A stretch of 64,000 bases of DNA from Bacteriovorax sp. MedPE-SWde. Lineage in GTDB: Bacteria > Bdellovibrionota > Bacteriovoracia > Bacteriovoracales > Bacteriovoracaceae. Below, in pieces: positions 1 through 64,000 of this stretch; within the stretch, counting starts at the first letter, position 1, and each line of letters starts with the position of its first letter. Both the position numbers and the translations under genes were made by a program. The notes beneath the pieces are model-generated. The model was not told where the DNA came from, searched no databases, and saw only the letters and a list, made by a program, of their open reading frames with translations. The stretch is taken from positions 69,525 through 133,524 of the forward strand of contig MPCU01000012.1 of the NCBI GenBank assembly GCA_001874305.1. Reading direction: 5' to 3'.

Positions 1-1214
1 GGCTCATCTATTCTTGTAATTGGAACATTTGTTGGAATTACAATTACACTAAGCTTATAGATCTTTTGAAATTCTTCTGCTTCTGTATCTGCAGTACCAG
101 TCATCCCTGCAAGAGTTCCATAAAGCTTGAAGTAGTTTTGAAATGTAATTGAGGCCAGAGTTTGGTTCTCTGATTTAATCTCAACACCTTCTTTTGCTTC
201 TATTGATTGGTGAAGTCCATCAGACCAACGAGAACCTGTTTTAAGTCTTCCTGTAAATTCATCAACGATGATGACTTCACCTTCTTTGATTACATAGTCT
301 ACATCAAACTTAAATAAGTGATGAGCTCTTAGGGCCTGGTTTAAGTGGTGAAGAATTTCTGTGTTCTCTATAGCGTAGAGATTATCTACTTTCATTATCT
401 CTTGTACTTTTAGAATCCCTTCTTCTGTAAAAATTGCAGATTTAGATTTTTCATCAATAGTAAAATGCTTTACGTCAGTTAGTTGAGGAATTACTTTATT
501 TGCTACGTGATATAGTTCAGAATCTCCTTCACTAGGACCTGAGATTAATAGAGGAGTTCTTGCCTCATCAATTAGAATCGAGTCAACCTCATCGACAATA
601 CAGTAGTGAAAGTCTCTTTGAACATAGTCGTCTAAAGAGAACTTCATATTGTCTCTTAAGTAATCAAAGGCAAACTCATTATTTGTTCCGTATGTAATAT
701 CTGCTTTATAAGCATTCATACGGTCTTCATCTTCCATATCTGCAACAATACAACCAGCAGTCATTCCTAACCAGTTATAAAGTACGCCCATTTCTTCGGC
801 ATCACGAGATGCAAGATAGTCGTTTACTGTAACTAGGTGAGCACCCTTTCCTTCAAGTGCTTTTAAGTAAAGTGCTAGCGTTGCAGTTAGTGTCTTACCT
901 TCACCTGTTTTCATTTCGGCAATAATACCTCTGTAAAGAACGATACCACCTACAATTTGAACATCGTAATGTCTCATTCCAAGTGATCTTACCGAGGCCT
1001 CTCTAACTGTAGCGAAGGCTTCCGGCAGGATTGATTCAAGGTTTGTTCCATCTTGGATCATCTTTTTAAACTTTGGAGTCTGGGCCTTAAGTTCTTCATC
1101 ACTAAGTTTTTGCATCATCGGTTCAAAAGAATTGATCTTTTTAACTATGGGTTGCAATTTTTTAATATCTCTTGCGTGTTTTGTTCCAAAAAATGACTTG
1201 AATGGGTTGTACAT
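1..1214 (-). CDS. secA: Preprotein translocase subunit SecA (N-terminal part; runs off window start)
   Basis: Not in ORF track; hand translation from ATG at 1214 (AGGAGA upstream): [22 protein letters not shown]..., with MKTGEGKT Walker [22 protein letters not shown] and [19 protein letters not shown] motifs. Confidence 0.97.
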
Positions 1215-1228
1215 ATATTCTCCTAAAT

Positions 1229-2308
1229 TTAATCTAAAATATAATAAAGTGGGTCAACAGGTGTTCCATTAACTCTCACTTCATAGTGAAGGTGTGGTCC
1301 AGTAGATAGACCGGAGTTTCCAACTTTTGCTATAAGTTGACCTCGTTTTATTTTTTGTCCTTTCTTTACTAGGTTCTTTGAGTTGTGGGCATAGAGTGTT
1401 TCAACTCCATAGCCATGGTCGATTTCGATATACCAACCAAAACCAGGCGTTTTTCCTGAAATCTTTATTACTCCATCTGCTGGAGCAAGGATAACAGTTC
1501 CAATTGGTGCACCGACATCAAGACCTTCATGCATTTTTACTCTATTAGAGTAGTGACTGGATCTTGGTCCATAATATGAAGTAATCCAACCTCTGGCCGG
1601 GATTAGTGTTGGGGTAGATCTAAGAAATGATTCTCTATCAAGTAAGTATTGATCTAGCTCATTTACTTTTACTTCTAGGGAACTTGAGATTTGTCTTAGT
1701 AGAGCAAAGCGATAATCAAAATGAGCAAAACTCTTTGCGAGCTTAAAACTTTGCTTAATTAGGTTGTTCCACTTTTTTGTATAACTATACCCTGTAATCA
1801 AACCAAAGTTTGTAGCTATCTTTCTTTCATAGAGGTCTTTTATTTCTTGGTATTTTTCTAACGATTCAATTTCTTCATTAGGTTTTCTGACTTTAAGAAT
1901 AAGGTCATTTTCGATAGGAAGACTAACCGAGTTTGGGTTTCTCTTAATATCTTTCTTTATATTTTTATTTTCTTTTGTTGGTGCTGTAAGATCACTATTT
2001 TCAAAACCAGTAATGACTCTTAGTTTTCTTTCAAACTGCTGAACCCTTTCGATGTCATCGGTTAATGTATTAAGTTTCATATTAAAGAGTTGTATCTGCT
2101 CTTTAAGCTGCCTGTTCTCAATACTTAAATGTCTATTTTCATAAACCTGTCTAAGAATTTTAATATAATCGTAACTAAGGATACCAACAACTGAGACAAC
2201 AATGAGTACTAAGAAGATAAAACTATTAAATAGTACTCTCGGTATACGAAATGATTTTACTCCCTTTTCTTTTTCAGGGATTACCATGATTGTGTAAAAA
2301 CGACTCAA
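1229..2308 (-). CDS. M23 family metallopeptidase with N-terminal TM and coiled coil
   Basis: HEGLD, YAHN and GPHLHYEV motifs at C-terminus; N-terminal hydrophobic helix. Confidence 0.92.
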
Positions 2309-2393
2309 AGTGTTATTCTCCGGCTGGAACAGTATTCTAAGATAACAGTCTAGTTATCTTATCAGGCGTTTGCAACCTAAAATCAGAAACTTA

Positions 2394-3143
2394 TTACTGC
2401 ATAGCAGCTATTATTATGGAGATATTGTCTTGACCACCATTCTCATTGGCCTGCCTAACTAATGTTTGTAAACAGTCTCTAATTGATGAGAAGCTGACTT
2501 CATTCTTTTCGAGTAATGTTTTTTTAATAAGGTAGAGAATATCTTCATCAGAAACTTTACCGTGAAGTCCATCGGAGCAGAGCATAAAGAAATCACCTTT
2601 CTTGGGCTTATAAGAAAAGATGTCGACTTCAATATCTGCGTCATACCCAACTGTTCTTGAAAGTACGTTCTTGTGTGGGTCGTCCGCACCTTGAGTTCGA
2701 GTATAGATTCCCATATTTATCTTTTCTTGAACCATAGAGTGGTCTCTAGTGAGTTGATAAATTTGTTGGTTATTTATTATGTAGGCCCTTGAGTCTCCAA
2801 CATTACCAATCGCGACATTGTCTTTTCCGAATAGAATTGAAACAACAGTTGTTCCCATTCCATTTAAACTTACATCCGCATCGGCAAAGTCTTTAATCGA
2901 TTTATTTGCAAAGAGTATGGCCTCTTTTAATGACTTCCCTGGGGTACCTTCATAGTTCTTAGCTGTCTTCATAAATTCAGACATATGTTTAACGGCCATC
3001 GTTGAAGCAAGATCACCACCAGAGTGTCCACCCATTCCATCAGCAACAACGTAAAATCGTGTTGAGTTACTAACATAGATCGAATCTTGATTAGTTTCTC
3101 TCTTTCTTCCAATGTCACTTATTCCGGCGCAAATAACTTCCAT
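2394..3143 (-). CDS. PP2C-family Ser/Thr protein phosphatase (Stp1/PrpC-like)
   Basis: RETNQDS, VADGMGGH, GMGTT, GDSRAY, LCSDGL and GGQDNIS motifs. Confidence 0.95.
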   Translation of the reverse strand: MEVICAGISDIGRKRETNQDSIYVSNSTRFYVVADGMGGHSGGDLASTMAVKHMSEFMKTAKNYEGTPGKSLKEAILFANKSIKDFADADVSLNGMGTTVVSILFGKDNVAIGNVGDSRAYIINNQQIYQLTRDHSMVQEKINMGIYTRTQGADDPHKNVLSRTVGYDADIEVDIFSYKPKKGDFFMLCSDGLHGKVSDEDILYLIKKTLLEKNEVSFSSIRDCLQTLVRQANENGGQDNISIIIAAMQ

Positions 3144-3353
3144 GAATTCTCCATAAAGGCAATATTAATTGTATGTATATTTTCAAAAGACACATGATTT
3201 TTGTCAATTGAGCAAAATCTCCTTACCTGAGTAAAATGGTGCCATTATGAACCTTGTAAAAACCTCTAGATAGAGCATCTTTTTTCTTCTTTAAAAGTCA
3301 TAGCGGTGTATAATTAAATTAGATAATGGACTACTCAAGGACGGGAGAGCTTC

Positions 3354-5414
3354 ATGAGCAAAATTGATATGCAAGAATTCATCGGTGAAAACTACAAAGT
3401 AGAAGATTTCGCCCATCTAAACTGGTCAGGATCTTTTCAAGATTACATTGACTTAATTTCAGAAGATCCAAGAGTTGCAAGAAATTCTTTTCAAAGAATT
3501 TATGACATGATTATGTCTTTTGGAACAAGCACTTACAATGAGTACAAGAAAGAAATTACGCGTTACCACTTTTTTGATGATCCTATCGAGAATGGTAAAG
3601 ATGCGGTATTTGGAATAGATGTACACTTAATGAAGCTTGTTAATTTTTTTAAAGCTGCAGCATTAGGCTATGGTACAGAAAAGAGGGTACTACTTTTACA
3701 TGGGCCTGTTGGTTCTGCTAAGTCTTCTATTTCGAGAAACCTAAAAAAAGGTCTTGAGCATTATGCAAAAACTGATGAAGGTGCTCTCTATACATTTGAG
3801 TGGTACGATTCTGAAGAAACAGATATTTTAGGTGGACAAAAACTATTTCCATCTCCAATGCATGAAGATCCTTTAAAGCTAGTTCCTGTTGAAGTTAGAA
3901 AGTCTTTTCTTGCTGCTTTAAATAAAGGAAATAAGGCCGACTATAAATTAAAAATTCGTGGAGAAGTTTGTCCTGCTGATAGATATATTTTAAAAGAATA
4001 TATGAGAAAGTATGACGGTGATTTCATGAAGGTTATGGAAAATCATATTAGAGTTAAAAGACTTGTTCTAAGTGAAAAAGATAGAATGGGGATTGGTACT
4101 TTCCAACCAAAAGATGAAAAGAACCAAGATTCAACAGAACTTACTGGTGATATCAACTACAGAAAGATTGCTCAGTATGGATCAGACTCTGACCCTAGGG
4201 CCTTTAACTTTGATGGAGAATTTAATATCGCCAACAGAGGAATCATTGAGTTTATAGAAATGTTAAAGCTTGATGTAGCGTTCTTATATGATCTTTTAGG
4301 TGCATCTCAGGAACAATCAATTAAGCCTAAGAAATTCGCTCAAACAGATATTGATCTTGTTATTCTTGGTCATACAAATGAGCCTGAGTTTAGAAAGCTT
4401 CAAAATAATGAATTTATGGAGGCCTTAAGAGATAGAACTGTTAAGATCGATGTTCCATATATTACAAGACTTGATAATGAAGTAAGAATTTATCAAAGAG
4501 ATTTTAACGCTGAAAAAATACCGCATGTACATATTGCACCTCATACTCTTGAAATGGCGGCAATGTGGGCAGTATTAACGAGAATGGAAGAACCAAAGAA
4601 GGCCGATTTAACATCTCTTCAAAAGTTAAAACTTTATAACGGTAAAACTCTTTCTGGTTATAACGAAGACAATGTTAAAGAACTAAGAAAAGAAGCTGTT
4701 AGAGAAGGTTTAGAAGGTATCTCTCCAAGATATATTCAAGACAAGATTTCAAATGCCTTAGTTAAATATGGTCACTCTGGATCACTTAATCCTTTCATGA
4801 TTTTTAACGAATTAGAATCTGGATTAAAGCATCACTCTCTAGTGAATTCTGCTGAAGGTTTAGATCGTTATAAAGAATTGCTTGCAGTTGTAAGACAAGA
4901 GTATACTGACATTGTTAAAAATGATGTGCAAAAAGCCATCTCTCTTGATGAAACTGCAATTGAAACTCTTTGTGCTAATTATATTGATAATGTAAAGGCC
5001 TACACTCAAAAAGAAAAAGTTAGAAATAAGTATACAGGTAAATTAGAAGAGTCTGATGAGCGTTTCATGAGAAGTATCGAAGAAAAAATCGATATTGCAG
5101 AATCTCGTAAAGACGACTTTAGACGTGAGATAATGAACTATATCGGTGCTCTTGCAATTGATGGAAAGCAGTTCGATTATAAGATGAATGAAAGACTTCA
5201 TCGTGCTCTAGAGTTAAAGCTTTTTGAAGACCAAAAAGATGCAATCAAGTTAACAACAATTATTTCAAATGTTGTTGATAAGGAAACTCAAGAGAAGATC
5301 GATATTATTAAATCTCGTCTTATCAAGAACTATGGTTACTGTGAAATTTCAGCAACTGATGCTTTAAACTATGTTGCAAGTATTTTTGCAAAAGGTGATA
5401 GTGCTAAGTCGTAA
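3354..5414 (+). CDS. prkA: PrkA/YeaG-family AAA+ serine protein kinase
   Basis: Walker [15 protein letters not shown]-like segment, [19 protein letters not shown]; followed by yeaH and spoVR. Confidence 0.95.
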
Positions 5415-5459
5415 GACTTAGTACTACATATTAGTTCTAGCTTGTGTAGGGGAGGATGA

Positions 5460-6575
5460 ATGGATCATCCAATAAAAAGAGACCACGCAAGGTTTCGAAA
5501 AATTATCAAAGGTAAAGTCAGAGACAATCTCAAAAAATATGTTTCTCGTGGAGAAATGCCTATTCCCAAGGGAAATGGTGAGTTTAAAGTTCCAATGCCT
5601 TCCATTAATACACCTCAGTTTCGTTTTGGTGATAAGAGCCAGGGGGGCTCTGGACAAGGTGAAGGACAACCTGGGGATCCTGTTGATGGACAACCTGGAG
5701 AAGGACAACCTGGTGAAGGTGAAGCGGGTCAAGATGAAGGCGCAAAAGAGCTTGAAGTTGATATGTCTCTTGATGAGCTCGCTTCCATTCTTGGTGATGA
5801 ATTAGAACTTCCAAAAATTGAACCTAAGGGTAAGAAGAATATGCAGTCCACTGTTGATAGATACACTAGTATCGGAACTGTTGGACCAGATTCTCTTAAA
5901 CATTACAAGAGGTCTTATAAGGAAGCTTTAAAGAGACAAGTTGCCATGGGGACTTATGACCCTAAGAACCCTGTGATTGTCCCTATTAAGAGCGATATGC
6001 GCTATAGAGCGTCTAACACAAAAATAGAATTTGAGAACTCTGCCGTTGTTATTTATATGATGGATGTTTCAGGATCTATGGGTGATGAGCAAAAAGAAAT
6101 AGTAAGAACTGAGTCTTTTTGGATTAACCTGTGGCTTAAATCTCAATATAAAGATATTGAAATTCGCTATATAATTCATGATGCCACTGCGAAGGAAGTA
6201 GAAGAAGAAACTTTTTTTAAAACACGTGAAAGTGGTGGAACTCTTATTTCTTCGGCACTAAAGCTTTGTAAAGAAATCATTCAAACTGATTATAACTCTG
6301 ATGAATGGAATATTTATCCTTTCCACTTTTCTGATGGTGATAATTGGTCAACTGAAGATACTAAACTCTGTCTTGATCTTCTAAAGAATGACATTATTCC
6401 AAACTCTAATGTTTTCTGTTATGGGCAAGTTGAAAGTCGCTACGGTTCTGGACAATTCTATAAAGATCTTAATGGTGTTTATGGTGAGGAGCATGACGAC
6501 GTTATTCTTAGCAAGATTAAGAACAAAGAAGCAATTCTTGATTCTATAAAAGACTTCCTTGGTAAAGGGAAGTAA
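5460..6575 (+). CDS. yeaH: YeaH/YhbH (DUF444) family protein with vWA-like C-terminus
   Basis: RDHARF N-terminus, Gly-rich GQPG linker, [16 protein letters not shown] and FSDGDNW motifs. Confidence 0.93.
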
Positions 6576-6587
6576 AAGGTACTTAAC

Positions 6588-8060
6588 ATGAAAAGAACTA
6601 AGCCGCTTACTGGAGAATTAGCAAAATTAAGAGATGAAGTTTATGGCTATGCTGTAGATTACGGACTTGATTTTCATCCAGTTATTTTTGAAGTGTGTGA
6701 TTACGATACTGTTTGTGTTTTGGCCGCTAATGGAGGTTTTCCTACGAGATATCCACATTGGCGATTTGGTATGGAATATGATCAGCTATCAAAGGGTAAT
6801 AAGTACGGTTTTCAAAAAATTTACGAACTAGTAATTAATACTGATCCTTGTTATGCATACCTATTGAGTTCTAATAGATATGTTGATCAGAAACTAGTAA
6901 TGGCCCATGTGTTTGGACACGCTGACTTTTTTAAAAATAATGCATGGTTTGCAAGTACAAATAAGAAAATGATGGACGTTATGGCCAATAGAGCGACAAA
7001 GATTCGTCGTTATATGGAAAAGTATGGTCATGATAAGGTAGAACAGTTTATTGATGTGGTTCTCTCTCTTGAGAACCTTCTTGATGTAAATGTTCTATTT
7101 GAAAATGAATATGAAAGTTCGATCCCTGATGAGCTTGAGCTAAAAGATGAAAGAAGTACTGCTCTTAAATCTTTTATGAGATCTAAAATTGGTAATGAAG
7201 AAGATCAAAACCCTAAACTTAATGAAGAAACGCCCCTTGATAAAATTGATGAGGCAGTAAAAGGTACAAGGGATATCATGAGTTTTCTTATGCAATATGC
7301 TCCCGTTGAAGACTGGCAAGCCGATATCATTGCAATATTAAGAGAAGAGGCCTATTACTTTTTACCTCAAAGAATGACTAAGATTATGAATGAGGGCTGG
7401 GCAAGTTATTGGCACTCTAAAATCCTTACTCAAAAGGCCCTTCGCTCTAGTGAGATAATCGACTTCGCAGACATTCACTCTGGTGTAATGGCCATGAGTC
7501 AAAAGAATATTAATCCATATAAGATTGGTATCGAACTCATGCGTGATATTGAATATCGTTGGGACACTGGACGCTTTGGTAAAGACTATCAAAACTGTAC
7601 AGATATGCAGGAGAAAGAGAATTGGTACAAAGAGACTAATCTTGGAAGAGAAAAAATCTTTGATGTTAGAAAGTCACATAATGATATTACCTTTATTGAT
7701 GAGTTCTTTACTCAGGAATTTTGCCAAAGGATGCAACTTTTTACTTATAAGTATAACCCTAGGACTGGACGTAACGAGATAGAGACTAGAGATTTTGAAA
7801 CTATAAAGAATAAGCTTTTACTACAATTAACTAACTTTGGTAGCCCTATTATAGAAGTAGAGTCGGCCAACTATCGAAACCGTGGAGAGTTACTCCTTAG
7901 ACATGTTCACCAAGGTGTCGACCTAGACCTTGCCCAGGCAACAGATACAATGATTAATATCCATAAAATCTGGAAGCGTCCTGTTTCTATCGTGACTGTT
8001 ATGGAAGAAAAAGAAATGACATATTGCTTCGATGGAAAATCGATTACAGAAGTTAAATAA
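6588..8060 (+). CDS. spoVR: SpoVR/YcgB family protein
   Basis: RYPHWRFG, IYELVIN, AHVFGHADFF, KIMNEGWASYWH and NPYKIG motifs. Confidence 0.95.
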   Translation: MKRTKPLTGELAKLRDEVYGYAVDYGLDFHPVIFEVCDYDTVCVLAANGGFPTRYPHWRFGMEYDQLSKGNKYGFQKIYELVINTDPCYAYLLSSNRYVDQKLVMAHVFGHADFFKNNAWFASTNKKMMDVMANRATKIRRYMEKYGHDKVEQFIDVVLSLENLLDVNVLFENEYESSIPDELELKDERSTALKSFMRSKIGNEEDQNPKLNEETPLDKIDEAVKGTRDIMSFLMQYAPVEDWQADIIAILREEAYYFLPQRMTKIMNEGWASYWHSKILTQKALRSSEIIDFADIHSGVMAMSQKNINPYKIGIELMRDIEYRWDTGRFGKDYQNCTDMQEKENWYKETNLGREKIFDVRKSHNDITFIDEFFTQEFCQRMQLFTYKYNPRTGRNEIETRDFETIKNKLLLQLTNFGSPIIEVESANYRNRGELLLRHVHQGVDLDLAQATDTMINIHKIWKRPVSIVTVMEEKEMTYCFDGKSITEVK

Positions 8061-8061
8061 T

Positions 8062-8082
8062 AAAGGACCGCAAGGTCCTTTT
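8062..8082 (+). terminator. Intrinsic terminator of prkA-yeaH-spoVR
   Basis: AAAGGACC-GCAA-GGTCCTTTT immediately after the spoVR stop. Confidence 0.8.
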
Positions 8083-8143
8083 CCACGTTGACCACATTAG
8101 AATTTTGTATGAAAATTAATATATTAAATACAAAAGGTTCTAA

Positions 8144-10033
8144 ATGTTTGATTCGATTTCAAAGAAAATAATTATACTAATTCTACTCTTAACGTGCTCA
8201 GATGTTTTTGCAAGAAAACATGTTGCTATTGTTATGAAAGTAAAGGGAAAGGTTACTAAGCTAAACCCTGGAGCAAGTAAGGCAAGTCTTGTGAAGTTAG
8301 GTGACAAATTATTTGAAGACTCTTCTATTGTTACCGGCGCTCGAAGTTTTATTAGAATTCAATTCATTGATAAAACAAGATTATCACTTGGACCTAAAAG
8401 TAAGATCGTTGTAACTCAAATTAAAACAACATCTGGTAGTGTTATTTCTTTGCTTAAAGGAAGGGCGAGAACTAAGGTAAATCCCTCAAAAGATAGTGGA
8501 AAGAATAAGTTTTTTATAAAAACAAGAACAGCTGCCCTTGGAGTAAGAGGAACAGATTTTCAAACGATTTATAATCCAGATAATAAAGTAACAAACCTAC
8601 TGACCTATAAAGGTAAAGTAGCTATGGCCAATCTAAAAGATAAGGCGCCTATCGCTAAAAAGAAGATCGTTTTAGAAAGAGATGACTCAAATAAAATTCA
8701 AGTTAAGAAAGAAGCTGTCTCTAGGCCTGAAACGGAATCTGAACTTCTAGAAAATCGTCTTGCCAGCAAGCAGACAGTTCTCGTTGAATCTGGACAATTT
8801 TCAGGAACACTAAACCAGGCAAAGAAGGTTTCTCTACCAGTTAAAATTAATCCAGCACAACTTGGGATTTTATACGCCAATGAGAATCTATTAGAGAAAA
8901 CAAGTGATGAGACACGTAGATCTAAAGATGTTTCGAGTGTAAAAAAATATGTGCGCTTAAAACAGGCTAAGCAAGACGCTCCTTTAGAAGGTTTTTATGA
9001 CAAGAAAACTGGAGCATATGCACCTAAGTCTGGTGGTCTAATTGATATTACAACTGGTCTCTATGTCGCACCAGAGAAAGATGCTATCTTTGATGAAAAG
9101 AACCAGGTATATATTCCTAAAAAGGTTGGTCGAATTGAGATCGAGTCTGGTGAGTATATTGCACCAAAGGGACTTTCTCTTGATGCACGAAAAGGATTTG
9201 TTGTTTCTAAGACAGGTAAGCCCTCGGATAAAAAAAATGCGCCAGTGTTATTGGCGATGTCTGATAAATTAAATAAGAACTTAGATAAAGATTTATTTAT
9301 TGATCATGAGGAAGAGAAAGAACTGCAAAGTATGAGTATTTTTTCTCGTAGAGAGCTTTTTACAAAAGATATATTTACTTTCTTTCTTGGTTCATTTGAC
9401 TCTGAACTTACACTTGATTCTAGTAGTACTTCCTCCAAGTCAGTGGTTCACAACTTTGAAGGCGCCACAGAGCTAGGATTTATTTGGGAGATGGCCGGAA
9501 ATGGACTCTTGAGACCAAAATTCGGCTTTAAAGTCAGTGGAACAGACTACTCTAATCATACTGAATATTCTCAGGAAGAAGAAAAACTATATAGTATGCA
9601 GCTTGGCCTTAGCGCTTACTTAAATAATCGTTGGTCACTCGAGATTGACTATAATATTGAGCAAGAGAATATTCCGACTAATTCTAATGGATTTGGTGGC
9701 AGTCTTGAAAAGGTTACCTTATCAACTTTAGGAGTAGGTGTTAACGGTGTTCTAGCTACCCATGGTCGATTATTTCTAGGTACTAAAGTAATGGCGCTTA
9801 CTAACTTTTACAAGAGTTCTGCAGAGCTCTCAGTGAAGAATGGAGTAGGTTATTATATCGATTTAAGCGCAGGTTTTTGGCACAAGAAGCATCACTTGTA
9901 TAGGTTAAGCCTATTTAATGAAGTTAAAAGCTTTGATGTGTCAGGTATTAATGATACAGCTAATGCTAATTATAATGGCCTTAAAAGTTCGGAGACAGGT
10001 CTAAGATTTCTCTACTCATATATCTTCGAGTAG
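8144..10033 (+). CDS. Exported FecR-domain protein with probable C-terminal outer-membrane beta-barrel
   Basis: Signal peptide; FecR-like TAALGVRGTDF; alternating amphipathic strands with aromatic-rich end (FLYSYIFE). Confidence 0.75.
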   Translation: MFDSISKKIIILILLLTCSDVFARKHVAIVMKVKGKVTKLNPGASKASLVKLGDKLFEDSSIVTGARSFIRIQFIDKTRLSLGPKSKIVVTQIKTTSGSVISLLKGRARTKVNPSKDSGKNKFFIKTRTAALGVRGTDFQTIYNPDNKVTNLLTYKGKVAMANLKDKAPIAKKKIVLERDDSNKIQVKKEAVSRPETESELLENRLASKQTVLVESGQFSGTLNQAKKVSLPVKINPAQLGILYANENLLEKTSDETRRSKDVSSVKKYVRLKQAKQDAPLEGFYDKKTGAYAPKSGGLIDITTGLYVAPEKDAIFDEKNQVYIPKKVGRIEIESGEYIAPKGLSLDARKGFVVSKTGKPSDKKNAPVLLAMSDKLNKNLDKDLFIDHEEEKELQSMSIFSRRELFTKDIFTFFLGSFDSELTLDSSSTSSKSVVHNFEGATELGFIWEMAGNGLLRPKFGFKVSGTDYSNHTEYSQEEEKLYSMQLGLSAYLNNRWSLEIDYNIEQENIPTNSNGFGGSLEKVTLSTLGVGVNGVLATHGRLFLGTKVMALTNFYKSSAELSVKNGVGYYIDLSAGFWHKKHHLYRLSLFNEVKSFDVSGINDTANANYNGLKSSETGLRFLYSYIFE

Positions 10034-11413
10034 AGGATCCTCTGCAATATCTAATTCTATAATGTCTCTTTGCTTAATGAAGTTTGACTCTCTAATCTTG
10101 GGTAGATTCTTCTTCGTTGTTAACTTCTTTATTTTATCAAGTACCTTAAATCTCTTTTTCCCGAAGTTTTTAACTGAGCCTGCATAATCATCCCAAATTA
10201 GAGATTGCATATGTAGCCAGCAATTCATCCCATCATAACGTATACAGGCCGTGTCACTTGATTTTATCCACCTATAGTCTTTAAGTGTTAGAAAGATGTA
10301 ACTTTCAATAACTAGCGCTTCAAATGGCATTTTCTTATTATACAAAAAGAATATTTCTTCAATTTCCCTTTCCGCTCTATAGAAGTTCTTCTCCTGAATG
10401 AGAAATGATGTTGTTAATAGTTTTTGCTCTCTTCGTAAGCTATCAGGTGGGATAACTTTACTAAGGGCCATTCTCCCTGTTTTCCACTTTTGATTTACCC
10501 ATGAAAGGGCAGTCATAAGTTGACTATTATTTATAGAAAATGGTCTACGCTGATTTGATGCTGTGGAATGAGCAAGTGCTGTTTTATATTTGTTAGACTT
10601 TGTTTCCATTACTGCTTTTAAATAAGCGGCATTAGAATTATTAATGTCTTCTATAAAACTCTTGGCCTTGTCATCTTTCCCATTCATAAATAAGTTGTAG
10701 GCCATAAGTGTTCTAATTACTTCGTCTTGAAAACTCTTATCTGGTAACAAATGTATATTTTCTGAGACGAGGTCTTCTTGATCAAAGAGAAGACCATACT
10801 TAAGCCATGCTCTTGCCTGATAATTTTCAGAGATCTTTTTTATATTGAGTTTAAGTTTCTTATAGTAGTTATACTCTTGCTCTGGACTTCTCTTAACGAG
10901 TAGCTCTTCTGAAAGATATTTAAACCATCTGAAATTGGTTGTTGTATAAGGAATATTTGTATTCTGACACCTTACCATTTCTTCTTTTAATTCGATTGTT
11001 TGTTTTAAATGTAAGAGACTTGCGACTCTTAGGATACAGATTTGTGGATAATACTCTGTTGAGAGAAACTTTCTTGATGATAGGTAATTTAGAGTGGATT
11101 GAAAGTCACCTAGTGTAAAGTGAGCGAGCGCAAGATATCGATCTATAATTATCTTGAGGGGTGTTTCACTATTCTTAACAAGAATATTCTTAAGAAGCTT
11201 TATCGCACCATGAACATCACCATTAAATAGAGAGAGTTTCGAAGTTTTAATATCTGCAAGAATCTGTGCTCTTCTTTCTACTTCTAGAGTTGCAAAATAC
11301 TCTTCTATTTCGACACTACTATAGATTGACCAATCAAGCTCAACTTCTCTTAACGGTACAGCAAATGTTAAATTAGAGAATAGAAATATAAGTAAGATCA
11401 AAGTCTTTAGCAT
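10016..11413 (-). CDS. Exported helical-repeat (TPR-like) hypothetical protein
   Basis: 465-aa ORF, signal peptide, repeated A/L/Y-rich helices such as LALAHFTLGDFQSTLNYL. Confidence 0.6.
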   Translation of the reverse strand: MLKTLILLIFLFSNLTFAVPLREVELDWSIYSSVEIEEYFATLEVERRAQILADIKTSKLSLFNGDVHGAIKLLKNILVKNSETPLKIIIDRYLALAHFTLGDFQSTLNYLSSRKFLSTEYYPQICILRVASLLHLKQTIELKEEMVRCQNTNIPYTTTNFRWFKYLSEELLVKRSPEQEYNYYKKLKLNIKKISENYQARAWLKYGLLFDQEDLVSENIHLLPDKSFQDEVIRTLMAYNLFMNGKDDKAKSFIEDINNSNAAYLKAVMETKSNKYKTALAHSTASNQRRPFSINNSQLMTALSWVNQKWKTGRMALSKVIPPDSLRREQKLLTTSFLIQEKNFYRAEREIEEIFFLYNKKMPFEALVIESYIFLTLKDYRWIKSSDTACIRYDGMNCWLHMQSLIWDDYAGSVKNFGKKRFKVLDKIKKLTTKKNLPKIRESNFIKQRDIIELDIAEDPLLEDI

Positions 11414-11464
11414 ACTAAACCTTTCGGGAATAATTCCGATAACTTAAATACTAAGGATGGTATT

Positions 11465-13150
11465 TTGAAGTTGATTATAATGGTCATCTATTCTCTGCTT
11501 ATAAGTATTGCTCATTCAGTTGATGTTGAGAGTAATCTTGTTATTAATAATAGTGCTTTCTATAGCTCTATTAACAAGCTTCATTCTGATGAGTTAGCAA
11601 AAGTTGATCAGAAATGGATCGACTATATTAAGTTCTATAGAACATTTTATGTTGAAGGTGAAAACCTTGGCTTCTATTGTAAACAATCACCAAAAGTATA
11701 TTACAAGGATAGATGGCAGAGAGACCTTGTTATTAACTCCTTTGTTTCAACTCTTCAAATGATACTTCTTGAACAAACTGTTCCAGCGATAGCTAAATAT
11801 TCAAAAGAGCTGAGTCTTAGCAATGATGAATATGAAGCCCTATACCAAAATACAATGGGGGAGAGTTGTAGCGAGAATATGTCTGTTATGAGTCATAGAA
11901 GAATTACTAAGCTCTTTAAAGACTCATTTAAGAATAATGTCTATAAGTTACCATCAGTGGAAACGAATCCATTATTTGCAAGTAAGATTTCCGTTAAACA
12001 ATCCAGAGAAGAAAAGCTCGTTAGAGAGCTAACTTATACGATAGGTCTATTTCAGGCCGCATGCTCTTGGGGACAAAGGTATGAGTCTTTGAGACTACTT
12101 GCTCCTTTATTAAAGAATGAGGTGATTGCTTCATACGTCATTAGACAAATGTCTTCATTTAAAATCAAAAAAAATAAAGGTGAAGGCCTTGAAATGCTTG
12201 AGTACGACAATAGCACTACTAAGGTTCACTGTGACGGTATTATTTGTAGAAAAAAATCAGAAAAAAGATTTCTTATAGAGTTTCCTAAGGGCATAGGTTC
12301 CAGCAGTATCTATGACGACATGAAAGCTATATATTGTCAGGAGATTGTTAATCACACTTCTGAGGAAGAGCCTGAGATTGATTCTCAAATAAAAAAGCTA
12401 CAGACAAAGTATGTTGGAGCAGAGGCCAATAGACTTAAGGCGCAGTTCATTGCTCTGATTACTAAAACGCCAGACTTTAATGTGTGGACGGAAAGCTTTG
12501 AAACTATTAATTCGTACTTAAAGATGGGGATGGAGTTCTTTTGGGACAAATGGGCCAAGCAAAGTTTAAATCAAATAGTCGAGAACCTTAACTATGAAGA
12601 ACCTCTTGTTTTAAAAGTAGTTGATCGTAATATATTTACTGATAAGTTCTCTTTCACACCTAAAGTAATTCTTGATTTGAATAGTGGTGAATTTGATGAA
12701 GAGATTTCTATAAATGGAAAAATCAAGTTTAAGTTCTTTATTAATATTCCAAAGAATGATCTTAAATGGTTCTTCTTTCAATATAGACTAGATGATAGCG
12801 GAAATCCTGACTTAGTGAAGTCTGTGGATAAGAGACTAAGGTACTATGTTGACCATAGCTACAGTAGGTTTAAAGATAAGCTTTCTGAATACATCATAAA
12901 AGGCGATGTCTCGGATATCATAATGAGTGAACTCAAGTCGCAGATGCTATATTTTAGGAATATAGATATGAGTCATGTTGAGGGGCGAATTTACCGAGTT
13001 CCTGTTGAGATCAATGTTTCTCCATTTGCGCTTATCTATTTAAAGAATAAAAACCTTATGAAATATTACCTAGATAGAGAGATTTCACGAGAAAAAGACT
13101 TCGAACTAGAGAATCGTATAGACTCTATGGCCGAAAAATCAAAAAAGTGA
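11465..13150 (+). CDS. Exported hypothetical protein with several cysteines
   Basis: 561-aa ORF, TTG start, hydrophobic N-terminus; no family recognised. Confidence 0.6.
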   Translation: MKLIIMVIYSLLISIAHSVDVESNLVINNSAFYSSINKLHSDELAKVDQKWIDYIKFYRTFYVEGENLGFYCKQSPKVYYKDRWQRDLVINSFVSTLQMILLEQTVPAIAKYSKELSLSNDEYEALYQNTMGESCSENMSVMSHRRITKLFKDSFKNNVYKLPSVETNPLFASKISVKQSREEKLVRELTYTIGLFQAACSWGQRYESLRLLAPLLKNEVIASYVIRQMSSFKIKKNKGEGLEMLEYDNSTTKVHCDGIICRKKSEKRFLIEFPKGIGSSSIYDDMKAIYCQEIVNHTSEEEPEIDSQIKKLQTKYVGAEANRLKAQFIALITKTPDFNVWTESFETINSYLKMGMEFFWDKWAKQSLNQIVENLNYEEPLVLKVVDRNIFTDKFSFTPKVILDLNSGEFDEEISINGKIKFKFFINIPKNDLKWFFFQYRLDDSGNPDLVKSVDKRLRYYVDHSYSRFKDKLSEYIIKGDVSDIIMSELKSQMLYFRNIDMSHVEGRIYRVPVEINVSPFALIYLKNKNLMKYYLDREISREKDFELENRIDSMAEKSKK

Positions 13151-13162
13151 TAGAAACAAGCT

Positions 13163-14209
13163 GTGTCAGATAAAAAAAATAAGAAAACAGACATTATTGA
13201 AGTAACTAATGCGACTCCTGTAGAAGTCCTTCCAAGCTTAGATGATAACTCATCTATTGAAACATTAGCTTTGGACTCCAGTGAAGATACAATAAGTGTC
13301 GGGAGCAAAAGCGACCTTGAAGCAGAACTAGAGGGGGAGTTACTACCGTCTCTCTCGGAGAAGTTACCTGCTGTCACAGATGCCTCTACTAATAACCTAA
13401 ATCAGTACTTAAAAGAAATCAGTCGCTATGAGCTCTTGTCTCGAGAACAAGAGCTTGCCTTAGCAAAAGCACTAAAAGAAACAGGTGATATTGATATTGC
13501 AAAGAAGCTTGTTGTTTCGAATTTAAGATTGGTTGTAAAAATTGCTATGGAGTATAAATATGCTTATAGCAATGTCATGGACCTCATTCAAGAAGGGAAT
13601 GTTGGCCTGATGAAAGCAGTTTCTCTTTATGACTCTGACAAGGGCGCAAAGCTTTCATATTATGCAAGTTGGTGGATAAGGTCATATGTTCTCAAGTTTA
13701 TATTAGATAATTTTAGACTTGTTAAAATTGGGACTACCAATGATCAAAAAAAGCTCTTCTATAATCTTATGAAAGAAAAGCAAAGGCTTATGAATGAAGG
13801 TATTAATCCTGACCATAAGACTCTTGCTGAAAACCTAGATGTTTCGGAAAAGGCAGTGGCCTTAATGGATATGAGACTAGGTGAGTCCGGTGGTGAAGTT
13901 AGCCTTGACCATAAAGTGGCAGAAGGCAGCAACCAGAACTTTGGTGACTTTCTATCCAGTGGAGAGGACTTTACTGAGGATATCTCATACCAGCAAAGTT
14001 TGAATTTATTACAGGATAACCTGGATGATTTCATCTCCACTCTTAAAGAAAGAGACCGTGAGATATTCAATAAACGGCTCTTGGATGAAGCTCCTGCGTC
14101 ATTACAGTCAATTGCAGATGATTATGGAGTCTCTCGCGAGAGAATTCGCCAGATTGAGGCACGCCTTCTCAAGAATTTAAAACTTTACATGTCTACATAT
14201 ATTCGCTAA
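13163..14209 (+). CDS. rpoH: RpoH (sigma-32)-type sigma-70 family factor with acidic N-terminal extension
   Basis: NLRLVVKIA, DLIQEGNVGLMKAV, YASWWIR, RpoH-box-like QKKLFYNL, region 4 VSRERIRQIE. Confidence 0.85.
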   Translation: MSDKKNKKTDIIEVTNATPVEVLPSLDDNSSIETLALDSSEDTISVGSKSDLEAELEGELLPSLSEKLPAVTDASTNNLNQYLKEISRYELLSREQELALAKALKETGDIDIAKKLVVSNLRLVVKIAMEYKYAYSNVMDLIQEGNVGLMKAVSLYDSDKGAKLSYYASWWIRSYVLKFILDNFRLVKIGTTNDQKKLFYNLMKEKQRLMNEGINPDHKTLAENLDVSEKAVALMDMRLGESGGEVSLDHKVAEGSNQNFGDFLSSGEDFTEDISYQQSLNLLQDNLDDFISTLKERDREIFNKRLLDEAPASLQSIADDYGVSRERIRQIEARLLKNLKLYMSTYIR

Positions 14210-14288
14210 GATGCATCATTATTTCGCCCTTTTCTCGGTTTCAAAAATAACTTTGATACTTGGTTTTGGGTCTGTATTAGGAGAATTT

Positions 14289-14567
14289 ATGATTACTCAA
14301 GAAAAAACAGCAGAACTAGTAAAGGAATTCGGAACTGAGTTTGGTTCAGGAGCTACAGATGCAGGTTGTGCACCAGTACAAGTTGCTATCCTTACAACTA
14401 GAATTAACAACCTTATGGTTCACTTTGAAAAGCATATCCATGACTATCATTCAAACAGAGGTCTTTTAAAGCTAATTGGTAGACGTAGACGTCTTCTTAA
14501 GTTCATCTCTAAGAACGATTCAGCTAAGTACCAAACTGTAATTAAGAAACTTGGTCTAAGAAAGTAA
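14289..14567 (+). CDS. rpsO: 30S ribosomal protein S15
   Basis: VQVAILTTRINNL and DYHSNRGLLKLIGRRRRLL motifs; start moved to ATG 14289 after AGGAGA. Confidence 0.97.
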   Translation: MITQEKTAELVKEFGTEFGSGATDAGCAPVQVAILTTRINNLMVHFEKHIHDYHSNRGLLKLIGRRRRLLKFISKNDSAKYQTVIKKLGLRK

Positions 14568-14590
14568 TTTTAAATTACATTTTTATATAG

Positions 14591-14617
14591 AAAAGGCTCC
14601 GAAAGGAGCCTTTTTTT
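14591..14617. terminator. Bidirectional intrinsic terminator (rpsO / TetR)
   Basis: AAAAGGCTCC-GAAA-GGAGCCTTTTTTT. Confidence 0.9.
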
Positions 14618-14624
14618 ATTTCTA

Positions 14625-15239
14625 CTATTCTCTTTTCAAAGCACCATTAACAAGAACTCTATTAGTGGTTTGTATAAAGGATTTTGTTTGCGAATATCCT
14701 TCACTTTGATCCATAAACCACATATAGATAAAAATCATAAGTTGATGCCAGCATAGTCGTGAAAAGCTCTGTAGATCGACTGAGAGCTCTTTAACCGTGA
14801 AGTATTTAGACACGACTTGCGTATAGTTAGTAATATGTTTCTCAGTAAACTTTCTTCCTTCGGATTCCGAGTCAGTATATTGATCCATATGCGAGATGAC
14901 TTGAACAAGCTGAGTGATAACTTCTTTATTTTTACTAAGCTCTTCGAGATATTTGATTATCAAATTTGATAGAGAGTTTTCTTTATCAGATTTTATTATT
15001 GCTGCCTCTAGCTTAAACATATCGCTAAATATTGAATCACTAATTGCAAAAATGATTTCATCTTTATTCTTGAAGTAGTTGTAATATGTTCCAAGCCCGA
15101 GGCCAGACTCTTTGGCCAGTTGTCTCATTCCTATTTCTTTAACACCATGTTCACTAAAAAGTTCTCTGGCCTTAACTATCAGATGTTTTCGTGTCTCTTC
15201 TTTCTTAATTTGTCTTTTACCAACCATTATTACCTTCAT
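14625..15239 (-). CDS. TetR/AcrR family transcriptional regulator
   Basis: N-terminal HTH: ARELFSEHGVKEIGMRQLAKESGLGLGTYYNYFKNKDEI. Confidence 0.93.
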   Translation of the reverse strand: MKVIMVGKRQIKKEETRKHLIVKARELFSEHGVKEIGMRQLAKESGLGLGTYYNYFKNKDEIIFAISDSIFSDMFKLEAAIIKSDKENSLSNLIIKYLEELSKNKEVITQLVQVISHMDQYTDSESEGRKFTEKHITNYTQVVSKYFTVKELSVDLQSFSRLCWHQLMIFIYMWFMDQSEGYSQTKSFIQTTNRVLVNGALKRE

Positions 15240-15339
15240 TAACTATATGACTATAGGTGAAACACTATATTTATTTACACAATATCTTTTTTTTACTTGC
15301 GTGATTGCAAATGAGTATATATTAACACATATATAAAAT

Positions 15340-15353
15340 ATGAACACGTTCAT
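15340..15353. promoter_or_regulatory. Candidate TetR operator
   Basis: Palindrome ATGAAC-AC-GTTCAT in the divergent intergenic region, just upstream of the RBS of 15375. Confidence 0.6.
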
Positions 15354-15374
15354 TGTGTAAAATAAGGAGAGAAA

Positions 15375-15890
15375 ATGAAGCAATTACTACTATCACTTTT
15401 ATTTATGTTTTCAACTACCACATTAGCAGCAGGGTTACCAATTATTATTGAGACTCACTCTCTTGAGATTGAATCTCTTAGGGGTGTAATGACATATACA
15501 CCAGTGGCCGGAGACTGCGTGGATGTAAGAAGATCATTTAGAGGAAAGAAAATTTCAAAAACGAAGTTCTCAATCACTTTTGAAAGAACTGGTCTAAGCC
15601 TTTGTGGGATAAATACCTACACTGAAGGTGTATTTTGGCTTAAGACAAAAGGAAACTCTGAAATCCCTTTTAAAGTTAAGAAAGGAAAACTCCTAAATAA
15701 TTATGCAACAAATTGGGGACACGTAATTTGGGGCGCGTGGCTAGATGGTGAGTGTAACTTCATAAACGGGAAGTTTACTTCATGTGACGCGGGTAGTGAC
15801 GCTACATGGACGGGAAAAGAGCCTTTTACACTCTATATAAGTCCAATGTATCCGGCCTTTAAGTGGAATATCCAAGAAGTTTTGAGATAA
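15375..15890 (+). CDS. Secreted hypothetical protein (4 Cys)
   Basis: AAGGAG RBS, signal peptide MKQLLLSLLFMFSTTTLAA, Trp/Cys-rich mature region. Confidence 0.75.
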   Translation: MKQLLLSLLFMFSTTTLAAGLPIIIETHSLEIESLRGVMTYTPVAGDCVDVRRSFRGKKISKTKFSITFERTGLSLCGINTYTEGVFWLKTKGNSEIPFKVKKGKLLNNYATNWGHVIWGAWLDGECNFINGKFTSCDAGSDATWTGKEPFTLYISPMYPAFKWNIQEVLR

Positions 15891-15899
15891 TAAATATTT

Positions 15900-15933
15900 G
15901 ACCCAGTATCTCTGTATCTATTGATGCTGGGTC
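15900..15933 (+). terminator. Hairpin after the secreted-protein gene (possible terminator)
   Basis: GACCCAGTATC...GATGCTGGGTC stem; no clear U-tract. Confidence 0.4.
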
Positions 15934-16043
15934 TCAAACTTGACGCCTTGGGTTGCCTTATATTACTCCTCTTCGCCATATTAAAAGCTTCCATTTCCAT
16001 AGCTAATTAGATAAAATCAAAGAGATTAAAAATTAGGTCGGAC

Positions 16044-16109
16044 GAATTTAAAGGATTTTTGAATAGAAGACCACGGAATTATACTTCTATTGAAACATTC
16101 TTTGGATTC
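16044..16109 (+). promoter_or_regulatory. Long stem-loop in pnp 5' leader (candidate RNase III autoregulatory site)
   Basis: 16044-16069 pairs with 16084-16109: 24 of 26 positions paired including G-U. Confidence 0.65.
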
Positions 16110-16186
16110 ACGCCTTATTTAAAATCAATTTTATATTTATAATTTTTTCCGCTCTTGGGTTATCCAAGAAGCAACGGAGTACGTTT

Positions 16187-18490
16187 ATGTTAAACAACAG
16201 AAAAGAGTACAAGTACAACTTTGGTGGTAAAGAAATTACTATCGAAACAGGTCGTATGGCGAAGCAAGCTGATGGTTCAGTTCTTGTTTCTTCAGGTGGA
16301 ACGCAAGTTCTAGTTACAGTATGTTCAGCAACTAAAATGAAAGACGGTCAAGACTTCTTTCCACTTCTAGTTGAATACACTGAAAAGTTTTATTCAGCAG
16401 GGAAGTTCCTTGGTGGATTCATGAAAAGAGAAGGTAGACCATCTACTGGTGAAACTCTTAATGCGCGTCTAATTGATAGACCATTAAGACCATTATTCCC
16501 AAGTGGATATATGTTTGACACTGTAGTTTCTTGTACAGTTATGTCTTACGGTGAAGAGGGAGATCCTGAAGTTCTTGCTCTAATTGGTGCTTCAGCAGCA
16601 CTAACAATTTCTGATATCCCATTTGAAGGGCCAATCGGTTCTTGTAAAGTTGGTAGAATCGGTGGTGAATTTGTAATCAATCCATCACATTCTCAGTGGG
16701 AAGAGTCAGATCTTGAAATCGCTGTAGCGGCAAGTGAAGATGCAATCCTTATGGTTGAAGGTGAAGCAGCTGTAGTTCCAGAGAAAGATGTTCTTGAAGC
16801 AATCTTCTTTGGACACGATCAAATCAAAGGTCTTGTAAAATTCCTAAAAGATATTCAAAGTGAAATTGGTGTTGAAAAGAGAGTATTTATTCCTGAAACT
16901 CCAAATGAAAAACTTATGTCTACAGTAAAAGAGAAGTTCACTGCTCCAGCAAGAGAAGTTCTAAAAATTACTGATAAAATTCTTAGACAAAAAGCTACTA
17001 AGTTAATGGAAGCTGATGTTGCAACTGCAATGAAGGAAGCTCCTGCTGACTTTGGTCTTGATGATTCTGCATCTTTTGGAAAAGAAGCATACGGTGGTGT
17101 TGATGAACTAATGTATGAACTTCTAAGAGGTGACTTACTAGATCATGACAAGCGTATTGCTGATAGAGCTCTTGATAAAGTTAGAGCAATCGAAACAGAA
17201 ACAGATATCCTTACAACTCCACACGGTTCATCTATCTTTACAAGAGGTGAAACTCAAGTTGTAGCAACAGTTACTCTTGGTGGTAAAACTGGAACTCAAA
17301 TGAGTGACAGAATTAGTGGTAAGACTGAGCAATCATTCTACCTACACTATAACTTTCCTCCATTCTCTGTTGGTGAAGCAAGAGGTGTTAGAGGTGTTGG
17401 ACGTCGTGAATTAGGTCACGGTAATCTTGCAGAAAGAGCTATTAAAGCAGTTGTTCCAACTGACTTCCCATATACAACTAGAGTAGTTTGTGAAGTTTTA
17501 GAATCTAACGGTTCTTCTTCAATGGGTTCTGTATGTTCTGGTTCAATGGCACTTATGGATGCTGGTGTTCCTTTAACTGCTCCAGTTGCAGGTATTGCAA
17601 TGGGACTAGTTACAGATGGTGAAAGATTTAAAATCCTTACAGATATTCTAGGTGATGAAGATCACTTAGGTGATATGGACTTTAAAGTTGCAGGTACTGC
17701 TGATGGTATTACTGCTATTCAAATGGACATTAAGATTACAGGTCTTACTCGTGAGATCGTTGAAGCATCTATGGCACAAGCTAGAGATGGTCGTCTTCAT
17801 ATCCTTGAAGAGATGGCAAAGACTATTTCTTCTCATAGAGGAGCAATGAAAGACGGTGTACCTGTTATGAAGTCTATGCAAATTCCAACTGACAAAATTG
17901 GAGCTCTTATTGGTCCTGGTGGAAAGAACATCAAGAAACTTCAAGAGAACTACGAGCTTGTTATTGAAATTGAAGAAGATGGAACTGCTAAGTTTATCTC
18001 TACTAACCAAGAAAAAATTGGTCTATGTATGGAACTAGTTGCTCTTCAATTAAGCGGTCCAGAAGTTGGAAAAGTTTATGAAGCGACTGTAGCAACAATT
18101 AAAGAATATGGTGCATTCGTAGATATCGCTGACGGTGTTGGTGGTCTTGTACATATTTCTGAAATAGCTGATGAAAGAGTACGTGATGCTGGAGACTATG
18201 TTTCTGAAGGTGACGTAGTAAAAGTTAAGGTTCTTGAAATCGATAGAATGGGAAGAGTTAAGCTTTCTGCAAAAGCAGCAGCTACTCTTAAGAGAAAAGA
18301 TGGAAAAGATCCTGCAGAAGTAGAAGCAGAATTTAAAAAGAGTAATCCTAACGCTGACAAGCCTAGAGAAGATAGACCATCAAGAGGTGGTAGAAACGAT
18401 AGAGGTGGCGATAGAAATAGAGGACCAAGAAAGCCAAGAGAAGACAGAGCTCCAAGATCTGAAAAGAAAGAGGAATCTAGTGAGTCTTAA
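16187..18490 (+). CDS. pnp: Polyribonucleotide nucleotidyltransferase with basic RGG-rich C-terminal tail
   Basis: Two RNase PH domains (RRELGHG, LESNGSSSM, GDEDHLGDMDFK), KH (IGALIGPGGKNIK) and S1 domains. Confidence 0.98.
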   Translation: MLNNRKEYKYNFGGKEITIETGRMAKQADGSVLVSSGGTQVLVTVCSATKMKDGQDFFPLLVEYTEKFYSAGKFLGGFMKREGRPSTGETLNARLIDRPLRPLFPSGYMFDTVVSCTVMSYGEEGDPEVLALIGASAALTISDIPFEGPIGSCKVGRIGGEFVINPSHSQWEESDLEIAVAASEDAILMVEGEAAVVPEKDVLEAIFFGHDQIKGLVKFLKDIQSEIGVEKRVFIPETPNEKLMSTVKEKFTAPAREVLKITDKILRQKATKLMEADVATAMKEAPADFGLDDSASFGKEAYGGVDELMYELLRGDLLDHDKRIADRALDKVRAIETETDILTTPHGSSIFTRGETQVVATVTLGGKTGTQMSDRISGKTEQSFYLHYNFPPFSVGEARGVRGVGRRELGHGNLAERAIKAVVPTDFPYTTRVVCEVLESNGSSSMGSVCSGSMALMDAGVPLTAPVAGIAMGLVTDGERFKILTDILGDEDHLGDMDFKVAGTADGITAIQMDIKITGLTREIVEASMAQARDGRLHILEEMAKTISSHRGAMKDGVPVMKSMQIPTDKIGALIGPGGKNIKKLQENYELVIEIEEDGTAKFISTNQEKIGLCMELVALQLSGPEVGKVYEATVATIKEYGAFVDIADGVGGLVHISEIADERVRDAGDYVSEGDVVKVKVLEIDRMGRVKLSAKAAATLKRKDGKDPAEVEAEFKKSNPNADKPREDRPSRGGRNDRGGDRNRGPRKPREDRAPRSEKKEESSES

Positions 18491-18953
18491 GGTTGATCTA
18501 AAGATTAAGAAACTTGATAATTACGATGAAGCACTTCCTTTTCCGTCTTACGAGACAGAAGGGGCCGCTGGAGCAGACCTTAGGGCCTGCCTTGGTACAG
18601 ATGTAGATGGTGAAAAGTTTGTTATCTATCCTGGTCAAAGAGTGCTTATTCCAACAGGATTAAGTTTTGAAATTCCATTCGGGTACGAGGTCCAAATTAG
18701 ACCTCGTTCTGGTCTTTCATTAAAAACAAATCTACTTGTAGTAAATTCACCGGGAACAATCGATTGTGATTATCGAGGTGAAGTTAAAATTATTATGGGT
18801 AACTTTGGAAATGAAGAGGCCGTAATTAATCACGGTGATCGTGTGGCCCAAATGGTTATAGCTCCTGTTACTCAAGCTAGTTTTGTCCTAACTGAAGACC
18901 TTTCTGCTACAGAAAGAGGCGAGGGTGGATTTGGCTCAACAGGTGTTAAATAA
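18480..18953 (+). CDS. dut: dUTP diphosphatase
   Basis: AAGADLRA, RPRSGL, PGTIDCDYRGE and RGEGGFGSTG motifs; likely GTG start at 18480 after GAGGA, overlapping pnp end. Confidence 0.96.
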   Translation: MSLKVDLKIKKLDNYDEALPFPSYETEGAAGADLRACLGTDVDGEKFVIYPGQRVLIPTGLSFEIPFGYEVQIRPRSGLSLKTNLLVVNSPGTIDCDYRGEVKIIMGNFGNEEAVINHGDRVAQMVIAPVTQASFVLTEDLSATERGEGGFGSTGVK

Positions 18954-18961
18954 GAGGTATT

Positions 18962-19243
18962 ATGTCTTTATCAGTTAAATACTATGTTGCTTCCTCTGCG
19001 AGTGAAGCTTTTGAGTTAGCTAAGGCACAGATCACTCCTGAGTATGTAGCGAAGTTCAATGTTCCTGCGAATATTACTTACCCAGGAAACCATACAATAA
19101 ATGCAAAGGGTAAGGGCTTTGATCTGTCATTATTCTTTGAAGAGACTGAATGTCGTGTTGAGATTAAACTCTCATTCCTTCTTAAGCCCGTTAAGGGTAA
19201 AGTTCTCGATACAATCGAGAACAAACTAAAAAAGACGGTGTAA
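18962..19243 (+). CDS. Small protein resembling the PHA granule-region (PF09650-like) family
   Basis: C-terminal EIKLSFLLKPVKGKVLDTIENKL resembles that family's pattern as I recall it; GAGG RBS. Confidence 0.55.
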   Translation: MSLSVKYYVASSASEAFELAKAQITPEYVAKFNVPANITYPGNHTINAKGKGFDLSLFFEETECRVEIKLSFLLKPVKGKVLDTIENKLKKTV

Positions 19244-19244
19244 A

Positions 19245-19613
19245 GTGTCGAAATTACATGTAAAACCAAGTGATGAAACATATGTTATTGATGAGAAGAA
19301 GTCTATTTTAGAGAACCTTCGAGACAATGGCGTGTATGTAAAATCTAGCTGTGGTGGACATGCTAGTTGCACAGATTGCATAATCAAGGTATTAGATGGT
19401 AAGGAATCTATTAATGGGCCGACCTTTGATGAGACTAAACTCCTAGGAAATGTTTTTCATATTACTAAGGAACGTTTAGCATGTCAGTGCTTTGTTAATG
19501 GAGAAGCAACCATCGATATATCAGCTCACGATAAGAGATCTGATGAAGATCGACAACAGGCAAAGAACAGGAAGAATAGACATGGCATCAATCAAAGTAA
19601 GAAAAAAATCTGA
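19245..19613 (+). CDS. 2Fe-2S ferredoxin-domain protein
   Basis: CGGHASCTDC and RLACQ motifs; GTG start. Confidence 0.88.
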   Translation: MSKLHVKPSDETYVIDEKKSILENLRDNGVYVKSSCGGHASCTDCIIKVLDGKESINGPTFDETKLLGNVFHITKERLACQCFVNGEATIDISAHDKRSDEDRQQAKNRKNRHGINQSKKKI

Positions 19614-19800
19614 AGTTAAAGAAATTCTTGAAGAAAGAATCCAACGTTCTGCTGAAAAAAGAGAAGCAAGAGATACTTGGATGAATCACTGGGAAAGAGA
19701 AGGTACTAAGGTTGCAAAGTCTCTTGGTGGCGGAAAACGTCCAACAAAGATGAAAGATCTAGATCTTATTCAAGAAAGAGAATATTCAAATAATAAGTAG
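19582..19800 (+). CDS. Small basic protein (or frameshifted C-terminus of the ferredoxin)
   Basis: MASIKVRKKSEVKEILEER...; codon style similar to pnp; overlaps ferredoxin by 32 nt in +1 frame. Confidence 0.55.
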   Translation: MASIKVRKKSEVKEILEERIQRSAEKREARDTWMNHWEREGTKVAKSLGGGKRPTKMKDLDLIQEREYSNNK

Positions 19801-19818
19801 AATTAAAAAATCATATAT

Positions 19819-19850
19819 AAAAAAAGGGATCTTAATTGATCCCTTTTTTT
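19819..19850. terminator. Bidirectional intrinsic terminator
   Basis: AAAAAAAGGGATC-TTAATT-GATCCCTTTTTTT between convergent genes. Confidence 0.9.
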
Positions 19851-19853
19851 ATT

Positions 19854-20423
19854 CTAATATCTCTTAAGTAGTTCTTGTATCTTTTTTAGGTCGGCCTTTC
19901 TTGAAGAGCGATCGATGAGAACTTCTCTGCCATCTTTGAGTTTCGCAAAGAGTTGGAAGTAGCCCTTATTTTCAAATCCTCTAAGACTCGGGTCTGCCTG
20001 CATTTTGGCAACATTTGGAGAGTCCATATAGTGCTTTATTTCAAGAGACTCTTTATTTTCTAATTCATACTTTACTTTTTTAAGACCTAACCAGAACACT
20101 CTATGAGTAATCGTGATGAGACTATCTTGTTTAGTTATGAACTTCTCGTAGAAGTAAAATCCTATTGAGATAGATGGTATAAGAATAACAGTAGATGCTG
20201 CTACAATAACGAGCACTTTATTTATCAGATCATCTGTTTTAAATAGCGTTATCATCGGTCCTGCGACTGCTAGGCCCATAGCAAGGATAACCACAAGAAT
20301 CGCGGCCAAGTAGCCCCAGAATACGAGTGGAAGCCCGTAGGATTTAAGTGTAATCCCTTTATCATTAATAGTAATTCTATCTTTTTCTTCTTCCGATACC
20401 GGAAACATAAACATTAGTCCCAT
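19854..20423 (-). CDS. Hypothetical membrane protein (2 TM)
   Basis: 189-aa ORF with two hydrophobic helices; promoter TTGCCA-N17-TAATCT 6 nt before ATG. Confidence 0.7.
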   Translation of the reverse strand: MGLMFMFPVSEEEKDRITINDKGITLKSYGLPLVFWGYLAAILVVILAMGLAVAGPMITLFKTDDLINKVLVIVAASTVILIPSISIGFYFYEKFITKQDSLITITHRVFWLGLKKVKYELENKESLEIKHYMDSPNVAKMQADPSLRGFENKGYFQLFAKLKDGREVLIDRSSRKADLKKIQELLKRY

Positions 20424-20479
20424 GTGGCTAGATTAGTGGGATAGCGGTCATTTGGCAATAGTTAAGGTATGTTAAGACG

Positions 20480-22102
20480 TTATGCGCAAGGAAGTTTGAT
20501 GGTAAATTCAGCGAATTGGCCTTTCTCGCCCGTTGCCTGCATTTGGCCACCATGAAGACCTGTTATAATTTCATAACTTAATGAGAGACCTAAACCAGTT
20601 CCTTCTCCAGTAGGCTTTGTTGTAAAGAAGGGATTAAATATTTTTTCGATAGTTTCTTTATCAAGTCCTAGGCCATTGTCTTTGATCTTGATGGCAACCA
20701 TTCCATTGCCCTGCTCTGTGGTAATGACAAGTTCAGGAATATAGTCTTTCTCGTTAAGGTTTTCAGTTTTCATAATCATTGAATAGAAAGCGTTCGAGAA
20801 GAGGTTTAAGAATACACGTGCCATGTCGCCTCTAACTATATCGAGACCTTTAATTCTATTATCGTAATTCTTAGAGAAGTTAATATGAAACCCTCTATAT
20901 TTTGCTCTCATTGCATGGAAAGCAAAGTTTAAGTTCTCTTCTATAATGTCATGAATATCGGTACTTTCTTTTGCATTACCCATGTCACCGGTTCTTGAGT
21001 GTTCAAGCATACTTTTAACAATTTGCTCCGCTCTTTTTCCATGGAATGTAATCTCTGTAACCATATTCTTAAGGTCATCAACTTCTTCTATAAGATTCTC
21101 TTTTTTCACTGTTGTGTATTCAGGGTCATTGGTAATATTGTCAAAGATATCAGTTACACAATCTTTTGATACTTGCGCGAAGTTAATGATGAAGTTTAGA
21201 GGGTTATTAATTTCATGTGCAATCCCACTTGTTAGGTTACCAAGAGATGCTAGCTTTTCTTGTGCGATAAGCTGGTCTTGCATTTTCCCAATTTCATCAA
21301 TCTTTTGCTCTAATATACCGTTCTTATCATTTAGCTGCTTTGTTCTTTTTAAGACTAACTCTTCAAGGTGAGACTTATAGTCTTTAAGTTGGCTTTCAGC
21401 TTCATCTCTATTTTTGATATAGTTTTTGAGATTCAGCCTCATTCGATTTAAAGACGAGATAAGATCATCAATTTCATTAGTCTCATCAATGAATGAAGCA
21501 CTAAGACTTAGTTCATTATCAATATTTTTGTGAGTAAGATCTTCTGCATATTTAGATATGAGAATGATTTTTCTAGCAACAGTAATATAAATTATGAAGA
21601 GGATTAAGGACGACACGAGGAACGTCTTAATGGTCTGGGTTATAAGAATGATAAAAACTCTATCAAGTATCCTATCGTAGACATGATCTAAATTGGCCAT
21701 AATTACAACCTGACCAATTGATGTTTCTTCTTCTTGTCCGTATTTTAATGAAAACTTCTTTTCAATTTTTCGATTGATATTCTTATTACCCATCTCCATA
21801 AAGATTGAGCGACCAGAACTCTTATGCTCTAGGATTTGTATAAATTCAACATCTCTTAATTTTAATATACCTGATAGCTGAACTTCGATTTGATCATTAT
21901 CAAGGTGCCAAAGAGAATTTGCGAGGGAGCTAGAGTAACTATGCTCAATCTGATCTATTGTTTTGTAAATAGTATTTAGGTCTGAATTATAGTCAATATA
22001 CACTTGAATGAGTGTACTAAGGAAGGTGAAGAAACTACTTGTTATAAGTATGTACTTCAACAACATAAATGAAAGTCTTGAGCGAAACCACTCTTTAATC
22101 AT
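20480..22102 (-). CDS. Orphan sensor histidine kinase (periplasmic sensor, HAMP, HisKA, HATPase)
   Basis: IAHEINNPL, NLFSNA, DNGLG, FFTTKPTGEGTGLGL motifs; two TM helices. Confidence 0.95.
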   Translation of the reverse strand: MIKEWFRSRLSFMLLKYILITSSFFTFLSTLIQVYIDYNSDLNTIYKTIDQIEHSYSSSLANSLWHLDNDQIEVQLSGILKLRDVEFIQILEHKSSGRSIFMEMGNKNINRKIEKKFSLKYGQEEETSIGQVVIMANLDHVYDRILDRVFIILITQTIKTFLVSSLILFIIYITVARKIILISKYAEDLTHKNIDNELSLSASFIDETNEIDDLISSLNRMRLNLKNYIKNRDEAESQLKDYKSHLEELVLKRTKQLNDKNGILEQKIDEIGKMQDQLIAQEKLASLGNLTSGIAHEINNPLNFIINFAQVSKDCVTDIFDNITNDPEYTTVKKENLIEEVDDLKNMVTEITFHGKRAEQIVKSMLEHSRTGDMGNAKESTDIHDIIEENLNFAFHAMRAKYRGFHINFSKNYDNRIKGLDIVRGDMARVFLNLFSNAFYSMIMKTENLNEKDYIPELVITTEQGNGMVAIKIKDNGLGLDKETIEKIFNPFFTTKPTGEGTGLGLSLSYEIITGLHGGQMQATGEKGQFAEFTIKLPCA

Positions 22103-22201
22103 ATGAGCTCTTTAGAAGATATTAACTAATTAGATTATCGGTTTATTTTTACGAAATATAAACAAAAAAATCATAGGAGAGGGAAGTTGTCGGACAAAAA
22201 A

Positions 22202-22223
22202 AAAGGCCCAGTTAAGGGCCTTT
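22202..22223 (-). terminator. Intrinsic terminator of phnDCE
   Basis: On minus strand AAAGGCCC-TTAACT-GGGCC followed by a 9-T run. Confidence 0.85.
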
Positions 22224-22240
22224 GATTATTATAGATCTTA

Positions 22241-23320
22241 CTATTTAATAGCTTCTCTAATTTTTGATGACATCCAGTCCATTACCCATACAATAAAGGC
22301 AATAACGATAACTAGCATACCAACTTCATTCCATTTTGCGAGACCTTGATACTGCATAAGCATTGTACCAATACCACCACCACCGACTAGACCAATAACT
22401 GTGGCCATACGTACGTTGATATCCCATCTATAGATTGTAAAAGATAGGTAAGGAAGAACGATTTGAGGAACAACTCCAAACCAAATTACTTGAATTGGGT
22501 GAGCTCCTGTTGCCATCATTGCTTCGATAGGTCCGTTTGAAACGTTCTCAATCTGCTCAGAATATAACTTTGAAAGTGATGATACTGAGTGAAGACTTAG
22601 TGCAAGCATACCTGCGAAAGGTCCGATACCAACCCATACAGAGAAGATAATTGCCCAAACAAGTGGCTCAATTGAACGTGACATGTTTAAGAAAAATCTA
22701 ACTACTGAGTAGATTGTAAGTGTAAGTCTTGATCCATTCATTAAGTTTCTTGCTGCAAAGAAAGCTAGAATAAATGCTACAGGTAGAGCAACTGCTGTTG
22801 CGATAAATGCCATGTAGATTGTTTCAACTGCTGCAAAAACTGCGTCTTCTAGAATGTTGAAGTTTGGATTAAGAAGAGCTGTAAAAATTCTTCTTGCACC
22901 GTTTAGTCCACTTTCTGAAAGAAACTCAGTAATTGAAACTTGAGCAACAAAGATTCCTGAAACAAATGTAAGAGCAACCACAAGCATCATATATATAATG
23001 TATGGCTCTTTCATGATTTGCTTATTTATATCTCTTTTCATTAGACCAGTGAAACCACGTCCAACAGAAAGTCTTGTGAAGTATAGAGCAATTGCGAGAA
23101 CAGCTCCAAGTCCAAGAGAGATTAATGGCTGATTCCAGCTAAAGTCTGGGTATCTAAGCCCAAGGATTAATCTTTCGTAAACGATTTTCCATGTAGCTAG
23201 TACTGTATAAGACCAAAGAAAAAGGTCGATACAGTATGAAGCGATATGTTTTTTTATAACTTTACCAATCATATCCTCAGGATTAATAATTGGTTTTTCA
23301 ACTTGTGATGTAGCACTCAT
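22241..23320 (-). CDS. phnE: Phosphonate/phosphate ABC transporter permease
   Basis: EAA loop IEAMMATGAHPIQVIWFGVVPQ and YRWDINVRMATVIGLVGGGGIG. Confidence 0.93.
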   Translation of the reverse strand: MSATSQVEKPIINPEDMIGKVIKKHIASYCIDLFLWSYTVLATWKIVYERLILGLRYPDFSWNQPLISLGLGAVLAIALYFTRLSVGRGFTGLMKRDINKQIMKEPYIIYMMLVVALTFVSGIFVAQVSITEFLSESGLNGARRIFTALLNPNFNILEDAVFAAVETIYMAFIATAVALPVAFILAFFAARNLMNGSRLTLTIYSVVRFFLNMSRSIEPLVWAIIFSVWVGIGPFAGMLALSLHSVSSLSKLYSEQIENVSNGPIEAMMATGAHPIQVIWFGVVPQIVLPYLSFTIYRWDINVRMATVIGLVGGGGIGTMLMQYQGLAKWNEVGMLVIVIAFIVWVMDWMSSKIREAIK

Positions 23321-23329
23321 AATATACCC

Positions 23330-24091
23330 TTAGTCTATCGTTACCTCTACAGCGTCTTCACCGTAGATTGTTTGGAACCATTCTTCATCTATATCTAGTG
23401 GTTGACCTTCATAAATAAGCTTTCCACCTTTTAGGGCGATAACTCTTGAAGCATACTGACGTACTAGAGATAGGAAGTGTAGGTTACAGATAACTGTAAC
23501 ACCTAGTTCTTCGTTAACTTTCTTAAGGTACTGCATAACTGAGTGAGAAGTTGCAGGGTCAAGAGACGCTACAGGCTCATCAGCTAAAAGAACCTTAGGG
23601 TTTTGCATAAGTGCTCTTGCAATTGAAACTCTTTGCTGTTGACCACCTGAAAGATTGTCCGCTCTCGCGTTTTCTTTTCCTTCAAGACCAACAATCTTAA
23701 TGTATTCATTTGCTTTTTTCTTATCTTCTTCAGAGTAAAGACCAAGAATAGACTTGAAAATACCTGTTCTAGATAGAGTTCCTGAAAGAACGTTAGTCAT
23801 AACTGTCTTTCTTGGAATTAGGTTGAAGTGTTGAAAGATCATTCCGATATTAGCTCTTGCTTTTCTCATTGCAGAACCTTTTAATTTAGTAATGTCTTCA
23901 CCTTCGAATAGGATTTCTCCAGCAGTAACATCGTGAAGTCTATTCATACATCTAAGCATTGTAGACTTTCCTGATCCCGAAAGACCGATGATTACAAGGA
24001 ATTCACCTTTTTTAACACCAAAACTTACATCACTAAGGGCACGACAACCGTTAGGGTAAATCTTGTTAACTTTTTTTACTTCAAGAATCAT
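23330..24091 (-). CDS. phnC: Phosphonate ABC transporter ATP-binding protein
   Basis: GLSGSGKST, LSGGQQQRV, LADEPVASLDP and NLH motifs. Confidence 0.95.
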   Translation of the reverse strand: MILEVKKVNKIYPNGCRALSDVSFGVKKGEFLVIIGLSGSGKSTMLRCMNRLHDVTAGEILFEGEDITKLKGSAMRKARANIGMIFQHFNLIPRKTVMTNVLSGTLSRTGIFKSILGLYSEEDKKKANEYIKIVGLEGKENARADNLSGGQQQRVSIARALMQNPKVLLADEPVASLDPATSHSVMQYLKKVNEELGVTVICNLHFLSLVRQYASRVIALKGGKLIYEGQPLDIDEEWFQTIYGEDAVEVTID

Positions 24092-24130
24092 TTAATTTCT
24101 CGCTTAGTTTTATTTTAAGTTATTTGTAAG

Positions 24131-25039
24131 TTATCTCTTTAGTTGTTCTTCAATATTTATGTTGATCGACTTAATAACATTTCTAAGTCCATCGTAGTCA
24201 GCATCTGTTGTATCAACAAGTCCACCTACACTATAGATATTTTTGAAAGTTGTCTTACCTTTTTCTGTAGCTAGGTACTTTTTTACAGCAGTAATAAATT
24301 TTGCTGTTACTTCAGCTGGTAGATCTTTTCTAAATACAAATGGGTCATTTGGAATTTTTTCTGTAATTGTAACGATTTTTACTTTGTCTTCAACGTCTGG
24401 GAACTGAGTTTTTACTCTAGCTCTTGCATCTCTGATTTCTCCTGCAGATGATGGAGCAGAGTAGTATGTTGCACCAGCATCAACTTGTTTTTGGTAAACC
24501 ATAGTAACAACGTTGTCATGCTTAATTGCAAAAGTCTTGTTTCCAAGTTTTACATCATTCTCTTTAATTATCTTTAAAGGGAACATATATCCTGAAGTTG
24601 AAGAAGGGTCTGTGAATGCAAACTTCTTACCTTGAAGATCTTTTACAGAATTGATTCCACTATCAACATGGGCAATTACTTGTCCTTGGTAGTAGTCATG
24701 TCCGTAACGGATTACTCTAAGTTTTGCAGAAGCTCCATATTTCTCGTTGGCCATTAAATAACCAAAAGAGTTCATAACAGCGATATCTGCTCTTTTTGAA
24801 CCAAATGACTCAACTACTGAAATGTAGTTTGTAGGAATACCTGACTTAAAGAAGTATCCTGTTTCCTTTTCAAGAAACTTAATGAAATCAATTGAGTTTG
24901 AAGCAATAGTATCCGCATCTACTGATGGCGTGAAATATAGCTTAATTGGGTTGTTTTCAGTTCCAAGTTTTGCATCATTCTTACATGCACTCATTAGTAA
25001 AACAGCTAATAGTGGCAGTATTAAGCGAAGTCCCTTCAT
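24131..25039 (-). CDS. phnD: Phosphonate/phosphate ABC substrate-binding lipoprotein
   Basis: Lipobox LMSAC, FTDPSSTSGY, IPND; start moved to ATG 25039 after AAGGAG. Confidence 0.92.
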   Translation of the reverse strand: MKGLRLILPLLAVLLMSACKNDAKLGTENNPIKLYFTPSVDADTIASNSIDFIKFLEKETGYFFKSGIPTNYISVVESFGSKRADIAVMNSFGYLMANEKYGASAKLRVIRYGHDYYQGQVIAHVDSGINSVKDLQGKKFAFTDPSSTSGYMFPLKIIKENDVKLGNKTFAIKHDNVVTMVYQKQVDAGATYYSAPSSAGEIRDARARVKTQFPDVEDKVKIVTITEKIPNDPFVFRKDLPAEVTAKFITAVKKYLATEKGKTTFKNIYSVGGLVDTTDADYDGLRNVIKSININIEEQLKR

Positions 25040-25236
25040 TCGTGTTCTCCTTAACGTCAATTCAACTAGTTATGTTTTTAAATTACGGCATATTTATCAT
25101 GCTTAAATCAAACTTTTTAGAACTTAATGAGAGGAAAAGTTAGTATTTTGAAAAATGTAATAATAACAGCTAGTTATATATTGTGAAACATGTCTTAAAT
25201 CTGTGAATTTTTTAATAACGCGCTGTATAATTTGCT

Positions 25237-25428
25237 ATGGCCTTAAATATAAAACCATTTTTTCCGTTAAATCATCCGGATCCAGTTGAATATGAAGAGG
25301 ATGATGAACTCAATCTTTATACAGATGGAGACCCTCTTGATCAGCAAAAAGAAGAGAGGGAGAATAGAGCGAAGGATCATAATTATGTGTATTTACACGC
25401 GAAATTGAAAATCAATGTAATATCTTGA
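25237..25428 (+). CDS. Small acidic hypothetical protein (possibly leaderless)
   Basis: 63-aa ORF alone in intergenic region; TATAAT ends 5 nt before ATG; no SD. Confidence 0.4.
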   Translation: MALNIKPFFPLNHPDPVEYEEDDELNLYTDGDPLDQQKEERENRAKDHNYVYLHAKLKINVIS

Positions 25429-25473
25429 ATGGTTTGTGCCGATATGTAATTAGTATTCTCTTTAGGTGGTTTA

Positions 25474-26340
25474 GTGAAGATTATTAGAAAAATTCTGGTA
25501 CTTTCAATTAATACAGATTGGGCCAATGATTTAAAACATCTCTTGGTAAAGAACTCTAAGGTTGAAGTTGAAGTAGCGTCGACAAGAACGATTGCAACAA
25601 AACTATTAACTGATTATGAGTTTGCTGCAGTTGTTATGGAAGAAACTTTTAAAGTTAAGAATATGGATTATTTCTTAAGAGCACTTCAATCACAACAAGG
25701 TTATAGACCTAAGTTTGTCTATTTCTTCTTTTCAGATATTAAACTATTTCGAGATATCTCTGTTCCTGCTGAACTAGAGAAAATTAAATTTAAGGCACAC
25801 TCACTTCCTATGCCAAAAGAGATGATTCAAGAGTTACTCTTTCATGATATTTTTCCAAGTGGAGCAACTCACAACTCCAGTCTAGATAGGGAATTTATGC
25901 AGATACTCATAAAGGCAACTAATCGTGTTGTTGAGTCATTTGCGATAGGAGAGCTAAAGGCAAAGAAACCTGAACTTCTTTCTAAAATGGAAGATCCTAA
26001 AGTCGCTATTAGAGGGAAGATAATCCTCAAGACTGAGTTCTTTAACGGTTCATTACTCTTATCTTTTCCAGAGGAGACGTATAAGAATCTATACTTGAAA
26101 GTTGTAGGACAGGAAATATCCTCCTTAAGTGATGATAATAAAGACTTTGCTGGAGAGTTGGCCAATATGATTTATGGTCAAACTAAGAAGCACCTTGAAG
26201 AGAATGGGGTTAAGCTAGATATGGCAATACCAATCATAGATCAATCCTCTAAACTTAAATCTAATAAACCAATCTATGTCATTCCTTTCGAATCATCGAT
26301 CGGTGACTTCTATATAAAACTCGCGCCTGAACTATTCTAA
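25474..26340 (+). CDS. CheX-domain protein with N-terminal receiver-like domain
   Basis: C-terminal GELANMIYG phosphatase motif; N-terminal alpha/beta region resembling a degenerate receiver. Confidence 0.8.
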   Translation: MKIIRKILVLSINTDWANDLKHLLVKNSKVEVEVASTRTIATKLLTDYEFAAVVMEETFKVKNMDYFLRALQSQQGYRPKFVYFFFSDIKLFRDISVPAELEKIKFKAHSLPMPKEMIQELLFHDIFPSGATHNSSLDREFMQILIKATNRVVESFAIGELKAKKPELLSKMEDPKVAIRGKIILKTEFFNGSLLLSFPEETYKNLYLKVVGQEISSLSDDNKDFAGELANMIYGQTKKHLEENGVKLDMAIPIIDQSSKLKSNKPIYVIPFESSIGDFYIKLAPELF

Positions 26341-27930
26341 TTAGGCGAAAATAACTTCCATTATATCAAGATGAATAAATGTTAAATGACGTAGAGGTAT
26401 TTGCGCTAGTTTGTTAAAGCCGGCCTCTTTTTCGTATCGTTGTGAAAGCTTCTTGGAACTCACTTTGCCTTTTAAAAGCTTGTGTCCAGAAGTCAGAATT
26501 TCTATTCTCTGATCAATAATGAGAGCGACGTCTTTTAAATAACGTGGAAGCTTAGGGTAGACATGTAAGAGGTCTTTTTGAATTTGTTTTAGAGCTGTAC
26601 TGTGAGGCTCATGGATATACTGGACAACTGTAAAGTAGAATTGAGCTACCGCCTTTAAAGATTCTGGCTCAAATGTATCAATGGCCATTTGAAGAGAGTG
26701 ATAACATTCGTGGAGCTCATTGAGATCAAAGTGTCTTTGAGCACTGATAAAGTGCTTCATGCCCTGAAAGTAGTTTTCGTTAAACTTATTTGGTCTTGAT
26801 TTCTTTATTTTATGAGTGGGTGATTCCCAAATATTTGATACGGTAGCGATTGAATCAGTATAGATTTTGGGTGCTTCACCAGGGATATAAGAGACTTCAC
26901 TTTTTTCTACATCAAATAGAACAGATGCCATCGATGATACGGTAATTGGTGATATTGAAAATTTCTTTGTTCTTTGTGGCGTACTTACTTCTTTTAAGAT
27001 GGAGAGGTTGTCTTTTCCTTCAACCTTTTGAAGCTTTTTAAGCGCCTGTTCTTTTCTTAATTCGTTATATTCTTTAATGCTATAGGGTAGTTCTGCTTCT
27101 TGATCTATATCTTGATTTACAAGTTCATTACATACATAAAGAGGTCCATCTTCATGTAAGTTATATTCTCTGTAGTGTAGATCAGTACCAGAAAGGTCTG
27201 CTTCAATAACTCTTCCTGATTTATCCATGAAATTGAAGTTCCAGCAGGTAATAGTTTGTGAAGACTTTAAGAACTCAAGTGCTTCGTCTACATTTTTACA
27301 GTTGTGTATAAGCTGGTGGGCCAAGTAGAAAACTGGAGTACCGTGCTGGTTAAATTTATTTGTAAACTTTTGATGAACGGCCAAGGTTAAGCCTTGATCA
27401 TTCATTGATGTTAACCCTGAAAATGGAAGACCAACTGTTGAAAAATTAAAGACCTGATAACCTTCTTTGAATTTTGAAGAAATTATCCTTTCATTCTTGT
27501 CGTAAGTTCCCTTTAGAGGAAAATCAAGAATCCTAGTATGGGTCGGTTTGCCTTCATTATTAAGAGTGAATACAGATGAGCAACCAAATTGTAGCGTAGA
27601 GAGCTTGGGTAACCACTGACCAAGAAATGCGCAAACTTCAGGTACTAACATTGCATGGGAGAGCTCTTTAAACTCTATCCCAGTTCCTGACGCATAGGCC
27701 TTGAGGAGTTTTTCATACTCTCTATCTTTTAAAAGAATTTTATCAAAAAGAGTTTCAATTGCTTTATGAGCAACAATATTAACGGGGTCCCATGGTGTAC
27801 TAATGAGGTTCTTTATATGATGACTGGCATTTTTTGCAGTTTCGCTGTCTTTTAAACCGAGTTGGTAAAAACATTCTTCTTGGTCGCCGAAAAGCTTAAT
27901 AACAGGTAATTCTTTGTCTGTAAGGAGCAT
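26341..27930 (-). CDS. C45-family Ntn-hydrolase (acyltransferase/peptidase) with helical C-terminus
   Basis: GCSSV nucleophile site, HTRILDF, GLTSMNDQGL, CNEL; start at 27930 or 27939. Confidence 0.8.
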   Translation of the reverse strand: MLLTDKELPVIKLFGDQEECFYQLGLKDSETAKNASHHIKNLISTPWDPVNIVAHKAIETLFDKILLKDREYEKLLKAYASGTGIEFKELSHAMLVPEVCAFLGQWLPKLSTLQFGCSSVFTLNNEGKPTHTRILDFPLKGTYDKNERIISSKFKEGYQVFNFSTVGLPFSGLTSMNDQGLTLAVHQKFTNKFNQHGTPVFYLAHQLIHNCKNVDEALEFLKSSQTITCWNFNFMDKSGRVIEADLSGTDLHYREYNLHEDGPLYVCNELVNQDIDQEAELPYSIKEYNELRKEQALKKLQKVEGKDNLSILKEVSTPQRTKKFSISPITVSSMASVLFDVEKSEVSYIPGEAPKIYTDSIATVSNIWESPTHKIKKSRPNKFNENYFQGMKHFISAQRHFDLNELHECYHSLQMAIDTFEPESLKAVAQFYFTVVQYIHEPHSTALKQIQKDLLHVYPKLPRYLKDVALIIDQRIEILTSGHKLLKGKVSSKKLSQRYEKEAGFNKLAQIPLRHLTFIHLDIMEVIFA

Positions 27931-27937
27931 TGATCTC

Positions 27938-28180
27938 ATGTATGATATTGTAAATTCATTCGTTCAACCTAGCAATCAAACATTTATTGCCATAGTCGTT
28001 GCGCTGTCAGGGCTTAGGGTATTTCTTGAAATGACACCGTTAGTCCCTGCTAATTGGCCTCTTTCAAAGAAACTGTCCAAAAGAGTCGGGCAAGAGCAGG
28101 TTTCAAAGTTTCATAAGTATGGCCTTTATATCTGTATCGGTCAGATTGTCTTGTGGGCGCCAGAGCTACTTTTGGGTTGA
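27938..28180 (+). CDS. Small two-TM membrane protein
   Basis: ATG 27938 preceded by AAGGAG; two hydrophobic helices. Confidence 0.6.
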   Translation: MYDIVNSFVQPSNQTFIAIVVALSGLRVFLEMTPLVPANWPLSKKLSKRVGQEQVSKFHKYGLYICIGQIVLWAPELLLG

Positions 28181-29245
28181 TGGTGTTTCGTAAAGATTCA
28201 CTCTATCTATTTGGTAAGAGAACTGTTTAGGGACTCGTAACTCGTCTTCTTTAGCTTTCTTTCTAATATAGATTGTAACTTCTGTTTTCTTTTCAAGTTT
28301 TCTTATTATGTCACTAAGTTGAAAAATTTTATTTAAGAACATGCTATTTTGTTTTGTGCTCAATTTAAATGCTTCATAGTTTTTGAGTCTATTCCAAAGC
28401 TCACGAGGCTCTGTTCTGCCCTGAAGAAGCTCATTGAATGTCAGATAGATAATTGGATCAGATTCAAAGTTATCTCCCATAAGAACAAGTTTATCTGGGA
28501 TACCTGTCATGTGAATTATATCTAAGAGGTGATTTAATTTGTAGATCCCCTGAACTTTAAGATCTTTTGGTGTGAGGTCACCTTCGAGAAGTGAAAATAT
28601 CTTTCTATAGTCTTTTAAGAATATTCCCGCAGAGTATATATCATTCGAGTAGAGCCAGTCTCTCATTGCTTCTTCGTAAAAGTGTGGAGAGGCCGAAAGA
28701 ATGAAAGGATGGTATTCCTTATTTATATAACCCTTCGCCATTTCCACTGATTCCGTAACTGTTGGAAAGTTTTGAATAGGGCTTGTGAGTGACTTATAAA
28801 TCTCTTCTGGAGTTGAGTATTTAGTATCTACAAGTGTTTTATCAAAGTCACAAATTATAAGATTCTTCTTTTCACCGGTTATCTTAATTGGAATAAAGTT
28901 ACCAAGTAAAATTTCTAGGCCTGGAGACTTTCCTATTTCAAAGATTTCAAGTTTCTCTGCACACGAAATTTCCTGGCCTCCAATTTTTATATTTAGACCA
29001 CCAAATGAGTCTGACTCAAACTCTCGAGAAAAAGTAATCTGATGATTATCATCTCGACCAATTATTTTAATTTTAAATTGATATGCATTGAGTAATTTGT
29101 ACGCCTGGATAGGAAACTTAGGAGCGAAGCGCTCATACTTTCTTGCGGAAGAGTAAATATTCTCTCTCATTGTGAGGTTTGCTCGTATCGCAAGATCCTC
29201 ATCTGTTTTAACCGCCAAAAAATTTACTAAGTGAGCTCTTTTCAT
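28166..29245 (-). CDS. App1/DUF2183-like HAD phosphatase (phosphatidate phosphatase-like)
   Basis: CDFDKT motif I, LSASP motif II, GDNFESDP motif IV. Confidence 0.75.
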   Translation of the reverse strand: MKRAHLVNFLAVKTDEDLAIRANLTMRENIYSSARKYERFAPKFPIQAYKLLNAYQFKIKIIGRDDNHQITFSREFESDSFGGLNIKIGGQEISCAEKLEIFEIGKSPGLEILLGNFIPIKITGEKKNLIICDFDKTLVDTKYSTPEEIYKSLTSPIQNFPTVTESVEMAKGYINKEYHPFILSASPHFYEEAMRDWLYSNDIYSAGIFLKDYRKIFSLLEGDLTPKDLKVQGIYKLNHLLDIIHMTGIPDKLVLMGDNFESDPIIYLTFNELLQGRTEPRELWNRLKNYEAFKLSTKQNSMFLNKIFQLSDIIRKLEKKTEVTIYIRKKAKEDELRVPKQFSYQIDRVNLYETPSTQK

Positions 29246-29300
29246 ATTATGTATAATCCCCCATAATTATATCTAATACAAATATTATTTTAGGAATTAC

Positions 29301-30002
29301 ATGAAATTGATTCACATTGAAATGCTCGGGGATGTTCCTCTTTATCTTGGAATGGGAATAAAGATTCTTCTTTCAATCTTTCTAGGGGGCCTTATCGGTC
29401 TTGATAGAGAACAAAAGATGAAGTCGGCCGGGATTAAGACTAATATTCTGATCTGTATGGGGGCCGCTGTTTACACCTCAATGTCTATACTGATGCTTGA
29501 TGGTGCTAATGGAATGGCCGATCCTAATCGTATGGCCGCTCAAATTGTTAACGGTATCGGGTTTCTTGGTGCTGGTGCAATTATTCAGGGACGTGGCAAT
29601 GTTATTGGTTTAACTACTGCCGCCACGATTTGGGTTGTTGCAGCAATTGGAATGACTATTGGATTTGGTTATCCTGTGGTTGCCACAGTTATTACGATAA
29701 CAATTCTATTAGTTCTTAAACTAATTAGCCCTCTTTATAAGATGCTTGAGTCAGAAAAACATTTTAGAAATTATCATATTGAAGTTGTCTCTCACGGACG
29801 TGTTCGTGGTGTAGTCAAAGAGATACTATATAATAAGGTCGATGAGGTTGATGATTTAAAAGAAGATATTATTGACTCTAGTCTAGACACGCGACACCTT
29901 GAAGTTTACTTGAAGTTACACCCTAGATGGGTTCCAAGTCTCAAAAAAGAGCTAGGTCAACTTATTAGAGTTGATAAAGTTAAAATACACCTTAGAAAGT
30001 AA
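29301..30002 (+). CDS. MgtC/SapB family membrane protein
   Basis: GLIGLDRE, AGIKT, DPNRMAAQIVNGIGFLGAG, GLTTAATIW. Confidence 0.93.
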   Translation: MKLIHIEMLGDVPLYLGMGIKILLSIFLGGLIGLDREQKMKSAGIKTNILICMGAAVYTSMSILMLDGANGMADPNRMAAQIVNGIGFLGAGAIIQGRGNVIGLTTAATIWVVAAIGMTIGFGYPVVATVITITILLVLKLISPLYKMLESEKHFRNYHIEVVSHGRVRGVVKEILYNKVDEVDDLKEDIIDSSLDTRHLEVYLKLHPRWVPSLKKELGQLIRVDKVKIHLRK

Positions 30003-30004
30003 GA

Positions 30005-31177
30005 CTATCTTTTTGCTATTTTAAAAGAAAGAACCCCGTCCTCATATTTTCTTTCAACGCTGGTAGAGTCCATGATTTTATCAACGTTGAAAGTCTTGTT
30101 CATAACTTCGCTACGCCTTGTGTTGAACTTATCTCCGGACTGATCTTGCATTTTCTCACTAAATTTTCGAGTAAGAGTTATATTAATATCTCTGTCTTGG
30201 GCAGTTAGATTCACAAGTTCTTTTTCGTGGTCAGGCACAGTGAGTTTCACTATATAATGATCTAGTTTATTTTCTACCGTAGGCTTTAATTTGCTTATAT
30301 TGTAGAATTTATCCTGAAGTTTGGTCATTGTTTGATTTTTAAACTCTGAATACTTACCGACAATATCTTTTATCTCTGTATCAAACTTAGTTTTTATACG
30401 ATCAAGAATTTCGGTATGGTTCTTTTCTAAGAGATTAAATTTCTCTTTAAAAGAAGTTCTCTTTTGTTTGAGAATTTCTTGGTGATGAAGTTCAACATTA
30501 GTGAGTTCTACTTGCTGACTTCGTACCCTTTGATTGTAATCTATGAGGTGCTTCTTTTTCTCAGTTGAAACCTTAGCATTGTGATCTCTTTCTAGTGATC
30601 CCATCTGTTCTTCTTGAATTGACTTGAGCTGATCTTCACGAGCTTTTTGATTGAGTTCCATCTGTCTCATGCTTTTTTTGTTGTCACGAGAAATACTATT
30701 TGCTCGACTTTTAACATCTTGATTAAGGTTTTTTACTTGTTGATCAGATTTATGTTGAAGATCCTTAAACTCTGTCTTTGTTCTGTCTGTAAGGTCCTTA
30801 CTGGCGGCCATATTAGAGTTGTGTATATGTTTTATCTTCTCTTCAAATACAGCATTCTTATTTTCTATTTGTTCTTGAAGTGATTCAGTAAGAGTCTTTT
30901 TTTGTTCTGTTAATTTATTTGCTGATGCCAACATATCCTGTTTGATACGATCGAGATGATCTTCCTTGGTCTGAATAGATTTTGCTACGTTAATCTTATT
31001 CATTTCGTGCTGGTTAAAGACATTCTCTTCACCAAGGATCTTGGCCTGCTTTGACTTCTCTTTATATAGTGATTGGAGACTTTTAAGTTCTTCTTCTTTT
31101 TTTATAACAAGGTGCTTCTGAGTATTATTCAGTTTCTTAAGGTATTCAGCATTTTGTGTATCTTGATTTACTTTCAA
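30005..31177 (-). CDS. Long coiled-coil protein with C-terminal Hsp20/alpha-crystallin-like domain
   Basis: About 300 aa of K/E/Q heptads, then DHYIVKLTVPD...VERKYEDGVLSFKIAK. Confidence 0.7.
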   Translation of the reverse strand: MKVNQDTQNAEYLKKLNNTQKHLVIKKEEELKSLQSLYKEKSKQAKILGEENVFNQHEMNKINVAKSIQTKEDHLDRIKQDMLASANKLTEQKKTLTESLQEQIENKNAVFEEKIKHIHNSNMAASKDLTDRTKTEFKDLQHKSDQQVKNLNQDVKSRANSISRDNKKSMRQMELNQKAREDQLKSIQEEQMGSLERDHNAKVSTEKKKHLIDYNQRVRSQQVELTNVELHHQEILKQKRTSFKEKFNLLEKNHTEILDRIKTKFDTEIKDIVGKYSEFKNQTMTKLQDKFYNISKLKPTVENKLDHYIVKLTVPDHEKELVNLTAQDRDINITLTRKFSEKMQDQSGDKFNTRRSEVMNKTFNVDKIMDSTSVERKYEDGVLSFKIAKR

Positions 31178-31179
31178 CT

Positions 31180-31473
31180 TTATTCCCTAAGTGTCTTACC
31201 CGTGACAAGCTTTGCCATTGGGTCCTGACACACTGACTTTCTTCCAGTGTGACCTTTACAAGTCCATGTTTTAAGTAGGTTTACTCTCAGAGCGGCCTGT
31301 CCACCGTGATATGAAATATATGATGTAGGATCAAGTGTAGATGTTACTAACACACTTGAGGGCTTTCTTGCTTGAAAGCGAGGAGATACCATGTACTGGT
31401 AGACTCTGTATTCCGCCATAACTGAAACGGAAGAGAGTATTAAAATTAGTTTACTGCAGGTGCGGATTAGCAT
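31180..31473 (-). CDS. Small secreted hypothetical protein (2 Cys in mature part)
   Basis: Signal peptide then EYRVYQY...LKTWTCKGHTG...VC. Confidence 0.65.
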   Translation of the reverse strand: MLIRTCSKLILILSSVSVMAEYRVYQYMVSPRFQARKPSSVLVTSTLDPTSYISYHGGQAALRVNLLKTWTCKGHTGRKSVCQDPMAKLVTGKTLRE

Positions 31474-31756
31474 CTAATAATTTTCCTTCCACCATTTCCA
31501 TAAGGGCCTTGGCGACAATTAGTTTTTCTACATCTTGAAAACTAGAGAATAGAACTTTCTGCTTTTGAAGATTGTTGTGCCCTGAGATTTTCTTAAGAAG
31601 GCTCTTGGCCTTTAATCGATCTGCTTTTGTCATCTTTGTGACTGCAGCTTCTTGATGATCAATATCTTGATCAAATAATGGATAATATCCACTAGCACCA
31701 AAATCGATTAATTTCTTTATTGAGTCGTATCTTTTTAAAAATCCTAATTCTATCAA
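31451..31756 (-). CDS. Small cytoplasmic hypothetical protein
   Basis: TTG start with strong AGGAGG; overlaps next gene. Confidence 0.7.
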   Translation of the reverse strand: MIELGFLKRYDSIKKLIDFGASGYYPLFDQDIDHQEAAVTKMTKADRLKAKSLLKKISGHNNLQKQKVLFSSFQDVEKLIVAKALMEMVEGKLLDANPHLQ

Positions 31757-31993
31757 CTTGTATCCTCCTGTTCACAACAATAATCTTAATACAAGCTTGA
31801 GGCAGATACACAGCAGGCAAGTGTTTCCGTGATCGTATTATTAGTAGTTTAATCACCATGTAAGGTATTTTTATAAAAAATTATTTTGGTACTGAGTAAA
31901 AAAGACTGGTATTTGCCACAAATATTTGATCTTGGGGCCATGTTTTTGTACAATTTCTTTGGACATGGATGTTAAGACAGACAAGGATGCTGT

Positions 31994-32887
31994 ATGAAGA
32001 AAATTCTCCCTATATTATTATGTTTAAATACCTTTGCGCTCGTTGATTATACTGAGCCATCTAGTTATTCTCCAGCTGCCCCTGTACAAAGAAAGGCCGC
32101 AAGAATTACAAAGAAGACGAAGGCACCAAGAAGACAATCTTCTCAAAAATTTCTAGAGTTGATGGCCACATTTAAGAGTCAATCGTTTAAGTCTGATACT
32201 GGGGAAGCGAAAGTCTCCACTATTAATGTTGATGGGCACATACAAACTAATTATGACCTCTATCTCGACTTTTCAATTCCTATGCACTCAGGAAAGTTAA
32301 GTGAAGACCAGGTGGGAAGTTCTTATCAAAAAGGAAACCCGAAGGTTATCTTAGGCTTAAATTGGCTACAGTTTGGTTCAGCTGAAAGGGCGCTTACTCT
32401 TGATATTTATGGTGGAGGAATCTTCTCTTCTTCATCAGACTTTGCAACACAGAGAACAGATAAGATTGTAGGAATTAGTACTTCTAAGCGTTTCTATAAC
32501 TTTGGCTTTGGTTTGGCCTATGAATTGAATCTAACAGGGACTTCTAAAGATCAGTTAGAACAAGATATTGGAAATATTCAACAGCTAAAAGCGCAAATAG
32601 GATGGTTAGTATCGAATGATATCCGTTTTATTCTAAACGCAAATAATGTAAAAATATCAGAATCTACAGACGCTGGTCGAAGCTCAAGACTTGATCAGGC
32701 CGTTAAATATGCCTATATAAAGCCTGAGGTTGTTCTAACTCTAAGTCCAGGTGTCGACTTTCATATGATGGCGCTATTCTTAACAAGAAGACCAAAGCAA
32801 GGTCTCGTATCTACTGATGCCAAGTTATGGTCACTTGATGGTTTTTACGGTAACTCGCTCTCAGCAGGTTTAAATATTTCTATCTAA
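31994..32887 (+). CDS. Exported hypothetical protein, probable beta-barrel
   Basis: Signal peptide, basic/Pro linker, amphipathic strands, ends GLNISI. Confidence 0.6.
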   Translation: MKKILPILLCLNTFALVDYTEPSSYSPAAPVQRKAARITKKTKAPRRQSSQKFLELMATFKSQSFKSDTGEAKVSTINVDGHIQTNYDLYLDFSIPMHSGKLSEDQVGSSYQKGNPKVILGLNWLQFGSAERALTLDIYGGGIFSSSSDFATQRTDKIVGISTSKRFYNFGFGLAYELNLTGTSKDQLEQDIGNIQQLKAQIGWLVSNDIRFILNANNVKISESTDAGRSSRLDQAVKYAYIKPEVVLTLSPGVDFHMMALFLTRRPKQGLVSTDAKLWSLDGFYGNSLSAGLNISI

Positions 32888-32899
32888 TAAGGATTTAGT

Positions 32900-33772
32900 T
32901 TGCTTCTCAATAAAGAGTTCTACTACTGTAAAAATTGTAAGAAAGTTGTAAATAATCTTGAAGACCTTCTCTTTGTTGAAGAAGGTTCTCCTTTATCATT
33001 TTGCTGTGAAGTTTGTATAGAAAAGTACTATACACCTATAACTGACTACTTTCAGGGAAAGGTTTTTAAGCTTCGAAAAGATCTAAATTTAGAAGAGGAA
33101 CTCGCTCTATCTTTAATGGATGATCCTGCTCTTGTTGAAAAAACACTTTCAAGACCAGATGAGATTTGGAGAATTGAAAATCAGATAAAAGAAGAAGTTT
33201 ATTCTTTCATTACTCATATAAAGAAGGGTGAAAAGAGTTATCATATGATGGCGCTTTGCTTTGTCTTCAATAAGACTCCGTCTTTTGTTCTTACATTAAC
33301 AGCGACTGAGAATGAATATCTCTTGCAGCAGTTCCAAACGGGGGAGCAGATTGAGTCCCTTGAAGAGTTCTATAAAGAACAACTCGCTATCGAGAATATG
33401 ATAGATCCTGAAATACTTGAGCATTTAGAGCTTAAGAAATCACAATTTCTTGCTGATTTAATGGAACATCGTAGTGAAGCAGACATTCCATTTGAAAATT
33501 TTGACCTTTATATGGATTACATGACTGATACTATTGAAACAGCAGACGAGGTCTATCGTTTTAAAGATGATGAGGATGAAACTTTCCAGGCCTCTATTAA
33601 GGGTCAAGTTAAGGATGGTGTTTCATTCTTCTTTATCGTTGTTAGTTATCACATGCCTGATGATGAGGGACGAGAGATGGTCCTTCCTATACTGTCATTT
33701 CCAACTGTAGACGGTAAGCTATGTGAATACTTTAGAAGAGGTGAGCAGGTTTCTGGCGGCCTTAAAAACTAA
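32900..33772 (+). CDS. Zn-finger protein with duplicated PBECR2-like nuclease-fold domain
   Basis: CKNC...FCCEVC, then two repeats: TLSRPDEIW...FQTGEQI and TIETADEVY...FRRGEQV. Confidence 0.6.
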   Translation: MLLNKEFYYCKNCKKVVNNLEDLLFVEEGSPLSFCCEVCIEKYYTPITDYFQGKVFKLRKDLNLEEELALSLMDDPALVEKTLSRPDEIWRIENQIKEEVYSFITHIKKGEKSYHMMALCFVFNKTPSFVLTLTATENEYLLQQFQTGEQIESLEEFYKEQLAIENMIDPEILEHLELKKSQFLADLMEHRSEADIPFENFDLYMDYMTDTIETADEVYRFKDDEDETFQASIKGQVKDGVSFFFIVVSYHMPDDEGREMVLPILSFPTVDGKLCEYFRRGEQVSGGLKN

Positions 33773-33773
33773 A

Positions 33774-33794
33774 AAAGGAGCATAAAGCTCCTTT
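33774..33794. terminator. Terminator between convergent genes
   Basis: AAAGGAGC-ATAAA-GCTCCTTT. Confidence 0.7.
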
Positions 33795-33820
33795 CTATCT
33801 TTTGATAATCTATTTAATAT

Positions 33821-34507
33821 TTAGAACTTCTTATATACATATTCATTCTTAGACTTGAAGGCATCACAGTATGATGAGTCGCCATGTAGGTCTAAGTTAA
33901 TAGAGCAGATGAAGAATGCATCATATGATATTTGATCTCTATAAAAAGGAGAGTCAAAGAAGTAAGTTTCTTCTTTCATAACCATAACACCATTGATAGA
34001 GAAATTTTGATATCTACCATAGTCTCTATTTTTCACTAGAGGGAAGCGGTAGGCCTTTTTGTTAGAATCCATAAATTGACAACGAGCTTCGCCAAGGAAG
34101 ATTGCTCTTCCATTAGACTCATGTGTTGGTACAACACAAACTCTAACATTAGATTTAGGCTCTTTCATTTGAACATAGACTTCACTGCTATTTGTCTTAC
34201 TTTGACATATTGTATAGTCACCTAGGTGCTTGTCTCCAGTTTTATCAAAGCCTGAGTTGCCATCAAATGACCACTTACAGTGTGCAATTTCTGAAGGTAC
34301 GTTTACCTGTCCACTTGAGCCTGAACCTGAAGAGTTCCCATCGTCTACGATAATACTTGAGCCACCACTAGAGTCAGAACCTGATCCTGTACTTGAACTT
34401 CCGTTGGAAGAGTTTGTGAAAGGGTCTGAATATAGAGATTTCTTATCTCTTGGTGCCACGCAAGATACTAGAATTATAGATAATGCGAGGGTCTTTAATA
34501 AATTCAT
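33821..34507 (-). CDS. Hypothetical lipoprotein with Ser/Gly linker and Cys-containing domain
   Basis: Lipobox LVSC, S/G-rich linker, six further Cys; GGAG RBS. Confidence 0.75.
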   Translation of the reverse strand: MNLLKTLALSIILVSCVAPRDKKSLYSDPFTNSSNGSSSTGSGSDSSGGSSIIVDDGNSSGSGSSGQVNVPSEIAHCKWSFDGNSGFDKTGDKHLGDYTICQSKTNSSEVYVQMKEPKSNVRVCVVPTHESNGRAIFLGEARCQFMDSNKKAYRFPLVKNRDYGRYQNFSINGVMVMKEETYFFDSPFYRDQISYDAFFICSINLDLHGDSSYCDAFKSKNEYVYKKF

Positions 34508-34605
34508 TTTTAACTCCGTTACGTTCTTAAAGAACTTTACGGATTATTTTACTAAAAAGTTAAGTTTTTCGTGTAGAGATTTTATAAGTTACCGAAAAGA
34601 TAATT

Positions 34606-35883
34606 GTGAAGGTAATTATTTTACTCTTGATTTTCGCACTTTCGGGTGTTTTTGGCGTTGGACTATTAGTTCAGGCGCCTTATCATGCTTATCACTCTTT
34701 TGTTAAAGAGGGGTTCAATGGTGATCTTTTAAAAGTGGAAGCACCAAATAAGAGACTCCTTACTGGAAATCTTGTAGTTAAAGAAAAAACTCCAGTACTT
34801 GATACTGATAGTCTATGGCAGGAACTTGAGTTTGGAGATTATCTCCTTCCATTTCCAATTTCACATCCAAGTGTAAAAATTGTCCCCACTCCAAGAATTC
34901 AAGGTAAAGAGGTCTTTGCAGAATTTAAGTATGTCGACAATAATAATGAAGACCTTATTTCATTTAAAAGCGTAGATGTAAAAAAGAGTGACTTTACTTT
35001 TCCAACAGATAAGTTGTTTAAGTTGCCTCTAGTTAGAAAGTATATACAACGTAAAGGAAGAGTTCGTGTTTGGGCGGATATGTTCAATAGAAATCTTAAC
35101 GTAAAATATGTTTCCATATTTGATTTTTCTAATTTTAAAAATATGTTGAAATATGTAACGCCACTTGATCTTGCATATAATGTTTATATTTATAAGATGA
35201 GACGTAGATTCTTTCCAAAAGGTGTAATTAAAACCCACTTTATCAATGCATCACATATTGTATTTATCATTGATTCTAAAGATTCTAATGAAGAAACAGA
35301 AGGTAAACTAGGGATTGGACGATATTTAAAAAATGGAAAGGTATATACGTATCATTTGAATATTTCTCGAAGTAATACTTTTTCAGATTTAATTCAACAG
35401 AGAATTTTTAAATCATTACGAGTAGAGGATTCAAGGGCCGAGTTTAGCTCTCAAAAAATCTACTCCCAATTTAAATCACTTCCATACTCTCAAAGAATAT
35501 CTGTTGATGGACTAGTATATTTATATTCTGCATGGTCACATGAATTGGAAAATAAAGCATTCATGAGAGAGCTTATTCAATTTATGGAAAGGGGTAAGGG
35601 ACATGAGTCTTTTCTCTTTCCTCTATACGACTTTTCTATGAAGAAATGGGGCTCTTCTTTTTCTACAAGAGATCGCTACTTGAAAGAAGATGCTAAGAAT
35701 AAGCTCGCTCGTGGTATTAAGGGCGAAAAAAAGAAAGAGGAAAAAGAGTTAGATAATTTTGACTCTAGTGAATTAGACTTTCAATCTAAAGAAGAGAAGC
35801 TCGACTACCTTCTTAAGAAGGCCAAGAGAAAGAAGAGATCTAAGAAGCCTTCCCCCTCTTCTGATTCAGTTATAGAAAACTAA
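34606..35883 (+). CDS. Hypothetical membrane-anchored protein
   Basis: 425-aa ORF with N-terminal hydrophobic helix and charged tail. Confidence 0.6.
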   Translation: MKVIILLLIFALSGVFGVGLLVQAPYHAYHSFVKEGFNGDLLKVEAPNKRLLTGNLVVKEKTPVLDTDSLWQELEFGDYLLPFPISHPSVKIVPTPRIQGKEVFAEFKYVDNNNEDLISFKSVDVKKSDFTFPTDKLFKLPLVRKYIQRKGRVRVWADMFNRNLNVKYVSIFDFSNFKNMLKYVTPLDLAYNVYIYKMRRRFFPKGVIKTHFINASHIVFIIDSKDSNEETEGKLGIGRYLKNGKVYTYHLNISRSNTFSDLIQQRIFKSLRVEDSRAEFSSQKIYSQFKSLPYSQRISVDGLVYLYSAWSHELENKAFMRELIQFMERGKGHESFLFPLYDFSMKKWGSSFSTRDRYLKEDAKNKLARGIKGEKKKEEKELDNFDSSELDFQSKEEKLDYLLKKAKRKKRSKKPSPSSDSVIEN

Positions 35884-36743
35884 AGTTTATAGTGAACACC
35901 TACTGATATCTGAGGTCCTCCTAGAGACCTTAAAGTAACTTCAGAGAGAGGTGTTTCAATTGGTGTCATTGACTTAAGTGATAAACTTTTTAGACCGAAT
36001 CCTGCATATAGTCCATATTTTGAAAAAGGAAAAAGTCTTACTCGTCCACCAATATTGTAACCTACCGCTATACCTTTACTTATTTCACCCGACTTAGCCT
36101 TTATTTGGATGTCTCCAGAAAGTGAGAGTCCACCATATGCTTCCAAAGAGAATAGTGTTGATTGAAAAAACCTCTTTTGGTATTCAGCATCACCTAGTAT
36201 GGATTTAACTTCTCCACCTTCAGCTGTAGATGTTAGATAGGAGAGTCCAAATGAAAAGCCATAGTCCTTCTTTGGTGATCTGTGTTCTATCTTTATTTGA
36301 AATGATGTGAGATCGGAGCTCACTGTATCATCAAAATCTGAGTTGAGTTCGTCCCATTCTTCTCCACCGTCTGTCTGAGACATCTCGAGAGCTAGAAAAT
36401 TATTTTCTTTTAGTTTATCTTCGTCAGTCATGAAGAGGATTTGAACATCATGTTCTTTCACTGTAGGAGTTCCGCTTAGTTTTTCACCGTCTAAGTCAAA
36501 TTTCAGATCTTTTGTCTTAACGTATGCAACACGTCCAGTAACAACTAGGCCAACTATTGATCCTCTTTTGAAAGACTTATCAGCAACCTGTAGCTTCCTT
36601 CCGGCCTTTATATATCCAATCGGTATATTGAGAGCTCTATCAGCGTAGACAATCGTTTTACTTGAAAGAGTATAAGCATAGCGAAATGCATATATATTGG
36701 TGGAAATAAGTAGGGCAAAAAATAAAGCTAATATTTTCTTCAT
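35880..36743 (-). CDS. Exported protein with SH3-like N-terminus and probable beta-barrel
   Basis: Signal peptide; IVYADRALNIPIGYIKAG SH3-like segment; ends VGVHYKL. Confidence 0.6.
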   Translation of the reverse strand: MKKILALFFALLISTNIYAFRYAYTLSSKTIVYADRALNIPIGYIKAGRKLQVADKSFKRGSIVGLVVTGRVAYVKTKDLKFDLDGEKLSGTPTVKEHDVQILFMTDEDKLKENNFLALEMSQTDGGEEWDELNSDFDDTVSSDLTSFQIKIEHRSPKKDYGFSFGLSYLTSTAEGGEVKSILGDAEYQKRFFQSTLFSLEAYGGLSLSGDIQIKAKSGEISKGIAVGYNIGGRVRLFPFSKYGLYAGFGLKSLSLKSMTPIETPLSEVTLRSLGGPQISVGVHYKL

Positions 36744-36798
36744 ACTTTTATTATAATCAAAAAGTAATTTTTGACCAGTTTAGTATTTTGGGGGAACC

Positions 36799-38097
36799 AT
36801 GAAATTTCCAGGTAAGAGAAAATCAAAGCATTATTTTCCAGTAGAAGAGGTTGGAAGGCTACCTTTTGAAACTAACTTTGATAGCAAGGAAAATATCTAT
36901 ATCGTAGGTATAGACCAACTCTTGGTCGATATTGAAATAGACACTTCATTTGAATTCCTAGAAAAATTTGATCTTGAAAAAGGGCAATCGGTAGTTCTTT
37001 CAGATGAAATAATTGAAAAAATTTATATTGAATGTAAGGATAACGGCTCAATTATTGGAGAATTTGCCGGTGGTGCCGTTGGTAATACCTTACATAATTA
37101 CTCTACTTTGTCCGATGATAAGTCTGTCGCCCTCGGGACAATCTGTGAAAGTATAAAAGTTGGTGACTATGCCTTTAAGTATATTTGTAATACTAGTTCC
37201 AAGGTGGACTTTGGTCACCTTCAGCCCCACAAAGGCCATATGGGACGCGCGATGTGCTTTGTAACTCCAGATAAGGAAAGAACCTTTGCGATTGGTAAAG
37301 GGATCATGAATGAGCTGAGAGAGGAGTTTATACCAGAAGATGTTGTTAAGAATGCATCGGCGCTTCTTGTGACGGCGTTTTTATTGCGAGATAAATCTGC
37401 TCCTTTGTATAAATCAACACTAAGAGCTGTCAAAATTGCCAAAGAAAATAATGTTCCAGTTGTATTTGCTTTAGGAACAAGTGCACTAATTTCATCTGAT
37501 GTAAGTTTCTTCAAAGATTTTATTAAAGAAAACGTAAATATTGTGGCCATGAATATTGATGAAGCAGAAGCACTAACAAATTTAAGTGATCCTCTTTTAG
37601 CGGCAGAAACAATTTTAGAGATTGCGGACTTCGCACTTGTTACGGTGGGAGAGAGAGGACTTTATATCGGCGCATGGGCCGACACTGAGGATGCAAGAGA
37701 GACAAGTGACTTAATTCATTCTAAGTCGATATCAGAATATAATAAATTTGAGTATTCAAGGGCGCAGATTAAAGAGAATTGCAAGAGGCCTATAAAGGTT
37801 TTCTCACACATTAATCCATTCATGGGTGGGCCTATAAAAATAGAAAATACTAATGGAGCCGGAGATGCGGCGCTTGCTGCGTTAATGCATGATATAGCTG
37901 CTAATGATTATCATAAAGGTGTTTCGCCTAGCTCTCCAAAGCATAATAGCAATTATCTCACATATTCTTCAATTCACCAGATTTGTAAATATGCAAACAG
38001 AACGAGCTATGAAGTTCTTAAACAAAGATCTCCTCGCTTGTCTCACGGACTGCCTATCAAAGAGGAAAGTCTGGAAGAGTCTTACTGGACAAAGTAA
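36799..38097 (+). CDS. gsk: Inosine/guanosine kinase (PfkB family)
   Basis: N-terminus MKFPGKRKSKHYFPV matches E. coli Gsk as I recall it; NTNGAGDAAL motif; C-terminal SLEESYW. Confidence 0.93.
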   Translation: MKFPGKRKSKHYFPVEEVGRLPFETNFDSKENIYIVGIDQLLVDIEIDTSFEFLEKFDLEKGQSVVLSDEIIEKIYIECKDNGSIIGEFAGGAVGNTLHNYSTLSDDKSVALGTICESIKVGDYAFKYICNTSSKVDFGHLQPHKGHMGRAMCFVTPDKERTFAIGKGIMNELREEFIPEDVVKNASALLVTAFLLRDKSAPLYKSTLRAVKIAKENNVPVVFALGTSALISSDVSFFKDFIKENVNIVAMNIDEAEALTNLSDPLLAAETILEIADFALVTVGERGLYIGAWADTEDARETSDLIHSKSISEYNKFEYSRAQIKENCKRPIKVFSHINPFMGGPIKIENTNGAGDAALAALMHDIAANDYHKGVSPSSPKHNSNYLTYSSIHQICKYANRTSYEVLKQRSPRLSHGLPIKEESLEESYWTK

Positions 38098-38104
38098 GAC
38101 TCAA

Positions 38105-39223
38105 TTAATTTTTAGGAAGCTTAAGCTCGAATGAAGTGTGACCATTGAAGAGCTCGTAATTTAGAGAGCCTAGATTCTCTTCTGCGAGCTCTCTACAGAT
38201 TCCAAGACCCATTCCTGTTCCGACACCTTTTGGTTTTGTTGTAAAAAAAGGATTGAACATTTTTTCCAAAATTTCTTGAGGGATTCCATGACCACTATCG
38301 CTAACCCTAATAAGGATATGCTGTGGGTCTTCTGTTATATCAAGACTTACCCATTTTTCTGCATTCTGAGCAACAGCTTCACTTGAGTTACCGATTAAAT
38401 TAACAAGTATCTGGATGATCTGCCCTTCGATGCAATTTATCATTATTGATGAATCTATTTCATTAGACATATTAAAGCTAACGCCATTAGAGTGAACTCT
38501 ATTTTTTATAATTAATGAACTTTCTTCAATAATTTTTGATAAAGGAGTAAGCTCCCTCTTATCTTCTCTTGTATCTCTTGCTAAATTCTTTAGGCCATCA
38601 ATTATAGTAAGAATTCGATCTGTCATATTATCAATCTTTGATATAAACTGGCCTAGTTTGTCATACTTCTTTTCCTCACACTTAATGGACATTATTTCAG
38701 CGGAGCCTTTAATTACTGCCAGAGGGTTCTTTATCTCATGGATTATTCCTGTTGATAATTCAGCTATCGAACGTAGTCTTTCATCATGTAGAATCTTTGA
38801 TTCCATTTGCTTCTTATCTGTAATATCAAAGCCAATTATCACGGCTTCTTTTTGACCTTTGTATTTTTGCGCCATAACCAAGTTGTGTTTTTTCTCTCCA
38901 CTGATTTCTGTGAGATATTCCACTTGGTCAAAATCTAGTTCTTTATCAAAGAAGTTCTTAATAAAATCATAGAAGGGGTTTCCTTCGGCCTTTATAAAAC
39001 CTACTTTTTGCGCCTCAAATACCTCATTGTGTACATCAAGTAGGTCTTCAAGTTCTTTATTAATAGCAAGGTAATCTAAGTCGTCATTAATCCAGCTTAT
39101 TGTACAAGGCAGGTGATTTATAAGGGTATTTTTTCTTTCAAGCTCTTCTTTTAAAATTCTATTACTCTCTTTTAGAGCACTATTCATTCTTTTTAACTCG
39201 AGAATCTCATTAGCTTGATTCAT
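38105..39223 (-). CDS. Cytoplasmic PAS-like sensor histidine kinase (orphan)
   Basis: IIHEIKNPL, NLIGNS, DSGHG, FFTTKPKGVGTGMGL; no TM. Confidence 0.93.
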   Translation of the reverse strand: MNQANEILELKRMNSALKESNRILKEELERKNTLINHLPCTISWINDDLDYLAINKELEDLLDVHNEVFEAQKVGFIKAEGNPFYDFIKNFFDKELDFDQVEYLTEISGEKKHNLVMAQKYKGQKEAVIIGFDITDKKQMESKILHDERLRSIAELSTGIIHEIKNPLAVIKGSAEIMSIKCEEKKYDKLGQFISKIDNMTDRILTIIDGLKNLARDTREDKRELTPLSKIIEESSLIIKNRVHSNGVSFNMSNEIDSSIMINCIEGQIIQILVNLIGNSSEAVAQNAEKWVSLDITEDPQHILIRVSDSGHGIPQEILEKMFNPFFTTKPKGVGTGMGLGICRELAEENLGSLNYELFNGHTSFELKLPKN

Positions 39224-39282
39224 TAGACTTCCTTGATATAAACATCAAAGTTATTCTATCAAAAATAAAATTTGTTTCAATC

Positions 39283-39978
39283 TCAGACAAAAAGTTCTGG
39301 TTTAGTTAGTACTTGTGGGTCTTGAGTTATCGCTCGACCTATAACAAGGTAGTCTGCTCCTTGGTCAAATGCCTGAGAAGGTGTCATCACTCTCTGTTGA
39401 TCATTATCATTCGTTGTTGCAAACTTGATTCCAGGGCATACTTTAAGTGGAGTATTCTTGTCGTTCTTATCGAGATGCTGGGCGACTTCAAGTTCGTGGG
39501 CAGATGAAACTATTCCATCGATATGAGTATTCAGTGCAATTTTATATAGGTTCTTAAATACTTCTTCAGAAGAGTTGGCCCATATGTCATTACAGTCTGA
39601 TTGATCCAGAGATGTTAGTACGCTAACTCCAAGAATCTTACAATTTTTTATATAGTTGTCCCTCGCTCGAAGAGCTTCTCTAACCATACTATTTCCTCCC
39701 GAGAGGTGAATCGTGAGAAACTTTATGGGGAGACCTTCTAGTGATCTAATTGATTTGTACACAGTGGATGGGATGTCATGAAGTTTTAAATCTAGGAAAA
39801 TTTCAACTTTATATTTTTGGGCGATGGCCAAAATGTATTCTCTACCATAGCGATAAAAAAGCTCCATTCCTATTTTTACTATTGAAATATCACTTGAGTA
39901 TTCATTTAGGAATGTATCTACCTCTTTCTTATCCATATTATCAAGAGCGACAATTACTCTCTTTCTATTATCAGACAT
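39283..39978 (-). CDS. pyrF: Orotidine-5'-phosphate decarboxylase
   Basis: VALD, FLDLKLHDIPST, CPGI, DQQRVMTP, VIGRAIT. Confidence 0.96.
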   Translation of the reverse strand: MSDNRKRVIVALDNMDKKEVDTFLNEYSSDISIVKIGMELFYRYGREYILAIAQKYKVEIFLDLKLHDIPSTVYKSIRSLEGLPIKFLTIHLSGGNSMVREALRARDNYIKNCKILGVSVLTSLDQSDCNDIWANSSEEVFKNLYKIALNTHIDGIVSSAHELEVAQHLDKNDKNTPLKVCPGIKFATTNDNDQQRVMTPSQAFDQGADYLVIGRAITQDPQVLTKPELFV

Positions 39979-42900
39979 TTGTTATTCCTTGTAGGTTTAC
40001 TGGTAACATCTCTGATTCATGATATGAAACTAAGCTATCTAAAATGGCCTTGATATTCTCTTCTCTTGTAAAACAAGGTGCTCCGTATTGGATTGCTGCG
40101 TTTCGTATATGTTCACCATCTGATTTTGATGTTCCCATATTTAGAGGAGTATTTAGAACCATTATTAGCTCATCGTCTTTGATGGCATCCTGCATGGCCA
40201 GACCATTTTGATCGCCATGGAATTTAGCAACTAGTGTACACTCGAAACCTTTTGACTTGATAAAGTCATAATTTCCCTTCGTTGCCATAAACCTAATTCC
40301 AATCTTAGAAAGTGATTCTAGGTAGTCAGTCATTATGTCCTTACTTCTATTTGCTAGAGAAATTAGGACTTTTCCTTTTTCAGATATTCTTGGATAATTT
40401 CCTAAATATGATTTAAACATGGCCATCTTTAAGTCTTTATCGATACCTAATGTTTCTCCTGTTGACCTCATCTTCGGACCTAGAATTATGCTGTCATCGA
40501 TATATCTATCAAATGGGAATGTCGATTGTTTGACCACATAGTGTGAAGATTTAATTTCCTTAATAGGTTTTATCTCTTGTCCTAAAAGCGCCTTTGTTGC
40601 TTCTCCTGGAAGATTTACATTTGATGCTTTACTTAGAAATGGTAGGGTTCTTGAACCTCTAGGATTGGCCTCTATACAATAAATATCTTCTCCTTTTACT
40701 GCAAATTGAAAGTTTATTGGACCGACTATTTCCATTTCGTTAGAGAGTTTTATTGCTATCTCTCGCATTCTTGCAACAATTTCTTTTGCAGTATGGACTG
40801 GAGGACTGACCATACCTGAGTCTCCAGAGTGAACTCCAGCATGTTCTATATGTTCACAAATCGTAAAGATTGTATTTCCTTTATTATCTCTAACAAGATC
40901 CACATCAAACTCTAGTGCATTTTCAATATAGTTCTCTACTTGAAAAACAACCTGAGAGTTGTTGAGTCCTTCTTTTATAGACTCGGGTAGTTCTTCAATA
41001 TCTTTATGATCACGGAAGATATACATACTTTCACCGCCAATCACATAGCTTGGACGGATGATTACCGGAAGCCCTATTTCTGTAATTGAGCTAATGAGTT
41101 GTTTATGACCTCTTATCTCTCTTGATTCAGTTCTCTTTAAAGGAGCTGATCTTGTTAGTCTATCAAATCTCTTTCTATCTTCCACAAGATCTAAGATATC
41201 AAGTGTCGGTCCATAAAAATTAAAGTCATGATGATCTCTTCTAAAGTCAGCTTCCAGGTGGGCCCTTATATTGATACCCGTTTGACCACTAAAAGATGTG
41301 ATGACGCCACTTGGGTCTTCAAACCTTAATATATCAAAGAGGTCTTCAGAAAAAAGTGGAGTTAAGTAAAGTCTATCGGAGCTGTCATAGTCAGTACTTA
41401 CAGTTTCAGGATTGGAGTTAAGCATTATACTTTTCTTACCCTGTGTATTTAGTAACTGGCAGGCCTTTACACATGAATAATCAAATTCAATTCCTTGTCC
41501 TATTCTATTTGGCCCAGATCCAAATATCGCTACGGCCTTTTCACCCTGACTGTTGATAGGTGTTACTTCTTGTATATCTGCATATGTACTATAGTAATAT
41601 GGCGTTGTTGCTGCGAATTCTCCAGAGCATGTATCCACTGCTTTAAATACTGGATGTATGTCTAATTCAAATCTCTTATCTAGTATTGTCCTTAGTCCTT
41701 GGTTTGTTAAAAGAGCTAAGTATTTATCGGAGAAACCATTGTACTTGTAATTTATAAATGTATCTCTATTTTCAAGAAGGTTTTGATTTGTACTTAAAGC
41801 TTGCTCCATTTTATAAAAGAGATTCATTTGATCTACAAACCAAGGAGTGATTTTTGTTATTTCACAAATCTCTTGAGTTGTTATTCCCTGTCTTAGAGCT
41901 ACAAGAGTAGTGAGTAGGGATAATTCTCTGGCAGAGCTAAGCCTTTCTCTTATATATTCAGTATCAATTGAAAATGGAGTTGTTTTCAGCTGAGTTAAAT
42001 CTGGTATTTCTAGACCTTGTTCAGTTGATCGCAAGGCCTTCATAAAGGCCTCGTTAAAGCTTCCCCCAAGAGCGAGAACTTCACCTACGGATCTCATTGA
42101 TGGACCTAACGTCTGTGAGGAAGATGGGAACTTATTAAAAGGAAATACAGGGATCTTTACAGCAACATAATCTAATGTCGGCTCAAATGCCACTGGTGAG
42201 ACTTTTGTAATATCATTCATTATTTCAAAGAGTGACATTCCAAGGGCAAGTCCTGCTGAAATTTTTGCAATTGGATATCCTGTCGCCTTAGAGGCAAGTG
42301 CTGATGATCTTGATACCCTAGGGTTCATTTCAATTACTACTATATCATCTTCATTAGCTGGATTGATGGCGAATTGTACATTGGCCCCACCTGCTACAAC
42401 ATTCATATGCTTAGCTATTGTTAAAGACATTGTTCTTAGTTGCTGATAAGCACGATCTGAAATTGTCTGTGCCGGCGCAACAGTTATTGAGTCTCCAGTG
42501 TGGATTCCACATGGGTCGACGTTTTCAATAGAGCAGATGACAACACCATTTCTATTCTTATCAACCATGACTTCTAGTTCGACTTCTTTCCACCCAAGGA
42601 GTGATTTCTCCATTGTGATAGGGTATTTAATATCACTGGTGTTAAGAATATCGAGTAGTTCCGCTTCATTGTATATTAGTGCCGCACCTTTACCTCCTAG
42701 GGCAAAGTCACGTCTAATAATTAATGGGAAAGCGACACTTGAGTGGGCCAGATCAATTGCTTCTTTTTCACTCTGTGCTTGAAACCTCTTTCCCGACTTG
42801 TAGCCAAGCTTCTTCATTTCTTGTGCAAATAATTCTCGATCTTCTGTTTTGTTAATTGTGTCTACATTTGCTCCTAGAAGCTGAACTCCTTGTGAAGCAA

Positions 42901-44434
42901 GATAGTTTTCCTCTTCAAGTTCAATACACATATTTAAGGCCGTCTGTCCGCCCATTGTTGATAGAACAGCATCAACTTTCTCTGTCTCAATAATCTTCTT
43001 AATGACTTCTTTTGTTATTGGCTCGATATAGGTTTTATAACTCATATCTTTATCAGTCATTATCGTTGCAGGGTTAGAGTTGAGTAAGACAACGTCTATA
43101 CCAAGTTCTTTGAGGGACTTTAGCGCCTGTGTTCCAGAGTAATCAAACTCTGATGCTTGACCAATTTTAATTGGTCCCGATCCTATTAGTAGAATCTTAG
43201 ATATTTTAGTATCAAGTTTTCCTTGGTGATAATCAGGGATCGCCGAAATATCTGAAGCGCTGTTGGCCTGTGACTTTCCTTCGAGAAAATCTTGAATTTC
43301 TGTAAAGAATATTGCTCCATCAAGAGGTCCTGGATTGGCCTCTGGGTGAAATTGAACAGATCTTACGCGGTTGTTATAACTTCTCATTCCTTCAAGAGAT
43401 CTATCAAAGAGTGAAGTAAACTCAATATAGAGACCTAGATCATATGGTGCGGACTTTGCTACCTCGTCAAAGGAAGGAGTGGAGATTGCATAGCCGTGGT
43501 TTTGACTTGTGATAAGTAGATCTTGTGTCTTGTGGTCAAAGACTGGATGGTTTGCACCCCTTTGTCCAAATGGAAGTTTTATAATATCCATACCCATAGC
43601 AAGACCAAGGAGTTGATGTCCTAGGCATATACCACGTATTGGAATATCTGTATCTAAGAGTTCTTTTACAATCTCTACCTGCTGTGAGTAATCTCTTGGG
43701 TCTCCTGGACCATTAGAGAGAAATACCATTTTTGGGTTATATGTTTTAATTATTTCTGCAGTTGTATTATAAGGAACTGTAACTAATGGATGACCGAGCT
43801 TTTTTAGTGAGTCGGTAATTGACTTCTTAACGCCATAGTTTACAAGTACTATTGGGTTTTCGCCTTTGGTAACTATTTCGATCTTGTCTTGAGTGACTTT
43901 CTCTAATTTACTGCAGTGGACTTTGTTTTTTGTAAACTCTGTTGCTGCTGGAGCTTTTTCATGAGCTGTGATGGCACTGATATGATTCTTAGATGTACCA
44001 GAAAGATAGAGAGTAAGTGCTCTGGTATCAATTCCAGATATTAGAGGTGTCTCTATGTCTTTAAAGTATTTATTATAAGAAAAGTTTCTTGCGATGATTG
44101 ATGTCCCATGACACTTTTGAGATTGTGAGACTCTTTCATCGTACTCGTAATTTCCTACATGGGCAGTAGTAAATATGATGTGTTGGCCTAAGAAGGAAGG
44201 ATCAGTTGCGGTTTCTTGATAGCCTGACATTCCTGTTGTAAAGGCCGATTCTCCCCAAATCTCACCGTCAAAGCTAGGTTTGTTAATATATCCTTTAAAG
44301 GAAGTGCCGTCTTGAAAATGTATAAATATGGGGGTTTGTTTAAGGGAATTTGAAAAGGATACTTCATCACTGATATGGTTACTACTACAATTATCTCCAA
44401 CACTATTTAGTATTGAGGCGTGAGTTTCCTGCAC
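39971..44434 (-). CDS. carAB: Fused carbamoyl-phosphate synthase small + large subunit
   Basis: GATase (GYQE..TDPS, GICLGHQ, QFHPE) in frame with two ATP-grasp halves (GSGPIKIGQASEFDYSG; GSGPNRIGQGIEFDY) and an MGS domain; GTG start after AGGAG. Confidence 0.95.
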   Translation of the reverse strand: MQETHASILNSVGDNCSSNHISDEVSFSNSLKQTPIFIHFQDGTSFKGYINKPSFDGEIWGESAFTTGMSGYQETATDPSFLGQHIIFTTAHVGNYEYDERVSQSQKCHGTSIIARNFSYNKYFKDIETPLISGIDTRALTLYLSGTSKNHISAITAHEKAPAATEFTKNKVHCSKLEKVTQDKIEIVTKGENPIVLVNYGVKKSITDSLKKLGHPLVTVPYNTTAEIIKTYNPKMVFLSNGPGDPRDYSQQVEIVKELLDTDIPIRGICLGHQLLGLAMGMDIIKLPFGQRGANHPVFDHKTQDLLITSQNHGYAISTPSFDEVAKSAPYDLGLYIEFTSLFDRSLEGMRSYNNRVRSVQFHPEANPGPLDGAIFFTEIQDFLEGKSQANSASDISAIPDYHQGKLDTKISKILLIGSGPIKIGQASEFDYSGTQALKSLKELGIDVVLLNSNPATIMTDKDMSYKTYIEPITKEVIKKIIETEKVDAVLSTMGGQTALNMCIELEEENYLASQGVQLLGANVDTINKTEDRELFAQEMKKLGYKSGKRFQAQSEKEAIDLAHSSVAFPLIIRRDFALGGKGAALIYNEAELLDILNTSDIKYPITMEKSLLGWKEVELEVMVDKNRNGVVICSIENVDPCGIHTGDSITVAPAQTISDRAYQQLRTMSLTIAKHMNVVAGGANVQFAINPANEDDIVVIEMNPRVSRSSALASKATGYPIAKISAGLALGMSLFEIMNDITKVSPVAFEPTLDYVAVKIPVFPFNKFPSSSQTLGPSMRSVGEVLALGGSFNEAFMKALRSTEQGLEIPDLTQLKTTPFSIDTEYIRERLSSARELSLLTTLVALRQGITTQEICEITKITPWFVDQMNLFYKMEQALSTNQNLLENRDTFINYKYNGFSDKYLALLTNQGLRTILDKRFELDIHPVFKAVDTCSGEFAATTPYYYSTYADIQEVTPINSQGEKAVAIFGSGPNRIGQGIEFDYSCVKACQLLNTQGKKSIMLNSNPETVSTDYDSSDRLYLTPLFSEDLFDILRFEDPSGVITSFSGQTGINIRAHLEADFRRDHHDFNFYGPTLDILDLVEDRKRFDRLTRSAPLKRTESREIRGHKQLISSITEIGLPVIIRPSYVIGGESMYIFRDHKDIEELPESIKEGLNNSQVVFQVENYIENALEFDVDLVRDNKGNTIFTICEHIEHAGVHSGDSGMVSPPVHTAKEIVARMREIAIKLSNEMEIVGPINFQFAVKGEDIYCIEANPRGSRTLPFLSKASNVNLPGEATKALLGQEIKPIKEIKSSHYVVKQSTFPFDRYIDDSIILGPKMRSTGETLGIDKDLKMAMFKSYLGNYPRISEKGKVLISLANRSKDIMTDYLESLSKIGIRFMATKGNYDFIKSKGFECTLVAKFHGDQNGLAMQDAIKDDELIMVLNTPLNMGTSKSDGEHIRNAAIQYGAPCFTREENIKAILDSLVSYHESEMLPVNLQGITNV

Positions 44435-45404
44435 AAATATCTCCTGGTACTTTATTATAGATTGATCCGATTTTTTGGTCTTCGTTTGTTATCATGGCCT
44501 CTATTATCGCCATTCTCATATATACTGAATTTCTTACTTGCTCGTGTGCCATCCATATTTCAGAGTCTACGATCTCTTGAGATACTTCAACACCTATATT
44601 CGCAGGCCCTGGATGATAGATAGGTAAGGACTTTTCATTCTTTCTCAGCTTTTCAAAATCAATCCCCCACGAGTCTTTATATGAGGTAAGGGTGTCTTCA
44701 AAACCTTTAGTATGTCTTTCAGATTGGATTCTTAGTAAATACAGAGCATCTGACATCTTTATCGTTTCATCAATATCATTTGAGACTTGAAACTTATTTG
44801 TTTCATCTTCTATATTTTGTGGAATAAATTCCTTTGGTCCGCTTAGAATCACATTGATTCCAAATTGTGGAAGGAGATCCATTAATGAGTGAGTCACTCT
44901 AGAGTGGCGACAGTCTCCAACAATTGCGACTGTTTTGCCTTTTAAGCTCTCTACTCCTCCAAACTGTTCGCTTAATGTATATAAGTCTAGTAGCGCTTGA
45001 GTAGGGTGTTGGTTTGAGCCATCTCCACCGTTTATTATCTTAATGGGTGGATGCTCTTTAAATTCATCAAGTAAATGAGACTGCTTTGTTCGAATTATAC
45101 AAATATCAATTCCCTGATAATGTAGAGTCAAAAGTGTCTGCTCAAGAGATTCACCTTTTTTAAGTGATGAGTTCTCTGCTTGGAAATCTATATGAAAACC
45201 TTGGAGCCTTTTAATGGCCATGGCAAATGAATGTTTTGTTCTTGTTGAATGTTCTAAAAATGATGTTGCGACTGCTAGAGATTTTTGAAGGGGGAGTCTG
45301 GCCGGTGAGCCGGATTTTAAATCTTCGGCCCTTTCAAGGAGCTGTAGAATATGACCCTTTTTAAGGTCTTTGATTCCTTCAAGAATCGAGGGAAAACCAA
45401 CCAT
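44403..45404 (-). CDS. pyrB: Aspartate carbamoyltransferase catalytic subunit
   Basis: STRTKHSF, NGGDGSNQHPTQALLD, VGDCRHSRV, HPGP. Confidence 0.95.
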   Translation of the reverse strand: MVGFPSILEGIKDLKKGHILQLLERAEDLKSGSPARLPLQKSLAVATSFLEHSTRTKHSFAMAIKRLQGFHIDFQAENSSLKKGESLEQTLLTLHYQGIDICIIRTKQSHLLDEFKEHPPIKIINGGDGSNQHPTQALLDLYTLSEQFGGVESLKGKTVAIVGDCRHSRVTHSLMDLLPQFGINVILSGPKEFIPQNIEDETNKFQVSNDIDETIKMSDALYLLRIQSERHTKGFEDTLTSYKDSWGIDFEKLRKNEKSLPIYHPGPANIGVEVSQEIVDSEIWMAHEQVRNSVYMRMAIIEAMITNEDQKIGSIYNKVPGDICAGNSRLNTK

Positions 45405-45476
45405 GACAATCCTTTGTGATTTGTATAGACTAACACTGGTTTAGATTTTTTATTAGATTAAAGAAAGAGAAAGCTT

Positions 45477-46499
45477 TTGGCCATGAAAAAAAACGGTGAT
45501 TTTAAAACTATTCATAACAATGTTCAAAAAGAGGCCTTAGTTAATGAAATTAAAGGGAATCTCTTCGAATATCTTGTTGCCCATTGTGTAGCGAGAGAAA
45601 AGAATGTTGAAGCAAAATTCCTCGAAAGATTCTCTGGGGGAATGAAAGATATGTTCTCTCGATACGAGTCTTGGCTAAGGGAGAATGACCGTGACCTTAT
45701 TCATAAATTACCTCTTTTAGCGCAGGCAATGGCTACTAAACTCTGTGAAAAGATTCCACAAGATATTTCAGAAGTACTTGTCATTGGAAAGATGAGTGGT
45801 GGATTTCACAATGATCTCTATAAAGAAGCAGATATACTCTTGCTTACAGATAAAGAAGTCCCTATCAGTTTAAAACTATGTAAAAAGAATGCATTCGTTA
45901 ATACAAAGAGTGGTGGTGCAAAGAGTTTTATTGGTAAGTATTTTGAGAGTTTTGAAGATGCGGCCTTACTTCAAGAGACGTATAGCAATATCATTGATGA
46001 TGGTTTTCAAAAAATGGGTGAGGAGTTATATGCTCTTCATGACCTTGAGTTCTGTGGTCGTTTTGACTCTTTGTGGGAGGGACCAGATCTTCCAGGTGAG
46101 TTAAATGATGTTGAAAAGGAAATCCTTCATAAATTCTATAGAAGCTTAAACTATCACCTCTATAATATTTTAAAAGACCTTCATTCAAAAGATAAAGTTA
46201 CATTCGTTAAGTCTCTTATGCCAATTATTGGGCAGGGAGATCATCGTGTAATACAGGCCATTTGTTTTCATAAAGATATTGTAAAAAACGGAAACAAATC
46301 TCGCTATGAATCTGATAAAGTATTAGTAAAGTCATTTGAAGAGTATTGCTCAAATATTGAATTCCTAGAGTTTAATGAGTTAATATCTTCATTTGAAATT
46401 AAAATGGGTGAGGATATCTTGCAGATACGTATTAAACCTATGAATAAATTTACAACAGCATCTTATAAAATTAATTGCTCAATGAGGTATGGTGAATAA
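45477..46499 (+). CDS. Hypothetical protein with type II restriction-endonuclease-like PD-(D/E)xK motifs
   Basis: KGNLFEY ... EADILL ... ISLK ... LQIRIK...SYKIN; start may be ATG 45483. Confidence 0.5.
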   Translation: MAMKKNGDFKTIHNNVQKEALVNEIKGNLFEYLVAHCVAREKNVEAKFLERFSGGMKDMFSRYESWLRENDRDLIHKLPLLAQAMATKLCEKIPQDISEVLVIGKMSGGFHNDLYKEADILLLTDKEVPISLKLCKKNAFVNTKSGGAKSFIGKYFESFEDAALLQETYSNIIDDGFQKMGEELYALHDLEFCGRFDSLWEGPDLPGELNDVEKEILHKFYRSLNYHLYNILKDLHSKDKVTFVKSLMPIIGQGDHRVIQAICFHKDIVKNGNKSRYESDKVLVKSFEEYCSNIEFLEFNELISSFEIKMGEDILQIRIKPMNKFTTASYKINCSMRYGE

Positions 46500-47419
46500 T
46501 GTTTACTACAATTCTATGTCAACGAGACTTTAAAGAAATTACCGCAGTTGTTGGTCACATCTGTAATGTTTTTGAATGGAATTCTGATGAGCAATTGAAG
46601 AAGCTTATAAGTGATGGAGAAAAAATTCTACTAATAACAGATAAGACTTCAATTAAACCAGACCTCTATAATCTCTCAAAGCTTGAGTTTAATTCCAATA
46701 TTGCTTTTCATCATTATTGTGAGGAAGTAGAAGCAGGAGATGGACACTTTCCAGGCGTTAGTGAACTCACTCTATGTAAGGACTTTTATAAAGATAGCGG
46801 AATATACTTTGTTATTGATGGTGATTTTGGAGCTCTTCCAACTTTTGAAAAAGAGTTACTTTTTACTGTAGAAGATTATATTTCATTTGATCAGTATAAA
46901 CCTGCATTCTTCTTTGATCGTGATGGAGTCATCAATGTAGATCATTCATATGTTCACAAAATAGAGGATCTTGATTATAAGGACGGAATTAATGAGTTTA
47001 TGACAAGTGATCTATTAAAAGATTATTCAAAATTCATTGTAACGAATCAATCAGGTGTCGCACGAAAGAAATTCACTCTTGAAGATGTGAGAATTTTTAA
47101 TGAAGCAATAACAGATCACTTTAAGTCATTAGGTGCTAACTTCTTAGATGTTCAAGTTGCTCCCTACCATTTTGATAAAGGTATAGAGGAGTTTAAATGG
47201 CACTCTCTTACGAGGAAACCATTTCCTGGAATGGTATTAAAGATTTGTCATAGTTTTCCAGTGGATTTAGAGAAGTCTTGGATGATTGGAGACAAGGTTA
47301 GTGACCATCTTGAGATGAAGTTACTCAACTTTGTTCATATCGATGGTAGTTATGATCTCAGTAACGCTACCGCACCAGTAGTTGAAAACTTTAGTCAAAT
47401 TAAAGACTTAGTAAAATAG
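46499..47419 (+). CDS. gmhB: GmhB-like HAD phosphatase with extra N-terminal domain
   Basis: FDRDGVIN, VTNQSGVAR, RKPFPGM, MIGDKVSD; TAATG overlap with upstream gene. Confidence 0.8.
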   Translation: MFTTILCQRDFKEITAVVGHICNVFEWNSDEQLKKLISDGEKILLITDKTSIKPDLYNLSKLEFNSNIAFHHYCEEVEAGDGHFPGVSELTLCKDFYKDSGIYFVIDGDFGALPTFEKELLFTVEDYISFDQYKPAFFFDRDGVINVDHSYVHKIEDLDYKDGINEFMTSDLLKDYSKFIVTNQSGVARKKFTLEDVRIFNEAITDHFKSLGANFLDVQVAPYHFDKGIEEFKWHSLTRKPFPGMVLKICHSFPVDLEKSWMIGDKVSDHLEMKLLNFVHIDGSYDLSNATAPVVENFSQIKDLVK

Positions 47420-47504
47420 TTCTTGATTTTTCGCGTCAGGCCTGACAAAATTTGACAAAACTACTTTTGTCCAGGGATTGGACTGTATTTTGAAGGGAGT
47501 CAAA

Positions 47505-47855
47505 ATGAAAGTTGCTTTTGCAATACTATGTCTATTTTTCATTTCATTCGCGTTTCAATCACACGCGAGAGATCTTAATATAAGAGAGAAGTCAGTACTT
47601 CTAAATTTCGATAAAACGGTTAAAGTTAAAACATATGTTGAACACAATATAAGTGTTAGTGATTTACCTCTGTCTCAGTATCTAAGTTATAAAGTTCTTA
47701 AGAATTCTTGTCGTCCAGTAATCGCTTCTATCGCAAAGATTGAGGGAGCTGACGAAGAATATAAAGACAGCTCTGAAAAGCTTGCGTCAATGATGAATGT
47801 TTGTTCACAGGGTGTTATTGGTTTAACTAACCTTTATATTGATCAACAGCAGTAG
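47505..47855 (+). CDS. Small secreted hypothetical protein (2 Cys)
   Basis: ATG 47505 after GGGAG; signal peptide ending SHA. Confidence 0.7.
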   Translation: MKVAFAILCLFFISFAFQSHARDLNIREKSVLLNFDKTVKVKTYVEHNISVSDLPLSQYLSYKVLKNSCRPVIASIAKIEGADEEYKDSSEKLASMMNVCSQGVIGLTNLYIDQQQ

Positions 47856-47889
47856 TTATGGCAAAATCCCTTAATTGGAGATATGTGCT

Positions 47890-48909
47890 ATGAGTCAGAA
47901 AATAAGAGTTTTAATTGCCGATACTTTTGATCCTTGGTTTAACCTTGCTACTGAAGACTGGATCTTTCGTGACATGGATCCAGAGGTTAAGGTTCTCTTT
48001 CTTTGGAGAAACTCAGATACTGTTGTAATTGGCAGGTTTCAAAACCCATTCACAGAATGTAATACCGCAAAAATGGATGCAGACAATGTTAAGTTGGCCC
48101 GCAGACAAAGTGGTGGTGGTGCAGTTTTTCATGACCTAGGAAATACTAACTTCACTTTCATGTCTGGTAAGAGTAGTTATGACAAGACTGAAAACAATGA
48201 AATAATTATAAGAGCACTCGCTCATTTTGGAGTTAAGGCATACGCCTCAGGTCGAAATGATATATGTGTCGAAAAAGAAGATGGCCCTAGAAAGATCTCT
48301 GGTAGTGCTTTTAAAGAAACAAAAGATAGAGCGTTTCACCATGGGACATTATTAATTGATGCAAATTTATCTCGACTGGCAAATTATTTAAACCCTGATA
48401 AGAAGAAACTCGTATCTAAGGGGGTTCAATCTGTTAGATCCCGTGTAGCTAATCTTACAGAATTTAAAAGCGATATTACTAATGATGCTCTATGTGATCA
48501 AATAATAAAAGAGTTCTTTAAATTCTATGAATCTGAATGTGATGTTGAGTACCTCGACTATGACTATCTCAAAACAGTTCCAGCATTAAATGAATATTAC
48601 GAAAAGTTAAAAGATTGGAAGTGGCGCTTTGGTGAGACACCGAAGTTTACCCATACTCTTGATGAGAGATTTGAGTGGGGTGGTATGGAAGTTCATATCG
48701 ATTCACATAAGGGAATGATTAAAGATGTGAGAATCTTTTCAGATAGTTTACATCCTGAGATGATTGAGCTCTTAAGTACCAATCTTGTTGGTAAGGAATA
48801 CAATGCACAAGGTATTTCTATGGCATGTCATGAAACAGTGCTAGAGCTACCTATGATTGAAGAGTATGTGAAAGACTTTTCTAATTGGATTGGAAATAAA
48901 ATAAGCTAG
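47890..48909 (+). CDS. lplA: Lipoate-protein ligase A
   Basis: DPWFNLATE, RRQSGGGAVFHD, KISGSAF, HHGTLL, SVRSRV; C-terminal small domain. Confidence 0.95.
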   Translation: MSQKIRVLIADTFDPWFNLATEDWIFRDMDPEVKVLFLWRNSDTVVIGRFQNPFTECNTAKMDADNVKLARRQSGGGAVFHDLGNTNFTFMSGKSSYDKTENNEIIIRALAHFGVKAYASGRNDICVEKEDGPRKISGSAFKETKDRAFHHGTLLIDANLSRLANYLNPDKKKLVSKGVQSVRSRVANLTEFKSDITNDALCDQIIKEFFKFYESECDVEYLDYDYLKTVPALNEYYEKLKDWKWRFGETPKFTHTLDERFEWGGMEVHIDSHKGMIKDVRIFSDSLHPEMIELLSTNLVGKEYNAQGISMACHETVLELPMIEEYVKDFSNWIGNKIS

Positions 48910-49349
48910 ATACTTTTTACTTTTCCAAAACCGTGTAAGACTTTTTCAACTGTTAACATTCTGTTTAAGAGGCCTTTTGCTAGGGCCTCACGTTTAGTGT
49001 CTTGATCTTTAATAGCCTTTTTTATTTCTTCTCTGACTTTTTTGAGATCGTCTGCGTGCTGATCAGATAGCTCTTTTTTGATAACTCTCATTTCTTTTCT
49101 TATTTGATCAAGTAAATTATTTTTCTTAGGTGATTTAATCCTTGATTCTAGTGATGATATTTTCTTTTCAAGTTTTGAGAATTTAGTCTCTAGATCTGTT
49201 TTATACTCAGAGGTGAACGATGTGAGATATTTTTCAATGTGTCCAATTCTGTTATACTTTCCGCCACCTGGAGCATCGGCTCCATTGAAGGTGTCAAGAG
49301 CATGTATTGAGAATGATAAAAGTGTAAAAGCGTAGATTAGTTTCTTCAT
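48906..49349 (-). CDS. Secreted coiled-coil hypothetical protein
   Basis: Signal peptide, heptad repeats; TTGTCA-N17-TACAAT 6 nt before ATG. Confidence 0.7.
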   Translation of the reverse strand: MKKLIYAFTLLSFSIHALDTFNGADAPGGGKYNRIGHIEKYLTSFTSEYKTDLETKFSKLEKKISSLESRIKSPKKNNLLDQIRKEMRVIKKELSDQHADDLKKVREEIKKAIKDQDTKREALAKGLLNRMLTVEKVLHGFGKVKSI

Positions 49350-49435
49350 AAAATAATTGTAGATTAGTGCATCATTAATGACAATTTATTCTTACAATCT
49401 CGCTAAAGCAGTCTATAATTTCTGGCGGAGGTACT

Positions 49436-51130
49436 ATGTCTAGACATGGAAAATATGAGTACTGGTGGAGCTATTTAAAAGAGCATAAACTTATGTACTG
49501 TCTTGGTGTACTAACGGTCGTTGTTTGTAATATTAGTCAGGTATATTTTGCTAGAGCTATGGGACATATTGTTGATTTTTTCAGCGATAATGCAATTCCT
49601 GGTTGGCTAGTCCAAGACGATAAGAAATCGACATTTATTTTTCTCTTTCTCACAATTCTTATATCTAGAGTTTTTCTAATGTTAGGCAGAATGGGGTGGA
49701 GGTTAACTCTTGCAAGGCAAACTCATCAGGCCGCAGGAGATATGAAAGATAAGATTTGGAAGAATGCTAAATATTTTTCTACTGCAGACCTTGTGGATAA
49801 ATATCCTAAAGGTGTTCTCATGAACGCTGCAAATAGTGATGTTGGCCAAGCTCGATTTATTTTTGGGTTTACCTTAGTAGGTCTTATTGATGTTATATTC
49901 TTGGGTATTTTTACCTTAGTGAGTATGTTTCAAATTAACGCTTTATTAACTTTAGCATCTCTTCTCCTTTTAGGATTTACTCCAATCGCTATTAAGAAAC
50001 TATCAAAGATCGAAGTTGAAAACTATGAAAGAGCACAAAACTTTCTTTCAGAGTTTAATGATCTTTCCTCACAGGCCGTTGCAACGGTAAAGCTTCAGAA
50101 ATTAGGGCAGACTGCAAAATTTTGGTTTAAAAGACTCTATGCGAGTGCCAGTGAATATAGAGAAAGAAGATTAAGCGCTCATTATACTTCTCTTAAATAT
50201 ATTCCATATATTGGAATGACTTCTATTTTGGCCTATGTCGTTCTATTCTCTCTTGGAGTTTATCTCAATATAACAGGGCAACTTACTGTTGGTGAGTTTG
50301 TAGCAATGCAAGGACTTGTCTTTTTACTACAGGATCCTCTTGTTGAGCTTGGGTATATTATCTCTGACTGGCGAAAATCTGGTACTAGCTTACAGCGTTT
50401 AGAAAATATCTATCGAAACCCTAAAGAAGACTATTTATTACAAAGTGATTCAACAGATATCTCTGGGCAATCAGTTTATTCAATAGATAATTTAAAATTT
50501 AACTATGGTGATAATGTTATTCTCGATGGAATAGACCTTAGAATAAGCAAAGGTGATCGAATTGGTGTGACTGGCAAAATTGGCTCTGGAAAGTCTACTC
50601 TTGTTAATATTTTATCTGGTCTTGAAAGAGACTTTAGAGGTGATGTTAACTTCTATAATAAAGAATTTTCTAAGTACTCTCATCATGATCTTAGAGAACA
50701 TATCGTGTGCGTACATCAAAAGCCATTTCTCTTTGCTGACTCTATTAAATCTAATGTAGCAATGGATAGAGATATGACTGATGAACAAGTTTGGCATTTC
50801 TTATCAATGGCCGGACTTGGGCCTGAAGTTCTAGACTTTGAAGATGGACTAAATACTCAACTTGGTGAATGGGGAATTAATCTTTCAGGTGGACAAAAGC
50901 AGAGACTAACTCTTGCTAGGGCCCTGTCTCGAAAGCCTGAAGTTCTACTCTTGGATGATGGCCTCTCTGCTGTTGATACAGTAACAGAAGAAAAGATATT
51001 AAGTAATTTAAATAAGCAGCTTAAAGATACGACTATTATATGGGTGGCCCATAGGAAATCTACTTTAAAGTACTGTGATAAAATAATTGATTTGGATGGA
51101 CCATGTCTGGAAAAAACTATATTGCAATAG
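49436..51130 (+). CDS. ABC exporter, fused permease/ATPase (MdlA-like half)
   Basis: 6 TM + GKIGSGKST, LSGGQKQR, LLDDGLSAVD. Confidence 0.93.
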   Translation: MSRHGKYEYWWSYLKEHKLMYCLGVLTVVVCNISQVYFARAMGHIVDFFSDNAIPGWLVQDDKKSTFIFLFLTILISRVFLMLGRMGWRLTLARQTHQAAGDMKDKIWKNAKYFSTADLVDKYPKGVLMNAANSDVGQARFIFGFTLVGLIDVIFLGIFTLVSMFQINALLTLASLLLLGFTPIAIKKLSKIEVENYERAQNFLSEFNDLSSQAVATVKLQKLGQTAKFWFKRLYASASEYRERRLSAHYTSLKYIPYIGMTSILAYVVLFSLGVYLNITGQLTVGEFVAMQGLVFLLQDPLVELGYIISDWRKSGTSLQRLENIYRNPKEDYLLQSDSTDISGQSVYSIDNLKFNYGDNVILDGIDLRISKGDRIGVTGKIGSGKSTLVNILSGLERDFRGDVNFYNKEFSKYSHHDLREHIVCVHQKPFLFADSIKSNVAMDRDMTDEQVWHFLSMAGLGPEVLDFEDGLNTQLGEWGINLSGGQKQRLTLARALSRKPEVLLLDDGLSAVDTVTEEKILSNLNKQLKDTTIIWVAHRKSTLKYCDKIIDLDGPCLEKTILQ

Positions 51131-52905
51131 ATGATCAAGATGAAAGTGTCGTAAACAAGAAGCAGTATGCTGAATGGCGATCTTTTTTATTTTTAATGAA
51201 ATTCACTGAAGGTCTGAGGACTGGACTTTTTGTAGCACTGGGCCTACTTCTTATATACTCGGTGATGGCAATGCTATCTGGTTATGCCATGGGTGTATTG
51301 GTAGGAGAGGGACTTGCCAAGAAGAACTGGGATTTGACATATAAATGGTCTGCTATTGTACTTCTTGCTGAATTATTCGCTCTTAGCTTACATTATTATG
51401 GTCGAAAAATACTTACTCGTAATGCAAGTTTCGTAATCTTGAATATAAGAGAGACTCTCTTTAAAAAATTGTCCTCTCTACCTATGTCATTCTTTGATAG
51501 ATGGCCTCAGGGTCGTATCGTTACGAGGATGACCCATGATGTAGAAGGGGTTGAACAATTCTTTACTGCATCTTTGGGACGTATGCTCAATGCATTCTTT
51601 CTAGCCATGGCCGCGGCCGTTGCCATGTTAAGTAGTGATTTTAAACTTGGCACCATCTTAATCTTATCAATGATTCCTGCACTTCTTGTCGTTCTATTAA
51701 CTAGAACAAAAGTTAATATTATTAATAGAAAGATGAGTAAGCTTGCATCTGAAATAAACTCAAAGCTAAGCGAATATATTGATGGTCTCTATGTGATCAG
51801 GGCCTTTGGACTTGAAAAATGGTCTCAAGGAATTTTTTCTAAAAATGTTCAAGATCATGTTGATATTACTTTAAAGGCGAATACCTTCTATGGTTGGTCG
51901 AGACCCTTAGTTTCATTTCTTTGTAGTATGCCTCTTGTTCTTCTTGTCTGGTTTGGTGGATTAAAGCTAATGGAAGGTGTTATTACTCTTGCAGTCTTTG
52001 TCGCTTTTGTTAGATATGCTGAAAGATTCTTTGGTCCCGTGATGATGCTATTTAGAGAAGTTCACGTGATCCTACAGGCCTTTACTTCAGCCCAGAGGGT
52101 GGCAAATTTCTTAAGAGAAGATAGTGAAGCTGATCTTTTTATGAAAGGTGAAGTCTATCCAGGAAAGGCCATTTATGGTGATATTGAATTTAGAGATGTT
52201 TGGATGGGGTATAATGAAGATTCTTGGTCTTTAAAAGGTGTTTCATTTAAAGTTAAAAAAGGGGAGAAGATAGGAATTGTCGGAACGACTGGTAGTGGGA
52301 AAACTACAACTATTTCAATTCTTTCTCGCTTATATGACTTCCAAAAAGGTGATGTGCTCATTGATGGTCAATCTATAAAGGATTGGGATATTGCAAACCT
52401 TAGGGAACAAATAGGATTAGTTTCTCAAGATGTTATCATTTTTCAAGGAACTCTTAGAGATAACTTAACTGTAGACCCCGCTCTTAGCGATGAAGAAATT
52501 TTAAGAGTGGCAGAAATAACTGGTCTATCACTTGTTATGAAGAAAAATAACTTGGCCTTAAACGATCTTATTAAAGACGGTGGTGCCAATATGAGTGCGG
52601 GTGAAAAACAGGTACTTTCTTTAACAAGAACTTGTCTACTTAATCCTCATATCTTGATACTTGATGAAGCAACTGCGCATGTAGATCCTTATTATGAAAA
52701 AATCCTTCATGATGGAGTTGAAAATGTCATGGAAGATAAGACTTCATTTATAATTGCGCACAGACTAGATACAATTAAAGAGTGTGATAGAGTGCTTGTA
52801 TTCTCTGACGGTAAACTTGTCGAAGTTGGTAGTCCAGATGGACTTATGGATGAGAAGGGTGTTTTCTTTGGATTAACGCAGGCCCAAGAGTTTGTTGAGT
52901 CTTAG
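51103..52905 (+). CDS. ABC exporter, fused permease/ATPase (MdlB-like half)
   Basis: 6 TM + GTTGSGKTT, MSAGEKQ (non-canonical signature), ILDEATA, IAHRL; heterodimer partner of upstream gene. Confidence 0.93.
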   Translation: MSGKNYIAIDDQDESVVNKKQYAEWRSFLFLMKFTEGLRTGLFVALGLLLIYSVMAMLSGYAMGVLVGEGLAKKNWDLTYKWSAIVLLAELFALSLHYYGRKILTRNASFVILNIRETLFKKLSSLPMSFFDRWPQGRIVTRMTHDVEGVEQFFTASLGRMLNAFFLAMAAAVAMLSSDFKLGTILILSMIPALLVVLLTRTKVNIINRKMSKLASEINSKLSEYIDGLYVIRAFGLEKWSQGIFSKNVQDHVDITLKANTFYGWSRPLVSFLCSMPLVLLVWFGGLKLMEGVITLAVFVAFVRYAERFFGPVMMLFREVHVILQAFTSAQRVANFLREDSEADLFMKGEVYPGKAIYGDIEFRDVWMGYNEDSWSLKGVSFKVKKGEKIGIVGTTGSGKTTTISILSRLYDFQKGDVLIDGQSIKDWDIANLREQIGLVSQDVIIFQGTLRDNLTVDPALSDEEILRVAEITGLSLVMKKNNLALNDLIKDGGANMSAGEKQVLSLTRTCLLNPHILILDEATAHVDPYYEKILHDGVENVMEDKTSFIIAHRLDTIKECDRVLVFSDGKLVEVGSPDGLMDEKGVFFGLTQAQEFVES

Positions 52906-52919
52906 GCCTTATTTTATTT

Positions 52920-53399
52920 TTATTTAAAAGACTTGATTACTTTATAAGTTGAAGGGGATAGGTACTCACTATATTCATCCCATATTGCTCTGGCATCTTC
53001 AATTGTTGAGTTGGCATTTAGTTCGTGAGTTACTTCTTCAAATAATGCATTTACCTCTGCAACTTCACTATTATAAATATTCAGATCATGTTTTGAAACT
53101 CCTAACTCAACGGCCTGGTCTGGGCCTAGCTCAGAAAAAGTTACTGTTGATGTTTCACTGTCTAACATTACTATTCCAGCGATAATTCCTATTCCAAAAA
53201 TATTAAGGCAAGCAAACTCGTGGCATAAACCAATTTCATCACCAACAAATACTCCTACATATCCAACTCCTGGTGCTGCTAGTCCTGCTAATGCTAATGG
53301 AGCATTACCTGTGGCAACTCCAACAATTGCGTGAGATTTTACAACCGGAATTGTCATCATTAATAAGCAAAGTGATATTGTGCGAAATATATTCTTCAT
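52920..53399 (-). CDS. Secreted protein with Gly/Ala-rich hydrophobic segment and acidic helical tail
   Basis: GGAGGAG RBS, signal peptide, GxxxG-rich stretch. Confidence 0.75.
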   Translation of the reverse strand: MKNIFRTISLCLLMMTIPVVKSHAIVGVATGNAPLALAGLAAPGVGYVGVFVGDEIGLCHEFACLNIFGIGIIAGIVMLDSETSTVTFSELGPDQAVELGVSKHDLNIYNSEVAEVNALFEEVTHELNANSTIEDARAIWDEYSEYLSPSTYKVIKSFK

Positions 53400-53521
53400 G
53401 GTCTCTCCTCCAGGTTTTTATCTAGGGGAGTTATAGCGAATGTATTTGGTCGATTCAATTGAACTTGTTGACGAAATTCACTAAGAATTGTCAATATTAC
53501 AAATTACTGCTGTAAATCTAG

Positions 53522-54652
53522 CTATTTAGAACATCTGATTTTGTGGTTCTTTAGGGATTTATTCCATCTCTTGCAGAACTTTGAAGCACTTTTAAATTTT
53601 AAATCTCTAAAATCTCTTTTAATATGTGCTTGGTAGCTTGCAATAACCCCTGTTCTATAATTAGGTTTTATTTTATCTAACTCACTTAGAAAGGCATCCC
53701 AAAATACCTTTGAATTCTTTGCTTCGTCATTCTCTAAATATGCTAGTGATATATAATAGAGGCTTGGAAGGTAGTATAGTTTATGATCAAAGATTCTTTT
53801 GTCGTCTAAGATTCTTCTAAAACCTTGGATAGAGTTTTTGATATTCATTTCTTTCAAGCTTAGAGTCGCTATCATTTGTATATCTAGCATATCTGAAAGG
53901 TATTTCATGTCTTCAATCTCTTTGTTTTCTTTAGCATTAAGTTTGTCTATGACGGCCTCAGCAGTTCTCTCTATTCCTGATTGAAGATAATTAAAAACTC
54001 CTTCAAATAGAATTTCACTAAAATGTTTTCCCGGAAGTTTTTCTTGTAACTTTAGCCTCGCTTCTTTTATTTTATTCTGTCTTAAATATATCCTCGTAGT
54101 TGCGGCCGATCTCATTGGACCAAACCATTGTTCTCCAACTGTCATGAGGCCAAAGAATGCTTTAAATCTATAATCGTTAATCATTTTAATAAGGTCGTTT
54201 ATTCGTTTCTTCCTTTTTGGAGTTTCTTTTAAGTTTGATAGGGCATGTGCTTCTAGTTCCCACATCATTATTCCTATAATATATTTTCCTCTATTTTCTG
54301 ACTCTTGGGCCTCTTTTAATAGCTTTTCGTTTTGATTTGTCTCTAGGAAGTACGCACTTCTTTGATTATGAAGAATATGGAATTGGTCCTTACCGCTTGA
54401 CTCATCTTGTAGAGCGTCGAAGCATTCGTTGAGCTTATCAAACTCGTACCTGTAAAGTAGACTTAGACAAAGATAGACAAGCGTCTCTTGACTACCATCT
54501 TTATAGGTATCATATGAATCTAAAAATAAGGCCTCTGATGCTTTGGGGTAACCTGAGTGGGTCTTCTTTAACATTTTCATGTCTAAGGTTGCACAAGATG
54601 TCATAACGAAGTTAAGCACTAGAAAAGTTATTCCATAAAAACCATTTCTCAT
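53522..54652 (-). CDS. Helical-repeat hypothetical lipoprotein
   Basis: Lipobox MTSC; TPR-like helices. Confidence 0.65.
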   Translation of the reverse strand: MRNGFYGITFLVLNFVMTSCATLDMKMLKKTHSGYPKASEALFLDSYDTYKDGSQETLVYLCLSLLYRYEFDKLNECFDALQDESSGKDQFHILHNQRSAYFLETNQNEKLLKEAQESENRGKYIIGIMMWELEAHALSNLKETPKRKKRINDLIKMINDYRFKAFFGLMTVGEQWFGPMRSAATTRIYLRQNKIKEARLKLQEKLPGKHFSEILFEGVFNYLQSGIERTAEAVIDKLNAKENKEIEDMKYLSDMLDIQMIATLSLKEMNIKNSIQGFRRILDDKRIFDHKLYYLPSLYYISLAYLENDEAKNSKVFWDAFLSELDKIKPNYRTGVIASYQAHIKRDFRDLKFKSASKFCKRWNKSLKNHKIRCSK

Positions 54653-54779
54653 AATACCCTCTCGGTTATGGGTAGTTTAGCATCTCTATATTCTTGGTTG
54701 TGATTTTATGAACTTTGAAAGACTTATGGGCTAAAGCTATATTTACTCTTAATTTTTACGGAAGGGATGTGCAAAAAAA

Positions 54780-54803
54780 AGGCCCTCTTTTTTTTGAGGG
54801 CCT
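54780..54803 (-). terminator. Intrinsic terminator of idh
   Basis: Minus strand AGGCCCTC-A8-GAGGGCC followed by an 8-T run. Confidence 0.85.
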
Positions 54804-54808
54804 CTATA

Positions 54809-55813
54809 TTATAATCTTTCTAGAACTGCTGCTGTGAAATCTGTTGTTCCCGAGTTACCACCCAGGTCTGCTGTACATCTGTCTTTATTTTTAATTACAT
54901 CTGCAATAGCATTTCTTAGTCTTTCTGCTTTATCTGCCATATCTAAGTGATCTAGCATAAGTGCCGCTGCTAGCATAAGTGATGATGGGTTTGCTAGGTT
55001 CTTTCCTGCAATGTCTGGAGCAGATCCATGTACCGCTTCAAATATTGCGACATCGTCTCCAATATTTGCACCAGGCGCCATTCCTAGTCCACCAACTAGT
55101 CCTGCACATAAATCAGATACAATATCACCAAATAGGTTAGTGGTTACAATCATATCAAATTGATTAGGATTCATGACTAATTGCATACAAGCATTATCTA
55201 CAATCATTTCTTTTGATTCAATATCAGTATTCTTTTTAGCAGCTTCTCTTGCCATGCTTAGAAATAATCCTGAAGTCGATTTAAGGATATTGGCCTTATG
55301 AAATGCATGAATTTGTTTTCTACCTTTCTTTCTTGCAAGGTTATAGGCAAAGTTTAAAACTCTATCACACCCTTTCTTAGTCACTACAGATTTAGACTCA
55401 GCTGTTTCACCGTCTTCTGATACAACTTGTCCAGCTCCACAGTAGAGACCTTCAGTATTTTCTCTGATAGTTAGAATATCAATATTTTCATATCTAGCTT
55501 TTGTACCTTCATAAGTTACAACAGGTCTTACGTTTGCATAGAGGTCAAACTTTCTTCTAAGAGTTACATTAATAGAAGTGAATCCTCCACCACTAGGTGT
55601 TGTTAATGGACCTTTTAGAGCAATTTTATTCTTTGCTATCAGGTCGATTGTGTCTTGTGGAAGAAGGTCATTCCCCTTATCAAGAGAAGTTATTCCCGCT
55701 TGCGCATATTCATACTCAAAGTCACACTCTAGTTTCTTAAGTACTTCAATTGTTGCTTCTGTTAGGCTTGGTCCAATCCCATCACCTGGGATTACAGTAA
55801 TTTTAGTTGACAT
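54809..55813 (-). CDS. Isocitrate dehydrogenase, short NAD-dependent (IDH3-like) type
   Basis: IPGDGIGP, KGPLTTP, SINVTLR, RENTEG, HKANILK, NLFGDIVSD, EAVHGSAPDIAG; start moved to ATG 55813. Confidence 0.85.
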   Translation of the reverse strand: MSTKITVIPGDGIGPSLTEATIEVLKKLECDFEYEYAQAGITSLDKGNDLLPQDTIDLIAKNKIALKGPLTTPSGGGFTSINVTLRRKFDLYANVRPVVTYEGTKARYENIDILTIRENTEGLYCGAGQVVSEDGETAESKSVVTKKGCDRVLNFAYNLARKKGRKQIHAFHKANILKSTSGLFLSMAREAAKKNTDIESKEMIVDNACMQLVMNPNQFDMIVTTNLFGDIVSDLCAGLVGGLGMAPGANIGDDVAIFEAVHGSAPDIAGKNLANPSSLMLAAALMLDHLDMADKAERLRNAIADVIKNKDRCTADLGGNSGTTDFTAAVLERL

Positions 55814-55886
55814 GAATGCTCCAATAAATTGTTTGCTTAGAGTTATCATGTGTAGTGAATGTTGGCAATTGTGGGGAGCTTAATAG

Positions 55887-55911
55887 ACCGGTGTCCTGAA
55901 CAGACACCGGT
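55887..55911 (-). terminator. Hairpin after FKBP gene
   Basis: ACCGGTGTC-CTGAACA-GACACCGGT perfect 9-bp stem. Confidence 0.6.
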
Positions 55912-55918
55912 TATTTAT

Positions 55919-56533
55919 TTACTTAATATTTAAAAGTTCTACATCAAAGATAAGTGTTGCTCCTGGACCAATTGCCGGTGGTGCACCTTGATCACCATAA
56001 GCTAGTGATGAAGGAATAAATAGTTGCCACTTTGAACCTTCAGTCATTAGCTGAAGAGCTTCAGTCCAACCTGCAATTACTCTATTTACTGGGAATGTTG
56101 CAGGAGTTCCTCTTTGGTATGAAGAATCAAAAACTTCTCCATTGATAAGACGACCTTCGTAATGTGCTTCAATTTCATTTTCAGCAGTTGGCTTATTTCC
56201 TGTACCTTCTGTAAGTACTTTATACTGAAGTCCACTTGGAAGAGTTTGAACTCCCTCTGCACTTTTGTTTGTCTCAAGAAATTTCTTTCCTTCTTCAACA
56301 TTTGCAGATGCCGCTTCTTTCATCATTTCAGCTTGCTTTGCTTGCATAATAGTTTGAAAAGAAGTCATTACTTCTTGAATTTCTTCCTGTCCCATTTCAC
56401 TTGGCTCTCCAGCAAATGCTGATGAAAGTGAAGAACAGAATGTTTCCATATCTGCTTGAATACCTTGATTCTTAAGGTCAGAACCAATTTGTTGTCCTAG
56501 AATATAACTTACTTTTTTCCAATCAATACTCAT
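55919..56533 (-). CDS. FKBP-type peptidyl-prolyl isomerase (FklB/Mip-like, no signal peptide)
   Basis: KVSYILG dimerisation helix, SGLQYKVL, FDSS, VIAGWTEAL, LIFDVELL. Confidence 0.95.
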   Translation of the reverse strand: MSIDWKKVSYILGQQIGSDLKNQGIQADMETFCSSLSSAFAGEPSEMGQEEIQEVMTSFQTIMQAKQAEMMKEAASANVEEGKKFLETNKSAEGVQTLPSGLQYKVLTEGTGNKPTAENEIEAHYEGRLINGEVFDSSYQRGTPATFPVNRVIAGWTEALQLMTEGSKWQLFIPSSLAYGDQGAPPAIGPGATLIFDVELLNIK

Positions 56534-56598
56534 AAAATCTCCTGTGAGTTAAGCAGAAGTTATATCATTACTAGGCATTGATTAAAAATCACTTTGCG

Positions 56599-57669
56599 TC
56601 ATTTGAGGGGGATTTTCTCTTTGAGGAGCTCTTTATTCTCTTGAAACCAAGTATCTGTGTCCCAGTTCTTTAGAATTGTTTCTCTTTCTGAACTGTCAAA
56701 GCTAACTTTGTTATTTATAATATTTGAAAAGCTTCGGGTAAAGTTTTCTAAGTCAGATTCTACAATATTTACTGATTCAATTCCTTCTCTTCCTAGAGGT
56801 GTCGAAAGGACTATCCCATTTGTCATTAGAGCTTCAACTATCTTAAGTCTTGTACCACTTCCATGTTGAAGAGGAACAAGGTGTAAGTATGACTCTGCAA
56901 AAAGGGCCGATACCTCATTGTGGTCGAGATTTTCTCGAAGAGTGAAGTTTGATTTCTTTATCATTTCTCTTTGTTCATTACTCGGATTTCTACCTGCGAT
57001 AATAAACTCAAAGCTTTTGAGGTGCTCTGTATTTATAACTGAGTTAAATTCATTACAGAGGTATTTAACAGCTTCAACATTTGGGAAATAATCTAGAGTA
57101 CCAATAAAGAGGATTTTATTTTTATCTTTGGCCGTATAGTAGTTATCTTTATTTATAAGGTTAGGTACCGTTATTACCTTTTCTCTCAGCTTAGGTCTCT
57201 TGGCGATTAGTATAGACCTTTCTCTTTCACTGCAAACTAATGTTAAATCACTATTTTGAATCATATTCATTTCATGATTTTCAAAGTTCTTCTTGTAAAA
57301 ACTATCTTCTCTTCCGTAGAAGTTTTCAAATTCTAAGTTGTGTGCATTGAAAATTGTGAAGGGTCTCTTTGTATTTCCTTTTAACTTCCAGTTAAATTGT
57401 CTGAGGTTATCAAGGTGAACAATGGGATTGTCCTCAACAACTATTTCTTTTCGTTTTAATAGGATAAATGGGTTCTTACCAAAGAGTAGTAGTTCAAGAT
57501 AGCTCTTAACACTAAATACTTCAGTAGCATCATCATTAAACTTATCTGATAACTCTAGGCCTAGAAGTTGATAGATTCTTCTTATGGCCGTAATTCTGAG
57601 ATGTGCACCACCAAATTTTGTAGACTTATCCAGGGATGAAATGAAGTTTAGTTTCACCTTTATTACCAA
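56599..57669 (-). CDS. GT4-family (GT-B) glycosyltransferase
   Basis: NAHNLE, FIGTLDYFPN, GSGTRLKIVEAL, STPLGREG. Confidence 0.88.
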   Translation of the reverse strand: MVIKVKLNFISSLDKSTKFGGAHLRITAIRRIYQLLGLELSDKFNDDATEVFSVKSYLELLLFGKNPFILLKRKEIVVEDNPIVHLDNLRQFNWKLKGNTKRPFTIFNAHNLEFENFYGREDSFYKKNFENHEMNMIQNSDLTLVCSERERSILIAKRPKLREKVITVPNLINKDNYYTAKDKNKILFIGTLDYFPNVEAVKYLCNEFNSVINTEHLKSFEFIIAGRNPSNEQREMIKKSNFTLRENLDHNEVSALFAESYLHLVPLQHGSGTRLKIVEALMTNGIVLSTPLGREGIESVNIVESDLENFTRSFSNIINNKVSFDSSERETILKNWDTDTWFQENKELLKEKIPLK

Positions 57670-58694
57670 AGTGATTCTGTTGTAAGAACTCCATGGGCCA
57701 TATTAATTTTTAACGGAGTAACTTCATTAATAGAAAGTGCCTGCATATAACCAAGTACTAAGGCCAGATTTGTAACATCTGTCGCAGCATACTTTGAGTC
57801 AATCTTCTTATCATTAAGCTTTGCTCTTTTTAATAAGGTCTTTAAGAGATTGGTTTGATTATACTTCTTCTTACCAAGTTGTCCTCTAACTGAGTAATAG
57901 TGGACTCCACCAACTCCAATAACTTGGTGGCCCTTAAGCTGTCCAAGTAGAGGTCTTGCATCTTTTGTTGCGTAATCTCTTGCCATAGACATTGAGTTTA
58001 CAGCAGTTTTCTTTCCAAGAGGATTAGGTGACTTTCTTTTCTTCTTATAGAACTTTTTTAAGAGCTTATTTTTAAAACTTACTGAAGCAAGTTTTCCTAG
58101 GTAGATTGTTTTTTCTTTTCCCTCAGATGGTTTTACTATTTGCATACTTCCGCCGCCAATATCCCAGACAGCGATAGGCTTAGAAGTAATCTTTCCAGAT
58201 GTTTTGGCCATAGACATGGCCGAGTTATATCCAAACAGAGCTTCATCTTCTTGAGTGATTACTTTAATTCTAAACTTTACTGATTTCTCAATTTTTGACT
58301 TAGTTTCAGTAGCGTTAGAAGCTGTTCTAAAAGCTGATGTTGCTACAGCTCTAATTTTCTTAGCACCTTGAGATGTCGCTAAGAATCTAAGTTCATTTAG
58401 ACCTTTAATGGCCTTGGCGGTAATATCGTTATTAAATAAATTTTTCTTGTTTCTTTGGAGTGCTTCTTTAAAAGGTATTGCTCGTTGTGCTTCAAATACA
58501 ACATGATCAATGGTTCTTTGACATGTATTAACAAGTGCAACTACTAACTTAGAGGTTCCTGAGCCAATGTCTATGGCCCCTCTTTTTTCAAAACATGAGC
58601 TATTAGTATGCTCAGATTGTTGAGTGATTGCGCAACTTGATATTGTTAATAGTATAAATAGAGCAATAAAACTTCTAACGATAAACAAATGCAT
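57663..58694 (-). CDS. Lipoprotein Ppx/GppA-fold (ASKHA) phosphatase
   Basis: Lipobox ISSC; DIGSGTSK, ATSAFR, EDEALFG, DIGGGSMQ. Confidence 0.85.
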   Translation of the reverse strand: MHLFIVRSFIALFILLTISSCAITQQSEHTNSSCFEKRGAIDIGSGTSKLVVALVNTCQRTIDHVVFEAQRAIPFKEALQRNKKNLFNNDITAKAIKGLNELRFLATSQGAKKIRAVATSAFRTASNATETKSKIEKSVKFRIKVITQEDEALFGYNSAMSMAKTSGKITSKPIAVWDIGGGSMQIVKPSEGKEKTIYLGKLASVSFKNKLLKKFYKKKRKSPNPLGKKTAVNSMSMARDYATKDARPLLGQLKGHQVIGVGGVHYYSVRGQLGKKKYNQTNLLKTLLKRAKLNDKKIDSKYAATDVTNLALVLGYMQALSINEVTPLKINMAHGVLTTESLW

Positions 58695-59826
58695 CTCCTC
58701 TGACGTTTTCTATGATCTTAGAAACTTGAACTTTCTTCTTAGTTCCCTCTTCGGCAGATTTTAAATATTCTTTGTACATCTTTTTAATTGCTTGTCCGAT
58801 TGCCTTTCCCATCATTGGTGGAACAGCATTTCCAATTTGGCGCCATTGAGCAGATAGTGGACCTTCAAAAATGAAGTCATTTGGGAAGCTCTGTACTTTT
58901 GCAGCTTCTCTTTGAGTGAGATATCTATTTTCTGTAGGATGATAGTAGCTATGTCTATGTGTCATAATAGTTGGTGACACACTATTTCTATCAAGTCTTT
59001 GAAATTTAGTTTGGCGAAATCTTCCTTCTCTAATTGTTTGCCAATCGACACCCAATTTTAAAGATGGTGTGAGATAAGCTTTCTCATCTCTTTCATATCT
59101 AATTCCTTTTCCTTCAGGAATTCTTTTAAGTCTTCTTTCATCAATCTTAGACTTAACCTTTGCAGATTCTAAATCGTGATTGTGAATTGTTCCATCTTTA
59201 CATTCAAGATCAGCGAAGGCCTCTCCCACTGTATAAGGAGCTCTATAGGTCTTTGCAATAATGGTGTCGTGAGTCTTTTTTGGAAAGTTAACTTTCTCGT
59301 TTACTCGACTTCCAATAAAAATAGTTCGTCTTCTCTTTTCCGGAACACCATAGTGTTGTGAGCTGAGGACTTGAACATCCATATTGTAACCAAGAGATCC
59401 AAACTTTTTAAAGATCGATTTTAGGGTACTCTCGTTCTTCTTTGCTAGAAGTCCTGTAACATTCTCAATTACAACAAATTCTGGCTTAGTTAATCTTACG
59501 ATTCTAACGAATTCCATAAAGAGGTTATTACGCATATCTTCTGGGTTACCCGGTCCAACTGTTGAAAAACCTTGGCAGGGTGGGCCACCAACAACAAGGT
59601 TGATTTTTCTATCACCCAAGATCTGTTTAATTTGCTTATTTGAGAACTTTGTAACATCGCCACAGAATGGATGAGCATTCTTGTGGTTCTTTGCAAATGT
59701 TGTCATTGCGTGTTTGTTGAAGTCTATTCCCATGACACAGTTAAAACCTGCCATTTCCAGACCACATGAAAAACCACCAGCGCCACTGAAGACGTCGATA
59801 AAATTAAGCTTTCCTTTTCCTGTCAT
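58675..59826 (-). CDS. C5 cytosine DNA methyltransferase (orphan)
   Basis: Motif I FSGAGG, IV GGPPCQGFS, VI ENV, VIII PEKRRR, IX-X RYLTQREAA..FP and IGNAVPP; start moved to ATG 59826. Confidence 0.96.
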   Translation of the reverse strand: MTGKGKLNFIDVFSGAGGFSCGLEMAGFNCVMGIDFNKHAMTTFAKNHKNAHPFCGDVTKFSNKQIKQILGDRKINLVVGGPPCQGFSTVGPGNPEDMRNNLFMEFVRIVRLTKPEFVVIENVTGLLAKKNESTLKSIFKKFGSLGYNMDVQVLSSQHYGVPEKRRRTIFIGSRVNEKVNFPKKTHDTIIAKTYRAPYTVGEAFADLECKDGTIHNHDLESAKVKSKIDERRLKRIPEGKGIRYERDEKAYLTPSLKLGVDWQTIREGRFRQTKFQRLDRNSVSPTIMTHRHSYYHPTENRYLTQREAAKVQSFPNDFIFEGPLSAQWRQIGNAVPPMMGKAIGQAIKKMYKEYLKSAEEGTKKKVQVSKIIENVRGDAFVYR

Positions 59827-59893
59827 ATCGTCCCTGTAATTTTGTGAAGTGTAGGGAATTATTATCATTTTAACAGGGGTAAACTGTCAAATA

Positions 59894-60526
59894 TTACGCG
59901 GCATGTTTGTTGCTGTTTTCGACATAATTTCTATCATCTTGTGGTGAGTCATCAACAGAAGTTGAAATTATATGGAAGTTCTTCCTTGGTCCTTGTTTAA
60001 TTTGTGCAACAAGTAAAGATTCCCATTGTTGAGGGATGTCACCTGAAACTATTATTGATCTCTTTTTGTCAGTTACTTCTCTTTTCATAATTCTGGCCAT
60101 TCTTTCGTTTAGTCCAGGAGTGAAAGAGATTTTATCCATATGAATAAATACCATTTTCTGTGGAGAGCATAGAAATGACTTTAGAATTGAGAATAATTTA
60201 GCTGTTTCGTAATCGACTTGCTTTATAGGGTCCTCAAGATCATATCTCTTAAATAAGAACTCGTTGAGATGACTGGCATTTCTTTCTTCAAGTGCTTTAG
60301 CGCAATCAAACTTTTCTAAATCATTAGTTAATTCTCGAAAGAGGAATTCCTTAATAGTGATGTCTGACTCGAAATGAATCTTATCTTCAACGTAAGTGAA
60401 AGGAAATCTCCCTCTATAACCAGCATATTTTGAGAATGTCATAAATTCTTTTAAAGGATTAACGCTACAGTTGTTACTGAAACGAAATAGTCCACCATTT
60501 TGAAATAGTCTCTTCAATTCACTCAT
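59894..60526 (-). CDS. Degenerate ABC-ATPase-like protein
   Basis: ABC-like order (YVEDKIHFESDITIKEFL; LFSILKSFL..P.KMVFI; IIVSGD) without Walker A/B, LSGGQ or H-loop; AGGAG RBS. Confidence 0.45.
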   Translation of the reverse strand: MSELKRLFQNGGLFRFSNNCSVNPLKEFMTFSKYAGYRGRFPFTYVEDKIHFESDITIKEFLFRELTNDLEKFDCAKALEERNASHLNEFLFKRYDLEDPIKQVDYETAKLFSILKSFLCSPQKMVFIHMDKISFTPGLNERMARIMKREVTDKKRSIIVSGDIPQQWESLLVAQIKQGPRKNFHIISTSVDDSPQDDRNYVENSNKHAA

Positions 60527-60635
60527 AAATTATCTCCTAAATACATCTTCTTATCGACTTAAATTTCATCAACTTAAATACAAGAGTAAATTGCCTGTAA
60601 TTACATAAAGCAGCTAGAAGGCCTATAATTTTCTT

Positions 60636-61865
60636 ATGGATTTAAAGACTGGTGATACTGTTATTATTGGCATGGATGGAGGGATTGACTCCACTGTTGC
60701 TGCATATTTATTAAAGAAGCAAGGTATGAATTGCATTGGTGTTTCTGTCATCTTTCATGAAGATGATATGGACGATTTTTCTGAGCTTGTTTCATCCTGG
60801 CTACCGGATGATCTTGAGCACGTAAAAGAAGTTTGCAAAGTCTTGGAGATTCCGTTCTATGCAACAAATGCCAGCGATCTTTACTTTGATACTGTAGTCG
60901 ATAAGATAACAGCAGCAAGACTGTCAGGTCAGGCCTATGAGCCAATGATTGATAGAACATCCGCTGTTCTTAATACCCTGCTTTCTAAAAGAGATGCCCT
61001 TGGTGCAAAAGTTGTAGCGACGGGACACTTTTGTAAGATATTAAAAAATCAAACAACAGGAATGCTTAATCTTTATAGAGGAAATGATTTAGAAGAGGAT
61101 GATAGTTATTATCTAACAAAGATGGATACAAAGCTTCTCGAGTATCTTCACTTTCCTCTTGCTGAGCTAAGAGAGCAAGAGGTGCTAAAGGTGGCGGCCC
61201 TTATTCCTACAAAGTTTAATATTGATAAAGAGGCCAGAAGAGAAAGTAGACTGAACTTTATGCAAAATGAAGGCGTTAAAGAGCTAGTTGAAAAGTATTC
61301 CGCTCCTAAACTAAGACGTGAAGGGATCGTTTTAAATTATTATGATTCAGGAACAGTTGGTGATCACGAGGGAATACATCAATTTTTTATTGGCCAGAAC
61401 AATGTACCAATTAAAGGAAAAGTTGCTCGTGATAAAGAGTCTCAAGTGCTAAGAGTTGTACCGTCAACAGGTACAGTCCTTATGGAAAAAGAGGAGAGAC
61501 TGAAGTTTTCTCATGCTTATTTGATTCAATTCAATGCTGATGAAAATCTTAATAGGTCACTACCAATGAATTGCTACGCAATGTTAGGACCTCGAAAAGA
61601 AGTTATTAAGTGCACTCTCTATTTTAAAAATAATGGATCTGTCTTAGTCGATTTTATTGATGAAATTCAAGGTGTATTGGCCAGAGGACAGTATGTTGTT
61701 CTGTATAATAAAAAAGGAATTGGAGCACGTGTTGTCGGTGGAGGAGTCGTAAGAATTTCTGGCTACTTTGATGATGGTGATTTCATGACATTGCCTAAAA
61801 CTAAAGACCAAGAAGAAGACTTAGAGAATCAAGAAAAACAAAAGAAGAAGGATTTAGGGTTTTAG
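60636..61865 (+). CDS. MnmA-like protein lacking catalytic cysteines
   Basis: MDGGIDS, ATGHF, DDSYYL, FPLAEL, RGQYVVLY, GGGVV follow MnmA order; Cys positions read EPMIDRT and ESRLNFM. Confidence 0.85.
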   Translation: MDLKTGDTVIIGMDGGIDSTVAAYLLKKQGMNCIGVSVIFHEDDMDDFSELVSSWLPDDLEHVKEVCKVLEIPFYATNASDLYFDTVVDKITAARLSGQAYEPMIDRTSAVLNTLLSKRDALGAKVVATGHFCKILKNQTTGMLNLYRGNDLEEDDSYYLTKMDTKLLEYLHFPLAELREQEVLKVAALIPTKFNIDKEARRESRLNFMQNEGVKELVEKYSAPKLRREGIVLNYYDSGTVGDHEGIHQFFIGQNNVPIKGKVARDKESQVLRVVPSTGTVLMEKEERLKFSHAYLIQFNADENLNRSLPMNCYAMLGPRKEVIKCTLYFKNNGSVLVDFIDEIQGVLARGQYVVLYNKKGIGARVVGGGVVRISGYFDDGDFMTLPKTKDQEEDLENQEKQKKKDLGF

Positions 61866-63023
61866 ATGAAGAGATTAGTAATATTTTTATGCTTTGTACT
61901 TAGCTTTCTTTCAACTGATGTATTTGGTTATGTTCTTCGTGACTATGATAGAAACCCAAAGAGCTCTCATCACCTTTCGAGATCACTTAAAAAATTTAAA
62001 AAAGAGGAGCTTATAAAAATCCTCAGAGGTTTTGTAAAAGAAACCAGACCAACTCGTATTATTGGAAGTAAGGGGCATTTCAAGTCTGTAGACTACGTCC
62101 TCAATCATATCTCTACAAAAACAAATAAAGAAGGAGAGTTAGTCGTTATTGATGACTTTACTCCTGATATTGATCAAGCAATAAAGATGTATAACGCTGA
62201 CCTTGAAGACATCAAAAAATCTGGTCTTAATCAGAAATCTGCTGAGTTTAAAAGACTTTCAAACTTTACAATGACTAGAAATAAACACCTTGAAAAGTTA
62301 AGAAAACAAAGAGGGCGAAATATTATTTGGGAAAAGAAAGGCTCAGTATCTCCTGAAGAAGTTATAGTTATTGGTGCTCACTACGATACTGTTGCCTATG
62401 ATAAGAAGACACTTAAAGTCCTTCCTGATGTTCCCCAACCTGGAGCAGATAATAACGCTTCTGGAGTTTCAATAAGTCTTGCTCTAATTGAAGTTCTTTC
62501 GGAACTAAAGCTAAAGAAAACTGTGAGAGTTATATTCTTTGATTTTCAAGAGTTTGGTTTTTTAGGATCTTGGGATTATGCTAAGAAGTTAAAAGAAGAA
62601 AAAAAGAAAGGCCTAAAAGTTACCAGCTACGTAAATCTCTTAATGCTTGGACATGATTCAAAGATTCAAGATAAGGCCAAAAAGTATGGAAATATGAAGC
62701 TATACTATTCTAGACCTGGATCGGAAACTCATGCTGTAGAGAAGACTGTTGCAACAAAGCTTGCATCTATGGGAAAAAAGGTTGGAACTAGAGTTAAATT
62801 TATGGCCGAAGAAAATAGCTTTTCAAATGGAGATAATGTTTCTTTTGTCGAGAACGGTATTCCAGCGATCACGTTCACGCAAAACTGGGAAGATGACTTC
62901 AATTCTAAGCGTATTCATACTTCAAGAGACTTCGTAGAAACCCTCAATTTTGATACTCTTTATGGAAGTTTTCTCTTCGTTTCCCAGGCCATATCGAGCT
63001 GGGCGCTAAATATTGATAAATAA
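61866..63023 (+). CDS. Exported M28-fold peptidase homologue with substituted active site
   Basis: IGAHYD, GADNNASG, FDFQEFG, NLLMLG, IHT; signal peptide. Confidence 0.85.
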   Translation: MKRLVIFLCFVLSFLSTDVFGYVLRDYDRNPKSSHHLSRSLKKFKKEELIKILRGFVKETRPTRIIGSKGHFKSVDYVLNHISTKTNKEGELVVIDDFTPDIDQAIKMYNADLEDIKKSGLNQKSAEFKRLSNFTMTRNKHLEKLRKQRGRNIIWEKKGSVSPEEVIVIGAHYDTVAYDKKTLKVLPDVPQPGADNNASGVSISLALIEVLSELKLKKTVRVIFFDFQEFGFLGSWDYAKKLKEEKKKGLKVTSYVNLLMLGHDSKIQDKAKKYGNMKLYYSRPGSETHAVEKTVATKLASMGKKVGTRVKFMAEENSFSNGDNVSFVENGIPAITFTQNWEDDFNSKRIHTSRDFVETLNFDTLYGSFLFVSQAISSWALNIDK

Positions 63024-63079
63024 TTCCCAGATCTGAGCTTTTAGTTCACTAATTACTGTGTATTTGGTAAGTAGGTGGA

Positions 63080-64000
63080 ATGAGTATTGGAAAAGGTAAA
63101 ACAGTAATTATTGGTATGTCAGGAGGGGTTGATTCTTCTGTTTGTGCCGCTGTATTAAAAGAGCAAGGCTATAACGTCATTGGTATGTTCATGCGTAACT
63201 GGGAAGAGTTCGATGAAAATGGTGTTTGTGAGGCCTCTAAAGAGTATGCAGACGTTATAACTGTATGTGAGAAGCTTGATATCCCTTACTACTCAGTCGA
63301 CTTTGTTAAAGAGTATAAAGACAATGTCTTCTCTCACTTTGTTTCTGAATATGAACAAGGTTTTACACCTAATCCTGATATCCTATGTAATAGAGAAATT
63401 AAATTCAAAGTCTTCTTTGAAAAAGCAATGGAGCTTGGAGCAGACTATCTTGCAACAGGTCACTATTGCCAAAATATCCTCATTGATGGAAAGCACAGAC
63501 TTGTAAAAGGAAATGATCCAGGAAAGGACCAGACATATTTTCTCTACACGATGAGAGAAGAAGTACTGGCAAAGGTTCTCTTTCCTATCGGACATATTCC
63601 AAAATCTGAAGTTAGAGAAATTGCAAAAAAGTACGATCTCATTACTGCTAATAAGAAAGACTCTACGGGAATTTGCTTTATTGGTGAGAGAAACTTTAGA
63701 CAATTTCTGTCCAACTATATTCAAATTAAGCCAGGTAAGTTTGAACTTCTAAATGGTGAAGTTGTAGGTGAGCATCAAGGTGCGACTTACTATACACTTG
63801 GTCAAAGAAAAGGTCTTGGGCTTGGCGGTCCAGGTGAGCCATGGTTTGTTGTCGCTAAAGATATTGAGAGAAATGTTGTCATCGTTGAAAGAGGTGAATT
63901 TCACCCTGCTCTTTATTGTGATGATTTAACTGCAACTGAATTATCTTGGGTTGAAAAAGATTTTGTTCCGAGCACTCCATTTAAAGCAATGGCAAAAGTT
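63080..64000 (+). CDS. mnmA: tRNA 2-thiouridine(34) synthase MnmA (runs off window end)
   Basis: Not in ORF track; hand translation MSIGKGKTVIIGMSGGVDSS, MRNW, PNPDILCN, ATGHY, KDQTYFL, KDSTGICF, YTLGQRKGL. Confidence 0.97.
   Translation, partial: MSIGKGKTVIIGMSGGVDSSVCAAVLKEQGYNVIGMFMRNWEEFDENGVCEASKEYADVITVCEKLDIPYYSVDFVKEYKDNVFSHFVSEYEQGFTPNPDILCNREIKFKVFFEKAMELGADYLATGHYCQNILIDGKHRLVKGNDPGKDQTYFLYTMREEVLAKVLFPIGHIPKSEVREIAKKYDLITANKKDSTGICFIGERNFRQFLSNYIQIKPGKFELLNGEVVGEHQGATYYTLGQRKGLGLGGPGEPWFVVAKDIERNVVIVERGEFHPALYCDDLTATELSWVEKDFVPSTPFKAMAKV

Follow-up and report, generated by a model that had tools for sequence, protein, structure and literature searches.

The window, meaning the whole 64,000-nucleotide stretch of DNA that was analysed, comes from a marine predator of the Halobacteriovorax group and raises the question of why the tetranucleotide GGCC is so frequent and its variants GGCT and AGCC so scarce, and whether a methyltransferase encoded in the same window is responsible. 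An earlier note on this DNA had proposed a resident GGCC-directed methylation coupled to biased T:G repair, possibly acting at the outer C. The idea of a repair footprint in oligonucleotide statistics is said to originate with Bhagwat and McClelland in 1992, a paper listed as reference 75 in PMC4687349.

Word statistics and direction of the bias

The approximate tallies behind this proposal held on recounting. Positions 1-8100 (GC 35.6%) contain 22 GGCC versus 8.1 expected from base composition (about 22 versus about 8 in the earlier note), and 9 GGCT plus 8 AGCC, that is 17 versus 29.4 expected (about 17 versus about 28). Within positions 1-3000, the figures of about 15 for GGTC plus GACC and about 10 for AGCT were reproduced as 15 and 10. 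The footprint, which has no strand, extends over positions 1-64000, with 190 GGCC sites at a frequency of about 1 per 340 bp, compared with 66 expected from base composition and 86 under an order-2 Markov model (about 2.9-fold and 2.2-fold, respectively). Under this model GGCC has the highest z-score of all tetranucleotides in the window (z = +14.1) and GGCT/AGCC the lowest (z = -9.6; 62 versus 145 expected, 0.43-fold), with values of +1.1 for GGTC/GACC and +0.2 for CCGG. The sites are evenly spread, with 7-18 in each 4-kb bin and nothing special about positions 1-8100, and no longer repeated word surrounds them in the window, all 16 flank combinations occurring. Synonymous-codon shuffling within each gene, which preserves protein sequence and codon usage, gives 65.7 ± 6.6 coding GGCC against the 169 found in window genes (z = +15.7), with z = -7.1 for AGCC and z = -4.0 for GGCT, so the enrichment survives both the Markov and the codon correction, under which the earlier note had allowed that it might shrink to a z near 0. 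The observed/expected ratio of 2.21 also exceeds that of every one of 80 control loci from other bacteria (median 0.93, range 0.57-1.59). These are footprint statistics of the Dcm/Vsr type, with the target word enriched and its T-variant and complement depleted.

Codon choice reveals the direction of the bias. In the window, Ala following a G-ending codon is encoded by GCC 129 times, GCT 4 times, GCA 57 times, and GCG 32 times, which bears out the remark that GCC is often used in this context and means that G|GCT is purged to 3%. After A-ending codons the counts are 8 GCC versus 95 GCT, and the C fraction following C- or T-ending codons is about 0.26. Two-fold R-ending codons mirror this on the other side of the word, ending in A 4 times and in G 72 times before GCC, 50 and 3 times before GCT, and 81 and 22 times before GCA. 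No other codon family showed a context effect in the window. The inner positions behave differently, with Gly GGC/(GGC+GGT) at 0.41 before C versus 0.39 before T and the inner-G test (xGA|CCx to xGG|CCx) giving an OR of 2.15, barely above the 1.6 of controls. The Gly GGC fraction is in fact highest before T (0.188), indicating that GGCT is accepted at places where replacing the T would change the amino acid and hence that the word itself is not avoided.

The same drive operates outside Ala codons. At Leu first positions, footprint-positive loci pooled to 380 kb show 48 GGC|CTR and 10 GGC|TTR, compared with 2157:3529 elsewhere (OR 7.9, p = 5e-12), the corresponding OR being 1.0 in footprint-negative Bdellovibrionota. 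Strict intergenic sequence, 12 kb in total, has a C fraction of 0.75 following GGC, versus 0.42 (OR 4.1, p = 2e-8), and the OR is 0.8 in footprint-negative loci. Because the drive is also seen at the first position of Leu codons and between genes, it is not a translation artefact. The bias is a T-to-C (A-to-G) shift and not an effect on GGC in general; it is strand-symmetric, comprises transitions only, and affects the two outer positions only. It is a mutation or repair bias acting on DNA, not word avoidance, and this GGCT/AGCC to GGCC process is strong enough to dictate synonymous codon choice. The sequence-level predictions of the repair proposal, namely an effect at the DNA level that is symmetric, confined to transitions and outer positions, visible outside coding sequence, and missing from sites at which the change would be non-synonymous, were thereby upheld.

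Translational codon-pair selection for NNG-GCC could account for the single frame (xxG|GCC) that holds 129 of the 169 coding GGCC and for Ala codons showing the strongest effect, but it is at odds with the Leu and intergenic results, with the lack of a context effect in other codon families, and with the lack of such a drive in related genomes of similar GC content. Restriction avoidance of GGCT/AGCC likewise conflicts with GGCT not being shunned where its T is non-synonymous. This pair of explanations is effectively refuted, retaining hardly any probability.

Positive selection for GGCC as a functional signal, through dense methyl marks telling predator DNA from prey DNA during digestion or through a nucleoid- or uptake-related motif, would suit the even spread of the sites, an effect in genes that exceeds the intergenic one, and a methyltransferase conserved as a core gene in a predatory lineage. 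Such selection should, however, exploit all synonymous routes, and GGT|C to GGC|C is unfavoured, with xGA|CCx to xGG|CCx barely above controls. The advantage per site would moreover be minute at about 1 per 340 bp, yet G|GCT is almost eliminated, making this explanation improbable. The drive is graded: its OR is about 87 for the third position of Ala codons, 8-12 for the first position of Leu codons, and about 4 between genes. This is not predicted by pure repair bias and counts against the repair reading favoured below. Among close strains, outer C-to-T changes showed no excess in an underpowered comparison (2 transitions at 42 sites versus 23 at 245 other four-fold C sites).

Local exceptions are informative about what the process tolerates. 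The gene pnp (16187..18490, plus strand; TIGR03591 at 2.7e-271) has exactly one GGCC, at 16629, matching the single site reported previously. It lacks GGCT, uses GCC in 0 of 64 Ala codons, and encodes Ala after G-ending codons by GCA (4) or GCG (1), a pattern that fits codon selection, given presumed high expression, barring GCC while GGCT stays absent. A terminator-like hairpin read from the sequence at 14595..14610 (GGCTCC-gaaa-GGAGCC, no strand) is an example of an intergenic site keeping the GGCT/AGCC pair in its arms, where one conversion alone would break arm pairing. A second terminator-like hairpin, also read from the sequence and without strand, carries GGCC in both arms (aaaaGGCCcagttaagGGCCttt, 22205..22220), and another resembling it lies at 54781-54802.

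The orphan C5-methyltransferase and its neighbours

The resident methyltransferase postulated by the earlier note has a candidate in the same window, an intact and conserved gene for an orphan DNA (cytosine-5) methyltransferase (58675..59826, minus strand; PF00145 at 1.7e-72, TIGR00675 at 2.6e-64). The protein has 383 aa counted from Met15, the ORF running on to 59868. Motifs I (FSGAGG), IV (PCQGFS), VI (ENV), IX, and X (GNAVPP) are intact, the translation containing FSGAGG, PCQGFS, ENVTGL, RYLTQREAAKVQSFP, and GNAVPP, and the PF00145 match spans profile positions 2-324 of 324. The AF2 model (pLDDT 87.6) has only C5-methyltransferases as its top structural matches. Profile matches and model together place the protein in the DNA (cytosine-5) methyltransferase family (PF00145/TIGR00675), with a variable recognition domain (TRD) between motifs VIII and IX, at about residues 189-314 (nt 58927-59304) in the numbering of the long ORF. 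Alignment to M.HaeIII and 3g7u is limited to the catalytic core. The TRD has only 32 matches among 1.84 billion representatives, and no alignment of it to characterised enzymes was found.

The gene appears to be a long-standing resident. More than 120 ortholog clusters with 60-86% identity are listed, and all source names given for them are Halobacteriovorax, Bacteriovorax, Bacteriovoracaceae, or Halobacteriovoraceae, with the one exception of an unspecific 'bacterium' MAG. It lies in housekeeping surroundings with the gene order M28-mnmA-MTase-Ppx-like, has 71-86% identity among the relatives compared versus 30-74% for its neighbours, and, in lineages that are about 4% apart, has 11-18 synonymous differences and 0 non-synonymous ones. 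The window methyltransferase probably marks GGCC, an assignment reached from the footprint and by elimination, since the clade has no strong strand-symmetric word anomaly other than GGCC that is attributable to a long-resident m5C enzyme.

The Ppx/GppA-like gene (57663..58694, minus strand; PF02541 at 5.7e-22 and synteny) has its start overlapping the methyltransferase 3' end by 20 nt, an adjacency kept in all methyltransferase-carrying relatives. It also occurs in Bdellovibrio and enterobacteria, where there is no footprint, and is context, not implicated in the bias. A 210-aa ORF (59894..60526, minus strand) lies immediately upstream of the methyltransferase in the same orientation; it has no match in Pfam, NCBIfam, or PDB, and its single-sequence AF2 model has a pLDDT of 51. 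It is present in two relatives, L081 (56% identity) and L085 (25%), and missing from L082-L084, which have the strongest footprint, so it is not required for the footprint. A type II restriction-modification system was rejected, the neighbours being mnmA, the Ppx-like gene, a glycosyltransferase, and the 210-aa ORF, which many relatives lack, and GGCC being enriched, not avoided.

Distribution in the clade and the proposed repair mechanism

The footprint characterises Halobacteriovorax/Bacteriovoracaceae and does not occur in Bdellovibrio. In most loci from Bacteriovoracaceae GGCC holds rank 1 among 136 words, and the log2 OR is near 0 in Bdellovibrio, Pseudobdellovibrionaceae, and enterobacterial loci. 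In a comparison of sister loci with and without the methyltransferase, as had been suggested, every locus with a syntenic ortholog is footprint-positive (15/15, log2 OR 3.5-8.1). About 12 Bacteriovoracaceae loci are footprint-positive with the methyltransferase missing from the syntenic site, which counts against the methyltransferase-linked reading. Phylogenetically, the co-occurrence of footprint and methyltransferase is one single event. In L178, a distant genome whose methyltransferase shares the recognition domain, there is no enrichment, with 1 GGCC versus 7 and 0 G|GCC versus 19 G|GCT, which fits methylation without a repair partner.

The pattern is probably, in our moderately confident judgement, a Dcm/Vsr-like footprint of very-short-patch-type repair at GGCC involving the orphan methyltransferase at 58675-59826. 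The enzyme would methylate the outer cytosine of GGCC (GGC-m5C), the base to which the depleted variants GGCT/AGCC point, and an activity specific for this sequence context, putatively a T:G-specific nuclease or glycosylase encoded at another place in the genome, would correct GGC(T:G) mismatches to C:G. Deaminated m5C would be repaired by this activity, but T:G pairs at genuine GGCT/AGCC, arising from replication error or in recombination heteroduplexes, would also be 'repaired', ratcheting GGCT and AGCC into GGCC wherever tolerated. HaeIII digestion is probably unblocked by outer-C methylation, so cutting by HaeIII would be compatible with this model. In the literature examined, the inner C is the base modified by characterised GGCC methylases, which counts against outer-C methylation.

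The half of the earlier proposal that concerned a repair gene found no counterpart in the DNA searched. Neither Vsr (PF03852) nor a recognisable T:G glycosylase was detected in the window, in the roughly 10 kb flanking it on each side of the same contig, or in any clade locus searched, and no Vsr gene adjoins or overlaps the methyltransferase in 15 relatives. The search, which covered about 84 kb of this genome, used Pfam on called ORFs of at least 100 aa, phmmer, and a Vsr HMM built for the purpose and run over 3.6 Mb.

One alternative is a context-specific bias of mutation or repair that has nothing to do with the window methyltransferase, which would then have another target; examples are a T:G glycosylase with a sequence preference, an idiosyncrasy of a polymerase or of MMR at GGCT, or a second methyltransferase encoded elsewhere in the genome. 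The failure of the TRD to align to any characterised enzyme, the positive loci without a syntenic methyltransferase, L178 with its same-family TRD and no GGCC enrichment, and the single evolutionary event behind the clade-level co-occurrence would all suit it. Against it stand the footprint in all 15 methyltransferase-bearing syntenic loci and the lack of any other strand-symmetric word anomaly that a core m5C enzyme could have left as its footprint. To our knowledge, m5C-linked short-patch repair is also the sole well-established mechanism of word-specific T-to-C drive, and we regard an unconnected bias as unlikely.

The missing Vsr in the roughly 84 kb searched of this genome and in the clade loci would also be accommodated by a methyl-directed mismatch-repair ratchet of the kind that Elhai proposed for cyanobacterial HIP palindromes, in which site-creating replication errors are methylated on the new strand, mistaken for template, and fixed, no T:G-specific enzyme being needed. 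Over-abundant GC-rich palindromes linked to orphan methyltransferases, and a 'palindromic end-state' of degenerate sites, have been described (PMC4390886), the latter resembling the GGCC/AGCT versus GGCT/AGCC pattern here. This ratchet predicts gain from all one-step transition neighbours, but GGTC/GACC is at z = +1.1 and no drive emerges from the tests of the inner positions; the ratchet also requires an m5C-directed strand-discrimination nuclease, which is hypothetical in that work (PMC4390886). It is quite unlikely here, and assignment to the Elhai-type HIP class was rejected with the inner neighbours GGTC/GACC unaffected.

Comparison with known systems

M.HaeIII, which methylates the inner C, shares the C5 catalytic core with the window enzyme (PDB 1DCT/3UBT; E = 2.7e-37, residues 21-196 and 315-363). 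Its recognition domain is unaligned in sequence, and comparison with the structural model does not single it out, with TM 0.62-0.64 versus 0.63-0.71 for all other C5-methyltransferases. Inner-C methylation would be expected to deplete GGTC/GACC, not GGCT/AGCC; with GGTC/GACC undepleted, no structural preference, and the TRD unaligned to 1DCT/3UBT, a HaeIII-like inner-C methyltransferase was rejected.

Horst and Fritz reportedly described in 1996 the methyltransferase M.MthTI (GGCC) together with the T:G mismatch glycosylase Mig.MthI on the Methanothermobacter plasmid pFV1. As in the model proposed here, GGCC-directed m5C methylation comes with a dedicated T:G repair enzyme, there a non-Vsr one, but in a plasmid-borne archaeal R-M system that reportedly methylates the inner C. 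We know of no report of genome-wide GGCC enrichment in that host. The system illustrates that such repair is possible through an HhH glycosylase, which Vsr homology searches would miss.

HIP1 and alternate 'highly iterated palindromes' in cyanobacteria have been tied to orphan methyltransferases (Elhai 2015, PMC4390886). As here, GC-rich palindromes are greatly over-represented, one-off variants are biased to outer positions, and the over-representation is read as a repair by-product, not a function (PMC4390886). In contrast, HIP words have 6-8 nt and occur about once per kb, clade and methyltransferase family differ, and the proposed GmeC-directed MMR should deplete every neighbouring word, a depletion not observed here.

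The closest mechanistic model is very-short-patch repair by Dcm/Vsr (PMC2715241). Both cases combine a chromosomal orphan C5-methyltransferase with an enriched word, depleted T-variants, and visibly affected oligonucleotide and codon statistics. Their overall magnitude is comparable, the same measurement on a 50-kb E. coli K-12 benchmark giving CCWGG 57 versus 45, CTAGG 1.5 versus 48, and CTTGG 9.5 versus 48. Unlike in E. coli, the word here is the 4-mer GGCC with depleted variants implying the 3'-outer C, the recognition domain is unrelated, and the methyltransferase 3' end is overlapped by a Ppx/GppA-like gene with no vsr neighbour. The host is a member of the Bdellovibrionota with 36% GC, in which the choice between GCC and GCT is almost completely controlled.

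GGCC excess and its codon context

GGCC occurs 22 times in positions 1-8100, compared with 8.1 expected from base composition (GC 35.6%), while GGCT and AGCC together occur 17 times against 29.4 expected. The manual tally of the earlier note, which had proposed this excess and deficit and had reported no depletion of the inner variants or AGCT in the first 3 kb, was essentially exact, with GGTC plus GACC counted 15 times and AGCT 10 times there. This interval is nothing special within the window, which contains 190 GGCC against 66 expected, with 7-18 in every 4-kb bin. Under an order-2 Markov correction, GGCC was the top tetranucleotide (190 vs 86, z = +14.1) and GGCT/AGCC the most under-represented (62 vs 145, z = -9.6), with GGTC/GACC (z = +1.1) and CCGG (z = +0.2) being ordinary. 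Synonymous shuffling, in which codons are permuted inside each gene so that protein sequences and codon usage are retained, yielded 65.7 ± 6.6 coding GGCC against the 169 present (z = +15.7). Among 80 loci of unrelated bacteria, the observed/expected ratio of GGCC had a median of 0.93 and did not exceed 1.59, compared with 2.21 in the window, and the second-highest ratio belonged to the window's closest relative in that set.

A repeat element or longer motif was rejected as the source of GGCC, with no 5- or 6-mer prominent and every flank used. AGCT enrichment (z = +3.9) is a normalisation side-effect, since Ala GCT is not more frequent after A than after C or T. GGTG/CACC (+6.7) and AACC/GGTT (-5.5) were set aside as coding effects, because the former is confined to the coding strand after synonymous shuffling and the latter disappears. 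On the coding strand GGTG occurs 229 times versus 183 after shuffling (z = +5.5), with CACC at z = -1.1, unlike the symmetric GGCC signal. The window contains no tRNA or Rfam matches.

Most coding GGCC (129/169) lie in the frame xxG-GCC, the hyphen marking the codon boundary, with only 4 xxG-GCT and 8 xxA-GCC. The preference for GCC at Ala codons following a G-ending codon, noticed earlier by eye, was borne out (GCC 129, GCT 4, GCA 57, GCG 32). After A-ending codons the GCC:GCT ratio is 8:95, and when the preceding codon ends in C or T the C fraction is about 0.26, so that one 4-mer context shifts Ala GCC/(GCC+GCT) from 8% to 97%; no other codon family exhibits a comparable context effect. Two-fold R-ending codons end in A or G 4 and 72 times before GCC, 50 and 3 times before GCT, and 81 and 22 times before GCA. 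If both outer letters can change synonymously, nearly every site is either G...C or A...T. GGCT and AGCC, each one transition away from GGCC at an outer position, are purged while GGCC accumulates, and the roughly constant GGCY total indicates a T-to-C shift rather than a general preference for GGC. In pnp, the single GGCC noticed earlier is indeed the only one, at 16629; none of its 64 Ala codons is GCC, GGCT is absent, and GCA or GCG follows G-ending codons. This pattern fits codon selection resisting non-preferred GCC with GGCT remaining unstable, the high expression of pnp being a presumption of the earlier note.

Other features of the window include a several-fold rise in metagenome contig depth at 17343-18009 inside pnp (102.8 vs ~5, run X6), where many short contigs join, probably a conserved segment recruiting contigs of other organisms. 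A PrkA-YhbH(DUF444)-SpoVR trio at 2394-8060, in a non-sporulating predatory bacterium, adjoins a divergently transcribed Stp1-type PP2C phosphatase and an M23 peptidase. A CarA-CarB fusion-like ORF (39971-44434, minus strand, 1487 aa), combining small-chain/glutamine amidotransferase and full large-chain carbamoyl-phosphate synthase domains, sits in a pyrimidine operon between pyrF (39283-39978) and pyrB (44403-45404).

A DNA-level drive at the outer positions

The combination of enriched GGCC and depleted GGCT/AGCC is hereafter called the footprint. The Gly GGC fraction peaks (0.188) when the next codon begins with T; GGCT is therefore tolerated where the T is non-synonymous, ruling out restriction-type word avoidance. 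The inner C is undriven, with Gly GGC/(GGC+GGT) being 0.41 before C and 0.39 before T in 380 kb pooled from footprint-positive loci, as is the inner G, for which xGG-CCx versus xGA-CCx gives an odds ratio (OR) of 2.15 compared with 1.6 in footprint-negative relatives. Leu codons following Gly-GGC in the same 380 kb comprise 48 CTR and 10 TTR, against 2157:3529 elsewhere (OR 7.9, p = 5e-12); relative to other NGC codons the first-position effect has an OR of 12.5, and in footprint-negative Bdellovibrionota the OR is 1.0. Intergenic sequence, taken as 12.1 kb outside all ORFs of at least 70 codons in six frames, has a C fraction of 0.75 after GGC versus 0.42 after YGC (OR 4.1, p = 2e-8), with an OR of 0.8 in footprint-negative loci. 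Together, the Gly, inner-position, Leu and intergenic tests indicate that the drive acts at the DNA level, is specific to the word and is confined to transitions at the outer positions. The most interesting rival, the methyl-directed mismatch repair ratchet described by Elhai for cyanobacterial HIP palindromes (PMC4390886), predicts that inner-position neighbours are depleted too, and no such depletion is seen.

The drive is graded: the OR is about 87 for the third position of Ala codons, 8-12 for the first position of Leu codons and about 4 in intergenic sequence, where constraint on GC-rich words, such as the terminator stem at 14595-14610 (GGCTCC..GGAGCC), may contribute to the weaker effect.

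Strains exist at 99.4%, 99.0% and 96% identity to the window, which matches part of a 373-kb marine-metagenome contig exactly. In ten aligned strain contigs (21 kb), GGCC outer positions diverged about as fast as other synonymous C/G sites (6/42 versus 38/245 and 4/34 versus 93/527), and transitions made up 2 of the 6 differences at the outer C; neither hypermutability nor freezing is apparent in this underpowered comparison of about 40 sites. A public-run SNP comparison gave 1,068 differences. A 376-aa ORF without a family match (53522-54652, minus strand) occurs in four loci of the window's lineage (L166, L167, L172, L173) and is missing in L168-L171, from strains at 99.0% and 96% identity, constituting a strain-variable insertion between an isocitrate/isopropylmalate dehydrogenase-family gene and a 159-aa ORF.

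The methyltransferase and the distribution of the footprint

A motif scan followed by Pfam and NCBIfam searches identified a C5-cytosine DNA methyltransferase gene (58675-59826, minus strand; PF00145, 1.7e-72) that is intact and carries motifs I, IV, VI, IX and X. The gene order is M28 peptidase, mnmA, a 210-aa unknown ORF, methyltransferase and a Ppx/GppA-like gene (57663-58694, minus strand), the last overlapping the methyltransferase 3' end by 20 nt. Pfam/NCBIfam and synteny revealed no recognisable restriction enzyme or vsr nearby. Two mnmA-like tRNA 2-thiouridylase paralogs lie a few kb apart, at 60636-61865 (plus strand) in the window and just past its end (5593-6747 in L166, a locus of the same lineage). 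The copy adjoining the methyltransferase has no match to PF20259 (middle domain), unlike the other, and is very divergent, with 10.7% nucleotide difference between strains at about 4% genome divergence.

Orthologs of the methyltransferase fall in more than 120 listed clusters at 60-86% identity, including H. marinus SJ, and all source names listed are Halobacteriovorax, Bacteriovorax, Bacteriovoracaceae or Halobacteriovoraceae, except one unspecific 'bacterium' MAG. Weak Lsa33/LipL45 hits had suggested a Leptospira origin, which was rejected because orthologs of the methyltransferase and of the Ppx-like gene assign the window to Halobacteriovorax/Bacteriovorax (Bacteriovoracaceae). The enzyme is conserved at 71-86% identity, whereas the Ppx-like gene reaches 48-65% and mnmA 30-74%. 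Comparison of lineages about 4% apart shows 11-18 synonymous and 0 non-synonymous differences in the enzyme, in loci that were retrieved by identical protein sequence. The recognition domain, the target-recognising part outside the catalytic core, gave no alignment with M.HaeIII or other solved enzymes, PDB matches covering the catalytic core only, and among 1.84 billion representative proteins it has only 32 matches, all of them uncharacterised. Foldseek comparison of an AF2 model (pLDDT 87.6) found all C5-methyltransferases about equally similar (TM 0.62-0.71). Specificity therefore has no assignment by homology, the domain being unaligned, its relatives uncharacterised and the structure non-discriminating; 8yf3 is a phage carboxymethyltransferase.

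To follow the footprint among relatives, 80 loci from Bdellovibrionota and beyond were retrieved via the adjacent Ppx-like gene. All 15 loci with the methyltransferase at the syntenic site are footprint-positive, with log2 OR of 3.5-8.1 (G-GCC:G-GCT ratios of, for example, 73:0, 65:1 and 57:3), compared with about -1.4 to +0.8 in Bdellovibrio, Pseudobdellovibrionaceae and enterobacterial loci. In most Bacteriovoracaceae loci GGCC ranks first of 136 words, with GGTC/GACC always near zero. The methyltransferase is missing from the syntenic site in about 12 footprint-positive loci, and in those genomes it may lie elsewhere. Among loci labelled Bacteriovoracaceae or Halobacteriovoraceae, three (L112, L157, L158) are neutral for GGCC and one, L137, avoids it (lowest of 136 words, 14 vs 29). 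Phylogenetically, the association between footprint and methyltransferase is a single event.

Distant methyltransferases with the window's recognition domain, at 39-52% identity, occur on three kinds of contig. The first is enriched, L180 having 82 GGCC versus 43 and a G-GCC:G-GCT ratio of 55:5, with L181/L182 enriched too; L180 and L181 may be enriched simply because they belong to the same clade. The second is L178, a low-GC relative (27%) with no enrichment (GGCC 1 vs 7; G-GCC:G-GCT 0:19); with L137 it possibly offers a natural contrast between a methylase with and one without a repair partner. The third comprises phage-like contigs, L179 (Mu-type portal, capsid) and L183/L184 (terminase-like), encoding methyltransferases of 329-331 aa with this domain type and strongly avoiding GGCC (2 vs 28, 6 vs 35 and 4 vs 23). 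In a control of 77 viral contigs with C5-methyltransferases lacking the domain, GGCC came first or second among avoided words in 25 (32%); the phage avoidance cases therefore carry little weight, and the idea that this domain family follows GGCC anomalies of either sign was downgraded. Attribution to the methyltransferase proceeds by elimination, there being no other strong strand-symmetric word anomaly for which a long-resident m5C enzyme could account.

Searches for a Vsr or any other recognisable T:G repair gene were negative with Pfam or NCBIfam among called ORFs of at least 100 aa in the window, in about 10 kb of the same contig past each window end, and, using phmmer and an HMM built from 75 Vsr genes, in the rest of the 3.6 Mb of fetched loci. 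A scan for the GCFWH motif of Vsr by AT-biased back-translation gave at least 120 matches. The listed sequences closest to a Bdellovibrionales Vsr lie outside the clade, in unrelated systems without the footprint, and scans of a viral collection for phage methyltransferases found nothing. The 210-aa upstream ORF found no support as a repair nuclease, having no family or PDB match and an unusable AF2 model and being missing in the strongest-footprint relatives; the overlapping Ppx-like gene, also present in genomes without the footprint, was rejected as a Vsr analogue. In L181 (7959-10026) and L182 (2693-4760), a 484-aa C5-methyltransferase with the window's rare recognition domain is overlapped at its 3' end by 14 nt by a gene for a 208-aa DEDD (RNase T/DnaQ-like) exonuclease, an arrangement resembling dcm-vsr in a defence-island-like HipA/PIN/HTH context, with GGCC mildly enriched (z = +2.8). 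The window holds no homolog of this exonuclease.

Interpretation and comparison with known systems

The footprint is real, strong and clade-wide. No better interpretation is available than that of the earlier note, resident GGCC-directed methylation with biased T:G repair, and the C5-methyltransferase found in the window strengthens it; a short-patch-type explanation combining this candidate with a putative repair enzyme appears reasonably probable. Since GGCT/AGCC and not GGTC/GACC are depleted, the mismatch undergoing correction is predicted to lie at the outer position of GGCC, where T:G would become C:G and the outer C would be the methylated base. Very-short-patch repair is an established process yielding such patterns (PMC2715241).

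A more far-reaching scenario, which we regard as rather unlikely in its entirety, is that Bacteriovoracaceae possess a core, vertically inherited outer-C (GGC-m5C) C5-methyltransferase, of a specificity not known among the characterised GGCC methylases covered here, whose partner is an unrecognised sequence-specific T:G corrector other than Vsr. Together they would have rewritten synonymous codons at about 0.7% of all codons across the family, and dense GGCC methyl marks might help tell own from prey DNA.

The Ala GCC/GCT switch spans the whole bacterial family, and, outside E. coli, few footprints of short-patch-type biased repair appear to be as clean at the sequence level. Models of codon usage, codon pairs and tetranucleotide binning for Halobacteriovorax-like genomes would be distorted by repair, not translation. 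The footprint predicts both a methylation specificity (GGCC outer C) and a missing T:G repair enzyme. GGCC is strongly enriched in some related lineages and neutral or avoided in others, which makes them a natural comparative system in which the repair gene should be findable by phyletic pattern. In the B. marinus SJ genome paper (PMC3526173) and in full-text literature on Halobacteriovorax with GGCC or patch repair, neither the bias nor DNA methylation was found to be mentioned.

The GGCC effect in the window is comparable in size to the CCWGG footprint of E. coli K-12, where the same measure over 50 kb gives 57 vs 45 for CCWGG, 1.5 vs 48 for CTAGG and 9.5 vs 48 for CTTGG. In work cited in PMC4687349, Bhagwat and McClelland reportedly proposed in 1992 that very-short-patch repair has such consequences for oligonucleotide abundance. 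M.HaeIII modifies the inner C of GGCC, and the GGCC methylases SuaI and M.Ssp6803II likewise modify the inner C; the outer-C target predicted here differs from all three.

Follow-up and report, generated by a model that had tools for sequence, protein, structure and literature searches.

In the 64,000-nucleotide stretch of DNA from Bacteriovorax sp. MedPE-SWde that we analysed (the window), an uninterrupted reading frame at 60636..61865 on the forward strand (ATG to TAA) specifies a 409-amino acid protein with the fold of MnmA, which is among the most conserved tRNA-modification enzymes. Judged by alignment, every residue required for MnmA chemistry has gone from this protein, here termed MnmA2. 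In MnmA itself the PP-loop (SGGxDS) serves ATP binding and adenylation, and the product is s2U34 on tRNA-Glu/Gln/Lys. MnmA2 is held by purifying selection, and we put at about an even chance the reading that it is a non-catalytic descendant of an Fe-S MnmA, which binds tRNA or other RNA, a partner, or both, and so helps the U34-thiolation/translation pathway.

Fold and active site of MnmA2

The initial annotation had described a full-length, uninterrupted MnmA-like ORF with three domains, and on this point Pfam, the NCBIfam alignment and AF2/Foldseek agree. The HMM search that it had proposed placed the HUP domain (PF03054) on residues 8-190 (E 5.9e-33) and also recovered the C-terminal barrel (PF20258, E 3.7e-7), with a weak match to PF20259. 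The NCBIfam MnmA equivalog NF001138 aligned over positions 2-345 of 345 to residues 9-372 (E 1.6e-52). The resemblance to MnmA is far beyond chance, since it is seen in the Pfam and NCBIfam matches and in 28% identity to the product of the intact mnmA at 63080. For a protein to count as MnmA in NCBIfam its score must reach the curated equivalog cut-off, and MnmA2 lies below this for both NF001138 (178.5 bits against 284) and TIGR00420 (146.7 bits against 236.95). Its AF2 model (pLDDT 93.9) found as best Foldseek matches the MnmA structures 2hma, 2deu, 2det and 2der (TMt 0.82-0.87; TM to the E. coli and S. pneumoniae enzymes 0.82-0.87), and TtuA/NcsA structures matched the N-terminal domain only (TMq ~0.27-0.3). 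As modelled, the three-domain architecture of MnmA (HUP catalytic domain, PRC-barrel and C-terminal barrel) is complete.

The active site is a different matter. The three degenerate motifs reported earlier are present exactly as described: MDGGIDS at residues 13-19 (60672..60692, forward strand), where the first Ser of the canonical SGGxDS has become Asp; EPMIDRT at residues 102-108 (60939..60959, forward), in the position of NP[D/C]xxCN; and ESRLNFM at residues 203-209 (61242..61262, forward), in the position of KDSxGICF. The [D/C]-x-x-C pair of MnmA corresponds to Asp99/Cys102 in E. coli and Cys105/Cys108 in Thermus thermophilus, and the second catalytic or cluster-ligand cysteine is Cys199/Cys200. 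In MnmA2, M104 occupies the position of Asp99/Cys, R107 that of Cys102 and N207 that of Cys199 (E. coli numbering). The annotation had named cysteines at the catalytic positions as grounds for abandoning its reading, and the alignment places none of the five cysteines of the protein (33, 67, 133, 313 and 326) there. One loss had escaped it: the first conserved MnmA cysteine (Cys50 of the intact copy) is replaced by W55 (60798..60800, forward), in a column that is Cys in 100% of canonical MnmA, 100% of Cys-retaining MnmA2 and 3% of Cys-less MnmA2. Together with the Lys of KDQ, the losses comprise Asp/Cys99, Cys102, Cys199, the fourth co-conserved Cys, the active-site Lys of CNxxIKF and the first PP-loop Ser. 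Asp/Cys99, Cys102 and Cys199 are needed in both published MnmA mechanisms; mutation of D99, C102 or C199 in the E. coli enzyme abolishes function in vitro and in vivo (PMC8053098), and the PP-loop substitution D13A inactivates T. thermophilus MnmA (PMC7025502).

What is kept lies elsewhere in the fold. The TGH motif (T129-G130-H131; 61020..61028, forward) and D155 (61098-61100, forward) together form the floor of the nucleotide pocket and are conserved in 95-99% of the MnmA2 family, and the barrel-domain signature common to canonical MnmA (G230, H244-x-G246, G253-Q254 and G351) is kept in 90-96%. Helix alpha1, TGH and D155 stay conserved while the active-site loops vary: the two loops that line it rank with the most variable segments of the protein (2.7 and 3.2 bits of entropy, where the mean is 2.3), and ESRLNFM lies in the family's most variable, indel-rich stretch.

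Family, origin and selection

The family to which MnmA2 belongs comprises more than 200 clusters (50% identity), and its named sources are all Bacteriovorax, Halobacteriovorax or Bdellovibrionales; as far as sources are named, it is confined to Bacteriovorax/Halobacteriovorax-type predators. Among the papers searched we found none that describes a Cys-less or PP-loop-degenerate MnmA paralogue, and the family is apparently undescribed so far. Several sources label its proteins 'tRNA-specific 2-thiouridylase' or 'tRNA methyltransferase', labels that are almost certainly wrong for the Cys-less members.

The four cysteines and the active-site Lys are kept in ~43% of members and jointly lost in the remainder, and the distribution indicates that this joint loss occurred several times independently. 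In the Cys-retaining members the four cysteines and Lys111 are conserved as one unit, which implies a working metal site there; a single function for the whole family may therefore not hold. The joint loss of the four cysteines bears on the debate over the MnmA mechanism: it suggests that the extra one (the equivalent of T. thermophilus Cys55/56), although dispensable in vitro, has a functional link with the cluster site in vivo. Most members, Cys-retaining and Cys-less alike, have a degenerate PP-loop, of the type TGR, TGG, DGG, SGG, TGK, NGD, DGS and others. SGGxDS is found in just 4-14% of the family as against 35 of 35 canonical comparators, and the loop Asp is replaced by E, S, A, N, K, Q or H in ~35%. 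We also scanned metagenomes with the Cys-retaining sub-alignment to ask whether 'intact-looking' members are the sole MnmA of their genome. The matches listed were mostly canonical MnmA and added at least ~5 MnmA2 loci, all with the usual synteny. The family offers a natural series on one conserved scaffold, from Fe-S ligands with a near-intact PP-loop, through Fe-S ligands with a degenerate PP-loop, to neither. It is therefore well suited to studying how an enzyme that modifies RNA and depends on a nucleotide turns into a pseudo-enzyme, and what its scaffold is reused for.

The initial annotation had presented MnmA2 as a strongly diverged MnmA paralogue, and here one correction is needed: the protein did not arise by divergence from the mnmA next to it. 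The neighbouring gene is D-type (NPDxxCN) in every locus, while early-branching MnmA2 members still contain C..CxxC..C and the lowest-scoring matches to the MnmA2 profile grade into ordinary C-type MnmA. By these sequence criteria, the source of MnmA2 is the Fe-S (C-type) lineage, and the adjacent D-type gene is not its parent.

The suggestion of a maintained pseudo-enzyme has fared better: orthologues are abundant, syntenic and full length, with neither frameshift nor stop in ~25 of ~25 loci and in more than 200 cluster representatives (30-100% identity). Between the window and a 77%-identical orthologue, MnmA2 has dN 0.177 and pS 0.73, giving omega of ~0.06, far from the value near 1 proposed as a sign of decay. 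In the same pair of genomes, dN is 0.19 for the adjacent M28 peptidase gene and 0.31 for a hypothetical neighbour, and two further orthologue pairs gave the same ranking. Because synonymous sites are saturated in all usable pairs (pS 0.71-0.80), only upper bounds and the comparison of dN with neighbouring genes are meaningful; across pairs, MnmA2 has dN of 0.16-0.26, at or below that of its neighbours. Contigs with an identical MnmA2 protein differed by 0-3 synonymous SNPs, in a look-up that is biased by design.

Cys-retaining and Cys-less members share further hallmarks equally: new basic residues, an acidic tail that ends in Phe, and an FKNN hairpin. The new conserved basic residues are R95, K118, R179, K185, K331 and R365; the window protein carries all of these as well as the family marks L115, P310, N332 and N333, and such mark residues occur in 71-100% of the family as against 0-60% of canonical MnmA. 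The canonical basic residues K154, R184, R255 and R318 are missing. Canonical MnmA conserves 19 basic positions; since only ~5-6 of them survive in MnmA2, and the net charge of the central domain shifts from +3 to about -2, the canonical mode of tRNA docking may be lost. The family-specific hairpin (K331-N332-N333; 61623..61634, forward) lies in the C-terminal barrel, and its site is K/R in 85-93% and N in 71-92% of MnmA2, compared with 3-17% in canonical MnmA. The tail, also family-specific, is an acidic/charged helical extension (residues 374-409; 61755..61862, forward) that ends ...QEKQKKKDLGF-COOH, a hydrophobic-x-Phe end, and is modelled by AF2 at high pLDDT as a strand (382-384) and a helix (390-406). 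Mean tail length is ~36 residues in MnmA2 and ~4 in canonical MnmA, and 172 of 211 members end in Phe, most frequently as LGF, FKF or MGF. Because Cys-retaining (80%) and Cys-less (82%) members are alike in this respect, as against 11% of canonical MnmA, the Phe-ended tail predates the loss of the cysteines.

The MnmA2 locus

A promoter-like sequence, ATTACA-18-TATAAT (60600..60629, forward; a consensus match only), precedes MnmA2. Its -10 box ends 6 nt 5' of the ATG and a Shine-Dalgarno sequence is absent, so that the transcript is possibly leaderless; the TATAAT-N6-7-ATG layout recurs in several orthologous loci. The MnmA2 stop codon abuts the ATG of a gene for an M28 peptidase whose N-terminus resembles a signal peptide (61866..63023, forward; Pfam), and mnmA starts 57 nt 3' of the latter. 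We found no terminator-like site between the three genes, which form a putative operon. In 14 of 17 loci the M28 gene separates MnmA2 from mnmA, and a D-type mnmA lies downstream of MnmA2 in 13 of 16 other loci. In the window this gene (63080..64000, forward; assigned by motifs, Pfam and NCBIfam) ends at the window edge after 307 of 384 codons; it is 384 amino acids long in contigs of the identical strain. It has the motifs MSGGVDS, NPDILCN and KKDSTGICF and scores 396 (NF001138) and 363 (TIGR00420) even though cut by the window end. Both cysteine codons sit at 63386 and 63674, just where the annotation had put them. In one contig mnmA looks split, but a run of N there marks a gap in the scaffold, and we rejected the split as biology.

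Divergently from MnmA2, at 59894..60526 on the reverse strand, lies a gene for a 210-residue protein that is a degenerate ABC-ATPase (NBD) fold on its own, and whose C-terminus, KKAA/KHAA, is conserved. This protein had no match in Pfam. Its family profile matched the ABC-F protein ExpZ (2.6e-8), ABCE1 and MacB in the PDB, and its AF2 model (pLDDT 73.5) gave ABC NBDs as all of its best Foldseek matches. A member of this pseudo-ABC family, or a positional counterpart, adjoins MnmA2 divergently in 16 of 16 loci and in the window. Synteny reaches further, to LplA, two ABC exporter genes, Dcm and a histidine kinase. Since conserved order runs well past the operon, gene order on its own is weak evidence for a functional link between MnmA2 and mnmA, and the argument from it is weakened accordingly; the region is simply stable in this lineage. 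We also considered whether the very conserved C5-methyltransferase upstream (58675-59868) is a Dnmt2-like tRNA m5C enzyme, and rejected this: it matches DNA methylases (cytosine-specific 3g7u and HaeIII) with E of 1e-37 to 1e-39, and Dnmt2 at only ~1e-10. A search of the whole window found no tRNA gene, and a search of 56000-64000 found no Rfam match.

Possible roles and related systems

On the reading we favour, MnmA2 would be unable to adenylate or thiolate U34 and would act through binding rather than catalysis. The TGH/D155 pocket floor and the two barrel domains would most likely hold a tRNA anticodon arm or other RNA, the charged, Phe-tipped tail may be a docking or self-masking element, and binding would assist or regulate the U34-thiolation/translation pathway served by the operon partner MnmA. 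A tRNA-binding or MnmA-partner role of this kind is a plausible proposal. MnmA is a monomer (PMC8053098), so that a MnmA-MnmA2 complex would have no ancestral dimer interface to build on.

A decaying mnmA duplicate on its way to a pseudogene might account for MnmA2 being the fastest-evolving MnmA homologue of the locus (amino acid identity of 77% in a genome pair where mnmA has 92%), but the intact frames throughout ~25 loci and more than 200 representatives, dN far under saturated dS, the confident AF2 model, and the family-specific conserved residues and gained tail refute it on the present data. The initial annotation had also proposed an enzyme that still adenylates and then uses a non-sulfur nucleophile; an external sulfur carrier (thiocarboxylate or free sulfide) would similarly dispense with cysteines. 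The intact MnmA fold, the conserved TGH and D155, and a G-G-x-[D/E]-S loop kept within the window protein's own clade are what such an enzyme would have. However, the loop differs even in close relatives (MNGDVQS, IDGSMHS and MDGKIES), the canonical loop is rare and its Asp often replaced across the family, and both the KDQ and CNxxIKF lysines are lost; moreover, the conserved constellation of residues that new chemistry would be expected to leave in the active-site loops was not found there, these being highly variable. We therefore regard continued catalysis as improbable.

If binding is what matters, the ligand need not be RNA. MnmA2 might be a protein-protein adaptor or regulator whose acidic Phe-ended tail and new basic patch dock or mask a partner, candidates being the divergent pseudo-ABC protein, a cysteine desulfurase/Fe-S factor or MnmA. 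The tail is the most distinctive feature of the family and older than the cysteine loss, most canonical basic residues are gone, and in each locus examined MnmA2 has the pseudo-ABC gene, or its positional counterpart, next to it in divergent orientation. Against this, the new conserved residues are mainly basic, which fits nucleic-acid contact, and the canonical barrel signature is largely retained; tRNA binding is the only role known for the barrel domains, from the E. coli MnmA-tRNA co-crystal structures. A role wholly away from RNA is possible, but we lean against it. A more specific version of our favoured reading, in which MnmA2 is a non-catalytic tRNA-handling subunit, a bacterial counterpart of Ctu2 derived from a monomeric Fe-S MnmA, strikes us as rather doubtful. 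MnmA2 would then bind tRNA-Glu/Gln/Lys, or tRNA derived from prey, at the anticodon arm, its Phe-tipped acidic tail would couple the tRNA to D-type MnmA and/or the co-inherited pseudo-ABC protein, and the Cys-retaining members would represent a stage using the Fe-S site without ATP chemistry, for example in sensing or desulfuration. If true, this would be a new translation-linked module specific to predatory Bdellovibrionota.

Among known proteins, MnmA2 branches beside C-type Fe-S MnmA such as that of T. thermophilus (PMC7025502) and has the same three-domain fold, but the window protein lacks all four cysteines, the active-site Lys and SGGxDS, and the family has its own basic residues, FKNN hairpin and acidic Phe-ended tail with few of the canonical basic positions. 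D-type MnmA (E. coli, PDB 2DER/2DET/2DEU, and the gene at 63080) has a similar fold (TM 0.84-0.87) at 23-28% identity, with the alpha1 helix, TGH, DQS, FPL and GxHxG in common; its D99, C102 and C199 are M, R and N in the window protein, and it is not the direct parent. The C-terminal tip of SSB (acidic, ...DDDIPF) is a protein-docking and self-masking element. As in the MnmA2 tail, an acidic stretch there ends in hydrophobic-x-Phe-COOH, a likeness that we take as a lead only: the SSB tail is disordered, AF2 gives the MnmA2 tail as a high-pLDDT helix, and there is no homology.

A parallel in kind is Ctu2/Ncs2, a paralogue of the eukaryotic U34 thiolase Ctu1/Ncs6; it is non-catalytic, derives from a homodimeric ancestor, associates with Ctu1 and is required for thiolation (PMC10067955, PMC2651780). 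It is likewise a diverged PP-loop U34 thiolase paralogue without Fe-S cysteines, kept under selection beside an active paralogue. Ctu2 falls in the TtuA/Ncs6 subclass, whereas MnmA2 is of the MnmA subclass with a monomeric ancestor: its best matches are MnmA and not the zinc-finger proteins of the Ncs6/TtuA subclass, so that the comparison is an analogy and not a case of membership. Trm6 (in Trm6/Trm61) and ADAT3 (in ADAT2/3) are also dead paralogues kept after duplication as substrate-binding subunits. These are eukaryotic obligate hetero-oligomers of demonstrated function (the Trm6/61 case is mentioned in PMC10067955) and MnmA2 is a bacterial protein, but the evolutionary theme is the same.

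Identity, maintenance and descent of the MnmA-like ORF

The ORF at 60636-61865 on the forward strand is an uninterrupted frame of 409 codons. Pfam recognised in its product a HUP domain (PF03054, E 5.9e-33) and a C-terminal barrel (PF20258, E 3.7e-7), and matched the central PRC-barrel weakly. Residues 9-372 align to positions 2-345 of the 345-position NCBI MnmA equivalog model (E 1.6e-52), with a score (178.5 bits) that falls far under the 284-bit cut-off. An AlphaFold2 model, built on an input alignment of 67 family sequences, was confident (pLDDT 93.9, pTM 0.89), and its top structural matches were MnmA crystal structures, including E. coli MnmA-tRNA complexes (TM 0.82-0.87, normalised to target). 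These results uphold the initial annotation of a full-length MnmA-like protein. The motifs that it had listed match exactly (MDGGIDS as the PP-loop where MnmA has SGGxDS, EPMIDRT at the NPDxxCN site and ESRLNFM at the KDSxGICF site), as do the Cys codons, at 63386 and 63674, of the intact mnmA gene, which starts at 63080, is cut by the window end and is 28% identical to the ORF.

A search of 5.8 billion proteins returned representatives of about 85 clusters, 400-449 aa in length and sharing 29-100% identity with the ORF, which ranked above ordinary MnmA of about 360 aa; their named sources were all Bacteriovorax, Halobacteriovorax, Bacteriovoracaceae or similar. Among 1.84 billion 50%-identity representatives there were at least 150 profile matches, all above 266 bits. 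Protein and profile searches combined gave at least 211 full-length representatives of this family, which we call MnmA2, with 'Bdellovibrionales bacterium' as an extra named source. In 18 genomes, each representing a species (all Bacteriovoracaceae/Halobacteriovorax/Oligoflexia-type MAGs), and in about seven metagenome contigs, the gene was full length without exception. Set against an orthologue with 77% identity and matching gene order, the ORF gave a dN of 0.177 and an omega of about 0.06, with synonymous sites saturated (pS 0.73). Such numerous, full-length and constrained orthologues bear out the proposal that the gene is maintained, and exclude a decaying duplicate. Values of dN in the same genome pair were 0.19 for the M28 peptidase, 0.31 for the upstream hypothetical gene and 0.05 for mnmA, and the ranking was identical in two more orthologue pairs.

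In a neighbour-joining tree of MnmA2 members, canonical C-type (Fe-S-dependent) and D-type MnmA, and the mnmA genes adjoining MnmA2, the MnmA2 members formed a single clade, and the adjoining genes a D-type clade (PNPD[IV]LCN) within canonical MnmA. Early-branching MnmA2 members have C-x-x-C at the NPDxxCN site and Cys at both the KDSxGIC site and the first conserved Cys site, the signature of C-type MnmA (PMC7025502). The lowest-scoring matches to the MnmA2 profile were likewise ordinary C-type enzymes (SGGVDS, SCCS, PNPCVxCN). Given the tree and this signature, the ORF did not arise by divergence from the adjoining mnmA; its ancestor was a C-type MnmA, present alongside a D-type enzyme. The earlier reading of a paralogue thus stands as to homology, and the lineage of origin is to be revised from the D-type neighbour to the C-type.

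Catalytic residues and family-specific features

The C-x-x-C plus C triad is kept in 90 of the 211 representatives, lost entirely in 109 and partial in 12. Cysteine occupies columns 55, 104, 107 and 207 (numbered as ORF residues) in 98-100% of Cys-retaining versus 0-7% of Cys-less members, and position 111 is the Lys of CNxxIKF in 85% versus 0%; the four Cys and Lys111 are lost as one unit. After masking of the catalytic columns, a tree that is crude and does not fix the exact count of changes placed the Cys-less state in 13 all-loss clades (the largest of 51, 46, 7 and 6 tips), requiring 13 parsimony changes. There were clearly several independent losses. The concerted loss of residues 55, 104, 107, 111 and 207 suggests that the extra N-terminal Cys, the Lys and the three cluster ligands act as a single functional unit in vivo. 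Column 55 corresponds to Cys50 in the intact mnmA product and to Cys55/56 of Thermus thermophilus MnmA, which are dispensable in vitro (PMC7025502).

Both groups have degenerate PP-loops: SGGxDS is found in 14% of the members that retain the cysteines and 4% of those that lack them, TGR, TGG, DGG and TGK are frequent forms, and about 35% have another residue for the loop Asp. Despite such loops, the Cys-retaining members show strict co-conservation of the four Cys with Lys111, which suggests that they may still use a metal (Fe-S) site without ATP chemistry. Members with all four Cys and a PP-loop lacking the glycine pair include P0133, P0153, P0203, P0212, P0222, P0227, P0233 and P0236, among others, the loops being TTKIES, TPKIES, SNNIDS, ADSIDS, NNSIDS, NKSIDA, SHSVES and NHSVDS. 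E. coli MnmA variants D99A, C102A and C199A have no activity in vitro or in vivo (PMC8053098), and the T. thermophilus PP-loop mutant D13A is dead (PMC7025502). In the window protein the three ligand positions read M, R and N, and the first PP-loop Ser is replaced by Asp; we infer that this protein would be unable to make s2U by either published mechanism.

Much of the scaffold is conserved at 85-100% and is common to canonical MnmA, namely the alpha1 helix behind the PP-loop (AAYLLKKQG), I72, G98, TGH (129-131), K134, D151, D155, P174, G230, H244-x-G246, G253 and G351. The most variable folded segments are the catalytic loop 99-111 and the Cys199-bearing segment 195-212 (mean column entropy 2.7 and 3.2 bits versus a family mean of 2.3), equalled by the C-terminal tail alone. 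Just 5-6 of the 19 conserved basic positions of canonical MnmA survive, and R95, K118, R179, K185, K331, R365 and an FKNN hairpin are gains of MnmA2. Net charge shifts from about +3 to about -2 in the central domain and from about -2.5 to about +3 in the C-terminal barrel. The C-terminal extension is Asp/Glu-rich and about 36 residues long, versus about 4 in canonical MnmA; about 80% of members terminate in hydrophobic-x-Phe-COOH (commonly LGF, FKF or MGF; DLGF in the window protein), compared with a terminal Phe in 11% of canonical MnmA, and the tail is ordered in the ORF model (strand 382-384, helix 390-406). Because the basic residues, hairpin and tail are equally frequent with and without cysteines, the trait that defines the family predates, and is independent of, loss of the metal site.

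Gene neighbourhood

An M28 peptidase gene (61866-63023, forward strand), whose product has a signal-peptide-like N-terminus, begins with an ATG abutting the MnmA2 stop codon and ends 57 nt before mnmA. No terminator-like site was seen in the window sequence between the three genes, and MnmA2 is apparently co-transcribed with the co-oriented mnmA. The peptidase gene lies between the two in 14 of 17 loci; a link to tRNA modification is not evident. Within 60600-60636 a -10-like TATAAT ends 6 nt 5' of the MnmA2 ATG without a Shine-Dalgarno sequence, and its recurrence 6-7 nt ahead of the ATG in several orthologous loci (L081, L002, L003, L008 and L010) would fit a leaderless transcript.

The order Dcm(-), hypothetical(-), MnmA2(+), M28(+), mnmA(+) is repeated in nearly all loci. 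Since conservation reaches beyond, to genes for LplA (lipoate-protein ligase) and two fused TMD-NBD ABC exporters (47875-52905, forward strand), synteny alone is weak evidence of a functional MnmA2-mnmA link. In most relatives these three genes lie directly upstream of the Dcm gene; the window lineage has an insertion there, with isocitrate/isopropylmalate dehydrogenase, FKBP, glycosyltransferase and Ppx/GppA genes and two ORFs without Pfam matches. The Dcm gene itself (58675-59868, reverse strand) codes for a C5 cytosine DNA methyltransferase; no restriction enzyme is encoded nearby, and the enzyme resembles an orphan methylase with a housekeeping role. Its conservation exceeds that of mnmA (93% aa identity, dS about 1.9, omega 0.03), with 53-67% identity over the whole group and fixed synteny. 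Gene calls put the start at two places, giving 383 or 397 aa, and at its 3' end the gene runs 20 nt into the start of the Ppx/GppA gene.

The tightest neighbour of MnmA2 is the divergent gene at 59894-60526 (reverse strand), whose family comprises stand-alone proteins of 200-260 aa with a degenerate ABC-ATPase (NBD) fold, here termed pseudo-ABC. Of 17 loci, 15 have a recognisable homologue, and the remaining two have in its place a divergent ORF of like size; counterparts occur in loci L002-L018 and L081-L083. No Pfam domain was found in the window protein; the family profile matches ABC ATPases (ExpZ/ABC-F at 2.6e-8, ABCE1, MacB), and the AlphaFold2 model (pLDDT 73.5) matched solely ABC nucleotide-binding domains. 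Walker A, signature and Walker B, read by eye in the alignment, are all degenerate, and the conserved C-terminal KKAA/KHAA resembles a ClpX degron. This gene would encode a second pseudo-enzyme beside MnmA2.

Possible roles and relation to known systems

The results fit a pseudo-enzyme that acts by binding. We favour an RNA- or tRNA-binding role coupled to the MnmA pathway, a reading on which we are evenly balanced, because the barrel-domain signature is kept, the newly conserved residues are mostly basic and MnmA2 shares its orientation, and apparently its transcript, with mnmA. A role in docking to proteins alone is a serious competitor, which we consider rather unlikely; the acidic, Phe-tipped tail, the disappearance of most canonical basic residues and the presence of pseudo-ABC or a positional counterpart beside MnmA2 in every locus all speak for it. 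A new catalytic activity is more improbable still, since the loops lining the active site conserve no constellation of residues.

The window protein shares the fold of MnmA, but it lacks each catalytic feature by which that enzyme is recognised and scores below the curated cut-offs, and for these reasons should not be filed as MnmA. Full-text literature searches found no description of a cysteine-less MnmA paralogue. The window protein is real and, on strong evolutionary grounds, a dead paralogue of a tRNA-modifying enzyme. Its nearest functional analogy is Ctu2/Ncs2, a paralogue without the cysteines that serves in eukaryotes as partner of the U34 thiolase Ctu1/Ncs6 (PMC10067955). However, Ctu2/Ncs2 belongs to another PP-loop subclass and its ancestor was a dimer; MnmA, by contrast, is a monomer (PMC8053098).
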